Positions 1-64,000 of a stretch of 64,000 nucleotides of DNA are shown in pieces; the stretch's first letter is position 1; every line of letters starts with the position of its first letter. Under the pieces are notes generated by a model. It was given only the letters and a program-made list of their open reading frames with translations. It was not told the DNA's origin and made no database searches. Source of the DNA: an uncultured Methylococcus sp. (GTDB taxonomy: Bacteria; Pseudomonadota; Gammaproteobacteria; Methylococcales; Methylococcaceae); contig CAYFOC010000001.1 of the NCBI GenBank assembly GCA_964344615.1, positions 802 to 64,801 on the forward strand, in the 5' to 3' direction. The translations under genes and the position numbers were made by a program.

Positions 1-1025
1 ATAAGGCACGGGTCAGGCTTCAGGCTTTAGTGACTGAAATCATGGAACGCCGCTCCAAGGAGCGCTCCGAAAGTCCTAACGTTTTCCAGACTCTGATTGA
101 TGCCGCCTATGAAGATGGCACGAAACTCACCCCTCATGAAATTACGGGGATGCTGATAGCGACCATTTTTGCTGGACACCACACAAGTTCAGGAACGACG
201 GCGTGGGTCCTGATCGAACTTCTAAGGCATCCTGAATGGATGGCGAAGGTGGTAGAAGAACTGGATCAGTTGTTTGGGAAGGACGGGGACGTCACGTTTG
301 AGTCCTTGCGTCAGATTCCGAATCTAGAAAGTGTTCTTAAGGAAGTTCTTCGTCTACATCCGCCTCTGATTATTCTGATGCGCAAGGTATTGGAGGATTT
401 CACGATCGGGGATACCACCATCCCGGCGGGCAAGTTTGTTTGTGCTGCGCCTGCAATCACTCATCGAATTGCGTCTTTGTTCCCCAATCCGGAACAGTTT
501 GACCCTGATCGATATTCTACAGAGCGCCAGGAGGACAAGAACCTTTATGCCTGGCAAGCGTTTGGTGGTGGACGTCACAAGTGTTCGGGGAACGCGTTCG
601 CACTCTTCCAGATCAAGGCGATCTTCTGCATCCTGCTTCGCCGTTATGAGTTTGAACTGGTCTCAGAAGCTGACACCTATCGCGACGACTATACGAAGAT
701 GGTGGTAGAGCCAGCATCCCCTTGCAAAGTTCGCTACAGGAGAAGGAAGACGACCCAGGAGGCCCTTGGCCAGGAACCCACAAATGGTTCAAAGGAAATA
801 AAGGATGAAGCCTCGCAAGGTGCAAGGATTGTTGTGGACATGGACCTTTGCAAGGGCCATGCAACCTGCATGGGAGAAGCGCCTGAACTCTTCAGAGTGG
901 ATGCAGAAGGGCAGTTGACCGTTTTGAATGATCGTCCGGATTCTGACCTCTTACCCAAGGCCAGAGCTGCTCAGCGTTATTGTCCCACCCAAGCCATCCG
1001 TATCGAAGGTGACGAGGGGGAGTAA
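1..1025 (+). CDS. cyp51: Sterol 14-alpha-demethylase (CYP51-type cytochrome P450) fused in frame to a C-terminal ferredoxin domain; the 5' end lies outside the window
   Basis: The frame is open from nt 3 with no stop upstream of the listed GTG at 30, so the window edge truncates the gene. Motifs: I-helix 'FAGHHTSSGT' (CYP51-type AGxHTS signature), ExxR 'EVLR', heme-thiolate loop 'FGGGRHKCSGNAF'. A polar linker 'RRRKTTQEALGQEPTNGSKEIKDEASQG' is followed by a ferredoxin module. Confidence 0.9.
   Translation, partial: KARVRLQALVTEIMERRSKERSESPNVFQTLIDAAYEDGTKLTPHEITGMLIATIFAGHHTSSGTTAWVLIELLRHPEWMAKVVEELDQLFGKDGDVTFESLRQIPNLESVLKEVLRLHPPLIILMRKVLEDFTIGDTTIPAGKFVCAAPAITHRIASLFPNPEQFDPDRYSTERQEDKNLYAWQAFGGGRHKCSGNAFALFQIKAIFCILLRRYEFELVSEADTYRDDYTKMVVEPASPCKVRYRRRKTTQEALGQEPTNGSKEIKDEASQGARIVVDMDLCKGHATCMGEAPELFRVDAEGQLTVLNDRPDSDLLPKARAAQRYCPTQAIRIEGDEGE
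822..1022 (+). other. Ferredoxin domain of the CYP51 fusion (3Fe-4S-like cysteine spacing)
   Basis: The last 67 aa are 'ARIVVDMDLCKGHATCMGEAPELF...RYCPTQAIRIEG'. The CxxHxxC...CP pattern is the one found in small actinobacterial-type ferredoxins and in the Methylococcus capsulatus CYP51-ferredoxin fusion (recalled, not aligned). Confidence 0.8.
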
Positions 1026-1029
1026 TTGA

Positions 1030-2208
1030 TCAGCTCAGCCGAGAATTGAGGTTGAGGCGGTAACGGCGGCCACGCCAATTGACTTCGCGTCGGATCCAGA
1101 TCTGAAGATAGATCAATGGTGCCGCCAGCCAGATGATCATGGAGCTCCAGGAGTACAGCCAGGGAATAGGCTGACCCGACATTCGATAGTGAAGGCTGTT
1201 GATGGTGAGGGGAACAGACAGCGCCGTAAGCAGCCCCAGCAGCAATATCCCCGGATTTCCGATAATAGCGCCATAACCAAACGCAAGGATGCCTGACCAA
1301 AGCGCAATTCCCGTCAGGGCGTGGGGAAGTTTGGTTGTCCAGAAGGGAAGGCCGGTGATGGAGAAAGCGATCCATCGGATCAAGATCCCGACGAAATCAA
1401 CAAAGGTGCAATCCTGCTGAATGATGGATACGGGCTTCGGAGCCAATAGATTCCGATAACCTTCCTCAACCATACGCCGACCAAGGTACATGTCGTCGAC
1501 CAATTGGCCTTCAGCAGTTTCGAGCCCGCCAATCGCAACGATGGCCTCTCTTCGAAGGACCATCATGTGCCCCATGATGAAGGGTAACGTTCCGCCATTA
1601 CGCTGAGCGGTCGCAAGGGCAGAGGGTTCATATAGTCCATTGACCATGACGGCATAGCCCGTGTCGCCAAGGGTATGCAAAGGGGCATTTGAGACCACTG
1701 TGGGAAAGGATGCACCAGCGCCTTCATCGGAGAGGAGTGTTGCCGCCAGGCGTTCAAGGTCCCCAGGCGACTGGCGGATATCTGAGTCCACGAAAGCAAT
1801 CAAGCTATGGTTTGCCTTTTCCATGGCTTTGATCATGGCATTGAGTTTGCCGGTGCGGTTGCGAGGTGGTTGGCCTGAAAAAAGGATTTCAGCTTCAGCA
1901 GGTAATCCAAGCTCAAGGCGCTCACGGATGACCGCTCTCACAATCGAGACTGCAGGGTCGAGATCATCATCAAAGACAAAAATTGTTTGGACCGGGCCAG
2001 AATAAGCATCTTCAAATCCTGCGATCACGTTTTCCCGAAGTCCGCTATCGACGTCTTTGATAGGGCGAATCACGGTCATCGAGGGGTAATGATCTGGGGT
2101 TGGAGGAAGTATGATCTTGGAGATCGCCAACCGTTGCGACATATAGAAAAACCAGACCCATCCAAGGAGGAGTCCCAGAGTAGCCAGAATGATCAAATTG
2201 ACGCTCAT
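1030..2208 (-). CDS. Integral-membrane family-2 glycosyltransferase, lipid-directed type (ceramide glucosyltransferase / HpnI-like)
   Basis: I moved the start to ATG 2208 (MSVNLIILATLGLLLGWVWFF, N-terminal TM) because the longer ORF (to 2292) overruns the stop of the upstream gene at 2219. Acidic motifs 'FVFDDDLD', 'FVDSDI', 'LVDDMYLG' and then 'LIRW' are followed by several C-terminal TM helices ending 'NWRGRRY'. The gene is convergent with cyp51, with only 4 nt between the stops. Confidence 0.75.
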   Translation of the reverse strand: MSVNLIILATLGLLLGWVWFFYMSQRLAISKIILPPTPDHYPSMTVIRPIKDVDSGLRENVIAGFEDAYSGPVQTIFVFDDDLDPAVSIVRAVIRERLELGLPAEAEILFSGQPPRNRTGKLNAMIKAMEKANHSLIAFVDSDIRQSPGDLERLAATLLSDEGAGASFPTVVSNAPLHTLGDTGYAVMVNGLYEPSALATAQRNGGTLPFIMGHMMVLRREAIVAIGGLETAEGQLVDDMYLGRRMVEEGYRNLLAPKPVSIIQQDCTFVDFVGILIRWIAFSITGLPFWTTKLPHALTGIALWSGILAFGYGAIIGNPGILLLGLLTALSVPLTINSLHYRMSGQPIPWLYSWSSMIIWLAAPLIYLQIWIRREVNWRGRRYRLNLNSRLS

Positions 2209-2218
2209 GGGGAATGTT

Positions 2219-2977
2219 TTATTTGGTGATCGAGGTAAGGAACTGGTTGTAAAAACCTTGGGCCACCCCCTTGCCTCCACGGGCGTTGGCAAGGGATACC
2301 TTGAGTTCCTCTTTGAGTTTCAGGTCAGAAAGCCTTGAGTCCGGTCTTATCGCGGCAAGATCCGCTCTTTCTAGAAATGGGAGTGCTTCCCCGGGTTCGC
2401 CTTCGTCCAGAAGGAAGTCCCCGTAGAAATAGTTGCTGTCCAGCCCATTGGGGAAGAGCCTGACGGCAGTTTCCAGATAGCTTTTCGCAATCTCATTGTC
2501 ACCGAATGAAATGGGCCAGCCGGGCAGCCTGTAATAGAGATTGCCAAGGATCACGTAAGCACTTCCGTCCATGGCCAAAGGATCGATAGCCAGCGCTCTT
2601 TCAACGAAGGATCGCGCTTTTTTGACGTGGCCTAGCGCGCTGAATCCTCCCTCATTGGCAGCCAAGGAGCATTGGATCAGTGCGGCAACGATCAAAGGTT
2701 CGGCCCGCTGAGGGAATTGTTGAATCAAGCTTTCCGCCTGGAGGCTCAATGGCTTGAGCAGTGCCAGCTGTTGATCTTCCGGCGTGGCGTAGAACGTGGT
2801 TTCCCACTGGTTCTTGATGATTTGAATGCTGGTAGGGTTCGGAACGTCTTCTGCCTGCGCGGGATGAATGAGGCTGACAAGGACTCCGAGGATGATGGCT
2901 GCGCGATTCAACGGACGCAGGACTTCTGCACGCTGTGTAGTCGAACTTGGGTAGGTAGGGCGGCCGATCTTGTGCAT
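2219..2977 (-). CDS. Secreted all-helical (TPR/TatT-like) protein, a paralogue of the lipoprotein at 6604-7407
   Basis: The signal peptide is 'AAIILGVLVSLIHPAQA/ED'. The C-terminal block 'ILGNLYYRLPGWPISFGDNEIAKSYLETAVRLFPNGLDSNYFYGDFLL' aligns by eye with 'LLGMLYLKAPPWPTGIGDGDKALSYLKEAVDHYGQHPLNHLFYAEALF' of the 267-aa protein. It lies 10 nt upstream of the GT2 gene, so the two are probably co-transcribed. Confidence 0.65.
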   Translation of the reverse strand: MHKIGRPTYPSSTTQRAEVLRPLNRAAIILGVLVSLIHPAQAEDVPNPTSIQIIKNQWETTFYATPEDQQLALLKPLSLQAESLIQQFPQRAEPLIVAALIQCSLAANEGGFSALGHVKKARSFVERALAIDPLAMDGSAYVILGNLYYRLPGWPISFGDNEIAKSYLETAVRLFPNGLDSNYFYGDFLLDEGEPGEALPFLERADLAAIRPDSRLSDLKLKEELKVSLANARGGKGVAQGFYNQFLTSITK

Positions 2978-3037
2978 GATGTTGAATCCCTGCGGGGGAT
3001 AGCGGGTTACTTGACCGACGATGCCTCGTCGAGCTCA

Positions 3038-3067
3038 ATAAAAAAACCCATGCACAGCATGGGTTTT
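3038..3067 (-). terminator. Rho-independent terminator ending the five-gene sterol operon
   Basis: The minus strand reads aaacccatgc-tgt-gcatgggttt followed by ttttttatt. This is a 10-bp perfect stem plus a U-tract, about 20 nt after the epoxidase stop (3089). Confidence 0.8.
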
Positions 3068-3088
3068 ATCGAGGCTGAAACCTCTGGG

Positions 3089-4582
3089 TTATTTCGCGAG
3101 CGCGCTCTGTTCCCGAATCCAGTGCTGCAGAGCAGTCTGAGGAATGCTCAGGCTCTTCTGGGCCAGTTTCAAAATGGACCTGAACCATCCGTATCCGGCA
3201 CCACGGCGCAGTTCGCTGGGCAGGAGTCGGAACGCTTGGAATACCACGACCACGAACTGCATGCCCATGGAAACGATGCTGCTATCCATGGTTGAGAGCA
3301 ATGCGAGGGAATGGGAGCGTCCCTTTGGATTGCTCTTCCAGTATTCGAAGATACAGCGGTTGAGCAATACGGACTCAGGAGTATGAGACAGGAAAGCCTC
3401 GCGCAATTCCTCAGAAAGAGTTCTGCGGGTGAGCTGTACGCGACCTGCCGCAATGGCGTAATCACGCAACGCTTTCTCGACATTCAGGTCGTGCTTGATA
3501 AGGGCATCACGGAGGCTCAACGCGTCCTTGACGGCGGTTGTAATGCCGGAGGCGGTTAGCGGATGACAGCAACCACGTGCATCCCCCAAAAGGGCCACGT
3601 TCATCTTCACGCTGCTTTTCGGGACAATCCGATAATTTGCGGCTGCCAACGGCTTGTCTCGCGCCATGGCAGCTTCGATGTCTTCCCGGAATGCCTTAGG
3701 GAAAGATTTGAGGTGTTCACGCACGGACTCTTTCGAGTCATCGCCTCTCAGCACTTCAAGCATGACGCGTGCACGTCCCTTTGAAACGCTGTAGGCATAG
3801 GAAATGCCGAGCGGATTTAGGAAAATATTGCCATGCTCGCGGGTCGGCAGGTGTCGATCATCGACTTCCACGCCCAACATGCCAGAGTAGCGGTGAGTTT
3901 CGTGGGAAATCCCAGTCAACTTGCGAACCTGAGACATACCTCCATCTGCGCCAATAATTAGCTTGGCGTTTACGCGGACATCTCCGTTTTCCGTGGACAC
4001 CACGGCAAAAGCAGTCTTTCCATCGCCCTCAGCAGTAATGGCCGTGACTCTTGGCCCCATCCACACGTCAACGCCATCGACTTTCTTTACCTTGTCGAGG
4101 AGATGATCCTTCAAGGCTTGGTGTTCAATGGCCATGCCGCCATGATCGAGGCCTTCGACTTCGCCATACGGCAAGACAACGTTGTCTTCGTACTCTTTTC
4201 CCTCATTGAAGGGGAAGATAGAGAATCCACGGATGATGGAGCCCAGTTCAGGCTTATCATCCAGCAAACCCAAGTGCTTTAGGCCATCAATCCCAGGCGG
4301 GTGAATGAGTTCCCCGGCGAGGCGGCGTCCGTGTGAGGACTTTGGTTCGATGATCAGAATCTTGAGGCCGAGCGGCGCGAGTGCGGCCGCAGCAGCGGAA
4401 CCGGCAACACCACCACCAGCGATAAGGACGTCAACGTCCACGGGAATATTCGCGTTATTTTCCATCATCAATCTGGTTGGACCCATCAAAGATTGAAGTA
4501 GCGAAGGTTGAAGGGCTTCGGATGAGGGGAATCCCCTCGTTTCGAAGCTATTGTGCCACAAAAAAGCAACAATCGTTGCCAA
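3089..4582 (-). CDS. Squalene monooxygenase (squalene epoxidase), FAD-dependent
   Basis: The dinucleotide fold is 'VDVLIAGGGVAGSAAAAALAPLGLKILIIEP'. The motif 'LLGDARGCCHPLTASGITTAV' matches the eukaryotic squalene-epoxidase motif GDAxNMRHPLTGGGMTV. The gene lies 9 nt downstream of the cyclase. The true start may be an internal Met (4486, 4468 or 4465), which would give a shorter N-terminus. Confidence 0.85.
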   Translation of the reverse strand: MATIVAFLWHNSFETRGFPSSEALQPSLLQSLMGPTRLMMENNANIPVDVDVLIAGGGVAGSAAAAALAPLGLKILIIEPKSSHGRRLAGELIHPPGIDGLKHLGLLDDKPELGSIIRGFSIFPFNEGKEYEDNVVLPYGEVEGLDHGGMAIEHQALKDHLLDKVKKVDGVDVWMGPRVTAITAEGDGKTAFAVVSTENGDVRVNAKLIIGADGGMSQVRKLTGISHETHRYSGMLGVEVDDRHLPTREHGNIFLNPLGISYAYSVSKGRARVMLEVLRGDDSKESVREHLKSFPKAFREDIEAAMARDKPLAAANYRIVPKSSVKMNVALLGDARGCCHPLTASGITTAVKDALSLRDALIKHDLNVEKALRDYAIAAGRVQLTRRTLSEELREAFLSHTPESVLLNRCIFEYWKSNPKGRSHSLALLSTMDSSIVSMGMQFVVVVFQAFRLLPSELRRGAGYGWFRSILKLAQKSLSIPQTALQHWIREQSALAK

Positions 4583-4591
4583 GCAACAACA

Positions 4592-6583
4592 TTAAACCCT
4601 TTGAATGTTGTGATTATACCGCGTCAAAGCCCAGACGGGGAAATATGTATGGTACAGACGGTAGTCCAGCATGGCCGCACCAAAAAACACACCATTAACG
4701 GCTTGCATGGGCCAGCTGCCATCCGTTTGCTGTTGCTTCAGAAGCCACACCATTCCATTTGCGATGGCTGGATGATCTGAAGGCAGAATATCCATCAGCG
4801 CCAGTAACGCCCAACTCGTCATGACCACCTGTGTTTCAGGATGCTCGATGTAGCGCTCTTCCAGGCAGCTCGTGTAATGCTCGCTCCATCCACCATCGTC
4901 CCTCTGGTGAGCGAGAAGAAATGCCGCTGCCTTCTGCATCAAGGGGTCATCAGCGCTCGTTCCTGAGGATCGGAGAGCTCTTACGGCGTGGAAAGTTGCA
5001 TAGGTGTAATTGATGCCCCAGAAACCCTGCCAGGAGCCATCTGCCTGCTGTTGGCTCTTCAACAAGCGAATGGCGCGCTGGGATGCCTCTTCAAGCCGGA
5101 CAGGCTCAAAATCCGGATCCAAATGCCGAAAGTGGCAGATGGCATCCAATGCTGAAGCCGTACACTCAATATAGGAGAGTTCCGTCATGCATTGACCGAA
5201 CATTTCAGAGGGATTGATCAGTTCCAGCAGCTTGCCGGCACGGCGCTGCTCGTAGGTGCCAAAACCCCCATCCTTGTTTTGTCTGGAAAGAATGAAGAGG
5301 ATGCCCTCACGCAGTCGATTGGGGTCAAACTTCGGGAGGTTGTGGTACGAGGGGCCCGTCTGGATGGTAATGATTCCGCTGATCGCCTCGGCCGTACAGT
5401 CGCTTACCGGCCATCGATGTTCGCCATCGGAAAAGCACCATCCTCCGGTCGCGGGGTCGCGCCAGTAGTTTTCGTATCCAGGTGCCTCATCACAGAGCTG
5501 TGCTCTGGACAAAAATGCAATTGCTTTTCCCATGGCGTCAACGGTGGATTCATCCGGTGACCTGATATTCGATACTGCCTGCAGGACAAATCCCGTATCC
5601 CAAGTATTTGAACGCGCGCCAACATATCGGAGTCCCTCATTTTCGTCCTCCCATCGCCAAGCCTCAACGCCCTGGATGCTCGGTTCAAGTTCGGGATGCT
5701 TTGAGTCGGCGACAAAAATTGCCAGCGTATTGAGAAGCCCATTGACCGGTGAAATGCCCTGATAGCATGTGGTCTTCTGCTCAAAAAGGATGCGATCAAG
5801 ACACACAGAGAGCGCCTTCTCACGAGTCTTCTTGCTGTGCCAGCGTTCAAAAATAGCCAGCCCATCGTAGATCAGCCGCAGCACCGGAGTGATCGGGACA
5901 TATACATCAGACTTGGCCAGTGCATGTCGCAGCTTCGAGAAGGGGATCTGATTGTAAGGCGTCGTATACAGTTCAGAACGGAGTGCTGAAACTAAGGGCT
6001 CAGGGAGATTGGCTACGAAACGCTTTCCACAAATGTAGGCCAGTCCAAGATAAATCAGACGGGTGTGGCAATAGAAGCGCCTTGGATGGAATGGGAGCCA
6101 TTCGGGCAGCAGAAACAGTTCAGGAGGAATGGCATTCAGACCCTTGTACTCATAGAGGCCAAGTATCGCGAGCCAAAACTTTCCCCAGGTCGGGATGCCC
6201 TCTACTCCAGTAGGTTGCTGGTGTAACCAGTTTCGTGCCCTCGATGCGACCGGGTGATCCGGCGCAACATCGATGAGTCGGAGTGCAACATACGCAAGGG
6301 TCGTGAAAAAAACATAGCCAGGCGATTCCGGGTGCATGCCCCAAGATCCGTCTTTGGCCTGTGTGACCTCGAAATGTTTGATGATCTTCTCGCGATCCGC
6401 CTGCGAGTAGGGTTGGCCGACGATCGTTCGCACAATGACAGCCTGTGCGAGGATCATGGTGCACCAGACCATTTCCCCCTCGAAATCTCCTCCTGTCTTT
6501 TGTTGCGAGAGAAGGTAACGAAGGGCTGCGTCCTGCGCTTGGGTTAACCGATCGTCTGTCAAAGGGGATATGGTTTCGGGCAT
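4592..6583 (-). CDS. osc: Oxidosqualene cyclase (lanosterol/cycloartenol synthase family)
   Basis: The protein is a 663-aa triterpene cyclase with QW repeats (e.g. 'QQADGSWQGFWG', 'QRDDGGWSEHY'). The catalytic motif is 'HRWPVSDCTAEAISG', i.e. VSDCTAE as in eukaryotic OSCs. No DxDDTA motif (squalene-hopene cyclase) is present. The gene is directly followed by the squalene epoxidase. Confidence 0.9.
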   Translation of the reverse strand: MPETISPLTDDRLTQAQDAALRYLLSQQKTGGDFEGEMVWCTMILAQAVIVRTIVGQPYSQADREKIIKHFEVTQAKDGSWGMHPESPGYVFFTTLAYVALRLIDVAPDHPVASRARNWLHQQPTGVEGIPTWGKFWLAILGLYEYKGLNAIPPELFLLPEWLPFHPRRFYCHTRLIYLGLAYICGKRFVANLPEPLVSALRSELYTTPYNQIPFSKLRHALAKSDVYVPITPVLRLIYDGLAIFERWHSKKTREKALSVCLDRILFEQKTTCYQGISPVNGLLNTLAIFVADSKHPELEPSIQGVEAWRWEDENEGLRYVGARSNTWDTGFVLQAVSNIRSPDESTVDAMGKAIAFLSRAQLCDEAPGYENYWRDPATGGWCFSDGEHRWPVSDCTAEAISGIITIQTGPSYHNLPKFDPNRLREGILFILSRQNKDGGFGTYEQRRAGKLLELINPSEMFGQCMTELSYIECTASALDAICHFRHLDPDFEPVRLEEASQRAIRLLKSQQQADGSWQGFWGINYTYATFHAVRALRSSGTSADDPLMQKAAAFLLAHQRDDGGWSEHYTSCLEERYIEHPETQVVMTSWALLALMDILPSDHPAIANGMVWLLKQQQTDGSWPMQAVNGVFFGAAMLDYRLYHTYFPVWALTRYNHNIQRV

Positions 6584-6603
6584 GTTGTTGGTGTTCGGGA
6601 GAG

Positions 6604-7407
6604 TTAGTGCGCAGCTTTGGTGATTTCGAGGATGACTTCGGCGAATTCTTTGTCCCAGATCACCCGGTTATAGCCCCAGGGGCCCTTGGCCAGAATGGTT
6701 TGGCCTCTTTGTATTTCTGCCTGAGCCTCTGTGGTTTTCTCATCCACCTCGAATAAGGCTTCCGCATAAAACAAGTGATTAAGTGGATGCTGACCGTAGT
6801 GGTCAACGGCTTCCTTAAGGTAAGACAGAGCCTTGTCCCCGTCACCGATGCCGGTCGGCCAGGGAGGGGCTTTCAGGTACAGCATTCCGAGCAGACGCAA
6901 CGGCCCCCCTTGATCAACGGCTTTCGAGAGTCGGGCGGCTGTCGTCAATTCATCTTCCAGGCGATGTAGGTTCTCAGCCGCCTGCACAGGGTGGTTGTTG
7001 ATGGCGAGGCCCAAGTTGGCAGCCAGATAATAGTGAACAGCCGCATCCTCCTTGCCGCCATTTGACAGGGCTCGTTCGGCAAGTTTCACGCCTTCGGCGG
7101 CGAGAGCTTCCCGGTCAGGTCCTGTAGGAAGTCTTTCAGCCAGATGCAGGGCAATTTCCGAAGATCGTGAAGATCGGATGAAGGCAGGCGTCGTGGATTT
7201 CCGCGCCAAATTCATCGCACACTGGAGATCCTCCGTTGATGTAGATGGACCAAGCGATGAAGATTCGGACAGTAGCTTTTCTTCTGTGATGTCTGCGCAA
7301 TTCCCATGCCCTACAAGGGCAACGATGCGATTGGGAAGGGCACTACAGGCGGAGAGAAGGGTCAGGGTCAGAAGCAAGCTGACCCGGTAACTCATGTGCA
7401 TCATCAA
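6604..7407 (-). CDS. bstC: Helical-repeat (TatT/TPR-like) lipoprotein, a BstC-like putative sterol-binding envelope protein
   Basis: The lipoprotein signal has the lipobox 'LTLLSAC'. The helical C-terminal block is shared with the 2219-2977 protein. Its start overlaps the stop of the upstream binding-protein gene (TGATG/TTGA at 7402-7407). The BstC assignment comes from family and context only. Confidence 0.6.
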   Translation of the reverse strand: MMMHMSYRVSLLLTLTLLSACSALPNRIVALVGHGNCADITEEKLLSESSSLGPSTSTEDLQCAMNLARKSTTPAFIRSSRSSEIALHLAERLPTGPDREALAAEGVKLAERALSNGGKEDAAVHYYLAANLGLAINNHPVQAAENLHRLEDELTTAARLSKAVDQGGPLRLLGMLYLKAPPWPTGIGDGDKALSYLKEAVDHYGQHPLNHLFYAEALFEVDEKTTEAQAEIQRGQTILAKGPWGYNRVIWDKEFAEVILEITKAAH

Positions 7408-8246
7408 TGACTCTTGTTCCAGAGGCTAATCATGGGATTAATTGCGGCAGGCGAAGCGGGGACAAAGGCGTCTATGGCAAACAGACCGCACAATTTCATC
7501 CCATCAGGGTCCTTGCAGAGGTTTGCAAGGGACTTTGCAAACCGTGCGCGCTCGTCGCTGGTGCTGGACTCCTGATTGGCCACGAGCCCCATCAATGGCA
7601 AGGGCGCCGAGGTGAAGACCGAGTCCAGTTCATGAGTCAAAGGAAGCGACCCGAGTGCAGCGAATTGCTGTCCATTGAGCAGTACCGCATCCAGTTCACC
7701 CTTGTCCAGAGCGCGCAAAGCACGGATAGCTTGTTTGCTGGCTTTAAGCTGAAAGTCTTGTTCTGGATTGATTTTCCCGGCGAACACAATTTTGCGGATA
7801 AAGCCTGCTTCCTCGAAAACCGTCCCGCCGATCGTTTTGCCCTTGAGGTCATCGAGTGAAGCAAAGCGTCCCTTTATCGCCACAAGATGAAACTGCTCTG
7901 TCGTTTCTCCGCGCATCTTGGGTTGGACGACGGGTTCAAGGTGAAGGCTGTCACGCTGCTCCAAAAAGATGCCCAGTGAGGTAATCGCGAATGCGGGATT
8001 ATTTTCGTTCAGAAGTTTCTTGCAACCCTCGACATCCGAAGAGAAGCTGCTGCTGAAGGTATTGGCAGGCCATCCTCCAACCCGTTCCACCACACTGAGC
8101 ATTGCAGACATCGCCTTATTGGCATCGTCTTCGCTCACGGGGCCACCCGGGTAGCAGACGACAACCGTTGAGGAAGCCGCAATCGTTGCGCCTGAAAAGA
8201 CGATTCCGATGATCAGGAGGATATTTCGAACAGATTGAAAGCTCAT
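7404..8246 (-). CDS. bstB: Periplasmic substrate-binding protein (PhnD-like type-2 PBP fold), BstB-like
   Basis: The signal/anchor is 'ILLIIGIVFSGATIAASS'. A PBP-like 'LDDLKGKTIGGT' segment is present. The gene lies 6 nt after the RND gene and overlaps the start of the next gene. No ABC permease or ATPase is nearby, so it is not a classical ABC importer component. Confidence 0.6.
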   Translation of the reverse strand: MSFQSVRNILLIIGIVFSGATIAASSTVVVCYPGGPVSEDDANKAMSAMLSVVERVGGWPANTFSSSFSSDVEGCKKLLNENNPAFAITSLGIFLEQRDSLHLEPVVQPKMRGETTEQFHLVAIKGRFASLDDLKGKTIGGTVFEEAGFIRKIVFAGKINPEQDFQLKASKQAIRALRALDKGELDAVLLNGQQFAALGSLPLTHELDSVFTSAPLPLMGLVANQESSTSDERARFAKSLANLCKDPDGMKLCGLFAIDAFVPASPAAINPMISLWNKSH

Positions 8247-8252
8247 TGCGAT

Positions 8253-10937
8253 TTATTTTTTCCGACGGGTAACAAGGATCAGTCCGATAGCGGGTGCGAT
8301 GAACAGCGTGGATGCGAGACAACTCAGGAGACCTATGGTGATATCAATACCCAGTCCCGAAACGCCTCGGTAGCTTGCCAATGTGATGGCGCCAAGTCCC
8401 GCGAGTTCCGTTCCGGCTGCGAGCAGAATGACGCGGCCTGCATCCAGTGCAATGCCGACCGGATCCCGACCCTCAAGGGCCATCCAACGATGACTGAGCC
8501 AGACGCCATAATCGACCGCCAACGCAATCACGAGTGGCAAAGCGATGATATTGGCGTAATTGTAGTGCAGCCCAGCGACTTTCATCACGCCAAGCATCCA
8601 TCCTCCGCCAATTACAAGCGGCAGAGCTGCCATCAATATGCCTTTAGGGGACCGAATGACGAAGCATAGCCAAGCCAGACAGACGAGGATGGCGGCTTTG
8701 GTTCCATGGCTGAAACTACTGACTACGGCCTTGGAGAAGACCTGATGCGTTGAGGGGAAGCCGGTTGCATCGGGAGAAACGGAGTACACCTCCTTCATCA
8801 GATCATCGAGGTTGTTCGGGTCATAGACACTTTTTGCAGGGTAGGCGTAGGCAGCCAGGGTGCCATCGGGCGCAACAAACCGCTCTCTTATTCCATCGGG
8901 CAGATCCGAAGGTGACAGCGGGGTGGTTTTTTGCCATCTTGAAACGGTCTCGAGGCCATGAGTGGCTGAAGCGATAAGTGCTCTGAGGAAAGCCTCTGAG
9001 CGTGCGCGACCTGAATCTGGCTCTTCTTCCAGGCGAATGAGGATGTCATTCATGTCCTTGTGGAGCGCCTCTATGCGGCTGACCAGCTCCTTGTTGCCCG
9101 AACTAAACGCCTGTTCTTCGTAGTCCTCAAGTTTTTCAATGGCCAAACGAAGGCTCTGACGAATCTTGAAGAACGTGGGTTCATCAAGGCCCTGATTGCT
9201 CAGTGTCAGGAGATGCTGACGTAGGACAGGTCTTGCGGCGAGCGATCCCAGACGATGCGCCTGCTCGATGCGTTCAGATCCATCGGCTGGGAAGAAACTG
9301 CTGATGGACTGCACTTTGGCTATCGTGGGGAGCTGCTGAGCGCCTTCTGTGATTCTCCGAATATCTTCTAACGTCTTGGCCGTGAAGATGATGATTTCGG
9401 ACTGATAATCTGTCTCTGTGACCAGCTTTCGTTGATATTCGGCGGCTTTGGAGTCTTTGGGGAGCAAAGACAAGACGTCGTAATCAAATTCCATGTCCAG
9501 ACCGGCATGGATGCCGAAAATGGCTCCGCCGGACGCGATCAGCACCAGGGCAAGCGCGACACTCCTGGGGAGTGTCGGTGACGTGGCGTCAACCTTTTTT
9601 ACCTTCTTCGCCTTCATTTTAGGAGGGAAGAGGGCATAGACGGCGGGCTGAACGACCCATGTGCTGATGAGGATCAGAAGAACACCACCTGCAGCGATGA
9701 TGCCGAGTTCTGCAAATCCCGGGAATTCGACCGTTGCCAGCGTTCCAAAGATGAAGAGGGATGCGCCACCGGCGGTTATGACGGCTGGAAAGGAATCGCG
9801 TATCCCAGTGCCGATCGCGTCCAAAAGCGGTAATCCTGAACGCCTGGCTTCGGCAATTTGTGAGGTCGTGAAAATGCCATAGTCCGCGCCGAGGCCAAAA
9901 AGGATGGCGAGGAAGCTCGATGTGATGATGGTGAGATGGCCCACGGTCAAATAGGCGAAGCCAAGACTCCAAAGTGCACCCAGACCCATCGGGATGAAAA
10001 TCGCAAGCGCCCACGGAACACTTCTGACGACGAGGAAAATGAGTGCGCCGATCAATCCCGCAGCGGTCCAGATGACCATCTTGATATCCCGTTCGATATC
10101 GATGTACTCCTCGTAGGCGATCGCAGGCAATCCGGTCAGAACGACATTCGGGGCCTTCAGGCCTTTTGCTTCAAAGTCATGGGCAAGTTCTCCGGCTGCC
10201 TTCTGAACTTTTTCATTCAGAGGCGCCAGCGTCTCAAAGTCTTCCCCCTTGGCCTTGGCATGAACGAAAACCAAAAGCATTCGGCCATCGTGCGAGGTGA
10301 AATACCCTTTGCCCAGTTGCTCAGCGCCAATGGCTTTGAGGATTTCTTCGAAATTGATATCTGCGCTTGAGGGCGGGTTGTTCAGCCAGCGTTGCCATTC
10401 CTGAAGAAACGCATCCGCCGCTTTCATACCGGTCAATGCCGCTTGAATATCCGGGGTATCAGAATCGGCCCCCGCATTGCTTGATGAGGCCAGCGCCATC
10501 AAGGATTCAAGGGACGCTCCTTTGATCGTGGATCCGGCCTGAAGCGCTTTTTCGAGCTGATCAAGCTGATCTTCTGGCAGCAAGAGGTAAAGATGGTCGT
10601 GCAAGAAGCTCGTGTCGATGCGATCTGTGGCTTGCGCAATTTCAGGGAGACTTCTTAGCTTGACTGCCAGTTCATGGGCAAAGGATTCCAGATCTTCGCG
10701 CGGAGCATTCTCAAGGATCACCACCAGGTCCGAGGAAGCACCGAAGGTGTCGAGATACTGGTTCAGTCGGTGCGCAACCTCCGTGTTCTGTGGCAACAAG
10801 GCCTGCCTTGATGTGTAAACCGGCAGGTGTGTCGCAGCAAGGATGGCAGCGAGTGAAATCAATAAGGCTCCGGAGAGAACCCACCAGGGGTGACGGGCGG
10901 AACCAAGGCTCAGGCGATAAACGAGAGTTTTCAGCAT
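8253..10937 (-). CDS. bstA: RND-superfamily inner-membrane transporter of the HpnN/MmpL type, BstA-like putative sterol exporter
   Basis: The 894-aa protein has two 6-TM bundles ('...ILFGLGADYGIF...' and '...VIALAVDYGVWLSH...'), each preceded by a large periplasmic loop. This is the typical HpnN/MMPL architecture. It is the first gene of the operon that ends with the cyclase and epoxidase. Confidence 0.7.
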   Translation of the reverse strand: MLKTLVYRLSLGSARHPWWVLSGALLISLAAILAATHLPVYTSRQALLPQNTEVAHRLNQYLDTFGASSDLVVILENAPREDLESFAHELAVKLRSLPEIAQATDRIDTSFLHDHLYLLLPEDQLDQLEKALQAGSTIKGASLESLMALASSSNAGADSDTPDIQAALTGMKAADAFLQEWQRWLNNPPSSADINFEEILKAIGAEQLGKGYFTSHDGRMLLVFVHAKAKGEDFETLAPLNEKVQKAAGELAHDFEAKGLKAPNVVLTGLPAIAYEEYIDIERDIKMVIWTAAGLIGALIFLVVRSVPWALAIFIPMGLGALWSLGFAYLTVGHLTIITSSFLAILFGLGADYGIFTTSQIAEARRSGLPLLDAIGTGIRDSFPAVITAGGASLFIFGTLATVEFPGFAELGIIAAGGVLLILISTWVVQPAVYALFPPKMKAKKVKKVDATSPTLPRSVALALVLIASGGAIFGIHAGLDMEFDYDVLSLLPKDSKAAEYQRKLVTETDYQSEIIIFTAKTLEDIRRITEGAQQLPTIAKVQSISSFFPADGSERIEQAHRLGSLAARPVLRQHLLTLSNQGLDEPTFFKIRQSLRLAIEKLEDYEEQAFSSGNKELVSRIEALHKDMNDILIRLEEEPDSGRARSEAFLRALIASATHGLETVSRWQKTTPLSPSDLPDGIRERFVAPDGTLAAYAYPAKSVYDPNNLDDLMKEVYSVSPDATGFPSTHQVFSKAVVSSFSHGTKAAILVCLAWLCFVIRSPKGILMAALPLVIGGGWMLGVMKVAGLHYNYANIIALPLVIALAVDYGVWLSHRWMALEGRDPVGIALDAGRVILLAAGTELAGLGAITLASYRGVSGLGIDITIGLLSCLASTLFIAPAIGLILVTRRKK

Positions 10938-11065
10938 GAAAAGTGATGCACAGTCGCAAAAATGGAATGGAAACTATTCTGCAAGAGCAGGTGTCTCACC
11001 CGGAGTGAGTGTCACGGGGGGCCCTGTGGCTCGCACTCATATTAACGGCGATAGAGAGAATACTC

Positions 11066-11470
11066 ATGATTAACCTTTACGGGCCAGCCATTGTTAAGGG
11101 TATTGGGCTTTTTCTGACCCTCTACTTCATTCATGTGGTCCTTTTGCCCCAGTTGGTAGGTGAATCGGCAGCAACCGGGGATTATCAGGGCTTATTGTAT
11201 GGGATCAATCAGCTCCTTGGATTGGCTACCTGCATGATTCCTGGTTTTATGGCTGCAAGAATGGCCGGACATCACGGCTTTCTTCATGGATTGCTGGTCG
11301 GAGGGATCAGCACGGTCCTGACCGCGTTGATGGCGATGCTGTGGTCGATCATTACCGGTGCAAAGTTTTTTGGACTCGAGATGCTTCCCTTCTGGCTCGT
11401 GATGAATGGGTTCCTATCGGCATTCGCAGGTCTTCTTGCGACGAACATGACCGAATCTGAAGAGGAATAA
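11066..11470 (+). CDS. Small integral membrane protein (about 4 TM helices), function unknown
   Basis: This is a hydrophobic ORF, 'MINLYGPAIVKGIGLFLTLYFIHVVLLP...'. ATG 11066 is preferred over GTG 11009. It is divergent from the sterol operon. Confidence 0.5.
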   Translation: MINLYGPAIVKGIGLFLTLYFIHVVLLPQLVGESAATGDYQGLLYGINQLLGLATCMIPGFMAARMAGHHGFLHGLLVGGISTVLTALMAMLWSIITGAKFFGLEMLPFWLVMNGFLSAFAGLLATNMTESEEE

Positions 11471-11570
11471 TTCGATTACGCGACTCGCGAACTTCCATAG
11501 CTCGGAACGGTGGTGGAATTCCCACACGTACGTGGGGGATAATGATCCCAATTCCCACCCGAGGCGCGAA

Positions 11571-12788
11571 ATGAATCAGGAATACGATGTGCTCATAGTT
11601 GGCGGAGGCATGGTCGGTGCGACCTTGGCTTGTGCTCTAGGTGGCAGCCACCTTCGCGTGGGGCTTCTCGAGGAAAATCCCCCCCCGGCATTTGAAGCCG
11701 ATCAGCCTCATGATCTTCGGGTTTCTGCTGTGAGTGTGGCTTCTGCAAATATTCTCAAGACGGTGGGCGCTTGGTCTGGGATCGCCCAGCGCCGACTTTG
11801 TCCCTATCGTCGAATGCGCGTTTGGGAAGATGGAGGCGATGTCGAGTTTTGCAGTGATGAGATCAACGAACCCGTCCTCGGCCACATCGTTGAAAACCGG
11901 ATTATCCAACTTTCAGTTCTTGATCGGGCCAAAGAATTCAGCAACGTAGACCTCATTACTGGGGTCAAGACGCAGTCCGTGCGTTACAACGCTCAGGGGT
12001 CCACGGTCACGCTGGAAGATGGCCGAACCCTGAATGGCCGACTGCTGGTGGCAGCAGATGGCGGATTCTCTAAGGTCCGTCAGTCTGCAGGCATGGGGGT
12101 CAGTGGCTGGGATTATGAGCAGCATGCCTTGGTGCTGACCGTTGATACTGCCTCCGGGCAGCAGGACATCACTTGGCAACGGTTCACGCCGCAGGGCCCT
12201 CAGGCACTCCTGCCTCTTGATGGACCCCACGCCTCGCTGGTTTGGTACAACACGCCTGAAGAAGTGGCGAGGCTCAAGACGCTGTCCGACGACCAATTGC
12301 TCGCTGCGCTTGAAGCTACGTTCCCAGCTTGCCTTGGCGAAATTACCAAGATTACGGCGCGAGGGAGTTTTCCGCTGCGTCGACAGCATGCGCTCCGTTA
12401 TATCAAGACAGGAGTCGCCTTGATTGGGGATGCAGCCCACATGATTCATCCCCTGGCCGGGCAGGGCGTCAATATCGGGCTACTTGATGCGGCAGCACTT
12501 GCGGAAGTCCTCATCGGTGCCCACAAGGCCGGTGAAGATATTGGTTCTGAGTCGGTACTCGGTCGTTATGAGCGGATGCGACGCAAGAACAACCTTCTCA
12601 TGATGACGGTCATGGACGCTTTCTACAGGGCCTTCGGTAATTCCAGTGGCCCGGTGCGCGTTCTTAGGAATCTGGGGCTGGGACTTGCCGAGCGCCTCAA
12701 GCCTGCAAAAAAAATCGCGATGAGTTATGCCATGGGCATTAGCGGAACGCTCCCGCGTCTTGCTCAAGGTGAAGCCCTTCTGGGTTAG
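11571..12788 (+). CDS. UbiH/UbiF/VisC/COQ6-family FAD-dependent ubiquinone hydroxylase
   Basis: Motifs are 'YDVLIVGGGMVGATLA' (GxGxxG), 'LLVAADGGFSKVR' and 'ALIGDAAHMIHPLAGQGVNIG'. I moved the start to ATG 11571. Confidence 0.85.
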   Translation: MNQEYDVLIVGGGMVGATLACALGGSHLRVGLLEENPPPAFEADQPHDLRVSAVSVASANILKTVGAWSGIAQRRLCPYRRMRVWEDGGDVEFCSDEINEPVLGHIVENRIIQLSVLDRAKEFSNVDLITGVKTQSVRYNAQGSTVTLEDGRTLNGRLLVAADGGFSKVRQSAGMGVSGWDYEQHALVLTVDTASGQQDITWQRFTPQGPQALLPLDGPHASLVWYNTPEEVARLKTLSDDQLLAALEATFPACLGEITKITARGSFPLRRQHALRYIKTGVALIGDAAHMIHPLAGQGVNIGLLDAAALAEVLIGAHKAGEDIGSESVLGRYERMRRKNNLLMMTVMDAFYRAFGNSSGPVRVLRNLGLGLAERLKPAKKIAMSYAMGISGTLPRLAQGEALLG

Positions 12789-12808
12789 TGTCTGTTTGAT
12801 TTGGGAGA

Positions 12809-13198
12809 ATGCATATGCGTTTAGTGAAGCTGTTGATCCTCTTCCCCTTAGTTGCGGGCTGTGCGAGCTATTCAAACTGGCAGCCGGTGGCTGACCCCTC
12901 GAATGATCGAAATGCCGCCAATCTCGGGCGGGATACGGAGGAATGTCGCCAATTGGCCTCTCAGGCCGGACAGACAGGGACAGAAGCGGCCAAGGGTGTC
13001 GCCGTCGGCGGGCTTTTGGGCGCAGCTGCAGGCGCTGCCATTGGAGCCGTAGCGGGCAATCCCGGTGCAGGCGCCGCCGTGGGTGCGGCCGCGGGGGGCA
13101 TCGGTGGCGGAGCAACGACAGGTATTAGCGCTGATGATCAGTACAAGCGTGCTTACATCAACTGCATGCGTGGTCGTGGTCATAACATCATCAACTAA
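12809..13198 (+). CDS. Glycine-zipper outer-membrane lipoprotein (SlyB / 17-kDa antigen-like)
   Basis: The lipobox is 'PLVAGC'. The Gly/Ala zipper is 'GVAVGGLLGAAAGAAIGAVAGNPGAGAAVGAAAGGIGGGA'. Confidence 0.75.
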   Translation: MHMRLVKLLILFPLVAGCASYSNWQPVADPSNDRNAANLGRDTEECRQLASQAGQTGTEAAKGVAVGGLLGAAAGAAIGAVAGNPGAGAAVGAAAGGIGGGATTGISADDQYKRAYINCMRGRGHNIIN

Positions 13199-13218
13199 CG
13201 CTGGCTGAGGCATCTTCC

Positions 13219-14778
13219 GTGCGGGGCGAATCTACATCCCCATTGCTGGGGAAAATTGATCGTGCGAGCCGTGAATTCCACGATCATCCCGCGGTCATTA
13301 CGGACGATGCCTGTCTGACGCACGCGGATGTGGCGACCCTGTCTCGCCGTGTTGCTGCATCTCTCCGGGATAGGGGCGTGCGGAAGGGCGACCGGGTTGC
13401 ACTTTATGCCCAGAATGGGGCCGAATTCGCGGTTCTCTATCTTGGGATTGTCCGTGCGGGGGCGGTGGTTGTCCCTCTCAATCTCCTGATCCATACCCCC
13501 GAGATTCTCCACGTTCTCAAGGATGCCGGCGTGACGGGTATCCTTACTCAGGAAAGTCTTCGCGAACGCCTGCAAGACGCGCTGCCTCTGCTCCCGGTTC
13601 CCCCCTTTGTGATCGCCTTGCGCGAGACCGCAAGTCCGATTGAAAACCTCACTGAGCTTCTTTTATCTGAAGAAGGCGAATCGGATCTCTTCTTCAATCC
13701 CACAGAGGATCTGGTGGCCATCCTCTATACCTCCGGGACTACGGGGTTTCCGAAGGGTGCCATGCTGACGCATGCCAATCTCGCCGCCAATACTCAGAGC
13801 GTTCATGAGGCGATGTGTTGGCGGTCCGGTCTGGATCGGGTTCTGGTCGTCCTTCCGATGTTCCATGCCTTTGCAGCAACCGTGGGATTGTTGACCCCGC
13901 TGACCAATGGCTCTGCACTGATTCCCCTGCATCGATTTGAGCCGGATGCGGTGAGTCTGGCCGTAGAGAAGCATGCGGCAACCATCTTTTTGGGTGTGCC
14001 CAGCATGTATTCCGTTCTGTTGAGGTTGCCTGAGGCGAGAGTCACGCGGTTTGCAAGTGTTCGCTTTGCGGTATCAGGGGGAGCGGCAATGCCCGTTTCA
14101 GTGATGCGGGCTTTCGAAGACAAGTTCAATGTAAAAGTCTACGAAGGTGATGGACCTACCGAATGCTCGCCGGTGACCTGTGTCAACCCGATTGGGGGAT
14201 TGCAGAAATCAGGAACGGTTGGCCTCCCGGTACCGGGGGTCGAAATGAAGATCGTCGCATCCGATGGGCGTGAGTGCCCTGTTGGGGAGGTTGGTGAAAT
14301 TGCCGTTCGCGGAGCGAACGTGATGAAAGGCTACTGGGGTCAGCCCATGGCTACGGAGGAGGTCATCCGCGACGGTTGGCTCTATACCGGTGACCTTGGA
14401 ACCCGTGATGTGGATGGCTACTTCAGTATCGTTGATCGCAAGAAGGACCTGATCATCGTGAACGGGATGAATGTTTATCCGCGTATGGTCGAGGAGGTCC
14501 TTTACGGCATTGAGGGCATTCGGGAGGTGGCTGTGATCGGCGAGCCTGACAAGCTGCATGGTGAAGTACCGGTGGCTTATCTTGCGTTGGATGAGGGGGC
14601 GAGCCTTGATGAAAAAGGCCTGAGAGAAAGATCCCGAGCGCTTTTGGGAAGACATCAGGTCCCCAAGCGGTTCATTATTCTGCCCGCCTTGCCTCGCAAT
14701 GCGGCCGGGAAAATTCTAAAGCGCGAGTTGCGCCTCGATGGCGAACGTGAAAGAGGCATTGACCTGGTCCGGACCTAG
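13219..14778 (+). CDS. Long-chain fatty-acid--CoA ligase (AMP-binding family)
   Basis: The AMP-binding signature 'ILYTSGTTGFPKGAML' is present, together with 'YTGDLG' and a C-terminal '...GKILKREL'. Confidence 0.85.
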   Translation: MRGESTSPLLGKIDRASREFHDHPAVITDDACLTHADVATLSRRVAASLRDRGVRKGDRVALYAQNGAEFAVLYLGIVRAGAVVVPLNLLIHTPEILHVLKDAGVTGILTQESLRERLQDALPLLPVPPFVIALRETASPIENLTELLLSEEGESDLFFNPTEDLVAILYTSGTTGFPKGAMLTHANLAANTQSVHEAMCWRSGLDRVLVVLPMFHAFAATVGLLTPLTNGSALIPLHRFEPDAVSLAVEKHAATIFLGVPSMYSVLLRLPEARVTRFASVRFAVSGGAAMPVSVMRAFEDKFNVKVYEGDGPTECSPVTCVNPIGGLQKSGTVGLPVPGVEMKIVASDGRECPVGEVGEIAVRGANVMKGYWGQPMATEEVIRDGWLYTGDLGTRDVDGYFSIVDRKKDLIIVNGMNVYPRMVEEVLYGIEGIREVAVIGEPDKLHGEVPVAYLALDEGASLDEKGLRERSRALLGRHQVPKRFIILPALPRNAAGKILKRELRLDGERERGIDLVRT

Positions 14779-14784
14779 GACGCC

Positions 14785-16266
14785 TTAGAAGGGTGAATCC
14801 TTTTCCTTCTCTTTGTTTTCACGCTGTTCATTGCGGATCTTTTCCATCCGTTCATCAATGATCGAAGTGAGGTAGTAATTGCCTCCGGCGGTCTCCTTTG
14901 CAAGCTGGAGTTGAACCAAGGCCTCTTGAGTTTCTCCGAGGAGGTAATAGCCTTCTGCATAGTAGCGGTGATATTCCGCTTCATCCCCGAGTTTGCTGTA
15001 GGTTTCAGCCAAAAGCTCATACACATCCGGGTCCGGCGTGTGGTATTTGAGGTAGTCGTGAAGGATTTGACGGGTTTTTGCAAACTGCTGGGTGTTCAGT
15101 AACGCGCGTGCGTAATTCAGCGTCATTGCACTGTTTTCGGGAAAACGCTTGAGTCCCAATTCATAGGCTTGCGTGGCAGCCGCGAAATTCTTGGCATCCA
15201 TCTCGGTTTCAGCCAATGCATTCATGAATTGCGGCTGATTCGGATAACGCTGAACCAGTTTCTGGAGCGTTACCTTGGCTGCATGCGTCTCCTTGGTCCT
15301 GGATTGGACGAGAGCAATGCCGTATTCCGCAATGTCCTGCTGCACCTGAGTCCCCCGATTCTCGTGATTTCTGAAATATTCGAGGGCCGTCTTGGGATTC
15401 GGGGAATCGATGACACGAAGCTTGGCTTTCATGATCTGATAAGCCATGGAGTCCGGATATTGTCGATAGGGAAACCGTTCGGCGCGGTCGCGGGTATCGG
15501 CGATACGTGACGTGGTGACGGGGTGCGTGAGCAGGAATTCCGGAATCTTTGATCCTGCAAAGCGGGTGCTCTGTTGCATGCGTTCAAAAAACTCGGGCAT
15601 GCAGCGTGGGTCAAACTCTGATTTCGACATCACCTGCATCCCGACTCGATCGGCCTCGGCCTCGTTGTCTCGGGTGAAGTTGATCTGGTACTGGGTTCCC
15701 AAACCCTGACCGGCCATAATGCCTGCCATGGCGCCATTTCCCCCAGCCTTGGCGCCTAGCACGGCCAACAAAAGGGTTCCGATGGCCATAGGAATGGCCA
15801 TTTTGCTCATGGCCTGGAATGTCTGGAAGAGATGCCTTTGCGTCACGTGGGAGATTTCGTGAGCCATGACGGAGGCTAATTCGCTTTCTTGCTCCGTCAA
15901 AAGAATCAGGCCGGAATTCACGCCGATGTAGCCACCTGGACCGGCAAAGGCATTAATGACGCGCTCCATGACGACGAAGAAGGTATAAGGCTGAGAAGGG
16001 TTGTCGCTGTTGATGGTCAGCCGATTCCCCAGTGACTGGATGTATTCTCTGATCTCCGGGTCGGTCGAGATTTTTAGCTGCCCATGCAGGCTCCGGTAGA
16101 ATGCGGCTCCCAGTTCCTGCTCCTGGATATTGGTCATCAGCGTGCTCGTGGGATCGCCGATTTCGGGAAGCTCGATGTTTGGCATGGCCGCGCGCACCGA
16201 CCCCTGCAAGATGAATATCTCGAACAGGACAAGGATGACCGCAGTGAGAGTTCTGGATCGGAACAT
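14785..16266 (-). CDS. bepA: M48 zinc metalloprotease with C-terminal TPR domain (BepA/YfgC-like)
   Basis: The protein has a signal peptide, the HExxH motif 'MAHEISHVTQRH' and a TPR-rich C-terminal half. Confidence 0.8.
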   Translation of the reverse strand: MFRSRTLTAVILVLFEIFILQGSVRAAMPNIELPEIGDPTSTLMTNIQEQELGAAFYRSLHGQLKISTDPEIREYIQSLGNRLTINSDNPSQPYTFFVVMERVINAFAGPGGYIGVNSGLILLTEQESELASVMAHEISHVTQRHLFQTFQAMSKMAIPMAIGTLLLAVLGAKAGGNGAMAGIMAGQGLGTQYQINFTRDNEAEADRVGMQVMSKSEFDPRCMPEFFERMQQSTRFAGSKIPEFLLTHPVTTSRIADTRDRAERFPYRQYPDSMAYQIMKAKLRVIDSPNPKTALEYFRNHENRGTQVQQDIAEYGIALVQSRTKETHAAKVTLQKLVQRYPNQPQFMNALAETEMDAKNFAAATQAYELGLKRFPENSAMTLNYARALLNTQQFAKTRQILHDYLKYHTPDPDVYELLAETYSKLGDEAEYHRYYAEGYYLLGETQEALVQLQLAKETAGGNYYLTSIIDERMEKIRNEQRENKEKEKDSPF

Positions 16267-16335
16267 TCAGGTGAGACGCGGAAAAATCGTAATGACCACT
16301 ATATGGGGCCTCGCGCCCGAAGGTTCAAGCACGCC

Positions 16336-16680
16336 ATGAATTTCGCCATCAAGGTTTGCCAGTCTGGCGGATGCCCAAGGGTTCCGAATATGGCCTTGGA
16401 GTTTATCAGAGCGGTCAATGATCAGGGCCACCGGGTGCTTAGGGTCTTCTTCTATCATGAGGCGGTGGCACTCGGCTTTGGGGATTCGGCAGGCCGGTGG
16501 GCCGATGCGGCTCAGCAGGGTGGTTTTGATCTCGTGCTGTGCTCACAGGCGCTGGATCAGCGGATGCCTGATCAATCCCCTCATGAGGCGTTTACCATCG
16601 GTGGCTTGGCGCTCTGGGTTGATGCCTCTTTGAAGGCGGATCGGTGCCTGACATTTGGGGTCCCCAGCGATGAAGCCTGA
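16336..16680 (+). CDS. tusD: Sulfurtransferase TusD/DsrE
   Basis: 'MNFAIKVCQ...RVFFYHEAV...DLVLCSQAL' follows the DsrE fold pattern. I moved the start to ATG 16336; the listed ORF from 16084 overlaps the bepA start region. Confidence 0.75.
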   Translation: MNFAIKVCQSGGCPRVPNMALEFIRAVNDQGHRVLRVFFYHEAVALGFGDSAGRWADAAQQGGFDLVLCSQALDQRMPDQSPHEAFTIGGLALWVDASLKADRCLTFGVPSDEA

Positions 16681-17011
16681 GGTTCTTTTTGTCGTTCGTG
16701 CGGATCCATCCAGGGAGCAGGTTGCCACAGAAGTTCTCTCCGAAATTCTGACCTTCGCAGCCTTCGATGTCAGAGTAAGTCTGCTTTTCCTGGGGGAGGG
16801 GGTTCGATTCCTTGCGGCTGATATCGCGCCGGCACTTTCTGGCATGATGGCATCTCTCGATTTTTATGGGGTTGAGGAACTGTTTGCAGACCGAGAGTCC
16901 CTCGAAGCCTTCTCTGTGTCCGAAGAAAATATTCCGATGCCCGTCACCATATTGAAGCCATCGGATATTTCATCGTGTCTTCGTCGACATGCCTGGATTA
17001 TTGGGGATTAG
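16670..17011 (+). CDS. tusC: Sulfurtransferase TusC/DsrF
   Basis: 'MKPEVLFVVRADP...' has its ATG overlapping the tusD stop. It is the middle gene of a DsrE/F/H triplet. Confidence 0.7.
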   Translation: MKPEVLFVVRADPSREQVATEVLSEILTFAAFDVRVSLLFLGEGVRFLAADIAPALSGMMASLDFYGVEELFADRESLEAFSVSEENIPMPVTILKPSDISSCLRRHAWIIGD

Positions 17012-17018
17012 ATCTACG

Positions 17019-17258
17019 ATGTTGCATCTTGTTTTTTCACGTTCTGGACTGGAAAAGCTCAAGCCGTATGCCTATTCGGGGGACCGTGTTGTTCTCATGG
17101 AATTATTCCCGGAAGAGGAACTTTTGAACGGGTTGCCGGCGGGCGTAGAGGTTCTCTTCAGTCGGGGGTTGCATGACGAGATGCAAGGTGCCCGTTCTGT
17201 GAGCTATGCCGAGCTGGTTGCTTTGACCGTCGCCAATTCTCAGGTTCTGTCCTGGTAA
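17019..17258 (+). CDS. tusB: Sulfurtransferase TusB/DsrH
   Basis: 'MLHLVFSRSG...' is about 80 aa and is the third gene of the triplet. Confidence 0.65.
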   Translation: MLHLVFSRSGLEKLKPYAYSGDRVVLMELFPEEELLNGLPAGVEVLFSRGLHDEMQGARSVSYAELVALTVANSQVLSW

Positions 17259-17293
17259 ATAATCGGCAACGCGAATCGGGACAGGGGAGTGCG

Positions 17294-17608
17294 GTGATTT
17301 TTCCTCCAACGACGGATGACGGATTTCTCCTGGACTCACGATTGTGGTCCGAGGACATCGCCCAGGTTTTGGTCGGCCGAACATCGATCGTTCTTGATGA
17401 GCGACATTTTGAAATACTGCGTTTTATTCGGGGATACCATGCCCAGTATCATCATCTGCCGAATAATCGGATGTTCATCAAGGCCGTGCAGTTGGCTCTG
17501 GGCCCCGAGAAGGGTGCTTCTCAGTACCTGAATCTACTGTTTGAAGGGAGTCCTGTAAGGAATGCCTGTCTTGCAGCCGGACTTCCAAAGCCTCCCGGAT
17601 GCCTGTGA
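17294..17608 (+). CDS. tusE: TusE/DsrC-family sulfur relay protein carrying both C-terminal cysteines
   Basis: The C-terminus 'NACLAAGLPKPPGCL' has the Cys-x10-Cys arm that characterises DsrC proper. E. coli TusE has only the last Cys. Confidence 0.75.
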   Translation: MIFPPTTDDGFLLDSRLWSEDIAQVLVGRTSIVLDERHFEILRFIRGYHAQYHHLPNNRMFIKAVQLALGPEKGASQYLNLLFEGSPVRNACLAAGLPKPPGCL

Positions 17609-17724
17609 GCCGGTGGCTACTGGCTTGACGCTGAGGCTTATGGCGAGTAATTTAGTCAGTCTTTTTTTCTCCGGTTGGACTGCATCTTGTGGTCGACCCT
17701 TCCGGTACTTTTAGGTGAGAAAGC

Positions 17725-19455
17725 GTGGAGCTTAGCGGCGCTGAAATCGTTGTCCAGTGTCTGAAGGATGAGGGTGTAGAGTACATCTTCGGCTATCCTG
17801 GCGGATCGGTTCTTCATATTTACGACGCCCTGTTCAAGCAGGATGACGTCCGTCATATCTTGGTGCGCCACGAGCAGGGGGCGACCCATGCTGCAGACGG
17901 CTACGCGCGTTCGACGGGCAAGCCCGGCGTGGTACTAGTGACCTCGGGGCCCGGCGCGACTAATGCCGTGACCGGAATCGCCACGGCGTACATGGATTCC
18001 ATCCCCTTGGTTGTCCTGACCGGTCAGGTCCCTACGCCGGTAATCGGCAGTGATGCATTCCAGGAATGTGACACCATCGGCATTACCCGCCCATGCGTGA
18101 AACACAATTTCCTTGTCAGTGATCTGTCGCAACTGGCTGAGACCATCAAGAAGGCGTTCTACATTGCGACCACTGGCCGTCCGGGCCCGGTTGTGGTGGA
18201 CATCCCGAAGGATATTACCGACCCGAACATCAAAATTCCGTACCACTATCCTGAATCGGTATCGATCCGTAGCTACAACCCGCAAGTCAAGGGGCATCGC
18301 TGGCAGATCAAGAAGGCGGTAGACCTCCTTGCAACCGCTCGCAAGCCCATGATCTACAGCGGCGGCGGCGTAGTTCTCGGCAATGCGGCTGACGAGTTGG
18401 TGGCATTGACGCGGGCCCTTGGGTATCCCATTACTAATACCCTGATGGGGCTTGGAGCCTATCCGGCCACTGACCGCCAGTTTGTCGGCATGCTGGGCAT
18501 GCACGGAACCTATGAGGCCAATATGGCCATGCACGGATGTGACGTGCTGCTGGCCATTGGCGCCCGATTTGATGACCGGGTCACGGGCAAGCTCGCGCAG
18601 TTCTGTCCGGATGCAAAAATTATCCACATCGATGTTGATCCTGCCTCGATCTCCAAGACGGTACGGGTAGATGTTCCGATCGTAGGGGATGTTGGGCCCG
18701 TTCTTAAGGAAATGATGGAGCTCATTGGCCAGCCTGATTTCTCCATCGATCGCGAAGCCTTGAAGGATTGGTGGGTGCAGATCGAGAAATGGAGGCAAGT
18801 CGAATGTCTCTCATTTGATCGCACGAGCGACAGAATCAAGCCGCAGTATGTTGTGGAGCAGTTGTGGGAAGTCACGCGTGGCGATGCCTTTGTGACCTCC
18901 GATGTTGGCCAGCACCAAATGTGGGCGGCTCAGTTTTATCGGTTTGACAAGCCACGGCGCTGGATCAACTCCGGTGGGCTTGGAACCATGGGATTCGGTC
19001 TTCCGGCGGCCGTTGGCGTGAAGCTCGGTAATCCTGAGGCGGATGTGGCCTGTGTGACGGGTGAGGCCAGCATCCAGATGTGTATCCAGGAACTGGCCAC
19101 CGCACTGCAGTACCGTACCGGTATCAAGATCGTGAATCTGAATAATGGTTACATGGGCATGGTCCGCCAGTGGCAGGAGTTCCTCTATGAAAGCCGCTAT
19201 TCCCAATCCTATCTGGAAACGATCCCGGACTTTGTGAAGTTGGCGGAATCCTATGGTCATGTCGGCCTCAGAATTTCAAAGCCCGAAGATGTTCGTGGCG
19301 CTTTGGAAGAAGCCTTCAAGATGAAAGATCGGACGGTCTTCTTGGATTTCCTGACGGACCCATCCGAAAACGTCTACCCCATGATTGAGGCCGGCAAGGC
19401 GCATAACGAGATGCGGATGGCACCCGGAGTCAGCGTAGATCGGGAGCTCTCATGA
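17725..19455 (+). CDS. ilvI: Acetolactate synthase, large (catalytic) subunit
   Basis: 'IFGYPGGSVLHIYDAL' is present, along with the ThDP motif region 'GGLGTMGFGLPAA'. The stop overlaps the start of the small subunit. Confidence 0.95.
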   Translation: MELSGAEIVVQCLKDEGVEYIFGYPGGSVLHIYDALFKQDDVRHILVRHEQGATHAADGYARSTGKPGVVLVTSGPGATNAVTGIATAYMDSIPLVVLTGQVPTPVIGSDAFQECDTIGITRPCVKHNFLVSDLSQLAETIKKAFYIATTGRPGPVVVDIPKDITDPNIKIPYHYPESVSIRSYNPQVKGHRWQIKKAVDLLATARKPMIYSGGGVVLGNAADELVALTRALGYPITNTLMGLGAYPATDRQFVGMLGMHGTYEANMAMHGCDVLLAIGARFDDRVTGKLAQFCPDAKIIHIDVDPASISKTVRVDVPIVGDVGPVLKEMMELIGQPDFSIDREALKDWWVQIEKWRQVECLSFDRTSDRIKPQYVVEQLWEVTRGDAFVTSDVGQHQMWAAQFYRFDKPRRWINSGGLGTMGFGLPAAVGVKLGNPEADVACVTGEASIQMCIQELATALQYRTGIKIVNLNNGYMGMVRQWQEFLYESRYSQSYLETIPDFVKLAESYGHVGLRISKPEDVRGALEEAFKMKDRTVFLDFLTDPSENVYPMIEAGKAHNEMRMAPGVSVDRELS

Positions 19456-19946
19456 AGCGTCATATCATCTCGATTCTGATCGAAAATGAAGCCGGTGCGC
19501 TCTCTCGGGTTGCCGGGCTTTTTTCAGCACGCGGCTATAACATCGAAACGCTGACGGTTGCTCCGACCGAAGACGCATCCATATCGCGGATGACCATCGT
19601 AACGTGGGGCAGTGACGAAGTGGTCGAGCAAATCACGAAACAGCTAAACAAGCTGGTCGATGTTGTGCGGCTCATCGATATCTCGGAGTCCGAGCATATC
19701 GAGCGTGAACTGATGCTGGTCAAGGTGCGTACACACGGCAGCATGCGCGATGAAGTCGTGCGCCTATGCGATATTTTCAGAGGGCGCATTCTCGATGTGA
19801 CGCCCTCCAGCTACGTGATTGAAGTGACCGGGGAGAAGAGCAAGCTTGACGCCGTTCTTCGAGCACTCGGTGATGAACCCATCATCGAAGTCGTCCGTTC
19901 CGGAACCACCGGCATCCTTCGGGGTGACCGGGGTCTTTCAGCCTGA
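19452..19946 (+). CDS. ilvH: Acetolactate synthase, small (regulatory) subunit
   Basis: The ACT domain is 'ILIENEAGALSRVAGLFSARGYNIETL'. The start overlaps the ilvI stop by 4 nt. Confidence 0.95.
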   Translation: MKRHIISILIENEAGALSRVAGLFSARGYNIETLTVAPTEDASISRMTIVTWGSDEVVEQITKQLNKLVDVVRLIDISESEHIERELMLVKVRTHGSMRDEVVRLCDIFRGRILDVTPSSYVIEVTGEKSKLDAVLRALGDEPIIEVVRSGTTGILRGDRGLSA

Positions 19947-19981
19947 TCCCCTTAATTCAACCGAATATCCCTTTTAACTGA

Positions 19982-21007
<1,026 letters not shown>

Positions 21008-21027
21008 TCGGCATACAGCCTCTGCGT

Positions 21028-21062
21028 GCAAAGGGTGGGCTGGTCCCACCCTTTGCTTTTTG
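21028..21062 (+). terminator. Rho-independent terminator after ilvC
   Basis: The hairpin gcaaagggtggg-ctggt-cccaccctttgc (12-bp perfect stem) is followed by ttttt. Confidence 0.85.
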
Positions 21063-21154
21063 TAGACAGGGATTTCCAGTTGCCTTAAAGGTGGCTGGAT
21101 ATGTCGATTAGAATCCTTCAGGATAATGACTGGACTCGGCAGCGCGAATAAGAC

Positions 21155-21901
21155 GTGATGGAAACCAACGTACCCAAGAAGAACAGGCGCAGGGGTATTT
21201 ACCTGCTCCCGAATCTGTTCACCACAGCCGCCCTTTTTTCGGGCTTTTACGCCATCACAGCAGCCATGAACGAGCAGTTCGAGGTTGCCGCGATTGCAAT
21301 CTTTATTGCCATGGTTCTTGATGGGCTGGATGGTCGCGTGGCACGGCTCACCAATACGCAAAGCGCGTTTGGCGCCGAATATGACAGCATGGCCGATATG
21401 ATTTCCTTCGGGGCTGCGCCTGCGCTCGTCATGTATGCCTGGTCTTTATCCCTGCTTGGAAAGGCAGGATGGGTCGCCGCCTTTGTGCATGCAGCAGGCG
21501 CAGCACTCCGTCTGGCGCGCTTCAATACGCAGCTTGGAACGCAGGACAAACGCTATTTCCAGGGGCTGCCAAGTCCGGCCGCCGCTGCCATTCTTGCCGG
21601 ATTTATCTGGGTTACCGTTAAGTACGAAATCCCCTTGGAGCAAACCCACTATGTGGGTTTCGGACTTTCGATCGCTACAGGGCTGTTAATGGTCAGCAAT
21701 TTTCGCTTCTACAGTTTCAAGGATATTGACCTGCATGGCCGGGTATCCTTTCTGTGGGCCATTCTGGTCATGCTACTTTTCGCCCTTCTATACATCGACA
21801 CGCCGCTGGTGCTGTTCGGCATTTTTACCCTCTACGCGATTTCCGGCCCCCTGCTGACGCTGGTTCGCCGGAGACGCATGCGATCAGAGCGCAGATCCTA
21901 G
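21155..21901 (+). CDS. pssA: CDP-diacylglycerol--serine O-phosphatidyltransferase
   Basis: The CDP-alcohol phosphatidyltransferase motif is 'DGLDGRVARLTNTQSAFGAEYDSMAD'. The protein is polytopic. Confidence 0.9.
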   Translation: MMETNVPKKNRRRGIYLLPNLFTTAALFSGFYAITAAMNEQFEVAAIAIFIAMVLDGLDGRVARLTNTQSAFGAEYDSMADMISFGAAPALVMYAWSLSLLGKAGWVAAFVHAAGAALRLARFNTQLGTQDKRYFQGLPSPAAAAILAGFIWVTVKYEIPLEQTHYVGFGLSIATGLLMVSNFRFYSFKDIDLHGRVSFLWAILVMLLFALLYIDTPLVLFGIFTLYAISGPLLTLVRRRRMRSERRS

Positions 21902-22056
21902 GGCTCTGACTTGAAGCGGAGTGGAACGATACCTATAGTGAAGGTGAGGGGTAGGGCACACATTGTTCAAGTCATTTGAGTGACGGAATGGGTCCAAACA
22001 ATAGCGCTGCCAGAACCCATTAGGGCTGCAGTCGAAGCAACGACGAGAATTGATTC

Positions 22057-23604
22057 ATGAGCGACAAACTCATCATTTTTGATACCACTCTCCGTGACGG
22101 CGAACAAAGTCCGGGTGCCTCCATGACCCGCGATGAAAAAGTGCGGATCGCCAAGGCGCTGGAGCGCATGCGTGTCGATGTCATCGAAGCGGGCTTTCCT
22201 GCGGCAAGCCCGGGTGACTTTGAAGGGGTCCAGGCCGTTGCAAGGACCATCAAGGATAGCGTCGTGTGCGGTCTCGCTCGGGCCCTTGATCGTGACATTG
22301 ATCAGGCAGGTGAGGCTCTCAAGGATGCTGAACGGTCCCGTATCCACACCTTTATCGCCACCTCGCCGATTCATATGCAGCTCAAGCTCCGGATGTCGCC
22401 GGAGCAGGTCATCGAACATGCTGTGAAGGCCGTTAAGCGTGCCCGTCAGTACACGGATAGTGTTGAGTTTTCACCTGAGGATGCCGGTCGTTCCGAAGAG
22501 GACTTCCTGTGCCGTATTCTTGAAGCCGTCATTGATGCGGGAGCAACAACGCTCAATATTCCGGATACCGTCGGTTACAGCATGCCTGAAGTATTCGGCC
22601 GTACCATCCGACGTCTGAGGGAGCGCATCCCGAATGCCGACAAGGCCGTTTTTTCTGTTCATTGCCATAACGATCTAGGTCTGGCCGTCGCCAATTCCCT
22701 GTCTGCCGTCATTAACGGCGCACGACAGGTCGAGTGCACTATCAATGGTTTGGGCGAGCGAGCGGGCAACGCAGCGCTTGAAGAAGTGGTCATGGCGGTC
22801 AAGACCCGAAAGGACATCTTCCCGTGTCATGTCGACATCGATACTCGCGAGATCGTGGCGTGTTCGAAACTCGTCTCGAACATTACGGGTTTTCCTGTTC
22901 AACCCAACAAGGCGATTGTGGGTGCGAACGCCTTTGCCCATGAATCCGGGATCCATCAAGATGGCGTTCTCAAGCATCGTGAGACCTACGAGATCATGTG
23001 TGCGGAGGATGTGGGCTGGAGTGCTAATCGAATGGTTCTTGGCAAGCATTCGGGCCGTAATGCCTTTAAAACGCGGATGGCTGAATTGGGGATTGAATTC
23101 CCATCTGAAACCGAGTTGAACGAGGCGTTTGCACGCTTCAAAGATCTTGCTGACAAAAAGCACGAAATTTTTGACGAAGATCTTCAAGCCTTGATCACAG
23201 ATGCCGGAGATGCATCAGCAGAGGAAGGCATCAAGCTTTTGTCACTGAAGGCCTTGAGTGAAACCGGTGAACTCCCATCCGCGCAGGTGACAATTCGGGT
23301 CGATCAGGACGAATTGAAGGCTACGGCAACGGGTGGCGGAGTCGTTGATGCGACCTTCAAGGCCATCGAAGCGGTTCTCAACACCCAGGCACATTTGCAG
23401 CTGTATTCCGTCAATAACATTACGACCGGGACCGATGCCCAGGGCGAAGTGACGGTCCGTCTTGAAAAAGGCGGCCGGATTGTCAACGGACTGGGCGCTG
23501 ACACGGACATCGTTCTGGCTTCTGCAAAGGCATACCTCAATGCGGTGAATAAATTGAGGGTTCCTCAGGCCCGGATGCATCCACAAGCCGCATCCGACGT
23601 CTGA
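22057..23604 (+). CDS. leuA: 2-isopropylmalate synthase
   Basis: '[14 protein letters not shown]' and '[13 protein letters not shown]' are present, with a C-terminal LeuA dimerisation/regulatory domain. Confidence 0.95.
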
Positions 23605-23609
23605 GCGAT

Positions 23610-24281
23610 ATGAAGGGGCACGACTCGCAGGATCCCTATCTCTCCGTGATGGGCATTCAGGAGTACGTGCCCCGCGCTGAAGCCGTTGCATCAGGTGAAG
23701 TTCCAATGTCTGCGTCCTGTCCGGCCAGTGGGGATTGGGCCGCTCTTAGGCAGGCGGTGGCTACCTGTAGCCGCTGTGCCCTCCATGAAACGCGGACGCA
23801 AACGGTTTTCGGTGTGGGACGCGCTGATGCAGACTGGCTTTTCATTGGAGAAGCCCCTGGCGAACAGGAAGACCTCCGCGGCGAGCCTTTTGTTGGACGT
23901 GCCGGCCAGTTGCTCGATGAGATGATTCGGGCGCTGGGACTTGAAAGGGAGGAGGTCTTTATCGCCAACATTCTCAAGTGCCGCCCGCCTAAAAACCGTG
24001 ATCCGTCTCCTCAGGAGTCTGAGGCCTGCGAACCTTTTCTGGTCGAGCAGGTCAGAATGGTTGCGCCAAAAATCATTGTCGCAGTAGGACGAATCGCAGC
24101 GCAAAATCTTCTGAAGACACAGACACCCATCGGAAAACTCAGAGGGACCATCCACGACTATGAGGGGATTCCTGTGGTGGTGACCTATCATCCTGCCTAC
24201 CTCCTGAGGTCACAGACAGAAAAACGCAGGGCATGGGAAGATCTGAAGCTGGCGCGTCGTATCGCAGCGGAGACCGGGTAG
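23610..24281 (+). CDS. Uracil-DNA glycosylase, family 4 (Fe-S type)
   Basis: Motifs are 'CSRCALHETRTQTVFG', 'GEAPGEQED' and 'VVVTYHPAYLLR'. Confidence 0.85.
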   Translation: MKGHDSQDPYLSVMGIQEYVPRAEAVASGEVPMSASCPASGDWAALRQAVATCSRCALHETRTQTVFGVGRADADWLFIGEAPGEQEDLRGEPFVGRAGQLLDEMIRALGLEREEVFIANILKCRPPKNRDPSPQESEACEPFLVEQVRMVAPKIIVAVGRIAAQNLLKTQTPIGKLRGTIHDYEGIPVVVTYHPAYLLRSQTEKRRAWEDLKLARRIAAETG

Positions 24282-24282
24282 T

Positions 24283-24834
24283 ATGATGGACTTCTTTCTG
24301 GATTGTTTTGACCGGCTTCGCAAAGCCGTTGTGTACGACGCACAAGTCGATTTTTATTACAGACATTTCCCGAGTCTTGTGGAAAACGCAGAATGCAACG
24401 TGCGACCCATGGTCCGCACTGATATCCCTCTCATCCATGCGATTGAAACGAAGGCGTATGAGTTCCCATGGGAACTTGAGACCTTCCGCTCGTGCTTCAA
24501 GGTGGGTTATCACTGCTGGATTGCCGAAAGGGCTACGGAAGTTGTGGGCTATGGAATCATGACCATCGGAGCGGGGGAGAGCCATGTGCTTAACGTCTGC
24601 GTGTCCCCAGACTTTCAGGGGCGAGGGTATGGCCGAGTGATTTTTAATCGGATCATTGAGGAAGCCCGTCGGTACAAGGTCGAGACCATGTTTCTTGAGG
24701 TGCGCCCCTCTAATCCCAAGGCCATCAAGCTTTACCGCTCGTTGGGGTTCAATGAGATCGGGATACGGAAGGGTTACTATCCGGCCCTAAATGGTCAGGA
24801 AGATGCCATTGTGATGGCGTTGACCATTCTCTAA
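24283..24834 (+). CDS. rimI: Ribosomal-protein-alanine N-acetyltransferase (GNAT)
   Basis: The acetyl-CoA motif is 'VSPDFQGRGYGRVI', and 'FLEVRPSNPKAIKLYRSLGF' is present. The real start may be Met at 24409 ('MVRTDIPLIHAIE'). Confidence 0.75.
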   Translation: MMDFFLDCFDRLRKAVVYDAQVDFYYRHFPSLVENAECNVRPMVRTDIPLIHAIETKAYEFPWELETFRSCFKVGYHCWIAERATEVVGYGIMTIGAGESHVLNVCVSPDFQGRGYGRVIFNRIIEEARRYKVETMFLEVRPSNPKAIKLYRSLGFNEIGIRKGYYPALNGQEDAIVMALTIL

Positions 24835-24849
24835 CCCAAAACGTTAGGC

Positions 24850-25518
24850 TTATTCGTTGGCCGATTCCAGCAGGTGGAGTCCGACGAGACGTGCAATGAC
24901 GATTCCGAGATACATCTGACCGATCAGGGCCTCTATGGCGCACACCATGCCGGAGAGCGGCTGGACGGGCGTGATATCCCCGTACCCCACCGTAGCCAGG
25001 GTGATCAGGCTGAAATAGATATGCGTGCCGTCATGGAAGACCCCGGTCACATCCGAGCAAATGGATGTGCCGCAATGGAATGAACCGGGCATCAGATCAG
25101 AAATGATCATGTAAAGATCCGCAAAACTCACGGCCGTCAGCAGGTAAATACATATCGCGCCATAGAGGCGGTCCGTGATGTCGACCTTATCCGTGACAAA
25201 GACATCACGGCCCACTCGATAAATAAACCGAATGAAGAAGATCATGAGGATCAGCTTTCGTGCGGTTGCGTAGAAATGATCGTCTACGCTGACCATTTCC
25301 CCCCCCCACGCCGCAAAAAGCACGGGCAGTAACACCCAAAAAATAATAGGTGTCTTGTGAGGGCCTGGCGTTGCGCGAAGTCCGGCACGAAGGATGGCGA
25401 GACCGAAGACAGCCTCAATCGTCTTTCCCATGAGTCCAAAACTGACGAGGACGGGGTAACCCAGGAAGAAGACGCAGATGGCGATCAGAAGTTCGCTAAA
25501 GTGAATCGAACGGCGCAT
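24850..25518 (-). CDS. Potassium channel (pore-loop, TVGYG selectivity filter)
   Basis: 'FSLITLATVGYGDITP' is flanked by TM helices. Confidence 0.8.
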   Translation of the reverse strand: MRRSIHFSELLIAICVFFLGYPVLVSFGLMGKTIEAVFGLAILRAGLRATPGPHKTPIIFWVLLPVLFAAWGGEMVSVDDHFYATARKLILMIFFIRFIYRVGRDVFVTDKVDITDRLYGAICIYLLTAVSFADLYMIISDLMPGSFHCGTSICSDVTGVFHDGTHIYFSLITLATVGYGDITPVQPLSGMVCAIEALIGQMYLGIVIARLVGLHLLESANE

Positions 25519-25545
25519 ATTCCTTAAACAGGCGAGTAAACGGTC

Positions 25546-26799
25546 TCAGACATTCAGAAGGAGCCGCGAAGGATCTTCCAGAAGTTCTTTGATCGTAAAG
25601 AGGAAAGACACGGCTTCTCGGCCATCGATGATCCGATGATCGTATGAGAGCGCCAGGTAGATGATCGGGCGGATCACGATCTCGCCATCTTCTACAACGG
25701 GGCGTTCCTTGATCGCATGCATGCCGAGAATCGCGCTCTGGGGTGGGTTCAGAATAGGTGTTGAGAGCATTGATCCGAAGATGCCGCCATTCGTGATGGT
25801 GAATGTTCCACCCGTCAATTCCTCATAGCGCAGATGTCCATCCCGACCGCGCACCGAGAAATCGACAATCGCTTTTTCGATGTCGGCGAAGCCCAGCCGA
25901 TCGACATCCCTTAGCACCGGCACAACCAACCCACGCTCGGTGGTTACGGCTATCCCGATATCATGGTAGTCGTGATAGACAATATCGTCTCCATCAATGG
26001 AGGCGTTAAGAATCGGGAATCGCTTCAATGCCTCAACGGAGGCCTTGATGAAGAATGACATCAAACCGAGTTTCACGCCGTGCGCCTGTTCAAACCGTGA
26101 ACGGTGCTCATTGCGCAACTGAAAAATCTTGTCGAGGTTGACTTCGTTGAATGTGGTCAGGGTGGCCGTCGTCTGTTGTGCTTCGATCATCCTCTCAGCG
26201 ATGCGCGAGCGAATGCGGCTCATGGGTACGCGACGGTCTCCGGGCTTGCTCGGGGCAGATGAATGGGCAGGCGTTTGTGCGGGCCGTCCAGGGGGCTGGT
26301 CAATTGATGTTGCCTGCCCCCGCTGCTCGATCACGTTGAGGACGTCCTGCTTTGAAATACGGCCGGTTACCGGTATGTCAGCAACACTCAGTTGATGTTC
26401 GTTGAGAAGTCGCCTGACGGCAGGGCTGACGGGCTGGTGCGGGGTTGCTGTCGAGGTGAGCAATGGCGGTTTCACGGAAGCGACCGCGGTTTCAGTCGGA
26501 GTGGCTTTCAGACTGAAGTCTTGGTCCGAAGAAATCTGAGCGGGGTACACCTGTTCCTGTGCTTCAGTTTCGATTACGGCAAGAACATCACCCGGGAGTA
26601 CGATGTCCCCCTGATTTCTCCGCAGTTCGATCACGGTGCCACTTTCCGGAGCAGGGACCTCAAGCACGACCTTATCGGTTTCAAGATCCACCAAGGCGAC
26701 ATTCTTCCCCACGGACGTGCCAGCCGAGTGGTGCCAACGGGCCACCGTAGCATCGGAAACGGATTCAGGAAGGTTGGGGACCACGACCTCGATACGCAT
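25546..26799 (-). CDS. sucB: 2-oxoglutarate dehydrogenase E2, dihydrolipoyllysine-residue succinyltransferase
   Basis: The lipoyl site is '[14 protein letters not shown]' and the catalytic motif is '[14 protein letters not shown]'. Confidence 0.95.
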
Positions 26800-26893
26800 C
26801 TGTCTATTCCTCTCAGAAGAGCAATGGACAGTCTATCCCACCCGAAGAGATCCGTCCTCTTTCGACCGAAACTCAGAGTTTCAAGGAAAGGGT

Positions 26894-29668
26894 TCAGGCG
26901 AGAGCTTGAGTGACCACGCTATTTTGTTCATCCAGATGGCGGTGATATTGACCGACCGCCGGGGCGGCGGAAACAGGACGTGCGACAACACGGAGCGTTG
27001 CCCCCTTGGGCAAGCAGCGGCTGATGGCATCGCGAATGAGTTGCCAGGCTCCCTGGTTTTCAGGCTCTTCCTGACACCAGATGAATTCCCGGGCCTCACT
27101 GAACCGTTCGACCTCGGCTTTCAGTTCCTCTTCAGGGAAAGGGTAGAGTTGCTCGATTCGAACAAGTGCCCGATCCATGCGATAGTCCTTCTCACGCCGA
27201 TCCAAGAGGTCGTAGTAGACCTTGCCGGCACAGAGGATGACACGTGAGACGTTTTCTTTCTGAAGCGAATCGGTTTCACCTTTCACATTCTCAAAACGTC
27301 CATGCGAGAGATCCTCAAGGTTTGATACCGCACGTTTGTGTCGCAAGAGACTTTTCGGTGTCATCACAATCAGAGGCTTTCGATAGGGTCTGATGATTTG
27401 ACGTCGCAGCAGGTGAAAGATTTGAGCAGGGGTGCTGGGGACCGCGACCTGCATGTTGTCTTCGGCACATAGCTGAAGATAGCGTTCAATGCGGGCCGAT
27501 GAATGTTCTGGCCCTTGACCTTCGTAACCATGGGGCAAGAAGAGCGTTAACCCGCAGAGGCGCCCCCATTTGGACTCTCCGGAGGCTATGAATTGATCAA
27601 TGACGACCTGCGCATTGTTGGCGAAATCTCCGAACTGGGCTTCCCAGATGACTAAGGTGTCCGGGGCGGAGCTGCTGTAACCGTATTCAAATCCAAGGAC
27701 GCCTTCCTCCGATAGGATGGAGTCAAAGATTTGAAATTCCGCTGCATCTGGCCCTAGTTGCTGGAGCGGGGTGTAGGGGCGACCTGTCTTTTGGTCATGG
27801 AGAATGGCATGACGATGAAAGAAGGTTCCTCGTCCGACATCCTGGCCGCTGAGTCGAATCGGCGTCCCTCGAGCAAGCAGCGATGCATAAGCCAGCGTTT
27901 CGCAGTAACCCCAGTCCAAGGGTAGGGTCCCCTGCATCATCTCCTGGCGATGTTCGAGGATGGCTTTTGTTCGGGGGTGGAGAACCACCGAATCGGGGAC
28001 GCTCAGACATAGTTCTGCAAGCCGGCGTGCCTCGTCCTGATGGAGTGTCGAGTCATAAGGGCACGTCCAATGATTGCCGTGGAAAGGGGTCCATGACGGC
28101 TTTGGATAGTGGGTCGTTGTATCAATTAACGGGCGAGAGACGATGTCGTTTCGGGAAAGTGCATCCTGGTAGGTATTCACCAGACGTTCGGTTTCTGCGA
28201 TCTCGATCACGCCGGCAGCGACCAGTCGTTCGGCATAGATTTCACGAACCGTCGGGTGATTACGAATCAGTGCGTACATCATCGGTTGCGTCACCGCAGG
28301 TTCATCGGCTTCATTGTGCCCGTGACGGCGGTAGCACAACAGATCAATCACGACGTCCCGGTGGAAACGCATGCGGTAGTCGACGGCTAATCGGGTAACG
28401 AAGAGGACGGCTTCAGGATCATCGCCATTAACATGGAAGACGGGGGCCTGAATCATGTTCGCCACATCCGTGCAGTAAAGCGTTGAACGGGCATCAAAGG
28501 GGGCGCTGGTGGTGAACCCGATCTGATTGTTGATGACGATGTGGATGGTGCCGCCGGTAGTATAGGCGCGCGTTTCGGACATGTTCAGGGTTTCCATGAC
28601 CACCCCTTGTCCTGCGAACGCCGCATCCCCGTGAATCAGGACCGCTATCACTTCTTCTTCCCCGTTCCCTGGGCGGCGATCCTGTCGCGCTCTCACGGAT
28701 CCTTCGGCGACAGGATCGATGATCTCAAGATGAGAGGGGTTAAAGGCCAGCGCCGTATGGACCGGACCGTGTCGGGTTTCGATATTGGAAGAAAAGCCGC
28801 TGTGGTATTTGACATCACCCGCACTGGCGAGGGGCATCATCTTGGCGGTTCCCTCGAATTCTTCGAAGAGGGCGCCGGGGAGTTTTCCAAGGACATTGAC
28901 CAGTACATTGATCCGCCCCCGATGCGCCATGCCGATGACCAGTTCGCGAATTCCCTTTTCGCTCCCGGATTCGATCAATTCATCGAGAAGGGGGATCAGG
29001 CTTTCTGCGCCTTCCAGCGAGAAGCGCTTCTGCCCCACATATTTGTGATGAAGATAGCGCTCGATGCCTTCCGCAGCTGTAAGAGCTCTGAGAATGGTTT
29101 TTTGATGCTCAGGGTCACGGTGACCCCGGCTCCGGGTTTTTTCTAGCCGTGTCTGGATCCATTGACGTATGTCGCTGTCAATGATGTGCATGTACTCGGC
29201 GCCGACATGTTCACAATAAGTCTGACGGAGGATGCTCAGGATTTCCCGGAGGGTGAGCTGCCGGTCGGAATCCAGGATATCGATATAAAACAGCTGATCA
29301 AGATCTTGATCCCCAAGCCCATAGTAGGAGGGCTCAAGATCCTTGAGTCGCGGAGGGGTACCGAGCTTGAGGGGGTTGTTGTCGGCAACCTGGTGGCCGC
29401 GCATCCGGTATTGATGAATCAGTCGATCAACAGCCGTTTGCTTCTTGATGCGAAGGTCCGCATCCCCCATGGTCATCGTTGGGAGGCTGGGTCCCCCCAA
29501 AAGGGCAGCTGCATAGCCGGCGTCCGGGAATGCCTCAAATTTGGCGCGCCAACTGGGATCCACGGAATCAGGATCACGGAGAAAGCGCTGGTAAAGGTCT
29601 TCAAGAAAGCCGAGGTTATCCTCGGCGATCGCACCTGAATCCTCAAAGAGGTCGTTCTGATCGCTCAT
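26894..29668 (-). CDS. sucA: 2-oxoglutarate dehydrogenase E1 component
   Basis: 'RRHGHNEADEPAVTQPMMY' is present in a protein of about 925 aa. I moved the start to ATG 29668 (MSDQNDLF...). Confidence 0.95.
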   Translation of the reverse strand: MSDQNDLFEDSGAIAEDNLGFLEDLYQRFLRDPDSVDPSWRAKFEAFPDAGYAAALLGGPSLPTMTMGDADLRIKKQTAVDRLIHQYRMRGHQVADNNPLKLGTPPRLKDLEPSYYGLGDQDLDQLFYIDILDSDRQLTLREILSILRQTYCEHVGAEYMHIIDSDIRQWIQTRLEKTRSRGHRDPEHQKTILRALTAAEGIERYLHHKYVGQKRFSLEGAESLIPLLDELIESGSEKGIRELVIGMAHRGRINVLVNVLGKLPGALFEEFEGTAKMMPLASAGDVKYHSGFSSNIETRHGPVHTALAFNPSHLEIIDPVAEGSVRARQDRRPGNGEEEVIAVLIHGDAAFAGQGVVMETLNMSETRAYTTGGTIHIVINNQIGFTTSAPFDARSTLYCTDVANMIQAPVFHVNGDDPEAVLFVTRLAVDYRMRFHRDVVIDLLCYRRHGHNEADEPAVTQPMMYALIRNHPTVREIYAERLVAAGVIEIAETERLVNTYQDALSRNDIVSRPLIDTTTHYPKPSWTPFHGNHWTCPYDSTLHQDEARRLAELCLSVPDSVVLHPRTKAILEHRQEMMQGTLPLDWGYCETLAYASLLARGTPIRLSGQDVGRGTFFHRHAILHDQKTGRPYTPLQQLGPDAAEFQIFDSILSEEGVLGFEYGYSSSAPDTLVIWEAQFGDFANNAQVVIDQFIASGESKWGRLCGLTLFLPHGYEGQGPEHSSARIERYLQLCAEDNMQVAVPSTPAQIFHLLRRQIIRPYRKPLIVMTPKSLLRHKRAVSNLEDLSHGRFENVKGETDSLQKENVSRVILCAGKVYYDLLDRREKDYRMDRALVRIEQLYPFPEEELKAEVERFSEAREFIWCQEEPENQGAWQLIRDAISRCLPKGATLRVVARPVSAAPAVGQYHRHLDEQNSVVTQALA

Positions 29669-29768
29669 GGTGGCATTGTAGCGGTTGCCATGCCAAGCTG
29701 GCATGCGATTTAATTAATCTTAGTAATTTAGTGGGTTTTTCTTGGTGCTACGCCCATGGCATGGGAAA

Positions 29769-30806
29769 ATGAGTGTGATGACTAGACAAGAGGACACTCT
29801 GACACACCTCCCGGAAAATACCGGCTTGACTGATCGCTTCGGGCGCGCGGTGAGCTATCTGCGGCTCTCGATTACGGATCGCTGCGATTTTCGCTGCGTG
29901 TATTGCATGTCAGAGCAGATGACGTTCCTTCCGCGGAGCGAGATTCTGACGCTGGAAGAGTTGGGACTCGTCGCGCAGGCCTTTGTTGAACTGGGCGTGA
30001 AGAAAATACGCCTGACGGGGGGGGAACCCTTGGTTAGAAAAGGGGTGACCGATCTTGCTGCAACGATTGCCAGGCTCGAGGGTTTGGATGCTCTCGTCAT
30101 GACGACGAATGGTTCTCGGCTGGAAGAACAAGCGCTTGCCTTGCGCCAAGCTGGGGTCAGCCGCCTGAACATCAGTCTGGATAGTCTTCAGCCGGACCGA
30201 TTTCGCCGGCTGACCCGGGTTGGAGATTTGGACGGGGTCCTTAGAGGAATTGAGGCGGCCCGTGAGGTCGGCTTCTCATCCATCAAGCTCAATGTTGTTG
30301 CGTTGCGGAATCGAAACCACGACGAAGTTACGGATCTCGTCCGTTTTGCGCTGGATCGTGAACTCGATATCAGTTTCATCGAAGAGATGCCCCTCGGTCA
30401 CGTTGACGGACGCGAGCGGCGCGAAGAGTTCTATCCGAGTGATGCCATCCGCAGGGATCTTTCCCGCGAATTTGAGCTGATTCCGTCAACCTATGTGACG
30501 GCCGGTCCCTCGCGTTACTGGGCTATTCCGGGTTACCGAACCCAGATCGGGTTTATCTCCCCGCACAGCCAAAACTTCTGTGGAACATGCAATCGGGTCC
30601 GGGTGACTGCTGAAGGTCGTCTCCTTCTGTGTCTTGGAAATGAGCACTCGATGGACCTTCGGGGCGTCCTTCGTGAAACACCCGGTGAGATAGAAGGGCT
30701 GAAGCAAGCCATCAGGCGAGCCATGGACCTCAAGCCGGAACGGCATCATTTCGATCTCACGGAACAACCCGTGATACTCCGTCACATGAGCCGAACAGGC
30801 GGGTAG
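29769..30806 (+). CDS. moaA: GTP 3',8-cyclase (molybdenum cofactor biosynthesis, radical SAM)
   Basis: The radical-SAM motif is 'CDFRCVYC' and the C-terminal cluster is '[13 protein letters not shown]'. The start probably lies at ATG 29769. Confidence 0.9.
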
Positions 30807-30811
30807 TTCGA

Positions 30812-31330
30812 TCAGACCTCTCTGAGACGCGGGATAAGTTCCACCAGGTTGCAGGGTCGCGTCCTGAAATCGAGTTGCGGGCCTATCAATTGATCCCATC
30901 CCAGTCGGCAGGCGCCCGACGATCCTGGCAGGCAAAAAATATAGGTGCCATTGGCAACCCCCGCGAGCGCCCGGGATTGAATGGTTGAACTTCCGATCTC
31001 CTCAAAGGATCGTTGCCTGAACGTTTCGCCGAAGCCATCCAGTGTTTTATCAAAGAGGACACTCGCAGCTTCCGGGGTGCCGTCTCGGCCCGTGACCCCA
31101 GTTCCTCCCGTCGTGATGATGGCTTCAATATCCGAACGGGCGATCCATACGGACAGAATGGCTCTGATCTCGTAGATGTTATCCGGCACAATTTCACGTA
31201 CCGGCTTAAGGTGACCTGCAGCCAGAATCTTTTGCTCAAGCAACAACCCTGAGCCATCGGTTTCGAGGGTTCGCGTATCAGAAATCGTCAGGACGGCAAT
31301 TTGGAGTGGCCTAAAGGAACGCTCGGACAT
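30812..31330 (-). CDS. moaB: Molybdenum cofactor biosynthesis protein B
   Basis: 'IAVLTISDT...' and 'IITTGGTGVTGRD' are present. I moved the start to ATG 31330. Confidence 0.85.
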   Translation of the reverse strand: MSERSFRPLQIAVLTISDTRTLETDGSGLLLEQKILAAGHLKPVREIVPDNIYEIRAILSVWIARSDIEAIITTGGTGVTGRDGTPEAASVLFDKTLDGFGETFRQRSFEEIGSSTIQSRALAGVANGTYIFCLPGSSGACRLGWDQLIGPQLDFRTRPCNLVELIPRLREV

Positions 31331-31446
31331 GTTGTTCTCCGCGGATGCGATGTGCGCTTGGCCGCCCAAGGCGGGCAGGCATGGCTATAATGACCTCATT
31401 CTAACTAATCCCATGTGGGAGCCATGCACGGAATCCTCATAAGTCG

Positions 31447-33339
31447 ATGGCGACAGTAAGGCGTTCGGGTCAAGCCGAGGGCACCCTGAAGTGGTCCCTC
31501 ATCGTCGGCAGTATGGGGGTCGTATTCGGTGAAATAGCGACCAGCCCGCTCTATGCGCTTCGGATCGTCTTTGCCGGCAAAACAGGAATTACCCCGACCC
31601 CTGATCATGTCATGGGGATTCTTTCGCTGGTGTTCTGGATGCTGGCGATCGTGGTCGGGGTCAAATACGCACTGCTCATCATGCGGGCGGACAATAAGGG
31701 CGATGGCGGAATCATGGCGCTTTTGTCACTGGTCCAGCGTAGCGTTCACGATCGTCCGCGCATGAGGCGATTGGTGTTGGCCATGGGTCTTATGGGCGCC
31801 TCTCTTTTCTTTGGTGACGCGGTCATTGCGCCGGCTATCTCGGTCATGGGTGCGCTCGAAGGTCTCAAGGTCGGCGCTCCCGGTCTCAAAGTGCTGATTG
31901 TGCCCATCACGCTCGTGGTGCTTCTGTTCCTTTTCCTGTTGCAAAGGCGGGGTACGGCTTTTATCAGCGGACTGTTTAGTCCGGTGATGGTTTGCTGGCT
32001 GCTGGTTATCGCCATGTTGGGTCTTTCGAGCATCATCGATACGCCTGTCATTTTGAAGTCGCTGGATCCGAGCTACGGCATCCGTTTTCTGATGGAGGCC
32101 CGCATCCAATCCCTGCTAGTGCTCGGTGCCGTGATTCTGGTGGTCACGGGTGTTGAAGCGCTTTACGCCGACATGGGGCATTTCGGCATTCAGCCGATAC
32201 GGATCGCCTGGTTTACCTTTGTGTTTCCGATGTTGATGCTGAATTATCTGGGGCAGGGGGCGTTGCTGTTGAGGGAGCCTGCATCAGCAAGCAATCCTTT
32301 CTACCTGCTGGCTCCGTCATGGGCTTTCATCCCCTTGCTGGCTCTGGCGACGCTTGCGACCATCATTGCCTCTCAAGGTGTGATTTCCGGTGCTTTTTCG
32401 CTGGCGGCACAAGCGGTCCGGATGCGCTATCTCCCAAGGCTTGCCGTCAGGCATACCTCACTGGGTCATTCCGGTCAGATTTATGTCCCGGTGGTGAACT
32501 GGGTTCTTGCCTTTGCAACGTTCGCGCTGGTGATCGGGTTTGGTTCCAGCAGCAAATTGGCTACGGCCTACGGCATTTCCGTCACGGCCAGCATGGTGGT
32601 AACCACGTTACTCGGATTTGCCATCCTTCGGCGGATCTGGCGGGTGCCTGTGATTCTGACGGGGCTGCTGTTTACAGGATTCCTTGCCGTCGACCTGGGT
32701 TTTCTCACCGCCAACCTTCCAAAGCTCTGGCAGGGCGGTTGGGTATCGATCGTGGTCAGCGGAAGCATCTTTGTTTTGCTCACGACCTGGGTGAAGGGCA
32801 GGGATCTTCTGGTGCAGCGCCTCAATGCCCGGGCTATGCCGATCGAGGAGCTCGTGTCCAAGGTCGCCCATTCCGGCTTTCCTCGCGTGAAGGGGACCGC
32901 GGTCTATCTGACGGCCAGTCGCTTTGGTGCCCCACTCGCTTTGCTGCATAACATGGCGATGAATCAGGTCGTTCACGAGAAGGTAATCATCCTGACGGTG
33001 GTAACCCGAGATGAACCCTTCATCCCGCTGGAATCGCGCCTGAAGGTTCGCAACTACGGGGGGGAGATCTACCGGGTCCGAATCTACTACGGCTACAACC
33101 AGGAGCCAAACGTTCCGGAAGCCTTGTTGTTCTGCAAGAGCCAGGGACTGGATGTCGAGCCTGAAACAGCCTCCTTCTTCCTGACGCGGGAACACATGAT
33201 TTCCCAACACGCCAACGGAATGTCCACATGGCGTGAACGTTTATTCATCCGCATGGCCATGAATGCCGAGAATGCCATGCGTTTCTGGCATATTCCGCCG
33301 GAACGCGTCGTTGAACTCGGTCACATGGTCGCCCTTTAG
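31447..33339 (+). CDS. kup: KUP/HAK/KT potassium uptake transporter
   Basis: 'ADNKGDGGIMALLSL' is present. The protein has 12 TM helices plus a cytoplasmic C-domain and is 630 aa long. Confidence 0.9.
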   Translation: MATVRRSGQAEGTLKWSLIVGSMGVVFGEIATSPLYALRIVFAGKTGITPTPDHVMGILSLVFWMLAIVVGVKYALLIMRADNKGDGGIMALLSLVQRSVHDRPRMRRLVLAMGLMGASLFFGDAVIAPAISVMGALEGLKVGAPGLKVLIVPITLVVLLFLFLLQRRGTAFISGLFSPVMVCWLLVIAMLGLSSIIDTPVILKSLDPSYGIRFLMEARIQSLLVLGAVILVVTGVEALYADMGHFGIQPIRIAWFTFVFPMLMLNYLGQGALLLREPASASNPFYLLAPSWAFIPLLALATLATIIASQGVISGAFSLAAQAVRMRYLPRLAVRHTSLGHSGQIYVPVVNWVLAFATFALVIGFGSSSKLATAYGISVTASMVVTTLLGFAILRRIWRVPVILTGLLFTGFLAVDLGFLTANLPKLWQGGWVSIVVSGSIFVLLTTWVKGRDLLVQRLNARAMPIEELVSKVAHSGFPRVKGTAVYLTASRFGAPLALLHNMAMNQVVHEKVIILTVVTRDEPFIPLESRLKVRNYGGEIYRVRIYYGYNQEPNVPEALLFCKSQGLDVEPETASFFLTREHMISQHANGMSTWRERLFIRMAMNAENAMRFWHIPPERVVELGHMVAL

Positions 33340-33348
33340 CAGGGCAAA

Positions 33349-33783
33349 CTAGCCGAGTGGCGTGGGCTGTCCGGTGGCCCTGAATCGAAGGTAGTCCTCT
33401 AAAACCTTGGCGTGATCAAAGGCGAGGGGTGCCGGGAGATTTTGGACATCGACAACGACCGCCGCCTTGGCATCGTCCGCCGCCACAGGCGTTCCCTGTG
33501 CCTCACCAACATAAACAGCGGTCACGGTGTGGCCCCTGGCATCGCGTTTCGGGTCGGAATAAAGACCCAAGAGGGCGGTTAACTTAACCTTGAGCCCCAC
33601 TTCTTCTTCAGCCTCCCGTCGGGCGGCATGTTCAACCGTCTCGCCTACGTCGACGAAACCACCCGGAATGGCCCAACCGTGAGGTTCATAGAGTCTTTCG
33701 ATCAGAACAATCGGCCGATCCGGCAGATCAACCAGTTCGATGATGATGTCAGCGGCAATTTCGGGAGTGACGGGTCTGGCCAT
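33349..33783 (-). CDS. NUDIX hydrolase
   Basis: The Nudix box is 'GGFVDVGETVEHAARREAEEEVGL'. Confidence 0.85.
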   Translation of the reverse strand: MARPVTPEIAADIIIELVDLPDRPIVLIERLYEPHGWAIPGGFVDVGETVEHAARREAEEEVGLKVKLTALLGLYSDPKRDARGHTVTAVYVGEAQGTPVAADDAKAAVVVDVQNLPAPLAFDHAKVLEDYLRFRATGQPTPLG

Positions 33784-33941
33784 GGCTTTATTTCTATTGC
33801 GTCAAGGAGTAATCAACTAGGTGCGGCTTGGACGATCTGCTATTCTAGTCAGGCTAAACTTCTTGTAAATCACTCCGTTATCTTCATCTACGTCTTAGCG
33901 TTAGGATCGTTCAGCCGATCTTTATGAATGTGTATTGAGCC

Positions 33942-34667
33942 ATGAATCATCTCGACTCCGCCTTCAGCAGTTCTTACCTGGTTGCATTTCTCATGGGGCT
34001 TTTCAGCGCCATGCATTGTCTGGGCATGTGTGGATCGATTATCGGAACGCTGACGCTGAGCCTCAAGCGTGAAATTCGAGAGAACAAAGGACTCCTGCTG
34101 CCCTTTGTCGCGAGTTACAACGCGGGTCGTGTGTTGAGTTACACCCTCGCGGGTTTTATCGCCGGTATCCTCGAAAACGTGCTCACCCTGCCGTTTGGTG
34201 AAGGTCACGGTCACCGTGTGCTTCAGGTGTTGGGAGCCCTCGTGATGTTGGGGGCTGGTTTGCATGTTGCCGGCTGGTTTCCCCGTTTTGCATACATTGA
34301 GAAGTTGGGTGCCTTGGTTTGGCGTCATATCGAGCCCTATGGGCGGCGCCTGATTCCGGTTGAAACCCGCCAGACGGCTTTTGTATTCGGAATGGTCTGG
34401 GGCTGGTTACCCTGTGGTCTTGTCTATACCGCCCTCGCGTTGGCCGCGACCACGGGTGAAGTTTTTCGAAGTGGCATGACGATGTTCTTTTTCGGTTTGG
34501 GGACCATTCCTGCCGTGATGGGCGTCGGAGTGATGACCTCCTGGATGGTTCGGTTCAGCAGCATGACCCGCGCCCGTCAGGCCGCCGGCGTGACCTTTAT
34601 CATTTTGGCGTTGATGGCGGCGTTCCCTGATCTTAATCCCTTCACGCAACACGTCATGACGCACTGA
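33942..34667 (+). CDS. DsbD_2 / UreH-like (TauE-related) polytopic membrane protein with HCxxMCG motif
   Basis: 'FSAMHCLGMCGSIIG' lies in TM1, a second Cys pair region is 'GWLPCGLVY', and about 6 TM helices are predicted. Confidence 0.65.
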   Translation: MNHLDSAFSSSYLVAFLMGLFSAMHCLGMCGSIIGTLTLSLKREIRENKGLLLPFVASYNAGRVLSYTLAGFIAGILENVLTLPFGEGHGHRVLQVLGALVMLGAGLHVAGWFPRFAYIEKLGALVWRHIEPYGRRLIPVETRQTAFVFGMVWGWLPCGLVYTALALAATTGEVFRSGMTMFFFGLGTIPAVMGVGVMTSWMVRFSSMTRARQAAGVTFIILALMAAFPDLNPFTQHVMTH

Positions 34668-34680
34668 AGCTTCATCGAAT

Positions 34681-35634
34681 ATGTCCATCATTGAAGGCCT
34701 TATTGGCCAATCCCCGAACTTTGAAAGCCTCCTCCGGAGCGCGAGGATGGTTGCCGCCACGGATGTTCCTGTCCTGATCATCGGGGAAACCGGGACGGGT
34801 AAGGAAGTCTTGGCTAATGGGCTGCAGCAACAGAGCCCACGAGCCAACAAGCCTTTCATTACGATCAACTGTGCGGCCCTGCCTGAGTCGCTTGCCGAGT
34901 CGGAACTTTTCGGTCACAAGAAAGGGTCTTTCACGGGAGCCATTGCCAACCAGTTGGGACGTCTCCAGGCTGCAAATGGCGGCACCGTATTTCTCGATGA
35001 GGTCGACTCGCTGGCGATCGCCTTGCAGGCCAAGTTGCTTCGGTTCCTTGAATCGGGAGAAATCCAGCCGGTGGGGGAAACCCAGTTTCAGAAGGTCGAC
35101 GTCAGAATCATTGCGGCTACCAATGCGGATCTGCAAGAACGCATCAATCGGGGCGAATTCAGGCGTGACCTTTACTATCGGCTGAATGTCGTACCTCTTG
35201 AGATTCCTGCCCTGCGTGATCGTATGGGGGACATTCAGGTTCTTATCCATCATTTCATGCAGCAGTTTACCCGTAGTCACGGACTGCCAAATGCCACCAT
35301 CAGCAAGGCCGCGCTGCAAAAATTGCTGCATTACCCCTGGCCCGGAAATGTCCGGGAACTTCGAAACGTCTGTGAACGCCTTTGTATTTTGCTGGCAGGA
35401 AAGACAATTGAAGAACATAATCTCCCACCGGAGATTTTGACCGGGAAGGCGGCGTCTCCTGAGGCGCGTGAGATTGTGTTGCCTGAATCCGGGATTAACC
35501 TTGAGCAAGTTGAAATTGACCTGATTGTTCAGGCACTTGAGAGAACCAAGGGAAATCGCAGCCAGGCGGCGCGTCTCCTGGGTATCTCGCGGGATACCTT
35601 GCTCTACCGCATGCAAAAGCATCGCATCACCTGA
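34681..35634 (+). CDS. Sigma-54-dependent transcriptional activator consisting only of AAA+ and Fis-type HTH domains (no sensory/receiver domain)
   Basis: Walker A is 'GETGTGKE'. The 'ESELFGHKKGSFTGA' segment carries a GAFTGA-type loop. 'VRIIAATN' is present and the C-terminal HTH is 'GNRSQAARLLGISRDTLLYRMQK'. The AAA+ domain begins about 10 aa from the N-terminus. Confidence 0.85.
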   Translation: MSIIEGLIGQSPNFESLLRSARMVAATDVPVLIIGETGTGKEVLANGLQQQSPRANKPFITINCAALPESLAESELFGHKKGSFTGAIANQLGRLQAANGGTVFLDEVDSLAIALQAKLLRFLESGEIQPVGETQFQKVDVRIIAATNADLQERINRGEFRRDLYYRLNVVPLEIPALRDRMGDIQVLIHHFMQQFTRSHGLPNATISKAALQKLLHYPWPGNVRELRNVCERLCILLAGKTIEEHNLPPEILTGKAASPEAREIVLPESGINLEQVEIDLIVQALERTKGNRSQAARLLGISRDTLLYRMQKHRIT

Positions 35635-35838
35635 TTCCTGACCGGAACGATGCCCCTTGATCTTGCCGGGCAGAGAACGGCTGCAATCTGATGATGCCGA
35701 GGGCATCAAGCAAGAAGACTTCTCGGTGTTTTACACGCGTTAATTTCGTCTGAATCCTCAGATCGCTGAAGATTTGGATGGGATGAGGGCGTTCGATTTA
35801 AAGAAAGAACCCATAACAAAAAGAACGAGGTAACGATC

Positions 35839-36585
35839 GTGTGTTGGAGTGGTGAAGCATCAGCCGTATTGGCGACCGTGGGATTTGCAACCGCAGCCTA
35901 TGTGGCCTACAAGGGGGAATCGAAGGAACTCTGGATTCCACTGACCTATTTTGCCTGCATGGAGCTGCTTCAGGCGGCCACCTATGTCTATATCAATCTC
36001 TGCGACTCCCCCCCCAATCAGATACTGACGTATTTCGGCTACATCCATATTGCCTTTCAGCCCTTCTTTGTGAACATGGTGGCCATGTATTTCATACCTG
36101 AAGAGGTCAAGAAAAAAATTTCTACGGTTGTCTACGTCATCTGTGCGGCAGCAGCCGTTGCCATGCTGGTCAAGATGTATCCCTTTGCCTGGGCTGGCCA
36201 TTGCATCGTGGGTATTGAAGGCTTCTGTGGTAACCAGGTGTGTTCGGTTTCCGGTGACTGGCATATCGCGTGGCAGTTGCCCCTGAACGGAATCTTGTCT
36301 GATACCCCAGACAATCCGATTTCATTCCGCTGGGGCCTTCACGCGTTGGTGTACATCCTCGTTGGTTTCTGGTTGCCTATCATTTACGGTTCCTGGCGCT
36401 TTGTCGGTTTTCATTATCTGGTCGGACCGCTGATTTCCGATATTTTGACAACTGATCCCAACGAATATGCGGCAGTATGGTGTCTTTTCTCCATCGCCCT
36501 GTGTATCTCCGTTATCAAGACACCGATTCGCCACTACCTCCATGTAACCCGATGGTTTGGCTATCCAACGCCTGCCAAATCGTGA
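35839..36585 (+). CDS. Polytopic membrane protein, unknown function
   Basis: The 248-aa protein (GTG start) has about 6-7 hydrophobic segments and is rich in Trp, Tyr and Cys. I recognise no catalytic motif. Confidence 0.5.
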   Translation: MCWSGEASAVLATVGFATAAYVAYKGESKELWIPLTYFACMELLQAATYVYINLCDSPPNQILTYFGYIHIAFQPFFVNMVAMYFIPEEVKKKISTVVYVICAAAAVAMLVKMYPFAWAGHCIVGIEGFCGNQVCSVSGDWHIAWQLPLNGILSDTPDNPISFRWGLHALVYILVGFWLPIIYGSWRFVGFHYLVGPLISDILTTDPNEYAAVWCLFSIALCISVIKTPIRHYLHVTRWFGYPTPAKS

Positions 36586-37010
36586 GCCGTTTTCGCCTTT
36601 TATTGCTCCTTATCGCTGCCGTGCTTCAGGGCTGCGTACCCGTGGCTTCCGTTGACGGACGTCATCAGGTCGAACTGGTCGCAGCCGACCATGGACAGAA
36701 GGTCAATCTGAAGATGGGCGATACGCTCGTGCTTCGCCTGCCTGCGAATCGAAGTACGGGCTATAACTGGTTGTTGCCTCAAGGCGAAGCAACTGCAGGA
36801 GGAACATTGGGTCCCCTCCAGAATGAGCCTCGATATGACCGAAACATTGATGGAATCTATTCGGTCGGTGCGGGTGGCGTTGAGATCTGGGAGTTCCGGA
36901 CTCTGAAGTCTGGGGAAGGGATCTTGAAACTTGAATACAGACGGTCTTTTGAAAATGGCGTTGCGCCACTGAAGGTGGTTGCCTTTCCCATCCGGGTCTA
37001 TGGACCCTGA
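36552..37010 (+). CDS. Chagasin-family (I42) cysteine-peptidase inhibitor, lipoprotein
   Basis: The lipobox is 'AAVLQGC'. 'LRLPANRSTGYNW' matches the chagasin NPTTGY(x)W loop, and the body is beta-rich. The start is ATG 36552 or GTG 36582, and both overlap the end of the upstream ORF. Confidence 0.65.
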   Translation: MVWLSNACQIVSRFRLLLLLIAAVLQGCVPVASVDGRHQVELVAADHGQKVNLKMGDTLVLRLPANRSTGYNWLLPQGEATAGGTLGPLQNEPRYDRNIDGIYSVGAGGVEIWEFRTLKSGEGILKLEYRRSFENGVAPLKVVAFPIRVYGP

Positions 37011-37019
37011 GGATGGAAC

Positions 37020-37046
37020 GTCGGTTGCAGCTTAGCTGCAACCGAC
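37020..37046. terminator. Bidirectional terminator hairpin between the inhibitor gene and argG
   Basis: The hairpin gtcggttgcagc-tta-gctgcaaccgac is a 12-bp perfect stem. It sits between convergent stops at 37010 and 37057. The flanking T/A tracts are weak. Confidence 0.65.
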
Positions 37047-37056
37047 ATCTTTCCGA

Positions 37057-38286
37057 TCAGTTGCCGAACTTCTGGCCTTTGGTTGCAGCAATGCGCATCC
37101 GAAGCGCGTTCAGCTTGATGAAGCCTTCGGCGTCCTTCTGGTTGTAGGCGCCCTTGTCGTCTTCGAACGTTGCAATGTTCATGTCGAAAAGGCTGTTCTG
37201 TTCAGACTTGCGTCCGACGACCGTCACATTCCCCTTGTAGAGCTTGACGCGAACGTCCCCGTTCACGTTGGTCTGGCTGGAATCGATCAGTTCCTGCAAC
37301 AGAACCCGTTCCGGACTCCACCAATAGCCGTTGTAAATAAGGCTCGCATAGCGGGGCATCAATTCGTCCTTCAAATGCGCAACCTCGCGGTCCAGTGTCA
37401 ACGATTCGATCGCTCGATGGGCCTTGAGCATGATGGTGCCGCCCGGGGTTTCATAGCAGCCGCGCGACTTCATGCCGACGTAGCGGTTTTCAACGATATC
37501 GAGGCGGCCAATGCCATTGGCACCCCCGATTTCATTCAACCGTGCCAGAACCTTTGCCGGAGACATGGGGACGCCATCGATGGCGACGATGTCACCGCGT
37601 TCGTAGCGAAGTTCGATGAAGGTGGCCTGATCAGGTGCTGCCTCAGGCGATACGGACCAACGCCACATGTCTTCTTCAGGGCCCGACCATGGATCTTCAA
37701 GGACGCCGCCCTCATACGAGATATGAAGAAGATTGGCGTCCATAGAGTAGGGGGACGCTTTGCCGCGCTTCATTTCAATCGGGATGCTGTGCTTTTCAGC
37801 ATAAGCCAACAGGGTCTCACGCGAAGTCAGATCCCATTCCCGCCACGGCGCGATGACCTTGATGTCGGGCTTGAGTGCATAGGCGCCGAGTTCGAAGCGG
37901 ACCTGATCGTTGCCTTTTCCAGTTGCACCATGACAGATGGCATCGCACCCGGTTTCATTGACGATCTCGATGAGTCGCTTGGCAATGAGCGGCCGCGCAA
38001 TGGAGGTGCCCAGGAGGTATTCACCTTCATAGATGGTGTTCGCGCGGAACATTGGGAAAACGAAGTCGCGTGCAAACTCTTCGGTGAGATCATCGATATA
38101 GATCTCCTTGATTCCCATGGCCTGGGCCTTGCTGCGAGCCGGTTCGACTTCTTCCCCCTGTCCGATGTCAGCTGTGAAGGTCACTACTTCACAGTTGTAG
38201 GTCTCACGGAGCCATTGAAGGATGACAGAGGTATCGAGACCACCGGAGTAGGCCAGTGCGACTTTCTTGACAGTGGGTTGGGTCAT
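37057..38286 (-). CDS. argG: Argininosuccinate synthase
   Basis: '[15 protein letters not shown]' is present. I moved the start to ATG 38286. Confidence 0.95.
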
Positions 38287-38387
38287 GGGAGGTTCCCTGA
38301 AAGTGTAACTAAACCGACTATTATAATTGTCGAGGGGAGACCTGTCCCTATCGATCCGCAAGACTTTACTCTCAAAGGAACAAGGCT

Positions 38388-39512
38388 TTGAAATTTACCG
38401 AGATCAATACCCACAAGGGACTCATTTTGGGTTTTGCGATCGTTCTTGGTCTGCTGCTGTTGACGATGGTGAGCATGCGCTCACAACTGATCCAGCATCC
38501 GGCCATGAACTACGGGGAGATCGTGTCGGACCTTCCTATCCCTGTTCATCCAAATCAGACTGTGGAACTGGGCATCTTTGTCCAGAATATCTACCGCTTC
38601 GAGGCAGAGAACAATACGTTTGATAGTGACGGTTGGGTCTGGGTGAAATATTCCCCGTGGCTCCATGCTCAAATGGCCAAGCGCAAGATATCCGCCGTGG
38701 ATCTCATCAATTTCATCAATCTGGTGAATCGCTACGACTTTACCCTTTCACAGACCACCAACGGCCCTCTTCTGATGCCCGATGGGCGTTACTACGAGCG
38801 ATTCAGGTATTCGGGGCATTTCTACGTGGATGATCTTGATTTTCGGAAATTCCCTTTTCAAACGATCTCACTTCCTCTGATCGTTCAACTTCAGTCTCAG
38901 CAATTACGAGACGATGTGGCGCCGATTGAACTAACCATTGATCGCCGAGATTCGGCAATCGGTCCATTCATCGATATCAGTAGTTATGAGACGATAGGCT
39001 ATGAGCTCAAAGGGCTTCTGACGCACTGGATGAGTCGTATGGGCAATGATCTTCGTGACGGAACGGGGGTCGCGTCAGAATTGCGAATGGAAGTCCGTTA
39101 CAAAAAGGCGCTGAACTCTACGTTCCTGAAATTAATCCTGCCACTGTTGACGGTAATGTTGATCACGCTATTTGCACCGTCGATTGCCTCGCACGGTTGG
39201 GACGTCCGGATTGGGATTCCCCCAACCTGCATCCTGACGCTTATCTTTCTGCAGCAGAGCTATCATGAGCATCTTCCTGACTTTCAATATCTGACGTTCC
39301 TCGATAGCGTTTATAACCTTTGTTTCTTTATCAACATTACCCTGTTCGGATTATTCCTCTGGGGCGCGAACGTCTACCATTCGGCCTCCGGATCTCACAG
39401 GCACCAGGTGGCTGCACTCATCGATCGGGTGGATTTCAGGTTTCAGATCGGGCTGTCTGTTGTTTTGATTTTGGGCACTGGCTTTGATTGGCTGGTTCAC
39501 CGCTATATCTGA
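38388..39512 (+). CDS. Prokaryotic pentameric ligand-gated ion channel (GLIC/ELIC-type Cys-loop receptor homologue)
   Basis: After the N-terminal signal/anchor comes a beta-rich extracellular domain of about 200 aa ('[30 protein letters not shown]'). The loop equivalent to the Cys-loop is '[13 protein letters not shown]' (FPFD-like). M1 is '[28 protein letters not shown]', M2 is '[18 protein letters not shown]', M3 is '[19 protein letters not shown]', then a short loop and M4. Confidence 0.7.
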
Positions 39513-40153
39513 GGAAGTTGCTTGAGCAATCACACATCGTTTCCAGATCATGGGCTTTATGTCATTACCCGCGATCCCTCTGAAATGCGACTCAATATCC
39601 TCGATGAGGTGGATGCTGCCATCCAAGGGGGTGCGGCTGTCGTACAGTACAGAGCGAAGGGGGGCAGAGCCTCGGTTGAAGAAGCTAGGGTCCTGTTGGA
39701 TCGTTGCCGCAAGTCACGGGTGCCTCTCATCATCAATGATGATGTCGATCTGGCTCTCAAGGTGGGAGCCGATGGCGTTCATTTGGGCAGGGAAGATGCA
39801 AACCCCGTGGCCGTGAGGGCCATCCTAGGGTCTAACGCCATAATCGGGATTTCATGTTACGACGACGTTGCGAGAGCAACACAGGCTCAGGAGCTTGGTG
39901 CGACTTATGTGGCCTTTGGGCGATTCTTTCCCTCGCAGACCAAGCCTTATGCGCCCTGTGCACATCAAGCGACCTTGCGCGAAGCGAGGAAAATGCTAAG
40001 CGTTCCGATTGTCGCGATCGGGGGGATCACATTCGAGAATGGTCGATCTCTGGTGGAGGCCGGCGCGGGGCTACTCGCCGTGATTGAGGGGGTTTTTGGA
40101 GGAGGAGACCCGGAATCAGCAGCTCGCCGATTCCAGGCCTTCTGGACTGAAAA

Positions 40154-41371
<1,218 letters not shown>

Positions 41372-41445
41372 ATTCCGTGCTCCGTGAGGGAAGGGGCTGT
41401 TAAAACGTGCGCCATTGGCGCGATGGGATGATTATACAACAGGAA

Positions 41446-41492
41446 TAACTATATGTAGTGTTAACTTATCCGTTTGTCACAATATCTGGTGT
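41446..41492 (-). promoter_or_regulatory. Two tandem NrdR-box-like operators upstream of nrdB
   Basis: The 16-mers TAACTATATGTAGTGT (41446-41461) and TCACAATATCTGGTGT (41477-41492) each match the remembered NrdR-box consensus acaCwAtATaTwGtgt at 12-13 of 16 positions. Their centres are 31 bp apart, and they lie about 75-120 nt upstream of the nrdB ATG. Confidence 0.5.
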
Positions 41493-41512
41493 AGGCGGAG
41501 TGTCGTCAGATA

Positions 41513-41538
41513 TAAAAAAGCCCGGCGGGGCCGGGCTC
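41513..41538 (-). terminator. Rho-independent terminator after gltD
   Basis: The minus strand reads agcccgg-cccc-ccgggct followed by ttttttata, about 20 nt downstream of the gltD stop. Confidence 0.8.
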
Positions 41539-41557
41539 TTGTGGAGTTAAGATGAAT

Positions 41558-42997
41558 CTATCGCGGAAGTTCGCTAGATCCCATCAAGAACTCATCAACG
41601 GATCGTGCACACTGACGACCTTCGCGGATGGCCCAGACCACCAGGGACTGACCGCGGCGCATATCGCCTGCGGTAAAGACCTTATCGACAGATGTCCTGT
41701 AGTCATCCGTCGTTGCGCGAACATTATTGCGCTCATCGAGGGCGACACCGAGATCGGCGAGCATGCCATCCCGAACCGGATGGACAAAACCCATGGCCAG
41801 AAATACGAGATCAGCCTTCAGGCTGAACTCAGAGCCTGGAACACGGTTCATGACCCAACGACCATTGTCCTGGGTCCATTCAACCTTTACGCAATTGATC
41901 TGGGTCAGCTTGCCGTCTTTGCCTTCGAAAGAGACGGTATCGACGCTCCACATGCGATCGCAGCCCTCTTCATGAGAGCTGGATGTACGGAGCTTGTTCG
42001 GCCAGTTTGGCCAGGTCAGGGCTTTGTTTTCCTTTTCAGGCGGCTTCGGCATGATTTCGAGCTGCGTGATGCTCGTGGCACCATGGCGACGGGACGTCCC
42101 AATACAGTCAGAACCGGTATCGCCGCCACCGATGACAACGACATGCTTGTCAGTCGCGAGAATGCTATCTGACTCAGGAAGTACGTCCCCCGCATTGCGC
42201 TTGTTTTGTTGCGGCAGGAAAGTCATGGCGTAATGCACTCCATCCAGTTCCCGGCCGGGTACGGGCAGGTCACGAGGATGTTCTGAACCCCCCGCAAGAA
42301 TTACGGCGTCAAATTCCTTGACCAGCTGACTGGCTGGGATGTCCTTGCCAATATGCCAGTTGGGACGGAACAGCACGCCTTCAGCCTGCATCTGAGCGAT
42401 ACGGCGATCAATGATGTGCTTCTCCATCTTGAAGTCAGGGATGCCATAACGGAGGAGACCACCGATACGGTCATTCTTTTCAAAGACCGTCACGTCATGA
42501 CCGGCACGTGCAAGCTGCTGAGCGGCAGCCAAACCTGCAGGTCCCGAGCCAACCACGGCAACGCGCTTGCCTGTCTTATGGGCTGCGATCTGGGGTTGAA
42601 TCCAGCCGTTTTCCCATGCCTTATCAACGATAGCGCATTCGATGGACTTGATGGTGACAGGCTCATCCGTCAAGTTCAGCGTGCATGCAGCTTCGCAGGG
42701 CGCCGGGCAGATGCGGCCTGTGAATTCGGGGAAATTATTGGTGCTATGGAGAACCTCGATCGCTTGCTGCCAGCCCTGCTGATAAACGAGATCATTCCAG
42801 TCAGGAATGATGTTGTTGACGGGGCATCCATTGTGACAATACGGGATGCCACAATCCATGCAACGCGATCCCTGGCGGACCAGTTCTTCTTCAGATAGAG
42901 GAACGACGAATTCCTTGAAGTTCTGAACGCGGTCGTCGACCATCGTGTAGCGACGGTCCTGACGCGAAACTTCCATGAAACCTGTGGGCTTACCCAT
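41558..42997 (-). CDS. gltD: Glutamate synthase (NADPH) small subunit
   Basis: '[16 protein letters not shown]' is present, with two dinucleotide folds ('[14 protein letters not shown]', '[13 protein letters not shown]'). Confidence 0.95.
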
Positions 42998-43099
42998 GTT
43001 TGCTCAACCTCTTATGGATGCCGGTAGGGCATCGGTACAACGGCTATTCTTTATCGGATCAAATCGGCCAATCCGGGCATCTAGAAGATGCCCGTTTTC

Positions 43100-46000
43100 T
43101 TAGTGACTGGCTCCAGTGCGTTCCTGGGCGGCCTGCATTTTCTCCAGCGCCAGACGGTAATCGACCGGCATCACCTTCACGAACTTCGGCAGATAGCTCG
43201 ACCAGTCGTCGAGGATTCTCTTGGCCTTCGCGCTACCGGTATATCGGGCGTGGCGATTGATCAATGTCCATAGACGCTTTTCATCGTCACGAGTCATGTT
43301 ATGGAGGATGTCGACCAGTCCATGTGCCTCAAGGTCATTGCCCTGATGGTCACGACGTTCAAGGGTGTTTGATTCCGCCGGGATGGGCTGGAGTTCGACC
43401 ATTGACAGGTTGCAACGGTTGCCAAAATCACCGGCTTCATCAAGGACGTAGGCCACACCACCGGACATCCCGGCTGCGAAGTTGCGACCCGACTCGCCGA
43501 GTACAACAACAACACCGCCGGTCATGTATTCGCAACCGTGATCGCCAACGCCTTCGACAACCGCTATGGCGCCTGAGTTGCGAACAGCAAAGCGCTCCCC
43601 AGCGACACCACGGAAATAGCATTCACCTTCGATGGCACCGTAAAGAACGGTATTGCCGACAATGATGTTTTCATCGGCAACGAGCGGTGATTCGCTCGGT
43701 GGATAAATCGCAATACGACCGCCGGACAAACCCTTGCCCACGTAATCGTTGCCTTCGCCTGAGAGTTCAAGCGTAACGCCACGGGCAAGGAACGCACCAA
43801 AACTCTGTCCGGCAGTACCGTGCAGTTTGATATGAATGGTGTCCTCGGCCAGACCTTCATGGCCATGGTGTTTCGCAACCTGACCAGAGAGCATCGCGCC
43901 TACACTGCGATTGAAGTTGCGGATCGGGCTTTCAAACTGAACGGGCTTCTTGGATTCGATCGCAGACTTGGATTGTGCGATCAACTGATGATCAAGCGCC
44001 TTTTCAAGTTCGTGATCCTGCGTTTCCGTGTTGAAAATGGATACGCCTACGCCCGGAACTGGCTTGTAGAGAAGGCGTGAAAGATCAATTTTGGATGCCT
44101 TCCAGTGCGCAACAGCTTTGCGCATGTCGAGGCGATCCGTCTGCCCAATCATTTCATTAAAGTTCCGGTAGCCCAGCTTCGCCATGATCTGACGTACTTC
44201 TTCAGCAATGAAGAAGAAGAAGTTGACTACGTGCTCGGGCTGTCCCGTGAAGCGCTTGCGCAGTTCTGGATCCTGAGTGGCGACACCGACCGGGCAGGTG
44301 TTCAGATGGCACTTGCGCATCATGATGCAGCCTTCGACGATCAATGGCGCGGTTGCAAACCCAAATTCGTCTGCCCCCAGAAGTGCTGCCATGACGACGT
44401 CACGGCCAGTTCTGATTCCGCCATCCGCCTGAACGCAGACGCGTCCACGGAGCTTGTTTAGAACCAGGGTCTGATGGGTCTCGGCAAGACCAATTTCCCA
44501 CGGGAGTCCTGCGTGCTTGATCGAGGTGACCGGGCTCGCGCCAGTACCACCGTCATATCCGGCGATGGTGATGTGGTCAGCATGTGCCTTGGCAACACCT
44601 GCCGCAACCGTACCTACGCCGACTTCAGAAACCAGTTTGACGCTGATGCGAGATTCGGGATTCACGTTCTTGAGGTCGTGGATCAACTGTCCGAGATCCT
44701 CAATCGAGTAAATGTCGTGATGGGGAGGCGGTGAAATCAGACCGACGCCAGGCGTAGAGTGACGAACGCGTGCAATCGTCGCATCCACCTTGTGACCCGG
44801 CAACTGACCGCCTTCACCGGGCTTCGCACCCTGACTGATCTTGATCTGGATGTCGTCTGCATTCACTAGGTATTCAGTCGTGACCCCGAAACGGCCGGAG
44901 GCGACCTGCTTGATGGCCGAGCGGAGAGAATCACCATTCTCCAGGGGCTTGAAGCGCTCAGCCAGTTCGCCGCCTTCACCCGTATTGGACTTTCCGCCGA
45001 TACGGTTCATCGCAACAGCCAGGGTGGTGTGCGCTTCATAAGAAATGGAGCCGAAGCTCATCGCGCCGGTTGCAAAACGCTTCACGATGTCCTTGACGGA
45101 CTCGACCTCATCCAGTGGGACTTCCTTGCGGCTATAGTCGAAGTCAAGGAGGCCACGCAGAGTCAGCAGGCGTTCGTTTTGTTCGTTAATTGACCGGGTG
45201 TACTCAAGGTAGGTGTTCCAGTTGTTGGTTCGGGTGGCGTGCTGGAGCTTTGAAATGGTTTCCGGTGTCCACACGTGATCTTCACCGCGGACACGATAGG
45301 CATACTCACCGCCAACATCGAGTGCATTCCGGTAAAGCGGGGCATCACCGTAAGCGATGCGGTGGCGACGCACCGTTTCCTGGGCAATCTCAAGAAGTCC
45401 TGCACCATCCGTGGTGGCGCTGGTTCCCGGGAAATACCCGGCGAGGAATGCATCGCTTAATCCGATGGCATTGAAGATCTGTGCTCCGCAGTAGGACTGA
45501 TAGGTCGAGATACCCATCTTGGACATGATCTTCAGCAAAGCCTTGCCGATCGCCTTGATATAGCGCTTGTGCGCCTCGTCTGCGGTGATCTTTTCCTTGG
45601 CCTCAAGAATCAGTGAGGACAGCGAATCGAATGCGAGATAAGGATTGATGGCTTCTGCGCCGTAACCTGCGAGCAGCGCAAAGTGATGGACCTCACGTGC
45701 TTCGCCCGTTTCAACGACAAGGCCGACTTCGGTGCGAAGTCCTGCCTTGATAAGATGGAAATGAACGGAAGCGGTCGCCAAAAGCGCCGGGATGGCGATG
45801 TGCTCGGCATCCATTTTCCGATCCGAAATGATCAGGATGTTGTTACCTTCTGTGACCGCGGCTTCAGCAGCCTGACAGAGCTGGGCGATGGCGTTTTCCA
45901 TGCCGGTAGCACCTGCGTCTGCTGGATAGCAGAAGCTGAGTGTCTTGGTCTTGAAAATACCGTTGGTCTTCGCTTCGATCCGACGGATCTTTTCAAGATC

Positions 46001-47728
46001 CTTGTTGCTCAGGATCGGCTGGTGGGCTTCCAGTCGCTTGTGGTTTCCTGCGCTCTTGAGATCCAGAAGGTTAGGGCGTGGTCCAATGTGTGTCACGAGG
46101 GACATGACCAGTTCTTCCCGGATTGGGTCGATGGCCGGATTGGTGACCTGAGCAAACGCCTGCTTGAAGTAGTCGTAAAGCATTCGGGGCTTGGACGACA
46201 GCACGGCAAGAGCAGCATCGGTCCCCATGGAGCCAATCGGTTCCTGTCCTGTCAGTGCCATTGGCGTCAGGGAGAACTTGATATCTTCCTGGCTGTAGCC
46301 AAAGGCCTGCTGGCGGTCCAGCAGCGTCTTGTCATCGGGCGGCATCGCTGAAACTTCTGCGGGCAGATTTTCCAGTTGGATCTGGGTTTCGCTCAGCCAT
46401 TGCTGATAAGGGGCCTTGGCAGCGAGTTCAGCCTTGATCTCGGCGTCATCAATGATTCGGCCCTGCTCCATGTCGATCAGGAACATCTTTCCGGGCTGAA
46501 GACGCCACTTCTTGATGATCTTGTCTTCAGGAATGGTCAGAACGCCCATTTCTGAAGCCATGACGACATGGTCATCATCGGTGATGAGGTAACGTGCAGG
46601 ACGCAGACCATTTCGATCCAGCGTCGCACCAATTTGCCGTCCGTCGGTAAATGCCACTGCCGCAGGTCCGTCCCACGGTTCCATGAGCGCAGAGTGATAT
46701 TCATAGAATGCGCGACGCTTTTCATCCATCAGCGGGTTACCTGCCCATGCTTCAGGAATCAGCAACATCATGGCATGGACCAGCGAGTAGCCGCCCATGA
46801 CCAGAAGTTCCAGGGCGTTGTCGAAACTTGCAGAGTCGGACTTGCCTTCGCCGATGAGAGGCCAGATCTTGTCGAGATCTTCGCCAAGAATTTCTGAAGA
46901 CATGGAATGGCGGCGGGCAGCCATCCAGTTGATATTGCCCCGGACGGTATTGATCTCGCCATTGTGCGCGATCATCCGGAATGGATGTGCAAGATCCCAT
47001 GTCGGGAAGGTATTCGTGGAGAACCGCTGGTGAACCAGTGCGAGCGCTGAAACAACGCGGGCATCTTCAAGATCCTTGTAATAAACGCCGACCTGATCGG
47101 CCAGCAACATTCCCTTGTACACGATAGTGCGTGAGGAGAAGGAGGGGATGTAGAACATCTTCCCTTCATCCAGTTTCAGGTCCCGAATGCGGTTGTCGAT
47201 CTGCTTGCGGATCACAAAGAGCTTGCGTTCAAAGGCATTTTGATCCGCGCAGTTCTTGCCACGGCCGACGAAGACCTGGCGAATTCGAGGCTCAATCTGT
47301 TTAACGGATTCTCCAAGACCGGTGTTGTCCACGGGGACCTCACGCCAGCCGATGAGGGTCTGTCCTTCAGACTGGATGAACTGTTCGATGATCTCGATAC
47401 AGGTTTTCTGGTGTTCGGCCTTCTGCGGCATGAATACGACGCCAACGCCATATTCGCCTTCGGCAGGAAGGGAAATCCCAATGGTCTTGCACTCCTCGCG
47501 GAGGAAGATGTCAGGGATCTGCAGGAGGATGCCAGCGCCATCTCCGGCCAGGGGGTCCGCGCCTACAGCGCCACGGTGCGTGATATTGCGGAGGATCTCG
47601 AGACCTCGGCTGACGATCTCGTGGCTTTTCTTGCCCTTGATATGGGCGATAAAGCCGACACCACAGGCATCGTGTTCGTTGCGGGGATCATAAAGACCCT
47701 GTTTTTCCGGGATGGCGTTAAAACTCAT
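43100..47728 (-). CDS. gltB: Glutamate synthase (NADPH) large subunit
   Basis: The protein is 1542 aa. It has the N-terminal amidotransferase motif '[14 protein letters not shown]', followed by FMN/3Fe-4S and GXGXG domains. Confidence 0.95.
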
Positions 47729-47898
47729 TAATTACCTCGGTCATTAATCTGTGGTCTCTGACCCCGATTAGGTCAGGCGCCACCTGGGCCGAACTTGCAA
47801 GTCAGGCCTTCACGAAGGCACGGCTGTGCAATCATGGGTTGAACTCGAAATGGGCGGCCGTCGTTCGGCATTACGAAATGCCGAGCAAATGGCTTAAA

Positions 47899-47927
47899 AA
47901 TATACTGTTTTACCCCCTTTCTTTCAA
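47899..47927 (-). promoter_or_regulatory. Candidate sigma-70 promoter for gltBD
   Basis: The minus strand reads TTGAAA-(17 nt)-TATATT, 5 of 6 matches in each hexamer. It implies a leader of about 160 nt before the gltB ATG. This is sequence prediction only. Confidence 0.4.
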
Positions 47928-48079
47928 GGGGATCCGCGCTGAATTCGCCCTAAATTGCTGAAAGTAGCTATGGGACAGCGCCATGAGCCACCTTAAGTCT
48001 GAGGGCGGCGCTACGTGGAAAGGGTATATCATCAGCGAGGCTTTGGCCCACCGAGACTGTTTCAGATGAGGAATGATTG

Positions 48080-49864
48080 ATGCAACTGCTGAGCGACATT
48101 GTTCGTGATACCGATGAGAATCTTGGACTTGAAAGTAAGACGCCCGTGCTTGTCGGTGAAGCCGTTCGCTTTCTCTTCGATGCCCAGCATGGCGGCTTGG
48201 AGGGCTTTCTTGAACGCCTTGAGAAAGAGGGGCTCGGCGCTGATCTATCCAACTGGCGTAATCCTTTAGAAGAAATTCGGTTTTCAGAAGGTCATCGGCT
48301 TGAAGTGTTGCTTGGTGCGGACACGATCAGTCGCATGGGACGAGATCTGGGCATGGCGAATGCCAGGGTGCGGACGGCGTTGGCGTATGTCATTCCGCGC
48401 CTGATTCGGTACTTCACTGCTGGCGGAAATATTCCGGAGCAGGTGCCTCATGCTGTCACCGACTATCTGTCAACGCATGTCCACGGGCTGATCGCACCCC
48501 GCAGTCGTGCCATTCGTTCGAACGCAAAGGCCAAGCGCAAGAAAGCATCCACTTCACCTGCATGGACCGTGCGTGTTGCTTGGGGCTCGGGTGTGGGTGT
48601 TTTGCTTCTCAGTAGTTTCTTTTTAGGACGGGATATTTACGAGCGGACGCCTCACGGTCAGCCGGAAGGCAGCACACCCGAACCGGTCGCCTCGAGTTCG
48701 GGGCCGGTGGTCTCTCAGGATGCTGGTGCCAAGCAGCCAGAAGCGCAGGGCGCAGGATCGAAGTTGGTGATCCGCAACAATGGGGGTCATTTTGAATTTC
48801 TTGGATTTGTTAATACGGCTCAATCCCGGCAGACCATTCTTGAGAAATTGCAGAAATCTTTTGGCGCCGGAAAGATTGCCGGGGATATCCTGGTCGATCC
48901 CTCGCGCAGTGATCCGCTGTGGATCAATCAACTTGACCGCCTTTTCCCCTTGCTGAACGTGCCTGGACTGGATGTTCGACTGGAAGGTAATACCTTGCGG
49001 GTGGGCGGTTGGCTTTCGGAGGAGGATCGTAACGGTATCCTTAATAGTCTGATGAGCACGCTCGGTGCGAATTATCGCTACGGATATCTGCGTGATGAGG
49101 GTATTGAGCGTGCTCAGGACTCAAAGCAATACATGGCAGCGGTCCTCGCCCACATCGGGTCGGATGCCAAGCCTGCTGAAGTTGTGAGCATCCTCAATCG
49201 ATGGATCATCAATTTTGCCGATGGCGCAGCCGTGTTTCCGGAGGATTCCCGCGAAATCGCAACGAAGGTCGCTAGCGTGATTCAAAATCTTCGTACCTCC
49301 GCGCTCTATGAAATTCAGGGGCACGTAGATTCCGAGCCCAACCGCCCTCAGGCCATCAAGCTCTCGACAGCGAGAGCGAATGCTGTCCGTGATGCCCTGA
49401 TTCAGGGGGGCGTGGCCGAAGGCAAGCTCAGAACCAAGGGGTTTGGTGGTGACAAGCGCCTCCCAGGTGGCGAACCCCAGACAGATCAGGCTCGCAATGA
49501 AAGGATCGAGTTCAGGGTCATTCAGATCTGCGATCCCTATTTCCCCTGTGACTATTCATCCGCTCCAAAGCGGCCGTCCCTGCCAGACCCCAATGTGCCA
49601 GAGCCTGAAATCGTTAATGGGGGTGGAGTCGATAAGTCGGAGCCTAAAGCAGCAGCCCCGTCGCAGCCTGTACCGCCTTCGGTTGAAAAGCCGGTCGAAC
49701 ATCCGGCCTCGGGTCAACCTGAAGCAGGGCCTTCCACGTCGCGCTTGCGCTCGCTATCTGAAGAGTTGCCTCCACAGGTCAAGCCTAAGACCAAGCCGCC
49801 CGAGGCGCCCAAGCCTGCGGATCCAAAGCAGCCTGAATGGTATGACCCACTCGGAATTTTCTAG
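48080..49864 (+). CDS. Multidomain OmpA/MotB-family peptidoglycan-binding protein: N-terminal YidB/DUF937-like segment, one TM, central region, OmpA_C domain and Pro-rich tail
   Basis: GAGGA lies 7-8 nt before ATG 48080. The TM is 'VAWGSGVGVLLLSSFFLG'. The OmpA-like core is 'IQGHVDSEPNRPQAIKLSTARANAVRDALIQGG'. The tail is 'PKTKPPEAPKPADPKQPEW'. Confidence 0.7.
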   Translation: MQLLSDIVRDTDENLGLESKTPVLVGEAVRFLFDAQHGGLEGFLERLEKEGLGADLSNWRNPLEEIRFSEGHRLEVLLGADTISRMGRDLGMANARVRTALAYVIPRLIRYFTAGGNIPEQVPHAVTDYLSTHVHGLIAPRSRAIRSNAKAKRKKASTSPAWTVRVAWGSGVGVLLLSSFFLGRDIYERTPHGQPEGSTPEPVASSSGPVVSQDAGAKQPEAQGAGSKLVIRNNGGHFEFLGFVNTAQSRQTILEKLQKSFGAGKIAGDILVDPSRSDPLWINQLDRLFPLLNVPGLDVRLEGNTLRVGGWLSEEDRNGILNSLMSTLGANYRYGYLRDEGIERAQDSKQYMAAVLAHIGSDAKPAEVVSILNRWIINFADGAAVFPEDSREIATKVASVIQNLRTSALYEIQGHVDSEPNRPQAIKLSTARANAVRDALIQGGVAEGKLRTKGFGGDKRLPGGEPQTDQARNERIEFRVIQICDPYFPCDYSSAPKRPSLPDPNVPEPEIVNGGGVDKSEPKAAAPSQPVPPSVEKPVEHPASGQPEAGPSTSRLRSLSEELPPQVKPKTKPPEAPKPADPKQPEWYDPLGIF

Positions 49865-49894
49865 TCGGTGGGGGTGGGGTCTAGCTCCAGAGAT

Positions 49895-49926
49895 TCATGG
49901 CTTGCGTTCAAAGACGCAAGCCATGA
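49895..49926. terminator. Strong hairpin between convergent genes (terminator-like, no clear U-tract)
   Basis: The hairpin tcatggcttgcgt-tcaaag-acgcaagccatga is a 13-bp perfect stem. It lies between the stops at 49864 (+) and 49957 (-). Confidence 0.55.
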
Positions 49927-49956
49927 GGGTCTTGAAAGCGCCGATGGATCTGACGC

Positions 49957-51567
49957 CTAGTCTTTGCTGAAATCCACGTTCGCATCTTCCCCTGCCTTGA
50001 GTTTCCTCATTTCGACAGGTGAGATGCGGCCTCTGGACGAGACCTTGTCGTAGATCTCTCCAAAAGCCTGTCGGCAGAAAGGAAGACGGTCGCGCAGGCG
50101 ATCATAGGCTGAATGATCAAACATCTTTCGGAAGTCCTCTTCCGTAAGGAGCGTCTTGGCATAAAGCGCCTGATAACCCTGATTCTCGATCACGAACTTT
50201 TCCAGCGAGGGCAGAGCTTTGCGACCGTCAAAGCCGGTCTTCTTGGGCGTGCCGTAAGCCCCAATATCCACATACATCGGATCGCGCTCACCGTTTGGTG
50301 CCTCATAGGGATGAATTAGGCCGAGATGCTGTGGGTTGTCGAACACCGCCATCGGTGAGAGCCACAGCGGATATAAGTCGAAGTGGTCGTCAAAGTACTC
50401 CAGGGACTTTTTCAGCAAAGCCATCGGCATCAGCATATCCTGCACGACATGATGCTTTTCCCGAAGGCGTCGGGTTGTCTCGGTCTCGGTGTACTTCAGC
50501 AGTTCAATGCGTGGGGGCAGGGCCCAACCCAAAAGAAACCTGAACAAGGGGTTGTTGCCGAAAGTGATGATTTCCTCCATGGCCCAGAAGTAGCTCCGGG
50601 TATGACGGTGGAGGTAGTCACGGAGCGGAATGTATTCCACAACCTCTTTGCCGGCGGCAAGAATTTCCTCAACGTGTTTGTAGAACCAAGGCTTATACCA
50701 GCGACCAATCGGATTGATTGGGCCATCCTGACCGGCTTCATCGGTCAGATTTCCAATCATGACCACGCCCCGATCGCGGCTGTAGGTCAATGCTTCAACA
50801 TATTCATTCTCGACCGTGTTCCGGCAGGCCTGATCAAATGATTCTGTCAGGGCGTCAAGGCGTGTCTTCGGATGGTAGGACACTCGAACATATTTCTTGG
50901 CGGGGATGATCTTGAGTTCGGCCGCAACCAGAAATCCGAGCGTACCGTGACTCCAGGGGATGAGATGGAATAGTTCCGAGTTTTCATCGGCGGAGCAGTG
51001 CAAGAGCTTTCCTTCGGCCGTCACGATGTCGAAGGATTCGCAGATGAATTGGAATAACCCATATTTGTGGCTGCTGGTTTCAACGCCAAATCCCATGATC
51101 AGGCCGCCGACGGTGAGATCATCAAGTTCAGGGACAACGGGCAAAATCCAGCCCCGACTGATCAAGGTTCTTGAGATTTGTCCCATGCTTGCCATGGGTT
51201 CGACACGAACCGTTTGTCGCTCCTCGTCGATCGATAACAGGTCATACATCCCGATGTAGATGTTTCGGCGCGAGAGTTTGTATTTTGGAACCATCTCACT
51301 CATGGATTGCCATCCAGAGCGGGCCGTACAGAGTTGTTCCTTGGCGCCGTCCTTTTGCCATGCCTCGATTTGAGCGATGACCGATTCAACCCGCTGCTGG
51401 TGTCTTTGCGGCGCGGTTCGCATGCGGAAGAGGATGTGGTTGCGAATGAAGACGTAAGCGCTGTAGACCGTTGAAATCGGTAGTAGGCACACGGTTGCGA
51501 ACAGACCCCGATGGTGGGTCAGGATATATTCGAAGAGTTGCCCTGAGGCTTTCGTTTCTTGGGTCAT
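49957..51567 (-). CDS. Delta(24)-sterol reductase (DHCR24 / DWF1-DIMINUTO family FAD-linked oxidoreductase)
   Basis: Against my recollection of human DHCR24, long runs are identical or near-identical: 'VRVEP..(S/T)MGQ', 'PELDDLTVGGLIMG', 'SSHKYGLFQ', 'GTLGFLVAAE', 'IIPAKKYV', 'YKPWF.KHVE', 'EYIPLR.Y.HRHTRS.FW', 'FGNNP.FR.L.GW..PP.I.LLK', 'HHVVQDML.PM', 'YP.WL.P' and 'DIGAYG.P'. There is also an N-terminal TM helix and a 'AP..H..RV' segment. Confidence 0.85.
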   Translation of the reverse strand: MTQETKASGQLFEYILTHHRGLFATVCLLPISTVYSAYVFIRNHILFRMRTAPQRHQQRVESVIAQIEAWQKDGAKEQLCTARSGWQSMSEMVPKYKLSRRNIYIGMYDLLSIDEERQTVRVEPMASMGQISRTLISRGWILPVVPELDDLTVGGLIMGFGVETSSHKYGLFQFICESFDIVTAEGKLLHCSADENSELFHLIPWSHGTLGFLVAAELKIIPAKKYVRVSYHPKTRLDALTESFDQACRNTVENEYVEALTYSRDRGVVMIGNLTDEAGQDGPINPIGRWYKPWFYKHVEEILAAGKEVVEYIPLRDYLHRHTRSYFWAMEEIITFGNNPLFRFLLGWALPPRIELLKYTETETTRRLREKHHVVQDMLMPMALLKKSLEYFDDHFDLYPLWLSPMAVFDNPQHLGLIHPYEAPNGERDPMYVDIGAYGTPKKTGFDGRKALPSLEKFVIENQGYQALYAKTLLTEEDFRKMFDHSAYDRLRDRLPFCRQAFGEIYDKVSSRGRISPVEMRKLKAGEDANVDFSKD

Positions 51568-51615
51568 GGATCTTTTGCTACGTGCTTTTGCGCTAATGGG
51601 ATCGTCATATCAGAA

Positions 51616-51637
51616 AGCCCCTACGAGGGTAGGGGCT
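51616..51637. repeat. Perfect 9-bp-arm inverted repeat in the divergent DHCR24/sdmB-like control region
   Basis: The repeat agcccctac-gagg-gtaggggct lies 49 nt upstream of the DHCR24-like ATG (51567, minus) and 54 nt upstream of ATG 51691 (plus). Confidence 0.6.
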
Positions 51638-51690
51638 TCCTCTGTTGTGCCATGTTACCATTAGAGAAATTGCGCGAATATTCAGGAACC

Positions 51691-52701
51691 ATGACCTCGA
51701 CTCCGATTCTTGTCACAGGTGGCACGGGCCATCTTGGCGCCAATCTCATTCGCCGCCTCTTGCGTGACGGCCACGCCGTAAGGGCGCTGGTTCGCCCCGG
51801 CCGAGACAATGGGGCGTTCGATGGCCTTGATCTTGAAGTGATTGAGGGCGATCTCAGGGATCGCGCGGCCGTTGAAAATGCGGTGCGCGGTTGTCGTAAG
51901 ATCTACCATTGCGCGGCTCATGTTTCGACGATCGAAGGGGATGCCGCGCACAAGCGTGAAATCTTTGAGTCCAATGTTCTTGGAACAATGAATCTCCTGG
52001 ATGCTGCAAAATCATTGGGCGTTGAGAAGGTGGTTGTTTCAGGCTCTCTGAGTGCAACCGGCTATGAAAAAGGGGTACCGAGCGTTGAGTCGGATCCTTT
52101 CTATCCCTTTGACCGGCATCTGCCTTACGGCTTCACCAAGCATTTGGTGGAACATCATTGTCTCAGAGCGCATGCCGATGGGCTGGATGTCGTTGTCGCT
52201 GTTTCCTGCGCGATCATAGGACCTAACGATTTTGTTCCCTCGCGGTTCGGGCAGGTGCTGATTGATTTTGCCCATGGCAAACTGAATGCCTACATTCCGG
52301 GCGGATTCGAATTTGTCTCGACCGAAGATATTGTCGAGGGACACGTGTTGGCGATGGATAAAGGTCGTTCTGGCCAGAAGTATCTGATCAGTACCACGTA
52401 TTCGACCGTAGATGATCTTCTAGACCTCTTTTCAGAGGTCACCGGGAAGCCAAAGCCACGGCTTCGCCTCCCGATTCCGGTGATGGCAGCCATCGCCGGA
52501 GTGATGGATACGCTTTGGTTCAGATTCTTCCCGAATCAGCCAAGACGTTTTACACCCGCAGCTGTTCGACTGCTGAGCATGCATCGTAAGGTCGATAATT
52601 CGAAGGCCAAGAACGAGCTCGGCTACCAGCCAACGTCTCTGCGCGATGCTGTGCAATCCGCCTATGATGACTTTGTCAGACGAGGTCTGATTCGGCGGTG
52701 A
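51691..52701 (+). CDS. sdmB: NAD(P)-dependent extended-SDR (3-beta-HSD / epimerase-dehydratase family), SdmB-like sterol C-4 demethylation reductase/decarboxylase candidate
   Basis: I moved the start to ATG 51691, which has AGGA upstream. The Rossmann motif is 'ILVTGGTGHLGANLIRRLL' and 'LPYGFTKHL' carries the YxxxK catalytic pair. The gene sits immediately upstream of a Rieske oxygenase and divergent from DHCR24. The symbol is assigned by context. Confidence 0.6.
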   Translation: MTSTPILVTGGTGHLGANLIRRLLRDGHAVRALVRPGRDNGAFDGLDLEVIEGDLRDRAAVENAVRGCRKIYHCAAHVSTIEGDAAHKREIFESNVLGTMNLLDAAKSLGVEKVVVSGSLSATGYEKGVPSVESDPFYPFDRHLPYGFTKHLVEHHCLRAHADGLDVVVAVSCAIIGPNDFVPSRFGQVLIDFAHGKLNAYIPGGFEFVSTEDIVEGHVLAMDKGRSGQKYLISTTYSTVDDLLDLFSEVTGKPKPRLRLPIPVMAAIAGVMDTLWFRFFPNQPRRFTPAAVRLLSMHRKVDNSKAKNELGYQPTSLRDAVQSAYDDFVRRGLIRR

Positions 52702-52767
52702 CGCCCTTATTCCCGAGACGGACTTTTTTGTTTTCCTGTCCCCTATTCAGATGATACGGAGTGCCCC

Positions 52768-53925
52768 ATGAGGGATCCCCTTGATGACCGTGAATTAACC
52801 CCGCCCCCCTCGTTCCAGGAATCGCGCAGTACAAGACAGAAAGTACGCGCCGCCGGGTTGGATCCCGATCGTTGGTATGCGGTTGAGTATGACCGTGAAA
52901 TCAAGAAAGGCGAAATCAAGGAAGTTCAGTTCTGGAATCTGTCGATTGCTCTGTTTAGAGGAGAAGATGGGACCTTGTCTGCTCTCCAGAACCGGTGCCC
53001 GCATCGTCATCTGAAGCTCACGCATGGTGTTGTCGACAAATGCCAGGTTCGCTGCGCCTATCACGGCTGGTCTTTTAATCGGGATGGCTGGCTCACCGAC
53101 TATTCGCATGACAGCTTCGGTAAGCCACTGATCAAGAGCAAGCTGAGAACGTTTCCTGTAGAAGTCCGCTATGGCCTCGTCTGGCTGTTCCCGGGCGACC
53201 CTGATCTTGCCTCTGTTCGGAAAATCCCTGAAATTCCTGAACTCATGACGGACGATCCTTGGGCCGGGTTTACGGTCGACTATACGTGGAAGACCCATCA
53301 TTCCATGGTGATCGACAATATCTGCGACTTTGCGCATGCCTTCCTGCATCGGAAGTATCAGCCGTTTGTTGATGCAAAGTTGACCCACTATGAGGCGGAT
53401 GAGGACAAGGTTTATCTGACTTATGACACCTACATGGCCGAAGGTAAATTCTCCAAGTATTTCGTCAACCGCAAGCGGGTTAACACCCGATCGATTGAGA
53501 TCTGCTACGAATATCCTTACCAATGGTCAAATACAGGGAACAGCATCAAGCACTGGTGCTTCCTCCTTCCGATCGACGAACGGACAACGCGCGTATTCTT
53601 TATCTTCTACTTTGATAGCGTGAAGATTCCGATGATTCCGTTCAATGCACCGAAATGGCTGACACAACAGGTGCTTAATGCGTCCGTGCCGCTTCTATTC
53701 AAGCCCTTGCTGGCGGAAGATGGTGTCGCCCTCGAGGCCGAGCAGATCGGCTATGAGGAGCATTGGAATGCGCCACCCATTGAGCTGAACCCGATTGTGC
53801 CCTTGCTTCAGAAGTTGACGGTTGAGCAGTGGCAGAACTTCCTTGATCGAACAGCCGCTGCGGCGTCAAAGCCGAAGAGCCGGTCTGAAGAAGAGAAGCC
53901 TTCCGAAGTGGCCGAAGCCGTATAA
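52768..53925 (+). CDS. sdmA: Rieske [2Fe-2S] non-heme-iron oxygenase, SdmA-like sterol C-4 methyl oxidase candidate
   Basis: The Rieske motif is 'CPHRHLKLTHG...CAYHGW'. The mononuclear iron site is 'DNICDFAHAFLH'. The gene lies 66 nt downstream of the SDR gene. The symbol is assigned by context. Confidence 0.6.
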   Translation: MRDPLDDRELTPPPSFQESRSTRQKVRAAGLDPDRWYAVEYDREIKKGEIKEVQFWNLSIALFRGEDGTLSALQNRCPHRHLKLTHGVVDKCQVRCAYHGWSFNRDGWLTDYSHDSFGKPLIKSKLRTFPVEVRYGLVWLFPGDPDLASVRKIPEIPELMTDDPWAGFTVDYTWKTHHSMVIDNICDFAHAFLHRKYQPFVDAKLTHYEADEDKVYLTYDTYMAEGKFSKYFVNRKRVNTRSIEICYEYPYQWSNTGNSIKHWCFLLPIDERTTRVFFIFYFDSVKIPMIPFNAPKWLTQQVLNASVPLLFKPLLAEDGVALEAEQIGYEEHWNAPPIELNPIVPLLQKLTVEQWQNFLDRTAAAASKPKSRSEEEKPSEVAEAV

Positions 53926-53947
53926 ACGCCGGCTTCTAGGTCTCAGC

Positions 53948-53984
53948 AAAAGGCGCGATCATGTCCGGCATGATCGCGCCTTTT
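53948..53984. terminator. Bidirectional rho-independent terminator
   Basis: The hairpin aaaaggcgcgatcatg-tccgg-catgatcgcgcctttt is a 16-bp perfect stem with A/T tracts on both sides. It lies between the stops at 53925 (+) and 54013 (-). Confidence 0.9.
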
Positions 53985-54012
53985 GCATATTGGGATGCAG
54001 AGGAAAAATCGT

Positions 54013-54576
54013 TTAGGGATTCCCGAGGGCGAGAATTTCCGGGAGGTATCCGGGAAAGCTTTGAAGGCTGTGATTCCCCCCCTCGACGATGGAAAAACGA
54101 GCGCCATGGTAGGCCTCCACGGCATCACGATAATCAAGGACTTCGTCACCGGTCTCAAGCAGAACCCAGAATCGGGATGGTTTTGAGAGGGAAGGAACGT
54201 CCAACGATTCAAGCTCTCGGATATGCCGGGCCTCCAACGTGAATGTCTCACCCGTATAGATATTTTCATGGGGTCCAAGCCACGGCTCAAGAAGTCTCGC
54301 GGCATGGCAGGCGGGATTGATCAAGACCGCATCCAGATCGTGTTTTTCCGCGAGATAGGTGGCGTAGTAACCGCCGAGTGAACTTCCAACGAGCAAAGGC
54401 CGCGAATTGGACGCCGCCATCACGTCTTCCACTTTCATGATGGCTTCAAGCGGGGAAACGGGCAGATCTTCGCACCAGAAGCCGTGGTCGTAGCCTTTGC
54501 GATGAAGGAACTCCTTGAGTTCGATGGCTTTCTGAGAACGAGATGATGACTTGAAACCGTGGAGATAAATGATCAT
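54013..54576 (-). CDS. yqiA: YqiA-family esterase (alpha/beta hydrolase, UPF0227)
   Basis: 'MIIYLHGFKSSSRS' and the nucleophile elbow 'LVGSSLGGYYA' are present. I moved the start to ATG 54576. Confidence 0.75.
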   Translation of the reverse strand: MIIYLHGFKSSSRSQKAIELKEFLHRKGYDHGFWCEDLPVSPLEAIMKVEDVMAASNSRPLLVGSSLGGYYATYLAEKHDLDAVLINPACHAARLLEPWLGPHENIYTGETFTLEARHIRELESLDVPSLSKPSRFWVLLETGDEVLDYRDAVEAYHGARFSIVEGGNHSLQSFPGYLPEILALGNP

Positions 54577-54718
54577 GTAAGCAAGACCGGGGCGAGGTGG
54601 ACGAATGAAATCCACGACAAGGTATTAAAGAGAGCCGTAACTCCGGCGTATACTAGCGAATTCGCGTTGGGACCCCATGGGTTCTTTGCCATCCACCTGA
54701 CAGCCATAACACATCAAA

Positions 54719-55240
54719 ATGACTGAGATTCAGTATACCCTTCGACTTCAGGACCTCATTTTTTTCAATGACCATCAGTTCTGCAAGAAGGAAGAAACAA
54801 AAAAATCGCTGCGCCGTCATCAGACAACCGTTCCTGCGACATTGTCACTGATCGTCCTATTCGTTTGGTTTTATTACCAGGACACCCTGACCGCCATGTG
54901 GTTGGGTGTAGCCGCTGTCAGTTGGGCCTTTGTTGCACCCTGGATGATTCGTTGGAATGCGAAGAAGCGGGCCATGGCGCTTTATACAGCCGATGTGCTT
55001 GAACGTGTTCTGGGCACCTATACCCTGAAAGTCGAAGAGAAAGATCTTGTCGAGATCAGCAATGCCGGTGAATCGCGTATTGCCTGGAAGGACGTGCTTC
55101 GAATCGAGCCTGCAAAAAACTACGCGTTCATCTTCGTATCTTTGGATTCGGCCATCATTATTCCCCGCAAAACCGTCACTCAGGGCGATATTCTGACGTT
55201 CTTCAAGGACGTTGAAGCCCACATCGAAAAAGCTTCCTGA
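54719..55240 (+). CDS. YcxB-like membrane protein (two TM helices plus a C-terminal beta domain)
   Basis: Two central TM helices are present ('ATLSLIVLFVWFYY', 'WLGVAAVSWAFVAPWMI'). The 'YAFIFVSLDSAIIIPRK' segment is typical of YcxB-like proteins. Confidence 0.55.
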   Translation: MTEIQYTLRLQDLIFFNDHQFCKKEETKKSLRRHQTTVPATLSLIVLFVWFYYQDTLTAMWLGVAAVSWAFVAPWMIRWNAKKRAMALYTADVLERVLGTYTLKVEEKDLVEISNAGESRIAWKDVLRIEPAKNYAFIFVSLDSAIIIPRKTVTQGDILTFFKDVEAHIEKAS

Positions 55241-55253
55241 GTCCTGGCTAGGA

Positions 55254-57149
55254 ATGATTAGTGCGCGCAATCTCGCCCTTCGTCGAGGCCCTAGGGTTCT
55301 CTTCGAAGGGGCCTCGTTCACCCTCAATCGAGGTGAACGCGTAGGCATTACCGGAGCCAATGGGGCCGGAAAATCCAGTTTCTTTGAGCTCATTCTTGGG
55401 ACGCTTCACCCGGATCAGGGAGAGCTTGATGTGGCTCTGGGCCTTGAAATTGCCCATGTTGCCCAGGAAACACCGGCTTTGGCCACGACGGCGATCGACT
55501 ACGTGCTCGATGGGGACCGTGAACTCCGCAAGATTGAATCGGACATCGAGGCCGCAGATGCGCTCGGTGATGGAATGGCTCTGGCCCATCTCCACGAAGC
55601 CTATTTGCATGTGGGAGGCTATGAGGCAAGGGCAAAGGCCGCTCGACTTCTCAACGGCCTTGGCTTTGCCCCAGGTTCTGAGTCGCGTTCGGTCTGCGAG
55701 TTCTCTGGTGGTTGGCGGGTCAGGCTGAATGTGGCCCAGGCCCTCATGTGCCGCTCAGATGTTCTTCTGCTTGACGAACCGACCAATCACCTTGATCTCG
55801 ATGCCGTGATCTGGCTTCAGGACTGGTTATCGTCTTACCCGGGAACCTTGCTGCTGGTCTCGCATGACCGCGATTTTCTGGATGATCTGGCTACGCATGT
55901 TCTTCATATCGAACATGGCAAGGTCCAGCTTCATACCGGCAATTATTCTGCCTTTGAAACGCGTCGGGCTGAAATGCTGGCGCAACAAAATGCCTCGTAC
56001 CAGCGGCAGCAGCGCGAACTGCAGCGAATCCAGGGCTTTGTCGACCGATTCAGGGCGCAGGCGACCAAAGCCAGGCAGGTCCAAAGCCGTCTGAAGGCAC
56101 TTGATCGCATGACCTTGATTGCCATGGCTCAGGCGGATAGCGATGTAGCCTTCAGCTTCGAGGCGCCGGAAAAATATCCTACACCGCTGTTGCGACTGGA
56201 TGGCATCAGTGCGGGATATTCCGATGTTCCGATTCTGTCGGGCATCGATATGACCATCAGCCCTGGTGATCGTATTGGATTGCTCGGACCCAACGGAGCT
56301 GGTAAATCGACGCTGATTAAGGCTCTGGCCGGTGTCGTGAATACGACGGCGGGAGAGAGGATTCCTGCACAGGATCTCAAGATCGGATACTTTGCACAGC
56401 ATCAGCTTGAACAGCTGAATCCTGAGCAGAGCGCCTTGTGGCATCTTCAGAAACTCGACCCTAGAGCGCAAGAACGTGACCTCAGGAATTATCTAGGTGG
56501 CTTCGGATTCAAGGGTGAACGCGCCCTTGAGCCCATCGGACCTTTTTCAGGGGGGGAGAAGTCACGGCTGGTTCTAGCCATGCTGATTCGCCAGCGCCCG
56601 AATCTTTTGTTGCTGGATGAACCTACCAATCATCTGGACCTTCCGACCCGTGATGCTCTGACGCTCGCCCTGCAGGAATATGAGGGTGCACTTGTCCTCG
56701 TGTCCCATGATCGTTATCTCCTCAGGACAGTAGCTAATGAATTCCATCTGGTCGCAGATGGTGGAACCGTGTCTTACCAAGGCGATCTGGATGAATATCG
56801 ACGTTGGCTCGCGGAGCGTAGGCAACGTCAGAAGGATTCAACGGTCACGACTGCACCTGCGCCGGAGCCCCAAAGTCGACAGCTATCGAAGCAGGAAGAG
56901 GCCGAGAAACGCAAGCAGCAGAAAACCTTGACCACGGCCCTTGAACGGGCTGAACGGCGGATGAATCAGGCCAGTGAGCACTTAGAGATCCTTGAGCAAA
57001 AGCTGGCGCAGGAGGATCTTTACCGGCCTGAGTCGGTTGAGACCCTGAATCAATTGATCAAGGAACGTGATCTGCATGCCGCCGAGCTCAAGGAATCGGA
57101 GAATGCGTGGCTTGAGGCCAGTGATGCCCTGGAGTTGCTAGCGCAATGA
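55254..57149 (+). CDS. yheS: ABC-F family ATPase (YheS-like translation factor)
   Basis: There are two ABC cassettes ('GANGAGKSS'/'LLLDEPTNHLD' and 'GPNGAGKST'/'LLLDEPTNHLD'), no TM domain and a C-terminal coiled-coil. I moved the start to ATG 55254. Confidence 0.85.
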   Translation: MISARNLALRRGPRVLFEGASFTLNRGERVGITGANGAGKSSFFELILGTLHPDQGELDVALGLEIAHVAQETPALATTAIDYVLDGDRELRKIESDIEAADALGDGMALAHLHEAYLHVGGYEARAKAARLLNGLGFAPGSESRSVCEFSGGWRVRLNVAQALMCRSDVLLLDEPTNHLDLDAVIWLQDWLSSYPGTLLLVSHDRDFLDDLATHVLHIEHGKVQLHTGNYSAFETRRAEMLAQQNASYQRQQRELQRIQGFVDRFRAQATKARQVQSRLKALDRMTLIAMAQADSDVAFSFEAPEKYPTPLLRLDGISAGYSDVPILSGIDMTISPGDRIGLLGPNGAGKSTLIKALAGVVNTTAGERIPAQDLKIGYFAQHQLEQLNPEQSALWHLQKLDPRAQERDLRNYLGGFGFKGERALEPIGPFSGGEKSRLVLAMLIRQRPNLLLLDEPTNHLDLPTRDALTLALQEYEGALVLVSHDRYLLRTVANEFHLVADGGTVSYQGDLDEYRRWLAERRQRQKDSTVTTAPAPEPQSRQLSKQEEAEKRKQQKTLTTALERAERRMNQASEHLEILEQKLAQEDLYRPESVETLNQLIKERDLHAAELKESENAWLEASDALELLAQ

Positions 57150-57634
57150 GTGCGCTGCTAAGGCTGTTCTTCGACATCACTTGCCTTCGAAAGGGTCCTC
57201 AGGACATCCCCGATTCCGGGTTGCTTCTAGCTTTGGCGTTGGTTGCGGATCTGATCCTCTCTGCACTCGTCGGGCTAACTGGCGGAGAGGTCATCGATGC
57301 CTTTCTTCAGTCCTTGGTCGCTACGGTGCTTCTTTTGGCCTTCCTGGCCGTCGTCCTATTCAGCACATCCCATTGGCAACGATTTAAGAGAACGGTAACG
57401 GCGGCCTTGGGTTGTGATGCCCTCATGACCCTTGTGGCCCTTCCTGTCACTCTCCTTGGCGAGATGGTGCCGGGGACAGGCCTTCTCGTTCTGGTGGTAG
57501 TGTTCTGGAATCTGGTGGTTTTTGCTCACATACTTCGACACGCCCTCGGTATAGGATATGCCTTGGCCGGAGCCTTGGCTTTCATATACATGGTGGCTAG
57601 TATGGATCTCATGGCACAGATCTTCGGTGCCTAG
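57146..57634 (+). CDS. Integral membrane protein, unknown function
   Basis: The 162-aa protein has 4-5 hydrophobic helices. Its start overlaps the yheS stop by 4 nt. Confidence 0.5.
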   Translation: MSALLRLFFDITCLRKGPQDIPDSGLLLALALVADLILSALVGLTGGEVIDAFLQSLVATVLLLAFLAVVLFSTSHWQRFKRTVTAALGCDALMTLVALPVTLLGEMVPGTGLLVLVVVFWNLVVFAHILRHALGIGYALAGALAFIYMVASMDLMAQIFGA

Positions 57635-57693
57635 CGGCAACGCAGGCACGCGTTCAGGTTCCCGTTCTGCAGTGAATATAGTGAGGAAGCACA

Positions 57694-58134
57694 TTGTTCT
57701 ACAAGAATATTCTCGTTGCACACGACTTCTCGGATTCAGGAGCTAAGGCTTTTCATCGGGCCATGGCTTTGGCGCAGCCGTTTGAGGCCAAAATCTATCT
57801 TCTGCACGTTGTGGAATACATCACTCCGGTGGATACCACCTTCGGTGCAGTTTCTCCGTTCGATGGAGATCTGACAGAGCAGTTGATGGAAATTGCTCGA
57901 GCGCGTTTGATTCAAATCGGCAAGAAACACGACATTCCCGAAGACCGTTGTCGAGTCGAGCTTGGGAGCCCCAAGAACGAGATCATTCGGATTGCCGAAG
58001 ACATTCGATCAGACTTGATCATCATGGGTAGCCACGGACAACACGGTCTGGGGCTCTTGCTAGGATCGACGACGACGAGCGTTGTCGGTCACGCCGCTTG
58101 CGATGTGCTTTCGGTCTATCACCAAAGCGCCTGA
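57694..58134 (+). CDS. Universal stress protein (UspA family)
   Basis: 'ILVAHDFSD...', 'DLIIMGSHG' and 'GSTTTSVVGHAACDVL' are present. Confidence 0.85.
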   Translation: MFYKNILVAHDFSDSGAKAFHRAMALAQPFEAKIYLLHVVEYITPVDTTFGAVSPFDGDLTEQLMEIARARLIQIGKKHDIPEDRCRVELGSPKNEIIRIAEDIRSDLIIMGSHGQHGLGLLLGSTTTSVVGHAACDVLSVYHQSA

Positions 58135-58189
58135 GGCTAAAAACGGTCGGTGAACCGTTCCAGGGAGCTGGCGCGTGGTTGGCCAAGAA

Positions 58190-59569
58190 TTAGCGTTTGT
58201 CTCTGAATTTGATGCCGAGCGAATTCAGCTTGCGATACAGATGGGTCCGTTCGAGACCAATCGCCGTGGACAGGCGGGCAACGCTTCCTGCGTATTTGTC
58301 GAGATGGTATTCCAGATAGGCCTTTTCGAAATGCTCCCGAGCTTCCTTCAAGGGTAAATCATAGAAGTCGGGTAATTGAACCGTGCTGACTGGAGATTCG
58401 ATCACCACCTCCCCGACGGCGGTCTTTACTTCCTCTAGTTCAACGTCTTCGCCATTGTTTCCGAGAATCAGAATGCGTTGGACCAGATTCTTCAGTTCCC
58501 GGATATTTCCGAACCATGGATAGTTTCTGAGGAAATTCTGGACAGCAACTGGAAAGCGTCGGAACGGAAGCTTTTCCCTGCTGACGAAAAACTCGACGTA
58601 GTAATTGAGCAGGTCAGGAATATCTTCACTGTGTTCCCGAAGGGCTGGCACCTTGAGTGAAACGACATTCAGGAGATAATAAAGCTCCGCACGAAAGCGG
58701 CCGGATCGAACCTCATCTTCCAGTGACCGGCATGTCGAAGCAATGATGCGAACATCGACGTGGACGAGTTCACTGCCACCGATTCTCGAGAAGGAGTTGG
58801 ATTCAAGGGCACTCATCAGGCGTACCTGAGTTTCGGGCTCCATGTGAGCGACTTCATCGAGGAAAAGGGTTCCGCCATCGGCCTGTTCCAAAAGGCCATG
58901 CTGGATCTGATCACCTTCCACCCGACCGAAAAACTCAACAGCCGAATTGCTACTGGCGATGGTTCCGACGCCCACATCAATAAACGGTCCCTCACGCCGA
59001 GTGCTGTTCTGGTGCAGGTAGCGTGCTAGTGTTTCTTTACCTGAGCCAGGCTCGCCGATCAGCAGGACGCGGGTATCGTGTTGAGCCAGACGTTTGACCT
59101 GATCGCGGAGTTTCTCCATCACCAGGCTTTTGCCGATCGGTTCCGCCGGGCTGTCTATGCGCCGCTTGAAGACGATGTTTTCCTTTCGGAGTTGGGCAGC
59201 TTCCAGAGCGCGCTCGACAGTCACATTGAGCTTTGCCATCGAGAGGGGTTTTTCCAGGAAATCGTAGGCCCCCAGACGAGTTGCTTCCACCGCTGTTTCG
59301 ACGGTTCCATGTCCCGACATCATGATGACCGGGCAGAGTCCGTCTTCTCTGAGCCAATCTTTCAACAGGCTGATGCCATCTTCGTCAGGCATCCAAATGT
59401 CGAGCAAAATGAGATCAATACGATGAGAAAGTCTGGCCTCACGGGCAGTTGCAGCATTTTCAGCCACTAGAACGTCAAATCCCTCATCGACGAGAATCTC
59501 ACGAAGAAGTTCGCGAATGTCCGGCTCGTCATCAACGACTAAAATAGATTTCTTACTCAGATTGCTCAT
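58190..59569 (-). CDS. ntrX: NtrX-type response regulator (receiver, AAA+, Fis HTH)
   Basis: The receiver is 'ILVVDDEPDIRELL...DIWMPD', Walker A is 'GEPGSGKE' and the HTH is C-terminal. The expected GAFTGA loop is replaced by 'AVEFFGRVEGDQIQHG'. I moved the start to ATG 59569, which overlaps the kinase stop. Confidence 0.8.
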   Translation of the reverse strand: MSNLSKKSILVVDDEPDIRELLREILVDEGFDVLVAENAATAREARLSHRIDLILLDIWMPDEDGISLLKDWLREDGLCPVIMMSGHGTVETAVEATRLGAYDFLEKPLSMAKLNVTVERALEAAQLRKENIVFKRRIDSPAEPIGKSLVMEKLRDQVKRLAQHDTRVLLIGEPGSGKETLARYLHQNSTRREGPFIDVGVGTIASSNSAVEFFGRVEGDQIQHGLLEQADGGTLFLDEVAHMEPETQVRLMSALESNSFSRIGGSELVHVDVRIIASTCRSLEDEVRSGRFRAELYYLLNVVSLKVPALREHSEDIPDLLNYYVEFFVSREKLPFRRFPVAVQNFLRNYPWFGNIRELKNLVQRILILGNNGEDVELEEVKTAVGEVVIESPVSTVQLPDFYDLPLKEAREHFEKAYLEYHLDKYAGSVARLSTAIGLERTHLYRKLNSLGIKFRDKR

Positions 59570-61757
59570 GGACTGCTTTGGGGCCGGTTGCGATGGGAAG
59601 CGTAAGAAGGAAGCTTGCGCCATTATCATAATGGCTGTCCAGCCTGATTTCTCCGCCAAATTCTTCAATGATGCGTCTGACGATGGCAAGGCCGAGGCCC
59701 GTGCCCTTGGACTTGTTTGTCACATAAGGTTCGAAAATGCGAGTCGACTGATCCTCAGGGATCCCAGGACCATTGTCGCTGATTCTGATTTCTACAAACT
59801 CTTCCCCGGACTTTTGGATCGGACGAGTTGAGAAGGCGATTTTTCCCTGAACCCCCTGGGGAATCGCTTCCTGGGCGTTTTTTATCAAATTGTGAAGGAC
59901 CTGCCGGAGCTTCACGGGGTCTGCCATGACCGTGGGCGCTTTGCCTTCATGAGAGAACTCGAAGGCAAGCCCGCATGAAGGTGGATAGAGTCCGACCACT
60001 TCCTCGATCAGAGGACGAATGGGGGTTGGACAGAGCTGGATGATGCTTGGCTTTGCATATTCGCCAAAAGCATTCACCATGGTTTTCATCGCTTCCACCT
60101 GTTGGACGATGGTCCGCGTCGACTTCTCGAGCATTTCGAGATCGGGGCCCTCGAGGGTCTTGGCCAGCTTGTAGCGTAGGCGTTCCGCTGAGAGTTGGAT
60201 CGGTGTCAGGGGATTCTTGATTTCATGCGCGAGACGGCGAGCGACCTCGCTCCAGGCCGAGTTGCGCTGTGCCTGGATCAGTGCGGTGACATCATCAATG
60301 ACGAGGACATGGCCATTTCCATCGCCGGTCTGACCTTCGATGCTGGTGCCACGGCAAAATAATTCCTGTCGCCCGCCAGGGCCCTTGAGGCCTACCTCCA
60401 AGGTCCAAGTTTGCTTGTCTCCTTGGATCAAGGGCTTGAGCTCATTCATGAGCTCTGCAATATGCGGGTAGGCCCCGGTGAGTACGGCCAAGGGCCACCC
60501 TAAATATTGCGAGAGGTCGGCATGCAGAATCGTATTGGCAGCGGCATTGGCGGTCAGCACCGTGCCTTTTGAATCCAGGCTGAGAACGGCGGAGGAAAGG
60601 CTCGACAACAGGGTTTCGAGATAGGCGTGCTGAGATTGAAGCTCTCGTCTGGATCGTTCTGCATCATCGCGTGACTGGGCAATCTTGCTGGTCATCGTAT
60701 TGAAAGATTCCACCAGGAATCCTAATTCCCCCCGGTCTTTGACGGGAAGACGTTTCTCGAAATCACCCTCGGCCAGAGCGCGAGTCCCAAGCGCCAACAG
60801 GCGCACAGGTTCAACGATGCGTCGTATGCTCAAAAACGCCGACCACACCGCCGCGAGCAGGCTGAGCAGAAGTATCAGTGAGAGTGTGAGGGCGAAGGTG
60901 AACTTGAGTGAACCTCGCAGAAACGTCATCTCCTTGTAATGGAGATAGGCCGATTCCACGGTATCAGTCAGTTCGGCAAGATGTTTTGGAATGGGGTGTA
61001 TGGCCTGCAGATAGAGCGAATCTTCCCCCATGATGGGTGCAACAGCCCTGATTTGAAGGCCGCCGGCTCCAATGCCTTCGAGGCCCACATGGGGCTTACC
61101 GCCCCGGAGCTGGATCATGACATTGATGTCAGGAAGCGTCGGGACAATCGAATCGGTGTGGGCACCACTATAGGCAATGATGTGTCCCTGGCGAGTGAAC
61201 AGGGTCAGATCCGCATCTTCAAGTTCATTCAGTTCGTTTAACCGTACCCCCATGAGTGATACGGGGGAGGTGGCGAGTTTGCCGGCAATTTGCTCTAACT
61301 CCTTGCTTACATTGCGCATGCGCTCATCCAGCGCCGTCTGTCCAAGCGCTAGCGCATCCTCCATTCCGTGATCGATCTTTACATCGAACCAGCTGTCGAT
61401 GCTTCGATCGAGAAACTGCATGGAATAATAAAAAACGATGGCAGCCGGTGCGAGCGTCAGAAAGCTGAATAGGAAGATCATTCTGGAGGTCAGGTTTGAC
61501 CCTGCCGCCTTTTTCTTCAGTTCCTTGATGACCCAGTAGACGTTGGCGCCCACGAGCCCCAGCAACAAAAGGCCTGCCAACACGTTGGTGACGACCAGCG
61601 TGGAGTAGAGTTTCCCTAAAGCTGAAGCATCTTGTGTGGCTGAGCTCATCAATTGAAGCGACCCGAGGATCGCCATGAACATCAGCACAATGCTGAGCGT
61701 AAGAGGGGGTTTTATTGATCGAGTGGCCATCGGTATGGGGGATTGTCCATCTTCCAA
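59553..61757 (-). CDS. ntrY: NtrY-type sensor histidine kinase (multi-TM, HAMP, PAS, HisKA, HATPase)
   Basis: The H-box is 'LAHEIKNPLTPIQLSAERL', the N/G boxes are 'LHNLIKNAQEA' and 'DNGPGI...GTGLGLAIV', and there are 4 N-terminal TM helices. The start may instead be Met at 61730. Confidence 0.8.
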   Translation of the reverse strand: MEDGQSPIPMATRSIKPPLTLSIVLMFMAILGSLQLMSSATQDASALGKLYSTLVVTNVLAGLLLLGLVGANVYWVIKELKKKAAGSNLTSRMIFLFSFLTLAPAAIVFYYSMQFLDRSIDSWFDVKIDHGMEDALALGQTALDERMRNVSKELEQIAGKLATSPVSLMGVRLNELNELEDADLTLFTRQGHIIAYSGAHTDSIVPTLPDINVMIQLRGGKPHVGLEGIGAGGLQIRAVAPIMGEDSLYLQAIHPIPKHLAELTDTVESAYLHYKEMTFLRGSLKFTFALTLSLILLLSLLAAVWSAFLSIRRIVEPVRLLALGTRALAEGDFEKRLPVKDRGELGFLVESFNTMTSKIAQSRDDAERSRRELQSQHAYLETLLSSLSSAVLSLDSKGTVLTANAAANTILHADLSQYLGWPLAVLTGAYPHIAELMNELKPLIQGDKQTWTLEVGLKGPGGRQELFCRGTSIEGQTGDGNGHVLVIDDVTALIQAQRNSAWSEVARRLAHEIKNPLTPIQLSAERLRYKLAKTLEGPDLEMLEKSTRTIVQQVEAMKTMVNAFGEYAKPSIIQLCPTPIRPLIEEVVGLYPPSCGLAFEFSHEGKAPTVMADPVKLRQVLHNLIKNAQEAIPQGVQGKIAFSTRPIQKSGEEFVEIRISDNGPGIPEDQSTRIFEPYVTNKSKGTGLGLAIVRRIIEEFGGEIRLDSHYDNGASFLLTLPIATGPKAVHEQSE

Positions 61758-62293
61758 TGCGGTGACATGTAGGCTACCAGTCTTAAAGGCAGTGGGAGCG
61801 CCTCGACATCGAAGTAAAGTCGAAGGCTCGCTTCACGTTTTTCACCTGGCAGTCGTGAGGCGAGACTTGGAATCGCCCAGCCGCGGAGATGACTCAACGT
61901 GTCCAGGGCGGTTGCAAGGCTTGCATAATGAACCACGGCACCAGAGCCAAGGTCAGATACTTGATAGGACTTGGCGAGCGGCTGGTATCGAAGCTGAATC
62001 GTTCGGTCTTCTTCTACTAGCGTCTTGGTTCTGATAAAGGCCTTCAGCCGGTAAGCTCGAAATTCGATGCGAAAGGTCAGGGGAATGCCCTCCTCCAGAG
62101 CCCGAAGCGCAACTTCGGGGAATTGGTAACGAATATCGGCGGATACGATGCTATCTCCATCCCTTTCGATTAACTGCGCGCGCTGAATCGTCATTCCCTG
62201 CGTAGCCGCCAGGGCACCGAATGCCGGAGCGGCGAGAGAGATAACGGCCGCCAGACAAAGCCCCCTAGTTTGCAGCTTTCTTGAGCTTGGCAT
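61712..62293 (-). CDS. DUF4390-family periplasmic protein
   Basis: The protein has a signal peptide, 'LCLAAVISLAAPAFGALAA'. It occupies the conserved position between rsmB and ntrY. Confidence 0.6.
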   Translation of the reverse strand: MPSSRKLQTRGLCLAAVISLAAPAFGALAATQGMTIQRAQLIERDGDSIVSADIRYQFPEVALRALEEGIPLTFRIEFRAYRLKAFIRTKTLVEEDRTIQLRYQPLAKSYQVSDLGSGAVVHYASLATALDTLSHLRGWAIPSLASRLPGEKREASLRLYFDVEALPLPLRLVAYMSPHWKMDNPPYRWPLDQ

Positions 62294-63557
62294 AGTAGAA
62301 GCCGTCCATTCCGCTCATCCCGGGGAGGATTTGCCGGCCATGGGGTTCTCCCACCCCGAAATGCTCAGGAAGAAGTTCCTCTATGGCATCACTGTGAGAT
62401 CTGAGAAAGTGACCAATGACATCGCTGTTCTCCTGTCTCAGAATTGAGCATGTAGCGTACAGAAGAATGCCTCCCTCCTTGAGCATGCTCCAGGCGCTCT
62501 CAAGAATGTTTTTTTGGACTTCGGCCAGCCGGGCGATGTCCTGCGGTTTCCTCAAGATCTTGATGTCAGGATGCCTACGGATGACGCCGGTAGCAGAGCA
62601 GGGGGCATCCACCAGGATGCGGTCAAATAACTCCCCGTTCCACCACGCCTCGGGTTGTGATGCGTCACCGGCAACCAGCTCAGCCGAAATGCCTATTCGC
62701 GTGAGACTGTCAGAGACACGCTGCAGACGGGATGCATCAACATCAACCGCCACGACAACCTTTAGATCCGGGTTGGATTCCAGTATGTGGCATGTTTTTC
62801 CGCCGGGAGCTGCGCAAAGGTCGAGGACTCTGTGACCAGGCTCCGGATCAAGGAGGAATGCTGCAAGCTGTGCGGCCGCATCCTGCACGGAAACATCGCC
62901 GGCCGCAAAGCCTGGAACACCCTCGATCGGAATCGGTTCCTCCAGTACGACAGCACTTTTGACCGGATCGCAAGTCTTCGCCGCAATGCCCGCATCGCGG
63001 AGCGTAGCGAGATAGGCTTCGGTGCTGATGCGGGATTGATTGACCCTGAGGGTCATGGGTGGGTGGTCGTTATTGGCCGCGAAAATTTCAAGAACGTGTG
63101 CAGGCCAGTCCCGTTTGATCTTGTCGAACAACCACTGAGGATGGGCAAGTGCGACATGGGATACGCTGTCGATACGTTGTTCAAGACTTTCCCGGTTTCG
63201 CTGGTAGTTGCGAATCAAGGCATTGATCAGGGGTTTTGCCCAGACATCAGGCTCCACGGCTTCGACGGTTTCAGAAACCGCGGCATGCGGGGCAACCCGC
63301 ATGAATCCAATCTGATAAAAGCCGATCAGGGCGAGCATTCGGATCCGCTCGTCCTTGATCGGCTTTTGGGTTAAGGCCTGCAGCAAGGACTGTAACCTCC
63401 AATACCAACGGACGACGCCGTAGCAAAGGGCCTGAATGAAGGTTCTGTCCTTGGGTGATATATCCTCGGTCAGCCCTTGTTCAAGTGCTGCCGTCAGAGA
63501 CCTTCCATTGCGAACAACCTCCAAGAGTATATCGGCCGCTATGGCGCGAGTATTCAC
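62265..63557 (-). CDS. rsmB: 16S rRNA (cytosine967-C5)-methyltransferase
   Basis: An N-terminal NusB-like domain is present. 'LDLCAAPGGKT', 'DAPCSATGVIRRHPD' and 'LYATCS' are present. Confidence 0.9.
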   Translation of the reverse strand: MNTRAIAADILLEVVRNGRSLTAALEQGLTEDISPKDRTFIQALCYGVVRWYWRLQSLLQALTQKPIKDERIRMLALIGFYQIGFMRVAPHAAVSETVEAVEPDVWAKPLINALIRNYQRNRESLEQRIDSVSHVALAHPQWLFDKIKRDWPAHVLEIFAANNDHPPMTLRVNQSRISTEAYLATLRDAGIAAKTCDPVKSAVVLEEPIPIEGVPGFAAGDVSVQDAAAQLAAFLLDPEPGHRVLDLCAAPGGKTCHILESNPDLKVVVAVDVDASRLQRVSDSLTRIGISAELVAGDASQPEAWWNGELFDRILVDAPCSATGVIRRHPDIKILRKPQDIARLAEVQKNILESAWSMLKEGGILLYATCSILRQENSDVIGHFLRSHSDAIEELLPEHFGVGEPHGRQILPGMSGMDGFYYAKLKKAAN

Positions 63558-64000
63558 TGGGCCTCCAGACTCACCGGCAATTCAGGCCGGGAATTAAGAA
63601 AATCTCTTGATGTGATTTTGCGCCCGCCGGGCAGTTGTAGTTCAAGAATGCGCAAGTGCCCATCGGCCGTGGTAATCAAAAGTTCAGCCCCTCTCGACCA
63701 CAGGGTGCCGGGTGTTCCTATCGGAGCTTCCTGAAGAGGTTCCGCCTGCCAGATTCTCAAGGGCTCTCCACGATACCGCGTTTCAGCGACAGGCCACGGA
63801 TTGAAGGCGCGAACCTTGCGGGCAAGGGCGTCGGAAGGTTGGGTGAAATCGAGCAGCGCTTCTTCCTTGCTGATCTTGGCCGCATAAGTGACCTGAGACT
63901 CATCTTGAATCGTTGCATCAGTCTGACCTGATTCGATTTTTGGAAGGGCTGCGATCAGCGTTGTGGCCCCGAGATCGGACAGACGGTCATGTAGATCACC
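63554..64000 (-). CDS. fmt: Methionyl-tRNA formyltransferase, C-terminal part (5' end outside the window)
   Basis: The frame is open to the window edge. The C-terminal domain reads '...LRILELQLPGGRKITSRDFLNSRP', and the stop overlaps the rsmB start by 4 nt. Confidence 0.75.
   Translation of the reverse strand, partial: GDLHDRLSDLGATTLIAALPKIESGQTDATIQDESQVTYAAKISKEEALLDFTQPSDALARKVRAFNPWPVAETRYRGEPLRIWQAEPLQEAPIGTPGTLWSRGAELLITTADGHLRILELQLPGGRKITSRDFLNSRPELPVSLEAQ

What the first reader, a model, noticed from the sequence alone, without database searches (positions are those of the whole stretch)
51691..53925. SDR plus Rieske oxygenase pair next to DHCR24: bacterial-type (SdmB/SdmA-like) C-4 demethylation module
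An extended-SDR of the 3-beta-HSD/epimerase family (GGTGHLG, YxxxK) is followed after 66 nt by a Rieske oxygenase (CPHRH...CAYHGW, plus a D-x2-H-x3-H iron site).

Bacteria that make 4-methyl sterols remove one C-4 methyl with a Rieske oxygenase (SdmA) and an NAD(P)-dependent reductase (SdmB). They do not use the eukaryotic ERG25/26/27 set.

The family pairing here, its divergent arrangement with a sterol side-chain reductase, and the presence of the osc/cyp51 locus 39 kb away all argue that this is that module. The clustering with DHCR24 would make this a compact 'sterol tailoring' island.
Basis: partly seen in the sequence, partly recalled or inferred. Interest (0 to 1): 0.65.

Follow-up and report, generated by a model that had tools for sequence, protein, structure and literature searches.

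The report
Bacterial sterol C-4 demethylase gene pair
These two adjacent genes are the bacterial enzyme pair (SdmB and SdmA) that removes a methyl group from carbon 4 of sterols, sitting beside a sterol side-chain reductase gene in an uncultured methane-oxidiser relative; the system was already described in 2018, so this is a sound but ordinary find.

Summary

- **The pair.** 51691-52701(+) encodes a 336-aa extended SDR. After a 66-nt gap, 52768-53925(+) encodes a 385-aa Rieske/non-heme-iron oxygenase.
- **Family match.** Their best curated families by far are NCBIfam SdmB (306 bits) and SdmA (385 bits; the next Rieske family scores 31). Both fall below the 600-bit equivalog cut-offs, but so did all 15 other homologues tested, including those from known 4-methylsterol producers and from cyanobacteria.
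- **Synteny.** Of the 80 other loci, 78 keep sdmB upstream of sdmA; the other two pieces break off before sdmB. In most Methylobacter/Methylomicrobium-type loci, and in the cyanobacterial ones, cyp51 and osc lie nearby, with bstABC too in the former.
- **The neighbour.** The divergent gene 49957-51567(-) is the methanotroph DHCR24 homologue. It lies beside sdmBA in three different arrangements across Methylococcales.
- **Same window.** It also holds cyp51-ferredoxin, squalene epoxidase, osc and bstCBA at 30-10937.
- **Boundaries.** A conserved extended -10-like motif and two hairpins delimit the three-gene module.

Most likely function: SdmA oxidises a C-4 methyl and SdmB decarboxylates and reduces the 3-ketone. 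The product would be a 4-monomethyl sterol whose side chain the neighbour saturates.

Verdict: a new member of a known kind, of low interest.

The parts
49886..49935 (.). Imperfect hairpin between the convergent stop codons of the OmpA/YidB-like gene (stop 49864) and the DHCR24-like gene (stop 49957). It is a likely two-way terminator at the left edge of the module.
   Evidence: Inverted repeat with 22-nt arms, 82% complementary, 6-nt loop. Terminator function is inferred.
49957..51567 (-). DHCR24-like FAD-dependent oxidoreductase, 536 aa: a putative sterol delta-24 reductase, transcribed divergently from sdmB.
   Evidence: - Pfam FAD_binding_4.
- Homologues of 67-89% identity are named 'delta24-sterol reductase' by JGI. 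One from Methylocaldum is described as 'related to human 24-dehydrocholesterol reductase'.
- It is 69% identical to the M. luteus gene whose position fits MetluDRAFT_1263 in Wei 2016 Table 4.
- It is adjacent to sdmBA in three arrangements.
51615..51638 (.). Perfect 10-bp-stem palindrome AAGCCCCTAC-GAGG-GTAGGGGCTT in the divergent spacer. Its role is unknown.
   Evidence: Found. It is unique in the window and not expected by chance, but it is absent from the orthologous spacers of all relatives.
51652..51661 (+). ATGTTACCAT, an extended -10-like promoter element (TGnTAnnAT) lying 39 nt upstream of the sdmB start codon.
   Evidence: ATGnTAnCAT sits 39-49 nt upstream of sdmB in 16 loci, the window's own contig among them; one more has TGTTACCAT at 41 nt. 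It was found only where sdmB is not preceded by the squalene epoxidase gene, and in none of the other 59 loci with enough upstream sequence. There are only 22 occurrences in 1.29 Mb of loci. Promoter function is inferred.
51691..52701 (+). sdmB-like extended SDR, 336 aa: an NAD(P)-dependent sterol-4-carboxylate decarboxylase and 3-ketoreductase.
   Evidence: - NCBIfam SdmB NF052578: 306 bits over the full length, ahead of HpnA at 236.
- SDRs next to sdmA in six other taxa give the same score pattern.
- TGxxGxxG, S117, Y146 and K150 are conserved.
- It lies directly upstream of sdmA in the relatives.
52768..53925 (+). sdmA-like Rieske non-heme-iron monooxygenase, 385 aa: a sterol C-4 methyl oxidase.
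   Evidence: - NCBIfam SdmA NF052579: 385 bits, model positions 3-348 of 351; the next family scores 31 bits.
- C77/H79/C96/H99, D187/H190/H194 and D318 are invariant in 70 homologues.
- AF2 model with pLDDT 90. Its best structural matches are alpha3-type Rieske monooxygenases.
- 67-90% identical to the Methylococcales homologues.
53946..53986 (.). Perfect 18-19-bp hairpin flanked by A and T runs, between the convergent stops of sdmA (53925) and yqiA (54013). It is a likely two-way intrinsic terminator closing the sdmBA unit.
   Evidence: Inverted repeat, 100% complementary. The stretch 53920-54020 folds at -49.2 kcal/mol, z = -6.9.
30..10937 (.). Context: the core sterol locus of the same genome.
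- cyp51-ferredoxin fusion, 30-1025(+), cut at the window's 5' end
- glycosyltransferase, 1030-2292(-)
- TPR protein, 2219-2977(-)
- squalene epoxidase, 3089-4582(-)
- oxidosqualene cyclase, 4592-6583(-)
- bstC 6604-7407(-), bstB 7404-8246(-), bstA 8253-10937(-)
   Evidence: Pfam. NCBIfam: osq_cycl 926 bits (cut-off 851), BstB 387 (350), BstA 1273 (1400), BstC 307 (350).

Best explanation
This is the sdmB-sdmA operon of an uncultured Methylococcaceae-type gammaproteobacterium, paired divergently with the organism's DHCR24-type sterol delta-24 reductase gene.

**Proposed mechanism**
1. The osc/cyp51 locus of the same genome makes a C-14-demethylated 4,4-dimethyl sterol.
2. SdmA is a homo-oligomeric Rieske [2Fe-2S]/mononuclear-iron monooxygenase. 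It receives electrons from an unlinked reductase or ferredoxin and oxidises one C-4 methyl three times, through alcohol and aldehyde to the carboxylate. In M. capsulatus the methyl attacked is the 4-beta one.
3. SdmB is an extended SDR. It oxidises the 3-hydroxyl, which triggers decarboxylation, and then reduces the 3-ketone again with NAD(P)H.
4. The product is a 4-monomethyl sterol.
5. The divergent FAD enzyme saturates the delta-24 side-chain double bond.

**Transcription**
The two sdm genes are probably transcribed together, from an extended -10 promoter at 51652-51661 to the hairpin at 53946-53986.

**Shown here**
- Family assignment.
- Conservation of cofactor and catalytic residues.
- Conserved gene order and linkage.
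- Presence of the upstream pathway in the same window.

**Inferred**
- The chemistry, taken from the characterised M. capsulatus, Calothrix and E. salina enzymes.
- Removal of only one methyl, taken from the sterol profiles of cultured relatives that carry the same clade of genes.
- The promoter, the terminator and the electron donor.
For: - **Family.** SdmA and SdmB are the top NCBIfam families, aligned over their full length. The next Rieske family scores 31 bits.
- **The cut-off is narrow.** Nine named SdmA homologues score 377-425 bits on the SdmA model (Methylomagnum, Methylocaldum, Methylomicrobium, Methylospira, cyanobacteria, Gemmataceae). Six sdmA-adjacent SDRs score 294-329 on SdmB and 222-238 on HpnA. 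The window's proteins fall within these ranges.
- **Synteny.** sdmB lies upstream of sdmA in 78 of the 80 other loci. The gap is 30-176 nt in all but two Methylococcales loci. Many loci carry cyp51-osc-(smo)-sdmB-sdmA-bstABC.
- **Phenotype of relatives.** M. luteus (L022) and Methylomicrobium (Methylosarcina) lacus (L048) carry this clade (67-72% identity). They make 4-methyl and 4,4-dimethyl sterols only (PMC4919349).
- **Residues.** The Rieske and iron ligands are invariant in 70 homologues. The SDR Rossmann motif and S-Y-K triad are conserved in 29.
- **Fold.** The AF2 model has pLDDT 90. It matches the Rieske monooxygenases GxtA/SxtT, DdmC, NdmA and KshA.
- **Neighbour.**
  - Its homologues are named delta24-sterol reductase.
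  - It is linked to sdmBA in 29 of 68 Methylococcales loci, in three direct arrangements and, in six loci, 6-8 kb away.
  - M. lacus lacks it within 10 kb.
  - M. lacus is published as lacking the homologue and not saturating C-24.
- **Phylogeny.** Neighbour-joining trees of all three proteins place the window with the same relatives, L002, L003 and L061.
- **Published chemistry.** PMC6385002 and PMC10202945.
Against: - Both proteins miss the NCBIfam equivalog cut-off (600 bits).
- M. capsulatus SdmA and SdmB could not be retrieved. No Methylococcus capsulatus record is among the 80 loci kept, whose weakest matches are about 54-57% identical. So the only biochemically characterised methanotroph pair is probably a rather distant relative.
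- No reductase or ferredoxin partner is encoded next to the pair.
- Calothrix and Sandaracinus SdmAB remove both methyls, so homology alone does not fix the number removed.
- No expression or lipid data exist for this organism.
Confidence: 0.85

Rival explanations
1. The pair is a genuine SdmAB system but removes both C-4 methyl groups, as the Calothrix sp. NIES-4105 and Sandaracinus/Minicystis pairs do. This lineage would then make 4-desmethyl sterols.
For: SdmAB alone is enough for full demethylation in Calothrix (PMC10202945) and in S. amylolyticus and M. rosea (PMC12004948). No sequence feature is known that separates single from double demethylation. The window's clade (L002-L017) has no cultured member with a published sterol profile.
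Against: The window's proteins group with the Methylococcales clade (67-90% identity), not with the cyanobacterial or Polyangia sequences (54-59%). Cultured members of that clade accumulate only 4-methyl and 4,4-dimethyl sterols.
Confidence: 0.1
2. The SDR is an HpnA-like hopanoid-associated sugar epimerase and the Rieske protein an aromatic or O-demethylating oxygenase. They would be unrelated to sterols and adjacent by chance.
For: HpnA is the second-best NCBIfam family for the SDR (236 bits). The closest solved structures are dicamba and guaiacol O-demethylases and the saxitoxin hydroxylases. Public annotations call the homologues 'phenylpropionate dioxygenase-like' and 'nucleoside-diphosphate-sugar epimerase'.
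Against: - SdmB outscores HpnA, and HpnA's own cut-off (368 bits) is not met.
- SdmA scores 385 bits, against 31 or less for every other Rieske family.
- The pair sits inside or beside osc/cyp51/bst clusters in dozens of genomes.
- No hopanoid genes flank it.
- The solved structures share only about 20% identity.
Confidence: 0.03
3. The genes are decaying remnants, no longer functional after separation from the osc-bst cluster.
For: They lie 39-45 kb from the core sterol locus, whereas in M. capsulatus (eLife 2024, PMC10942540) and in most Methylobacter-type genomes they lie next to bstABC.
Against: - Both ORFs are intact and full length.
- All catalytic and ligand residues are kept.
- The same arrangement, with proteins 71-90% identical, is conserved in 15 related species-level genomes.
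- A promoter-like motif is conserved.
Confidence: 0.02

Closest known systems
SdmA/SdmB of Methylococcus capsulatus (Lee et al. 2018, PNAS 115:5884; NCBIfam NF052579 and NF052578)
   Same: - A Rieske oxygenase plus an extended SDR, encoded side by side in a methanotroph-type gammaproteobacterium that also has osc, cyp51-ferredoxin and bstABC.
- Both proteins align over the full length of the two models.
- All cofactor ligands and catalytic residues are present.
   Different: - The scores (385 and 306 bits) are well below the 600-bit equivalog cut-offs, so the sequences are clearly diverged from the Methylococcus exemplars.
- In M. capsulatus, sdmA and sdmB form a five-gene putative operon with bstABC beside the sterol synthesis genes (PMC10942540).
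- Here they lie 39 kb from bstA and are paired with the DHCR24-like gene instead.
sdmB-sdmA of Methylobacter luteus, M. marinus and Methylomicrobium lacus (uncharacterised orthologues in cultured 4-methylsterol producers)
   Same: Same protein clade: 67-72% identity for SdmA and 66-69% for SdmB. The gene order is the same and the spacer is short. The hosts make 4-monomethyl sterols (PMC4919349).
   Different: There the pair lies inside cyp51-osc-smo-sdmB-sdmA-bstABC. The DHCR24-like gene, if present, follows bstABC 6-8 kb away. The ATGnTAnCAT motif upstream of sdmB is absent.
SdmAB of Calothrix sp. NIES-4105, and SdmABC of Enhygromyxa salina (Lee et al. 2023, PMC10202945)
   Same: Homologous proteins. 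The cyanobacterial relatives fetched here are 57-59% identical for SdmA and 60-64% for SdmB. They are linked to osc and cyp51.
   Different: - Those systems remove both C-4 methyls.
- E. salina needs a second SDR, SdmC; no second SDR of this kind is in the window.
- In most of the cyanobacterial loci cyp51 lies between sdmB and sdmA.
- None of those loci has a DHCR24-like gene nearby. Those phyla use a geranylgeranyl-reductase-type C-24 reductase (PMC12004948).
Eukaryotic C-4 demethylation complex: ERG25/SMO, ERG26/NSDHL and ERG27/HSD17B7
   Same: The overall chemistry is the same: methyl to carboxylate, then 3-dehydrogenation with decarboxylation, then 3-ketoreduction. SdmB is distantly related to NSDHL within the extended SDR/3-beta-HSD superfamily (PDB 6jkg, E 6e-15).
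   Different: The oxidase is a soluble Rieske enzyme rather than a membrane di-iron fatty-acid-hydroxylase-type enzyme. It attacks the 4-beta rather than the 4-alpha methyl, as published for M. capsulatus (PMC6385002). One SDR does the work of two enzymes.
Alpha3-type Rieske monooxygenases of known structure: dicamba monooxygenase DdmC, GxtA/SxtT, guaiacol O-demethylase (7qwt), NdmA, carbazole dioxygenase, KshA
   Same: The fold is a Rieske domain plus a catalytic domain of the VanA_C type. Foldseek E values are 1e-16 to 7e-20 and TM-scores 0.52-0.67. The iron-ligand motifs match.
   Different: Identity is only 17-22% and the substrates differ. No structure of an SdmA family member turned up among the solved structures.
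DHCR24 (eukaryotic delta-24 sterol reductase) and its methanotroph homologues (MCA1404, MetluDRAFT_1263)
   Same: An FAD_binding_4 enzyme of about 530 aa with a hydrophobic N-terminus. Its homologues are named delta24-sterol reductase by JGI. Presence or absence of the gene tracks C-24 saturation in cultured methanotrophs (PMC4919349).
   Different: I found no biochemical test of a methanotroph homologue in the papers read. I could not align it directly to the human protein here. Its placement head-to-head with sdmB is specific to this clade and to Methylocaldum-type genomes.

Membership tests
SdmA (bacterial sterol C-4 methyl oxidase, Rieske type) | Rieske [2Fe-2S] motif CxH...CxxH | tested here: met
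   C77-P-H79 ... C96-A-Y-H99. Pfam Rieske 70 bits. Invariant in 70 homologues.
SdmA (bacterial sterol C-4 methyl oxidase, Rieske type) | Mononuclear iron site: two His plus one carboxylate, with the bridging Asp | tested here: met
   D187, H190, H194 and D318 are invariant in 70 homologues. Assigning D318 as the carboxylate ligand is an inference from alignment, not from a structure.
SdmA (bacterial sterol C-4 methyl oxidase, Rieske type) | Best full-length match to the curated SdmA model, well separated from other Rieske families | tested here: met
   NF052579: 385 bits, E 2e-115, model positions 3-348 of 351. The next family scores 31 bits.
SdmA (bacterial sterol C-4 methyl oxidase, Rieske type) | Score at or above NCBIfam's equivalog cut-off (600 bits) | tested here: not met
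   385 bits. Nine homologues from other methanotroph genera, cyanobacteria and a Gemmataceae MAG also fail it, at 377-425 bits. The cut-off therefore appears to delimit Methylococcus-like sequences, not the functional family used in the literature (BLASTp below 1e-50 and at least 30% identity in osc-bearing genomes, PMC10202945).
SdmA (bacterial sterol C-4 methyl oxidase, Rieske type) | Encoded next to sdmB, in a genome with osc and cyp51 | tested here: met
   sdmB ends 66 nt upstream. osc and cyp51-ferredoxin are in the same window.
SdmA (bacterial sterol C-4 methyl oxidase, Rieske type) | Oxidises the C-4 methyl of 4,4-dimethyl sterols | not testable with these tools
   Needs heterologous expression and GC-MS.
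SdmB (sterol-4-carboxylate decarboxylase / 3-ketoreductase, extended SDR) | Extended-SDR Rossmann motif TGxxGxxG and the catalytic Ser-Tyr-Lys | tested here: met
   T9-GGTGHLG-16, S117, Y146 and K150 are conserved in 29 sdmA-linked homologues. R35 and R38 after the second strand (VRPGR) are compatible with NADP(H) use (inference).
SdmB (sterol-4-carboxylate decarboxylase / 3-ketoreductase, extended SDR) | Closer to the SdmB model than to its nearest paralogous family, HpnA | tested here: met
   306 against 236 bits. Six sdmA-adjacent SDRs from Methylobacter, Calothrix, Polyangia, Methylomagnum, Methylocaldum and Methylospira show the same pattern.
SdmB (sterol-4-carboxylate decarboxylase / 3-ketoreductase, extended SDR) | Score at or above NCBIfam's equivalog cut-off (600 bits) | tested here: not met
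   306 bits. All six other sdmA-linked SDRs tested score 294-329.
SdmB (sterol-4-carboxylate decarboxylase / 3-ketoreductase, extended SDR) | Sufficient, together with SdmA, for decarboxylation and ketoreduction (unlike E. salina SdmB, which needs SdmC) | not testable with these tools
   No second paralogue is in the window, but the rest of the genome was not seen.
DHCR24-type sterol delta-24 reductase | FAD_binding_4 domain in a protein of about 520-540 aa that is homologous to proteins annotated as delta-24 sterol reductase | tested here: met
   Pfam FAD_binding_4, 50 bits. Homologues of 67-89% identity are named delta24-sterol reductase or 'related to human DHCR24'.
DHCR24-type sterol delta-24 reductase | Orthology to the methanotroph gene found by BLAST with human DHCR24 (Wei et al. 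2016) | tested here: met
   69% identical to the M. luteus gene that occupies the position of MetluDRAFT_1263, ten genes after cyp51 (MetluDRAFT_1253).
DHCR24-type sterol delta-24 reductase | Direct sequence similarity to human or plant DHCR24/DWF1 over the full length | not tested
   No eukaryotic DHCR24 sequence or structure was available in the tools. The PDB search returned only distant FAD_binding_4 enzymes.
DHCR24-type sterol delta-24 reductase | Reduces the delta-24 double bond of sterols | not testable with these tools
   Only correlative published evidence exists: M. lacus lacks the gene and keeps the double bond, while M. luteus has it and makes only saturated side chains.

The most novel reading that the evidence does not exclude
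In this freshwater Methylococcaceae clade the C-4 demethylase pair has been uncoupled from the osc-bst cluster and joined head-to-head with the C-24 reductase. The result would be a separately controlled 'tailoring' unit. On this reading the conserved, nearly palindromic ATGnTAnCAT element (often ATGTTAACAT) is not merely an extended -10 box. It would be the operator of a regulator that tunes the ratio of 4,4-dimethyl to 4-methyl sterols, and of unsaturated to saturated side chains, independently of bulk sterol synthesis. A variant reading is that the pair in this clade removes both methyls.
Probability: 0.1. Interest if true: 0.4.

Novelty: new member of a known kind. Interest (0 to 1): 0.2.

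Why it matters
Bacterial sterol tailoring bears on how 4-methyl steranes in the rock record are read, and on how sterol synthesis evolved.

This locus adds one more uncultured freshwater lineage that carries the full methanotroph-type pathway: osc, cyp51-ferredoxin, sdmBA, a DHCR24 homologue and bstABC. It also shows that the demethylase pair and the side-chain reductase are repeatedly brought together in Methylococcales.

That repeated linkage is useful indirect support for the reductase, which as far as I could find has not been tested biochemically. It does not change what is known about the mechanism.

Tried and rejected
- **Lee et al. 2018 (PMC6003346).** The paper is not held. The chemistry was taken from a review and from later papers of the same group.
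- **Direct alignment to M. capsulatus SdmA and SdmB.** It could not be done. The NCBIfam models served as a proxy.
- **First AlphaFold model.** The 13-sequence alignment gave pLDDT 65.6 and was discarded. A 70-sequence alignment gave pLDDT 90.
- **A shared regulatory motif.** ATGnTAnCAT occurs only once in the window, no more than chance would give. It is not upstream of the osc/bst genes, so there is no evidence for a sterol regulon motif.
- **The palindrome at 51615-51638.** I considered it as an operator or attenuator. It is not conserved in any relative, so no function is claimed.
- **A second SdmB paralogue (SdmC-like).** None was found in the window.
- **The 200-aa ORF next to cyp51.** It lies between cyp51 and osc in L022 and L019 and may be the 8,14-sterol reductase. 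It has no counterpart in the window.
- **Horizontal-transfer island.** Base composition is like the rest of the window, the flanks are housekeeping genes and there are no mobility genes.
- **yqiA esterase downstream.** It is syntenic only in the closest relatives, so I treated it as unrelated.


Full report
**1. The observation**

- 51691-52701(+) gives a 336-aa protein from its ATG. The public gene call on an identical metagenome contig (ENA ERZ9869192, NODE_416) uses the same start.
- 52768-53925(+) gives a 385-aa protein. The spacer is exactly 66 nt.
- All quoted motifs are present. The SDR has T9-GGTGHLG-16, S117 and Y146-GFT-K150.
- The oxygenase has C77-P-H79...C96-A-Y-H99 and D187-FA-H190-AFL-H194.
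- Pfam gives Epimerase/3Beta_HSD for the first protein and Rieske plus VanA_C for the second.
- The divergent neighbour, 49957-51567(-), is a 536-aa FAD_binding_4 protein. Its start codon lies 123 nt from that of the SDR.

**2. Family assignment**

NCBIfam holds dedicated models for the M. capsulatus enzymes.
- The oxygenase matches SdmA (NF052579) over positions 3-348 of 351, at 385 bits and E 2e-115. The next Rieske family scores 31 bits.
- The SDR matches SdmB (NF052578) over its full length at 306 bits, ahead of HpnA at 236.

Both scores are below the 600-bit equivalog cut-offs, so I tested what those cut-offs mean.
- Nine named SdmA homologues score 377-425 bits. They come from Methylomagnum, Methylocaldum, Methylomicrobium lacus, Methylospira, Ca. 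Methylocalor, Rivularia, Fischerella, a Gemmataceae MAG and the window's nearest relative.
- Six SDRs encoded next to sdmA score 294-329 on SdmB and 222-238 on HpnA. They come from M. luteus, Calothrix, a Polyangia MAG, Methylomagnum, Methylocaldum and Methylospira.
- The window's proteins behave like every other member outside Methylococcus. The cut-off is narrow and does not argue against the function.
- The cyanobacterial and Gemmataceae proteins score slightly higher on the SdmA model than the Methylococcales ones. No M. capsulatus locus was among the best 80 genome hits.
- The characterised M. capsulatus pair is therefore probably a rather distant relative of the main Methylococcales clade. 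I could not obtain its sequence to check.

**3. Relatives and synteny**

The protein search found 1459 relatives of the oxygenase at E of 1e-20 or better. The closest named ones are 62-72% identical:
- Methylomagnum ishizawai, 72%
- Methylocaldum szegediense, 71%, which UniRef-beta-methylsterol monooxygenase
- Methylomicrobium lacus, 67%
- Methylospira mobilis, 62%

A scan of one genome per species returned 551 loci that encode a relative. The 80 best were fetched. I mapped 17 window proteins onto them with tblastn.
- **Pair order.** sdmB precedes sdmA on the same strand in 78 of the 80 other loci. In the other two the contig piece ends before sdmB.
- **Spacing.** The gap is 30-176 nt in all but two Methylococcales loci (those two are about 740 nt).
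- **Cyanobacteria.** In most of these loci cyp51 is inserted between the two genes (gap about 1.4-1.5 kb).
- **Methylobacter type.** In most Methylobacter, Methylomicrobium and Crenothrix-type genomes the order is cyp51-(200-aa ORF)-osc-smo-sdmB-sdmA-bstA-bstB-bstC.
- **Nearest relatives.** These are river and lake MAGs labelled Pseudomonadota or Methylococcaceae (L002, L003, L061; 88-90% identity). They share the window's whole arrangement: gltB, an ompA-like gene, DHCR24-like(-), sdmB, sdmA, yqiA(-), then an ABC-F gene.

Neighbour-joining trees of SdmA, SdmB and the DHCR24-like protein all group the window with those three MAGs. For SdmA and the DHCR24-like protein, that group sits inside a wider clade of freshwater 'Methylococcus sp.' MAGs. 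The cyanobacterial, Polyangia and Bryobacteraceae sequences fall outside. This fits vertical descent within Methylococcales.

**4. The neighbour**

- Its homologues at 67-89% identity are named 'delta24-sterol reductase' by JGI. One Methylocaldum record reads 'related to human 24-dehydrocholesterol reductase'.
- Wei et al. 2016 used human DHCR24 as a query. They listed MetluDRAFT_1263 (M. luteus) and MCA1404 (M. capsulatus) as homologues and found none in M. lacus.
- M. luteus makes only C-24-saturated sterols and M. lacus only unsaturated ones.
- In my M. luteus locus (L022) the gene order from cyp51 (1253) puts the DHCR24-like gene exactly at position 1263. That gene is 69% identical to the window's.
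- The M. lacus locus has no copy within 10 kb.

Across 68 Methylococcales loci the gene is placed as follows:

| Position relative to sdmBA | Loci |
|---|---|
| Head-to-head upstream of sdmB | 15 |
| Directly downstream of sdmA, same strand | 7 |
| Directly upstream of sdmB, same strand | 1 |
| 6-8 kb away (after bstABC in L022, L028, L035 and L040) | 6 |

- None of the 12 non-Methylococcales loci has the gene nearby.
- That fits the report that myxobacteria and cyanobacteria use a geranylgeranyl-reductase-type C-24 reductase (PMC12004948).
- Repeated, independent juxtaposition is good evidence for a functional link between C-4 demethylation and C-24 reduction.

**5. Structure and residues**

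- In a 70-sequence alignment the four Rieske ligands, D187, H190, H194 and D318 are invariant.
- An AlphaFold model built from that alignment is confident (pLDDT 90, pTM 0.88).
- Its best PDB matches are the homotrimeric Rieske monooxygenases GxtA/SxtT, dicamba monooxygenase, a guaiacol O-demethylase, NdmA, carbazole dioxygenase and KshA. E values are 1e-16 to 7e-20 and identity is about 20%.
- Neither the sequence search nor the fold search of the PDB returned an SdmA family member.
- The SDR keeps the Rossmann motif, the catalytic S-Y-K and a block of family-specific residues in 29 sdmA-linked homologues.
- Its best solved relatives are an uncharacterised oxidoreductase (3wj7) and, more distantly, human NSDHL (6jkg).

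**6. Transcription signals (inferred)**

- ATGTTACCAT at 51652-51661 fits an extended -10 element (TGnTAnnAT).
- The same element (ATGnTAnCAT) lies 39-49 nt upstream of sdmB in 16 loci, the window's own contig among them. One more (L018) has TGTTACCAT at 41 nt.
- It appears only where sdmB is not preceded by the squalene epoxidase gene. It is missing from the other 59 loci, and occurs only 22 times in 1.29 Mb of loci.
- It occurs once in the window and not near osc or bst.
- A perfect hairpin at 53946-53986 separates sdmA from the convergent yqiA (-49 kcal/mol for 53920-54020, z = -6.9).
- A weaker hairpin at 49886-49935 closes the DHCR24-like gene.
- A perfect palindrome at 51615-51638 is unique to this sequence and unexplained.

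**7. Mechanism**

The characterised systems are described in PMC6385002, PMC10202945 and PMC13277303. By analogy the pathway would run as follows.
1. Lanosterol from OSC is demethylated at C-14 by cyp51-ferredoxin.
2. It is converted to the 8(14)-ene by 8,14-Bsr, which was not seen in the window.
3. SdmA oxidises a C-4 methyl to the carboxylate.
4. SdmB decarboxylates through the 3-ketone and reduces it back.
5. The DHCR24-like enzyme saturates C-24.
6. BstABC move the sterol to the outer membrane.

Removal of a single methyl is inferred from the sterol profiles of cultured organisms that carry the same protein clade. It cannot be read from sequence, because the Calothrix and Sandaracinus pairs remove both.

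**8. Verdict**

The system has been known since 2018, has curated HMMs and has been catalogued in Methylococcales. The DHCR24 homologue of methanotrophs was reported in 2016.

What is specific here is modest: a lineage in which sdmBA has left the osc-bst cluster and sits head-to-head with the reductase, with a conserved promoter-like element. This is a new member of a known kind, of low interest.

Noticed in passing
window 51615-51638: A perfect palindrome (10-bp arms, 4-nt centre: AAGCCCCTACGAGGGTAGGGGCTT) in the divergent spacer between the DHCR24-like gene and sdmB. It is unique in the window and absent from the orthologous spacers of all relatives.
   Followed up: partly
window 1030-2977: Two genes lie between cyp51-ferredoxin and squalene epoxidase. 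One is a family-2/21 glycosyltransferase with weak HpnI/HpnB similarity (1030-2292, -). The other is a TPR protein (2219-2977, -) that shares a 57-aa stretch, 35% identical, with BstC. They may be a sterol or hopanoid glycosyltransferase and a second BstC-like protein.
   Followed up: partly
window 3089-6583, compared with L019-L041, L069-L081: The window's OSC and squalene epoxidase are only 31-35% and 22-25% identical to those in Methylobacter/Methylomicrobium sterol clusters. The OSC is 63% identical to that of L019 (a Methylococcaceae isolate), 54% to a Bryobacteraceae OSC and 42-44% to cyanobacterial ones. Two OSC/SMO lineages seem to exist within Methylococcales, even though SdmA and SdmB form one clade.
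   Followed up: no
NCBIfam NF052579 scores: Cyanobacterial and Gemmataceae SdmA homologues score higher (411-425 bits) on the Methylococcus-based SdmA model than the main Methylococcales clade does (377-400). No M. capsulatus locus was among the best 80 genome hits. The characterised M. capsulatus SdmA may lie outside the main methanotroph clade.
   Followed up: partly
L022 4377-4979 and L019 4215-4817: A conserved 200-aa ORF lies next to cyp51 and osc in these two sterol clusters; the two copies are 71% identical. It may be the 8,14-sterol reductase described in 2026 (PMC13277303). It has no counterpart in the window, where cyp51 is cut by the 5' edge.
   Followed up: partly
L069-L081 (cyanobacteria, Bryobacteraceae): In most of these loci cyp51 is inserted between sdmB and sdmA (gap about 1.4-1.5 kb), unlike the tight sdmB-sdmA pair of Methylococcales.
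   Followed up: no
L039 (JAQUQK010000058.1): A contig assigned to a 'Thermoplasmatota archaeon' MAG carries sdmB-sdmA-bstABC with 51-70% identity to the window's proteins, in the typical Methylococcales arrangement. This is most likely a binning error.
   Followed up: no
L019 1-11116: One Methylococcaceae genome has everything in a single cluster: smo(-), osc(-), a 200-aa ORF(-), cyp51(+), DHCR24-like(-), sdmB(+), sdmA(+). The window's two loci, 39 kb apart, could be a split version of such a cluster.
   Followed up: no
window 11532-12788: The FAD monooxygenase beside bstA has a weak Pfam squalene-epoxidase hit. By NCBIfam it is a UbiH/UbiF-type ubiquinone hydroxylase (430 bits, above the cut-off), not a second sterol enzyme.
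   Followed up: yes
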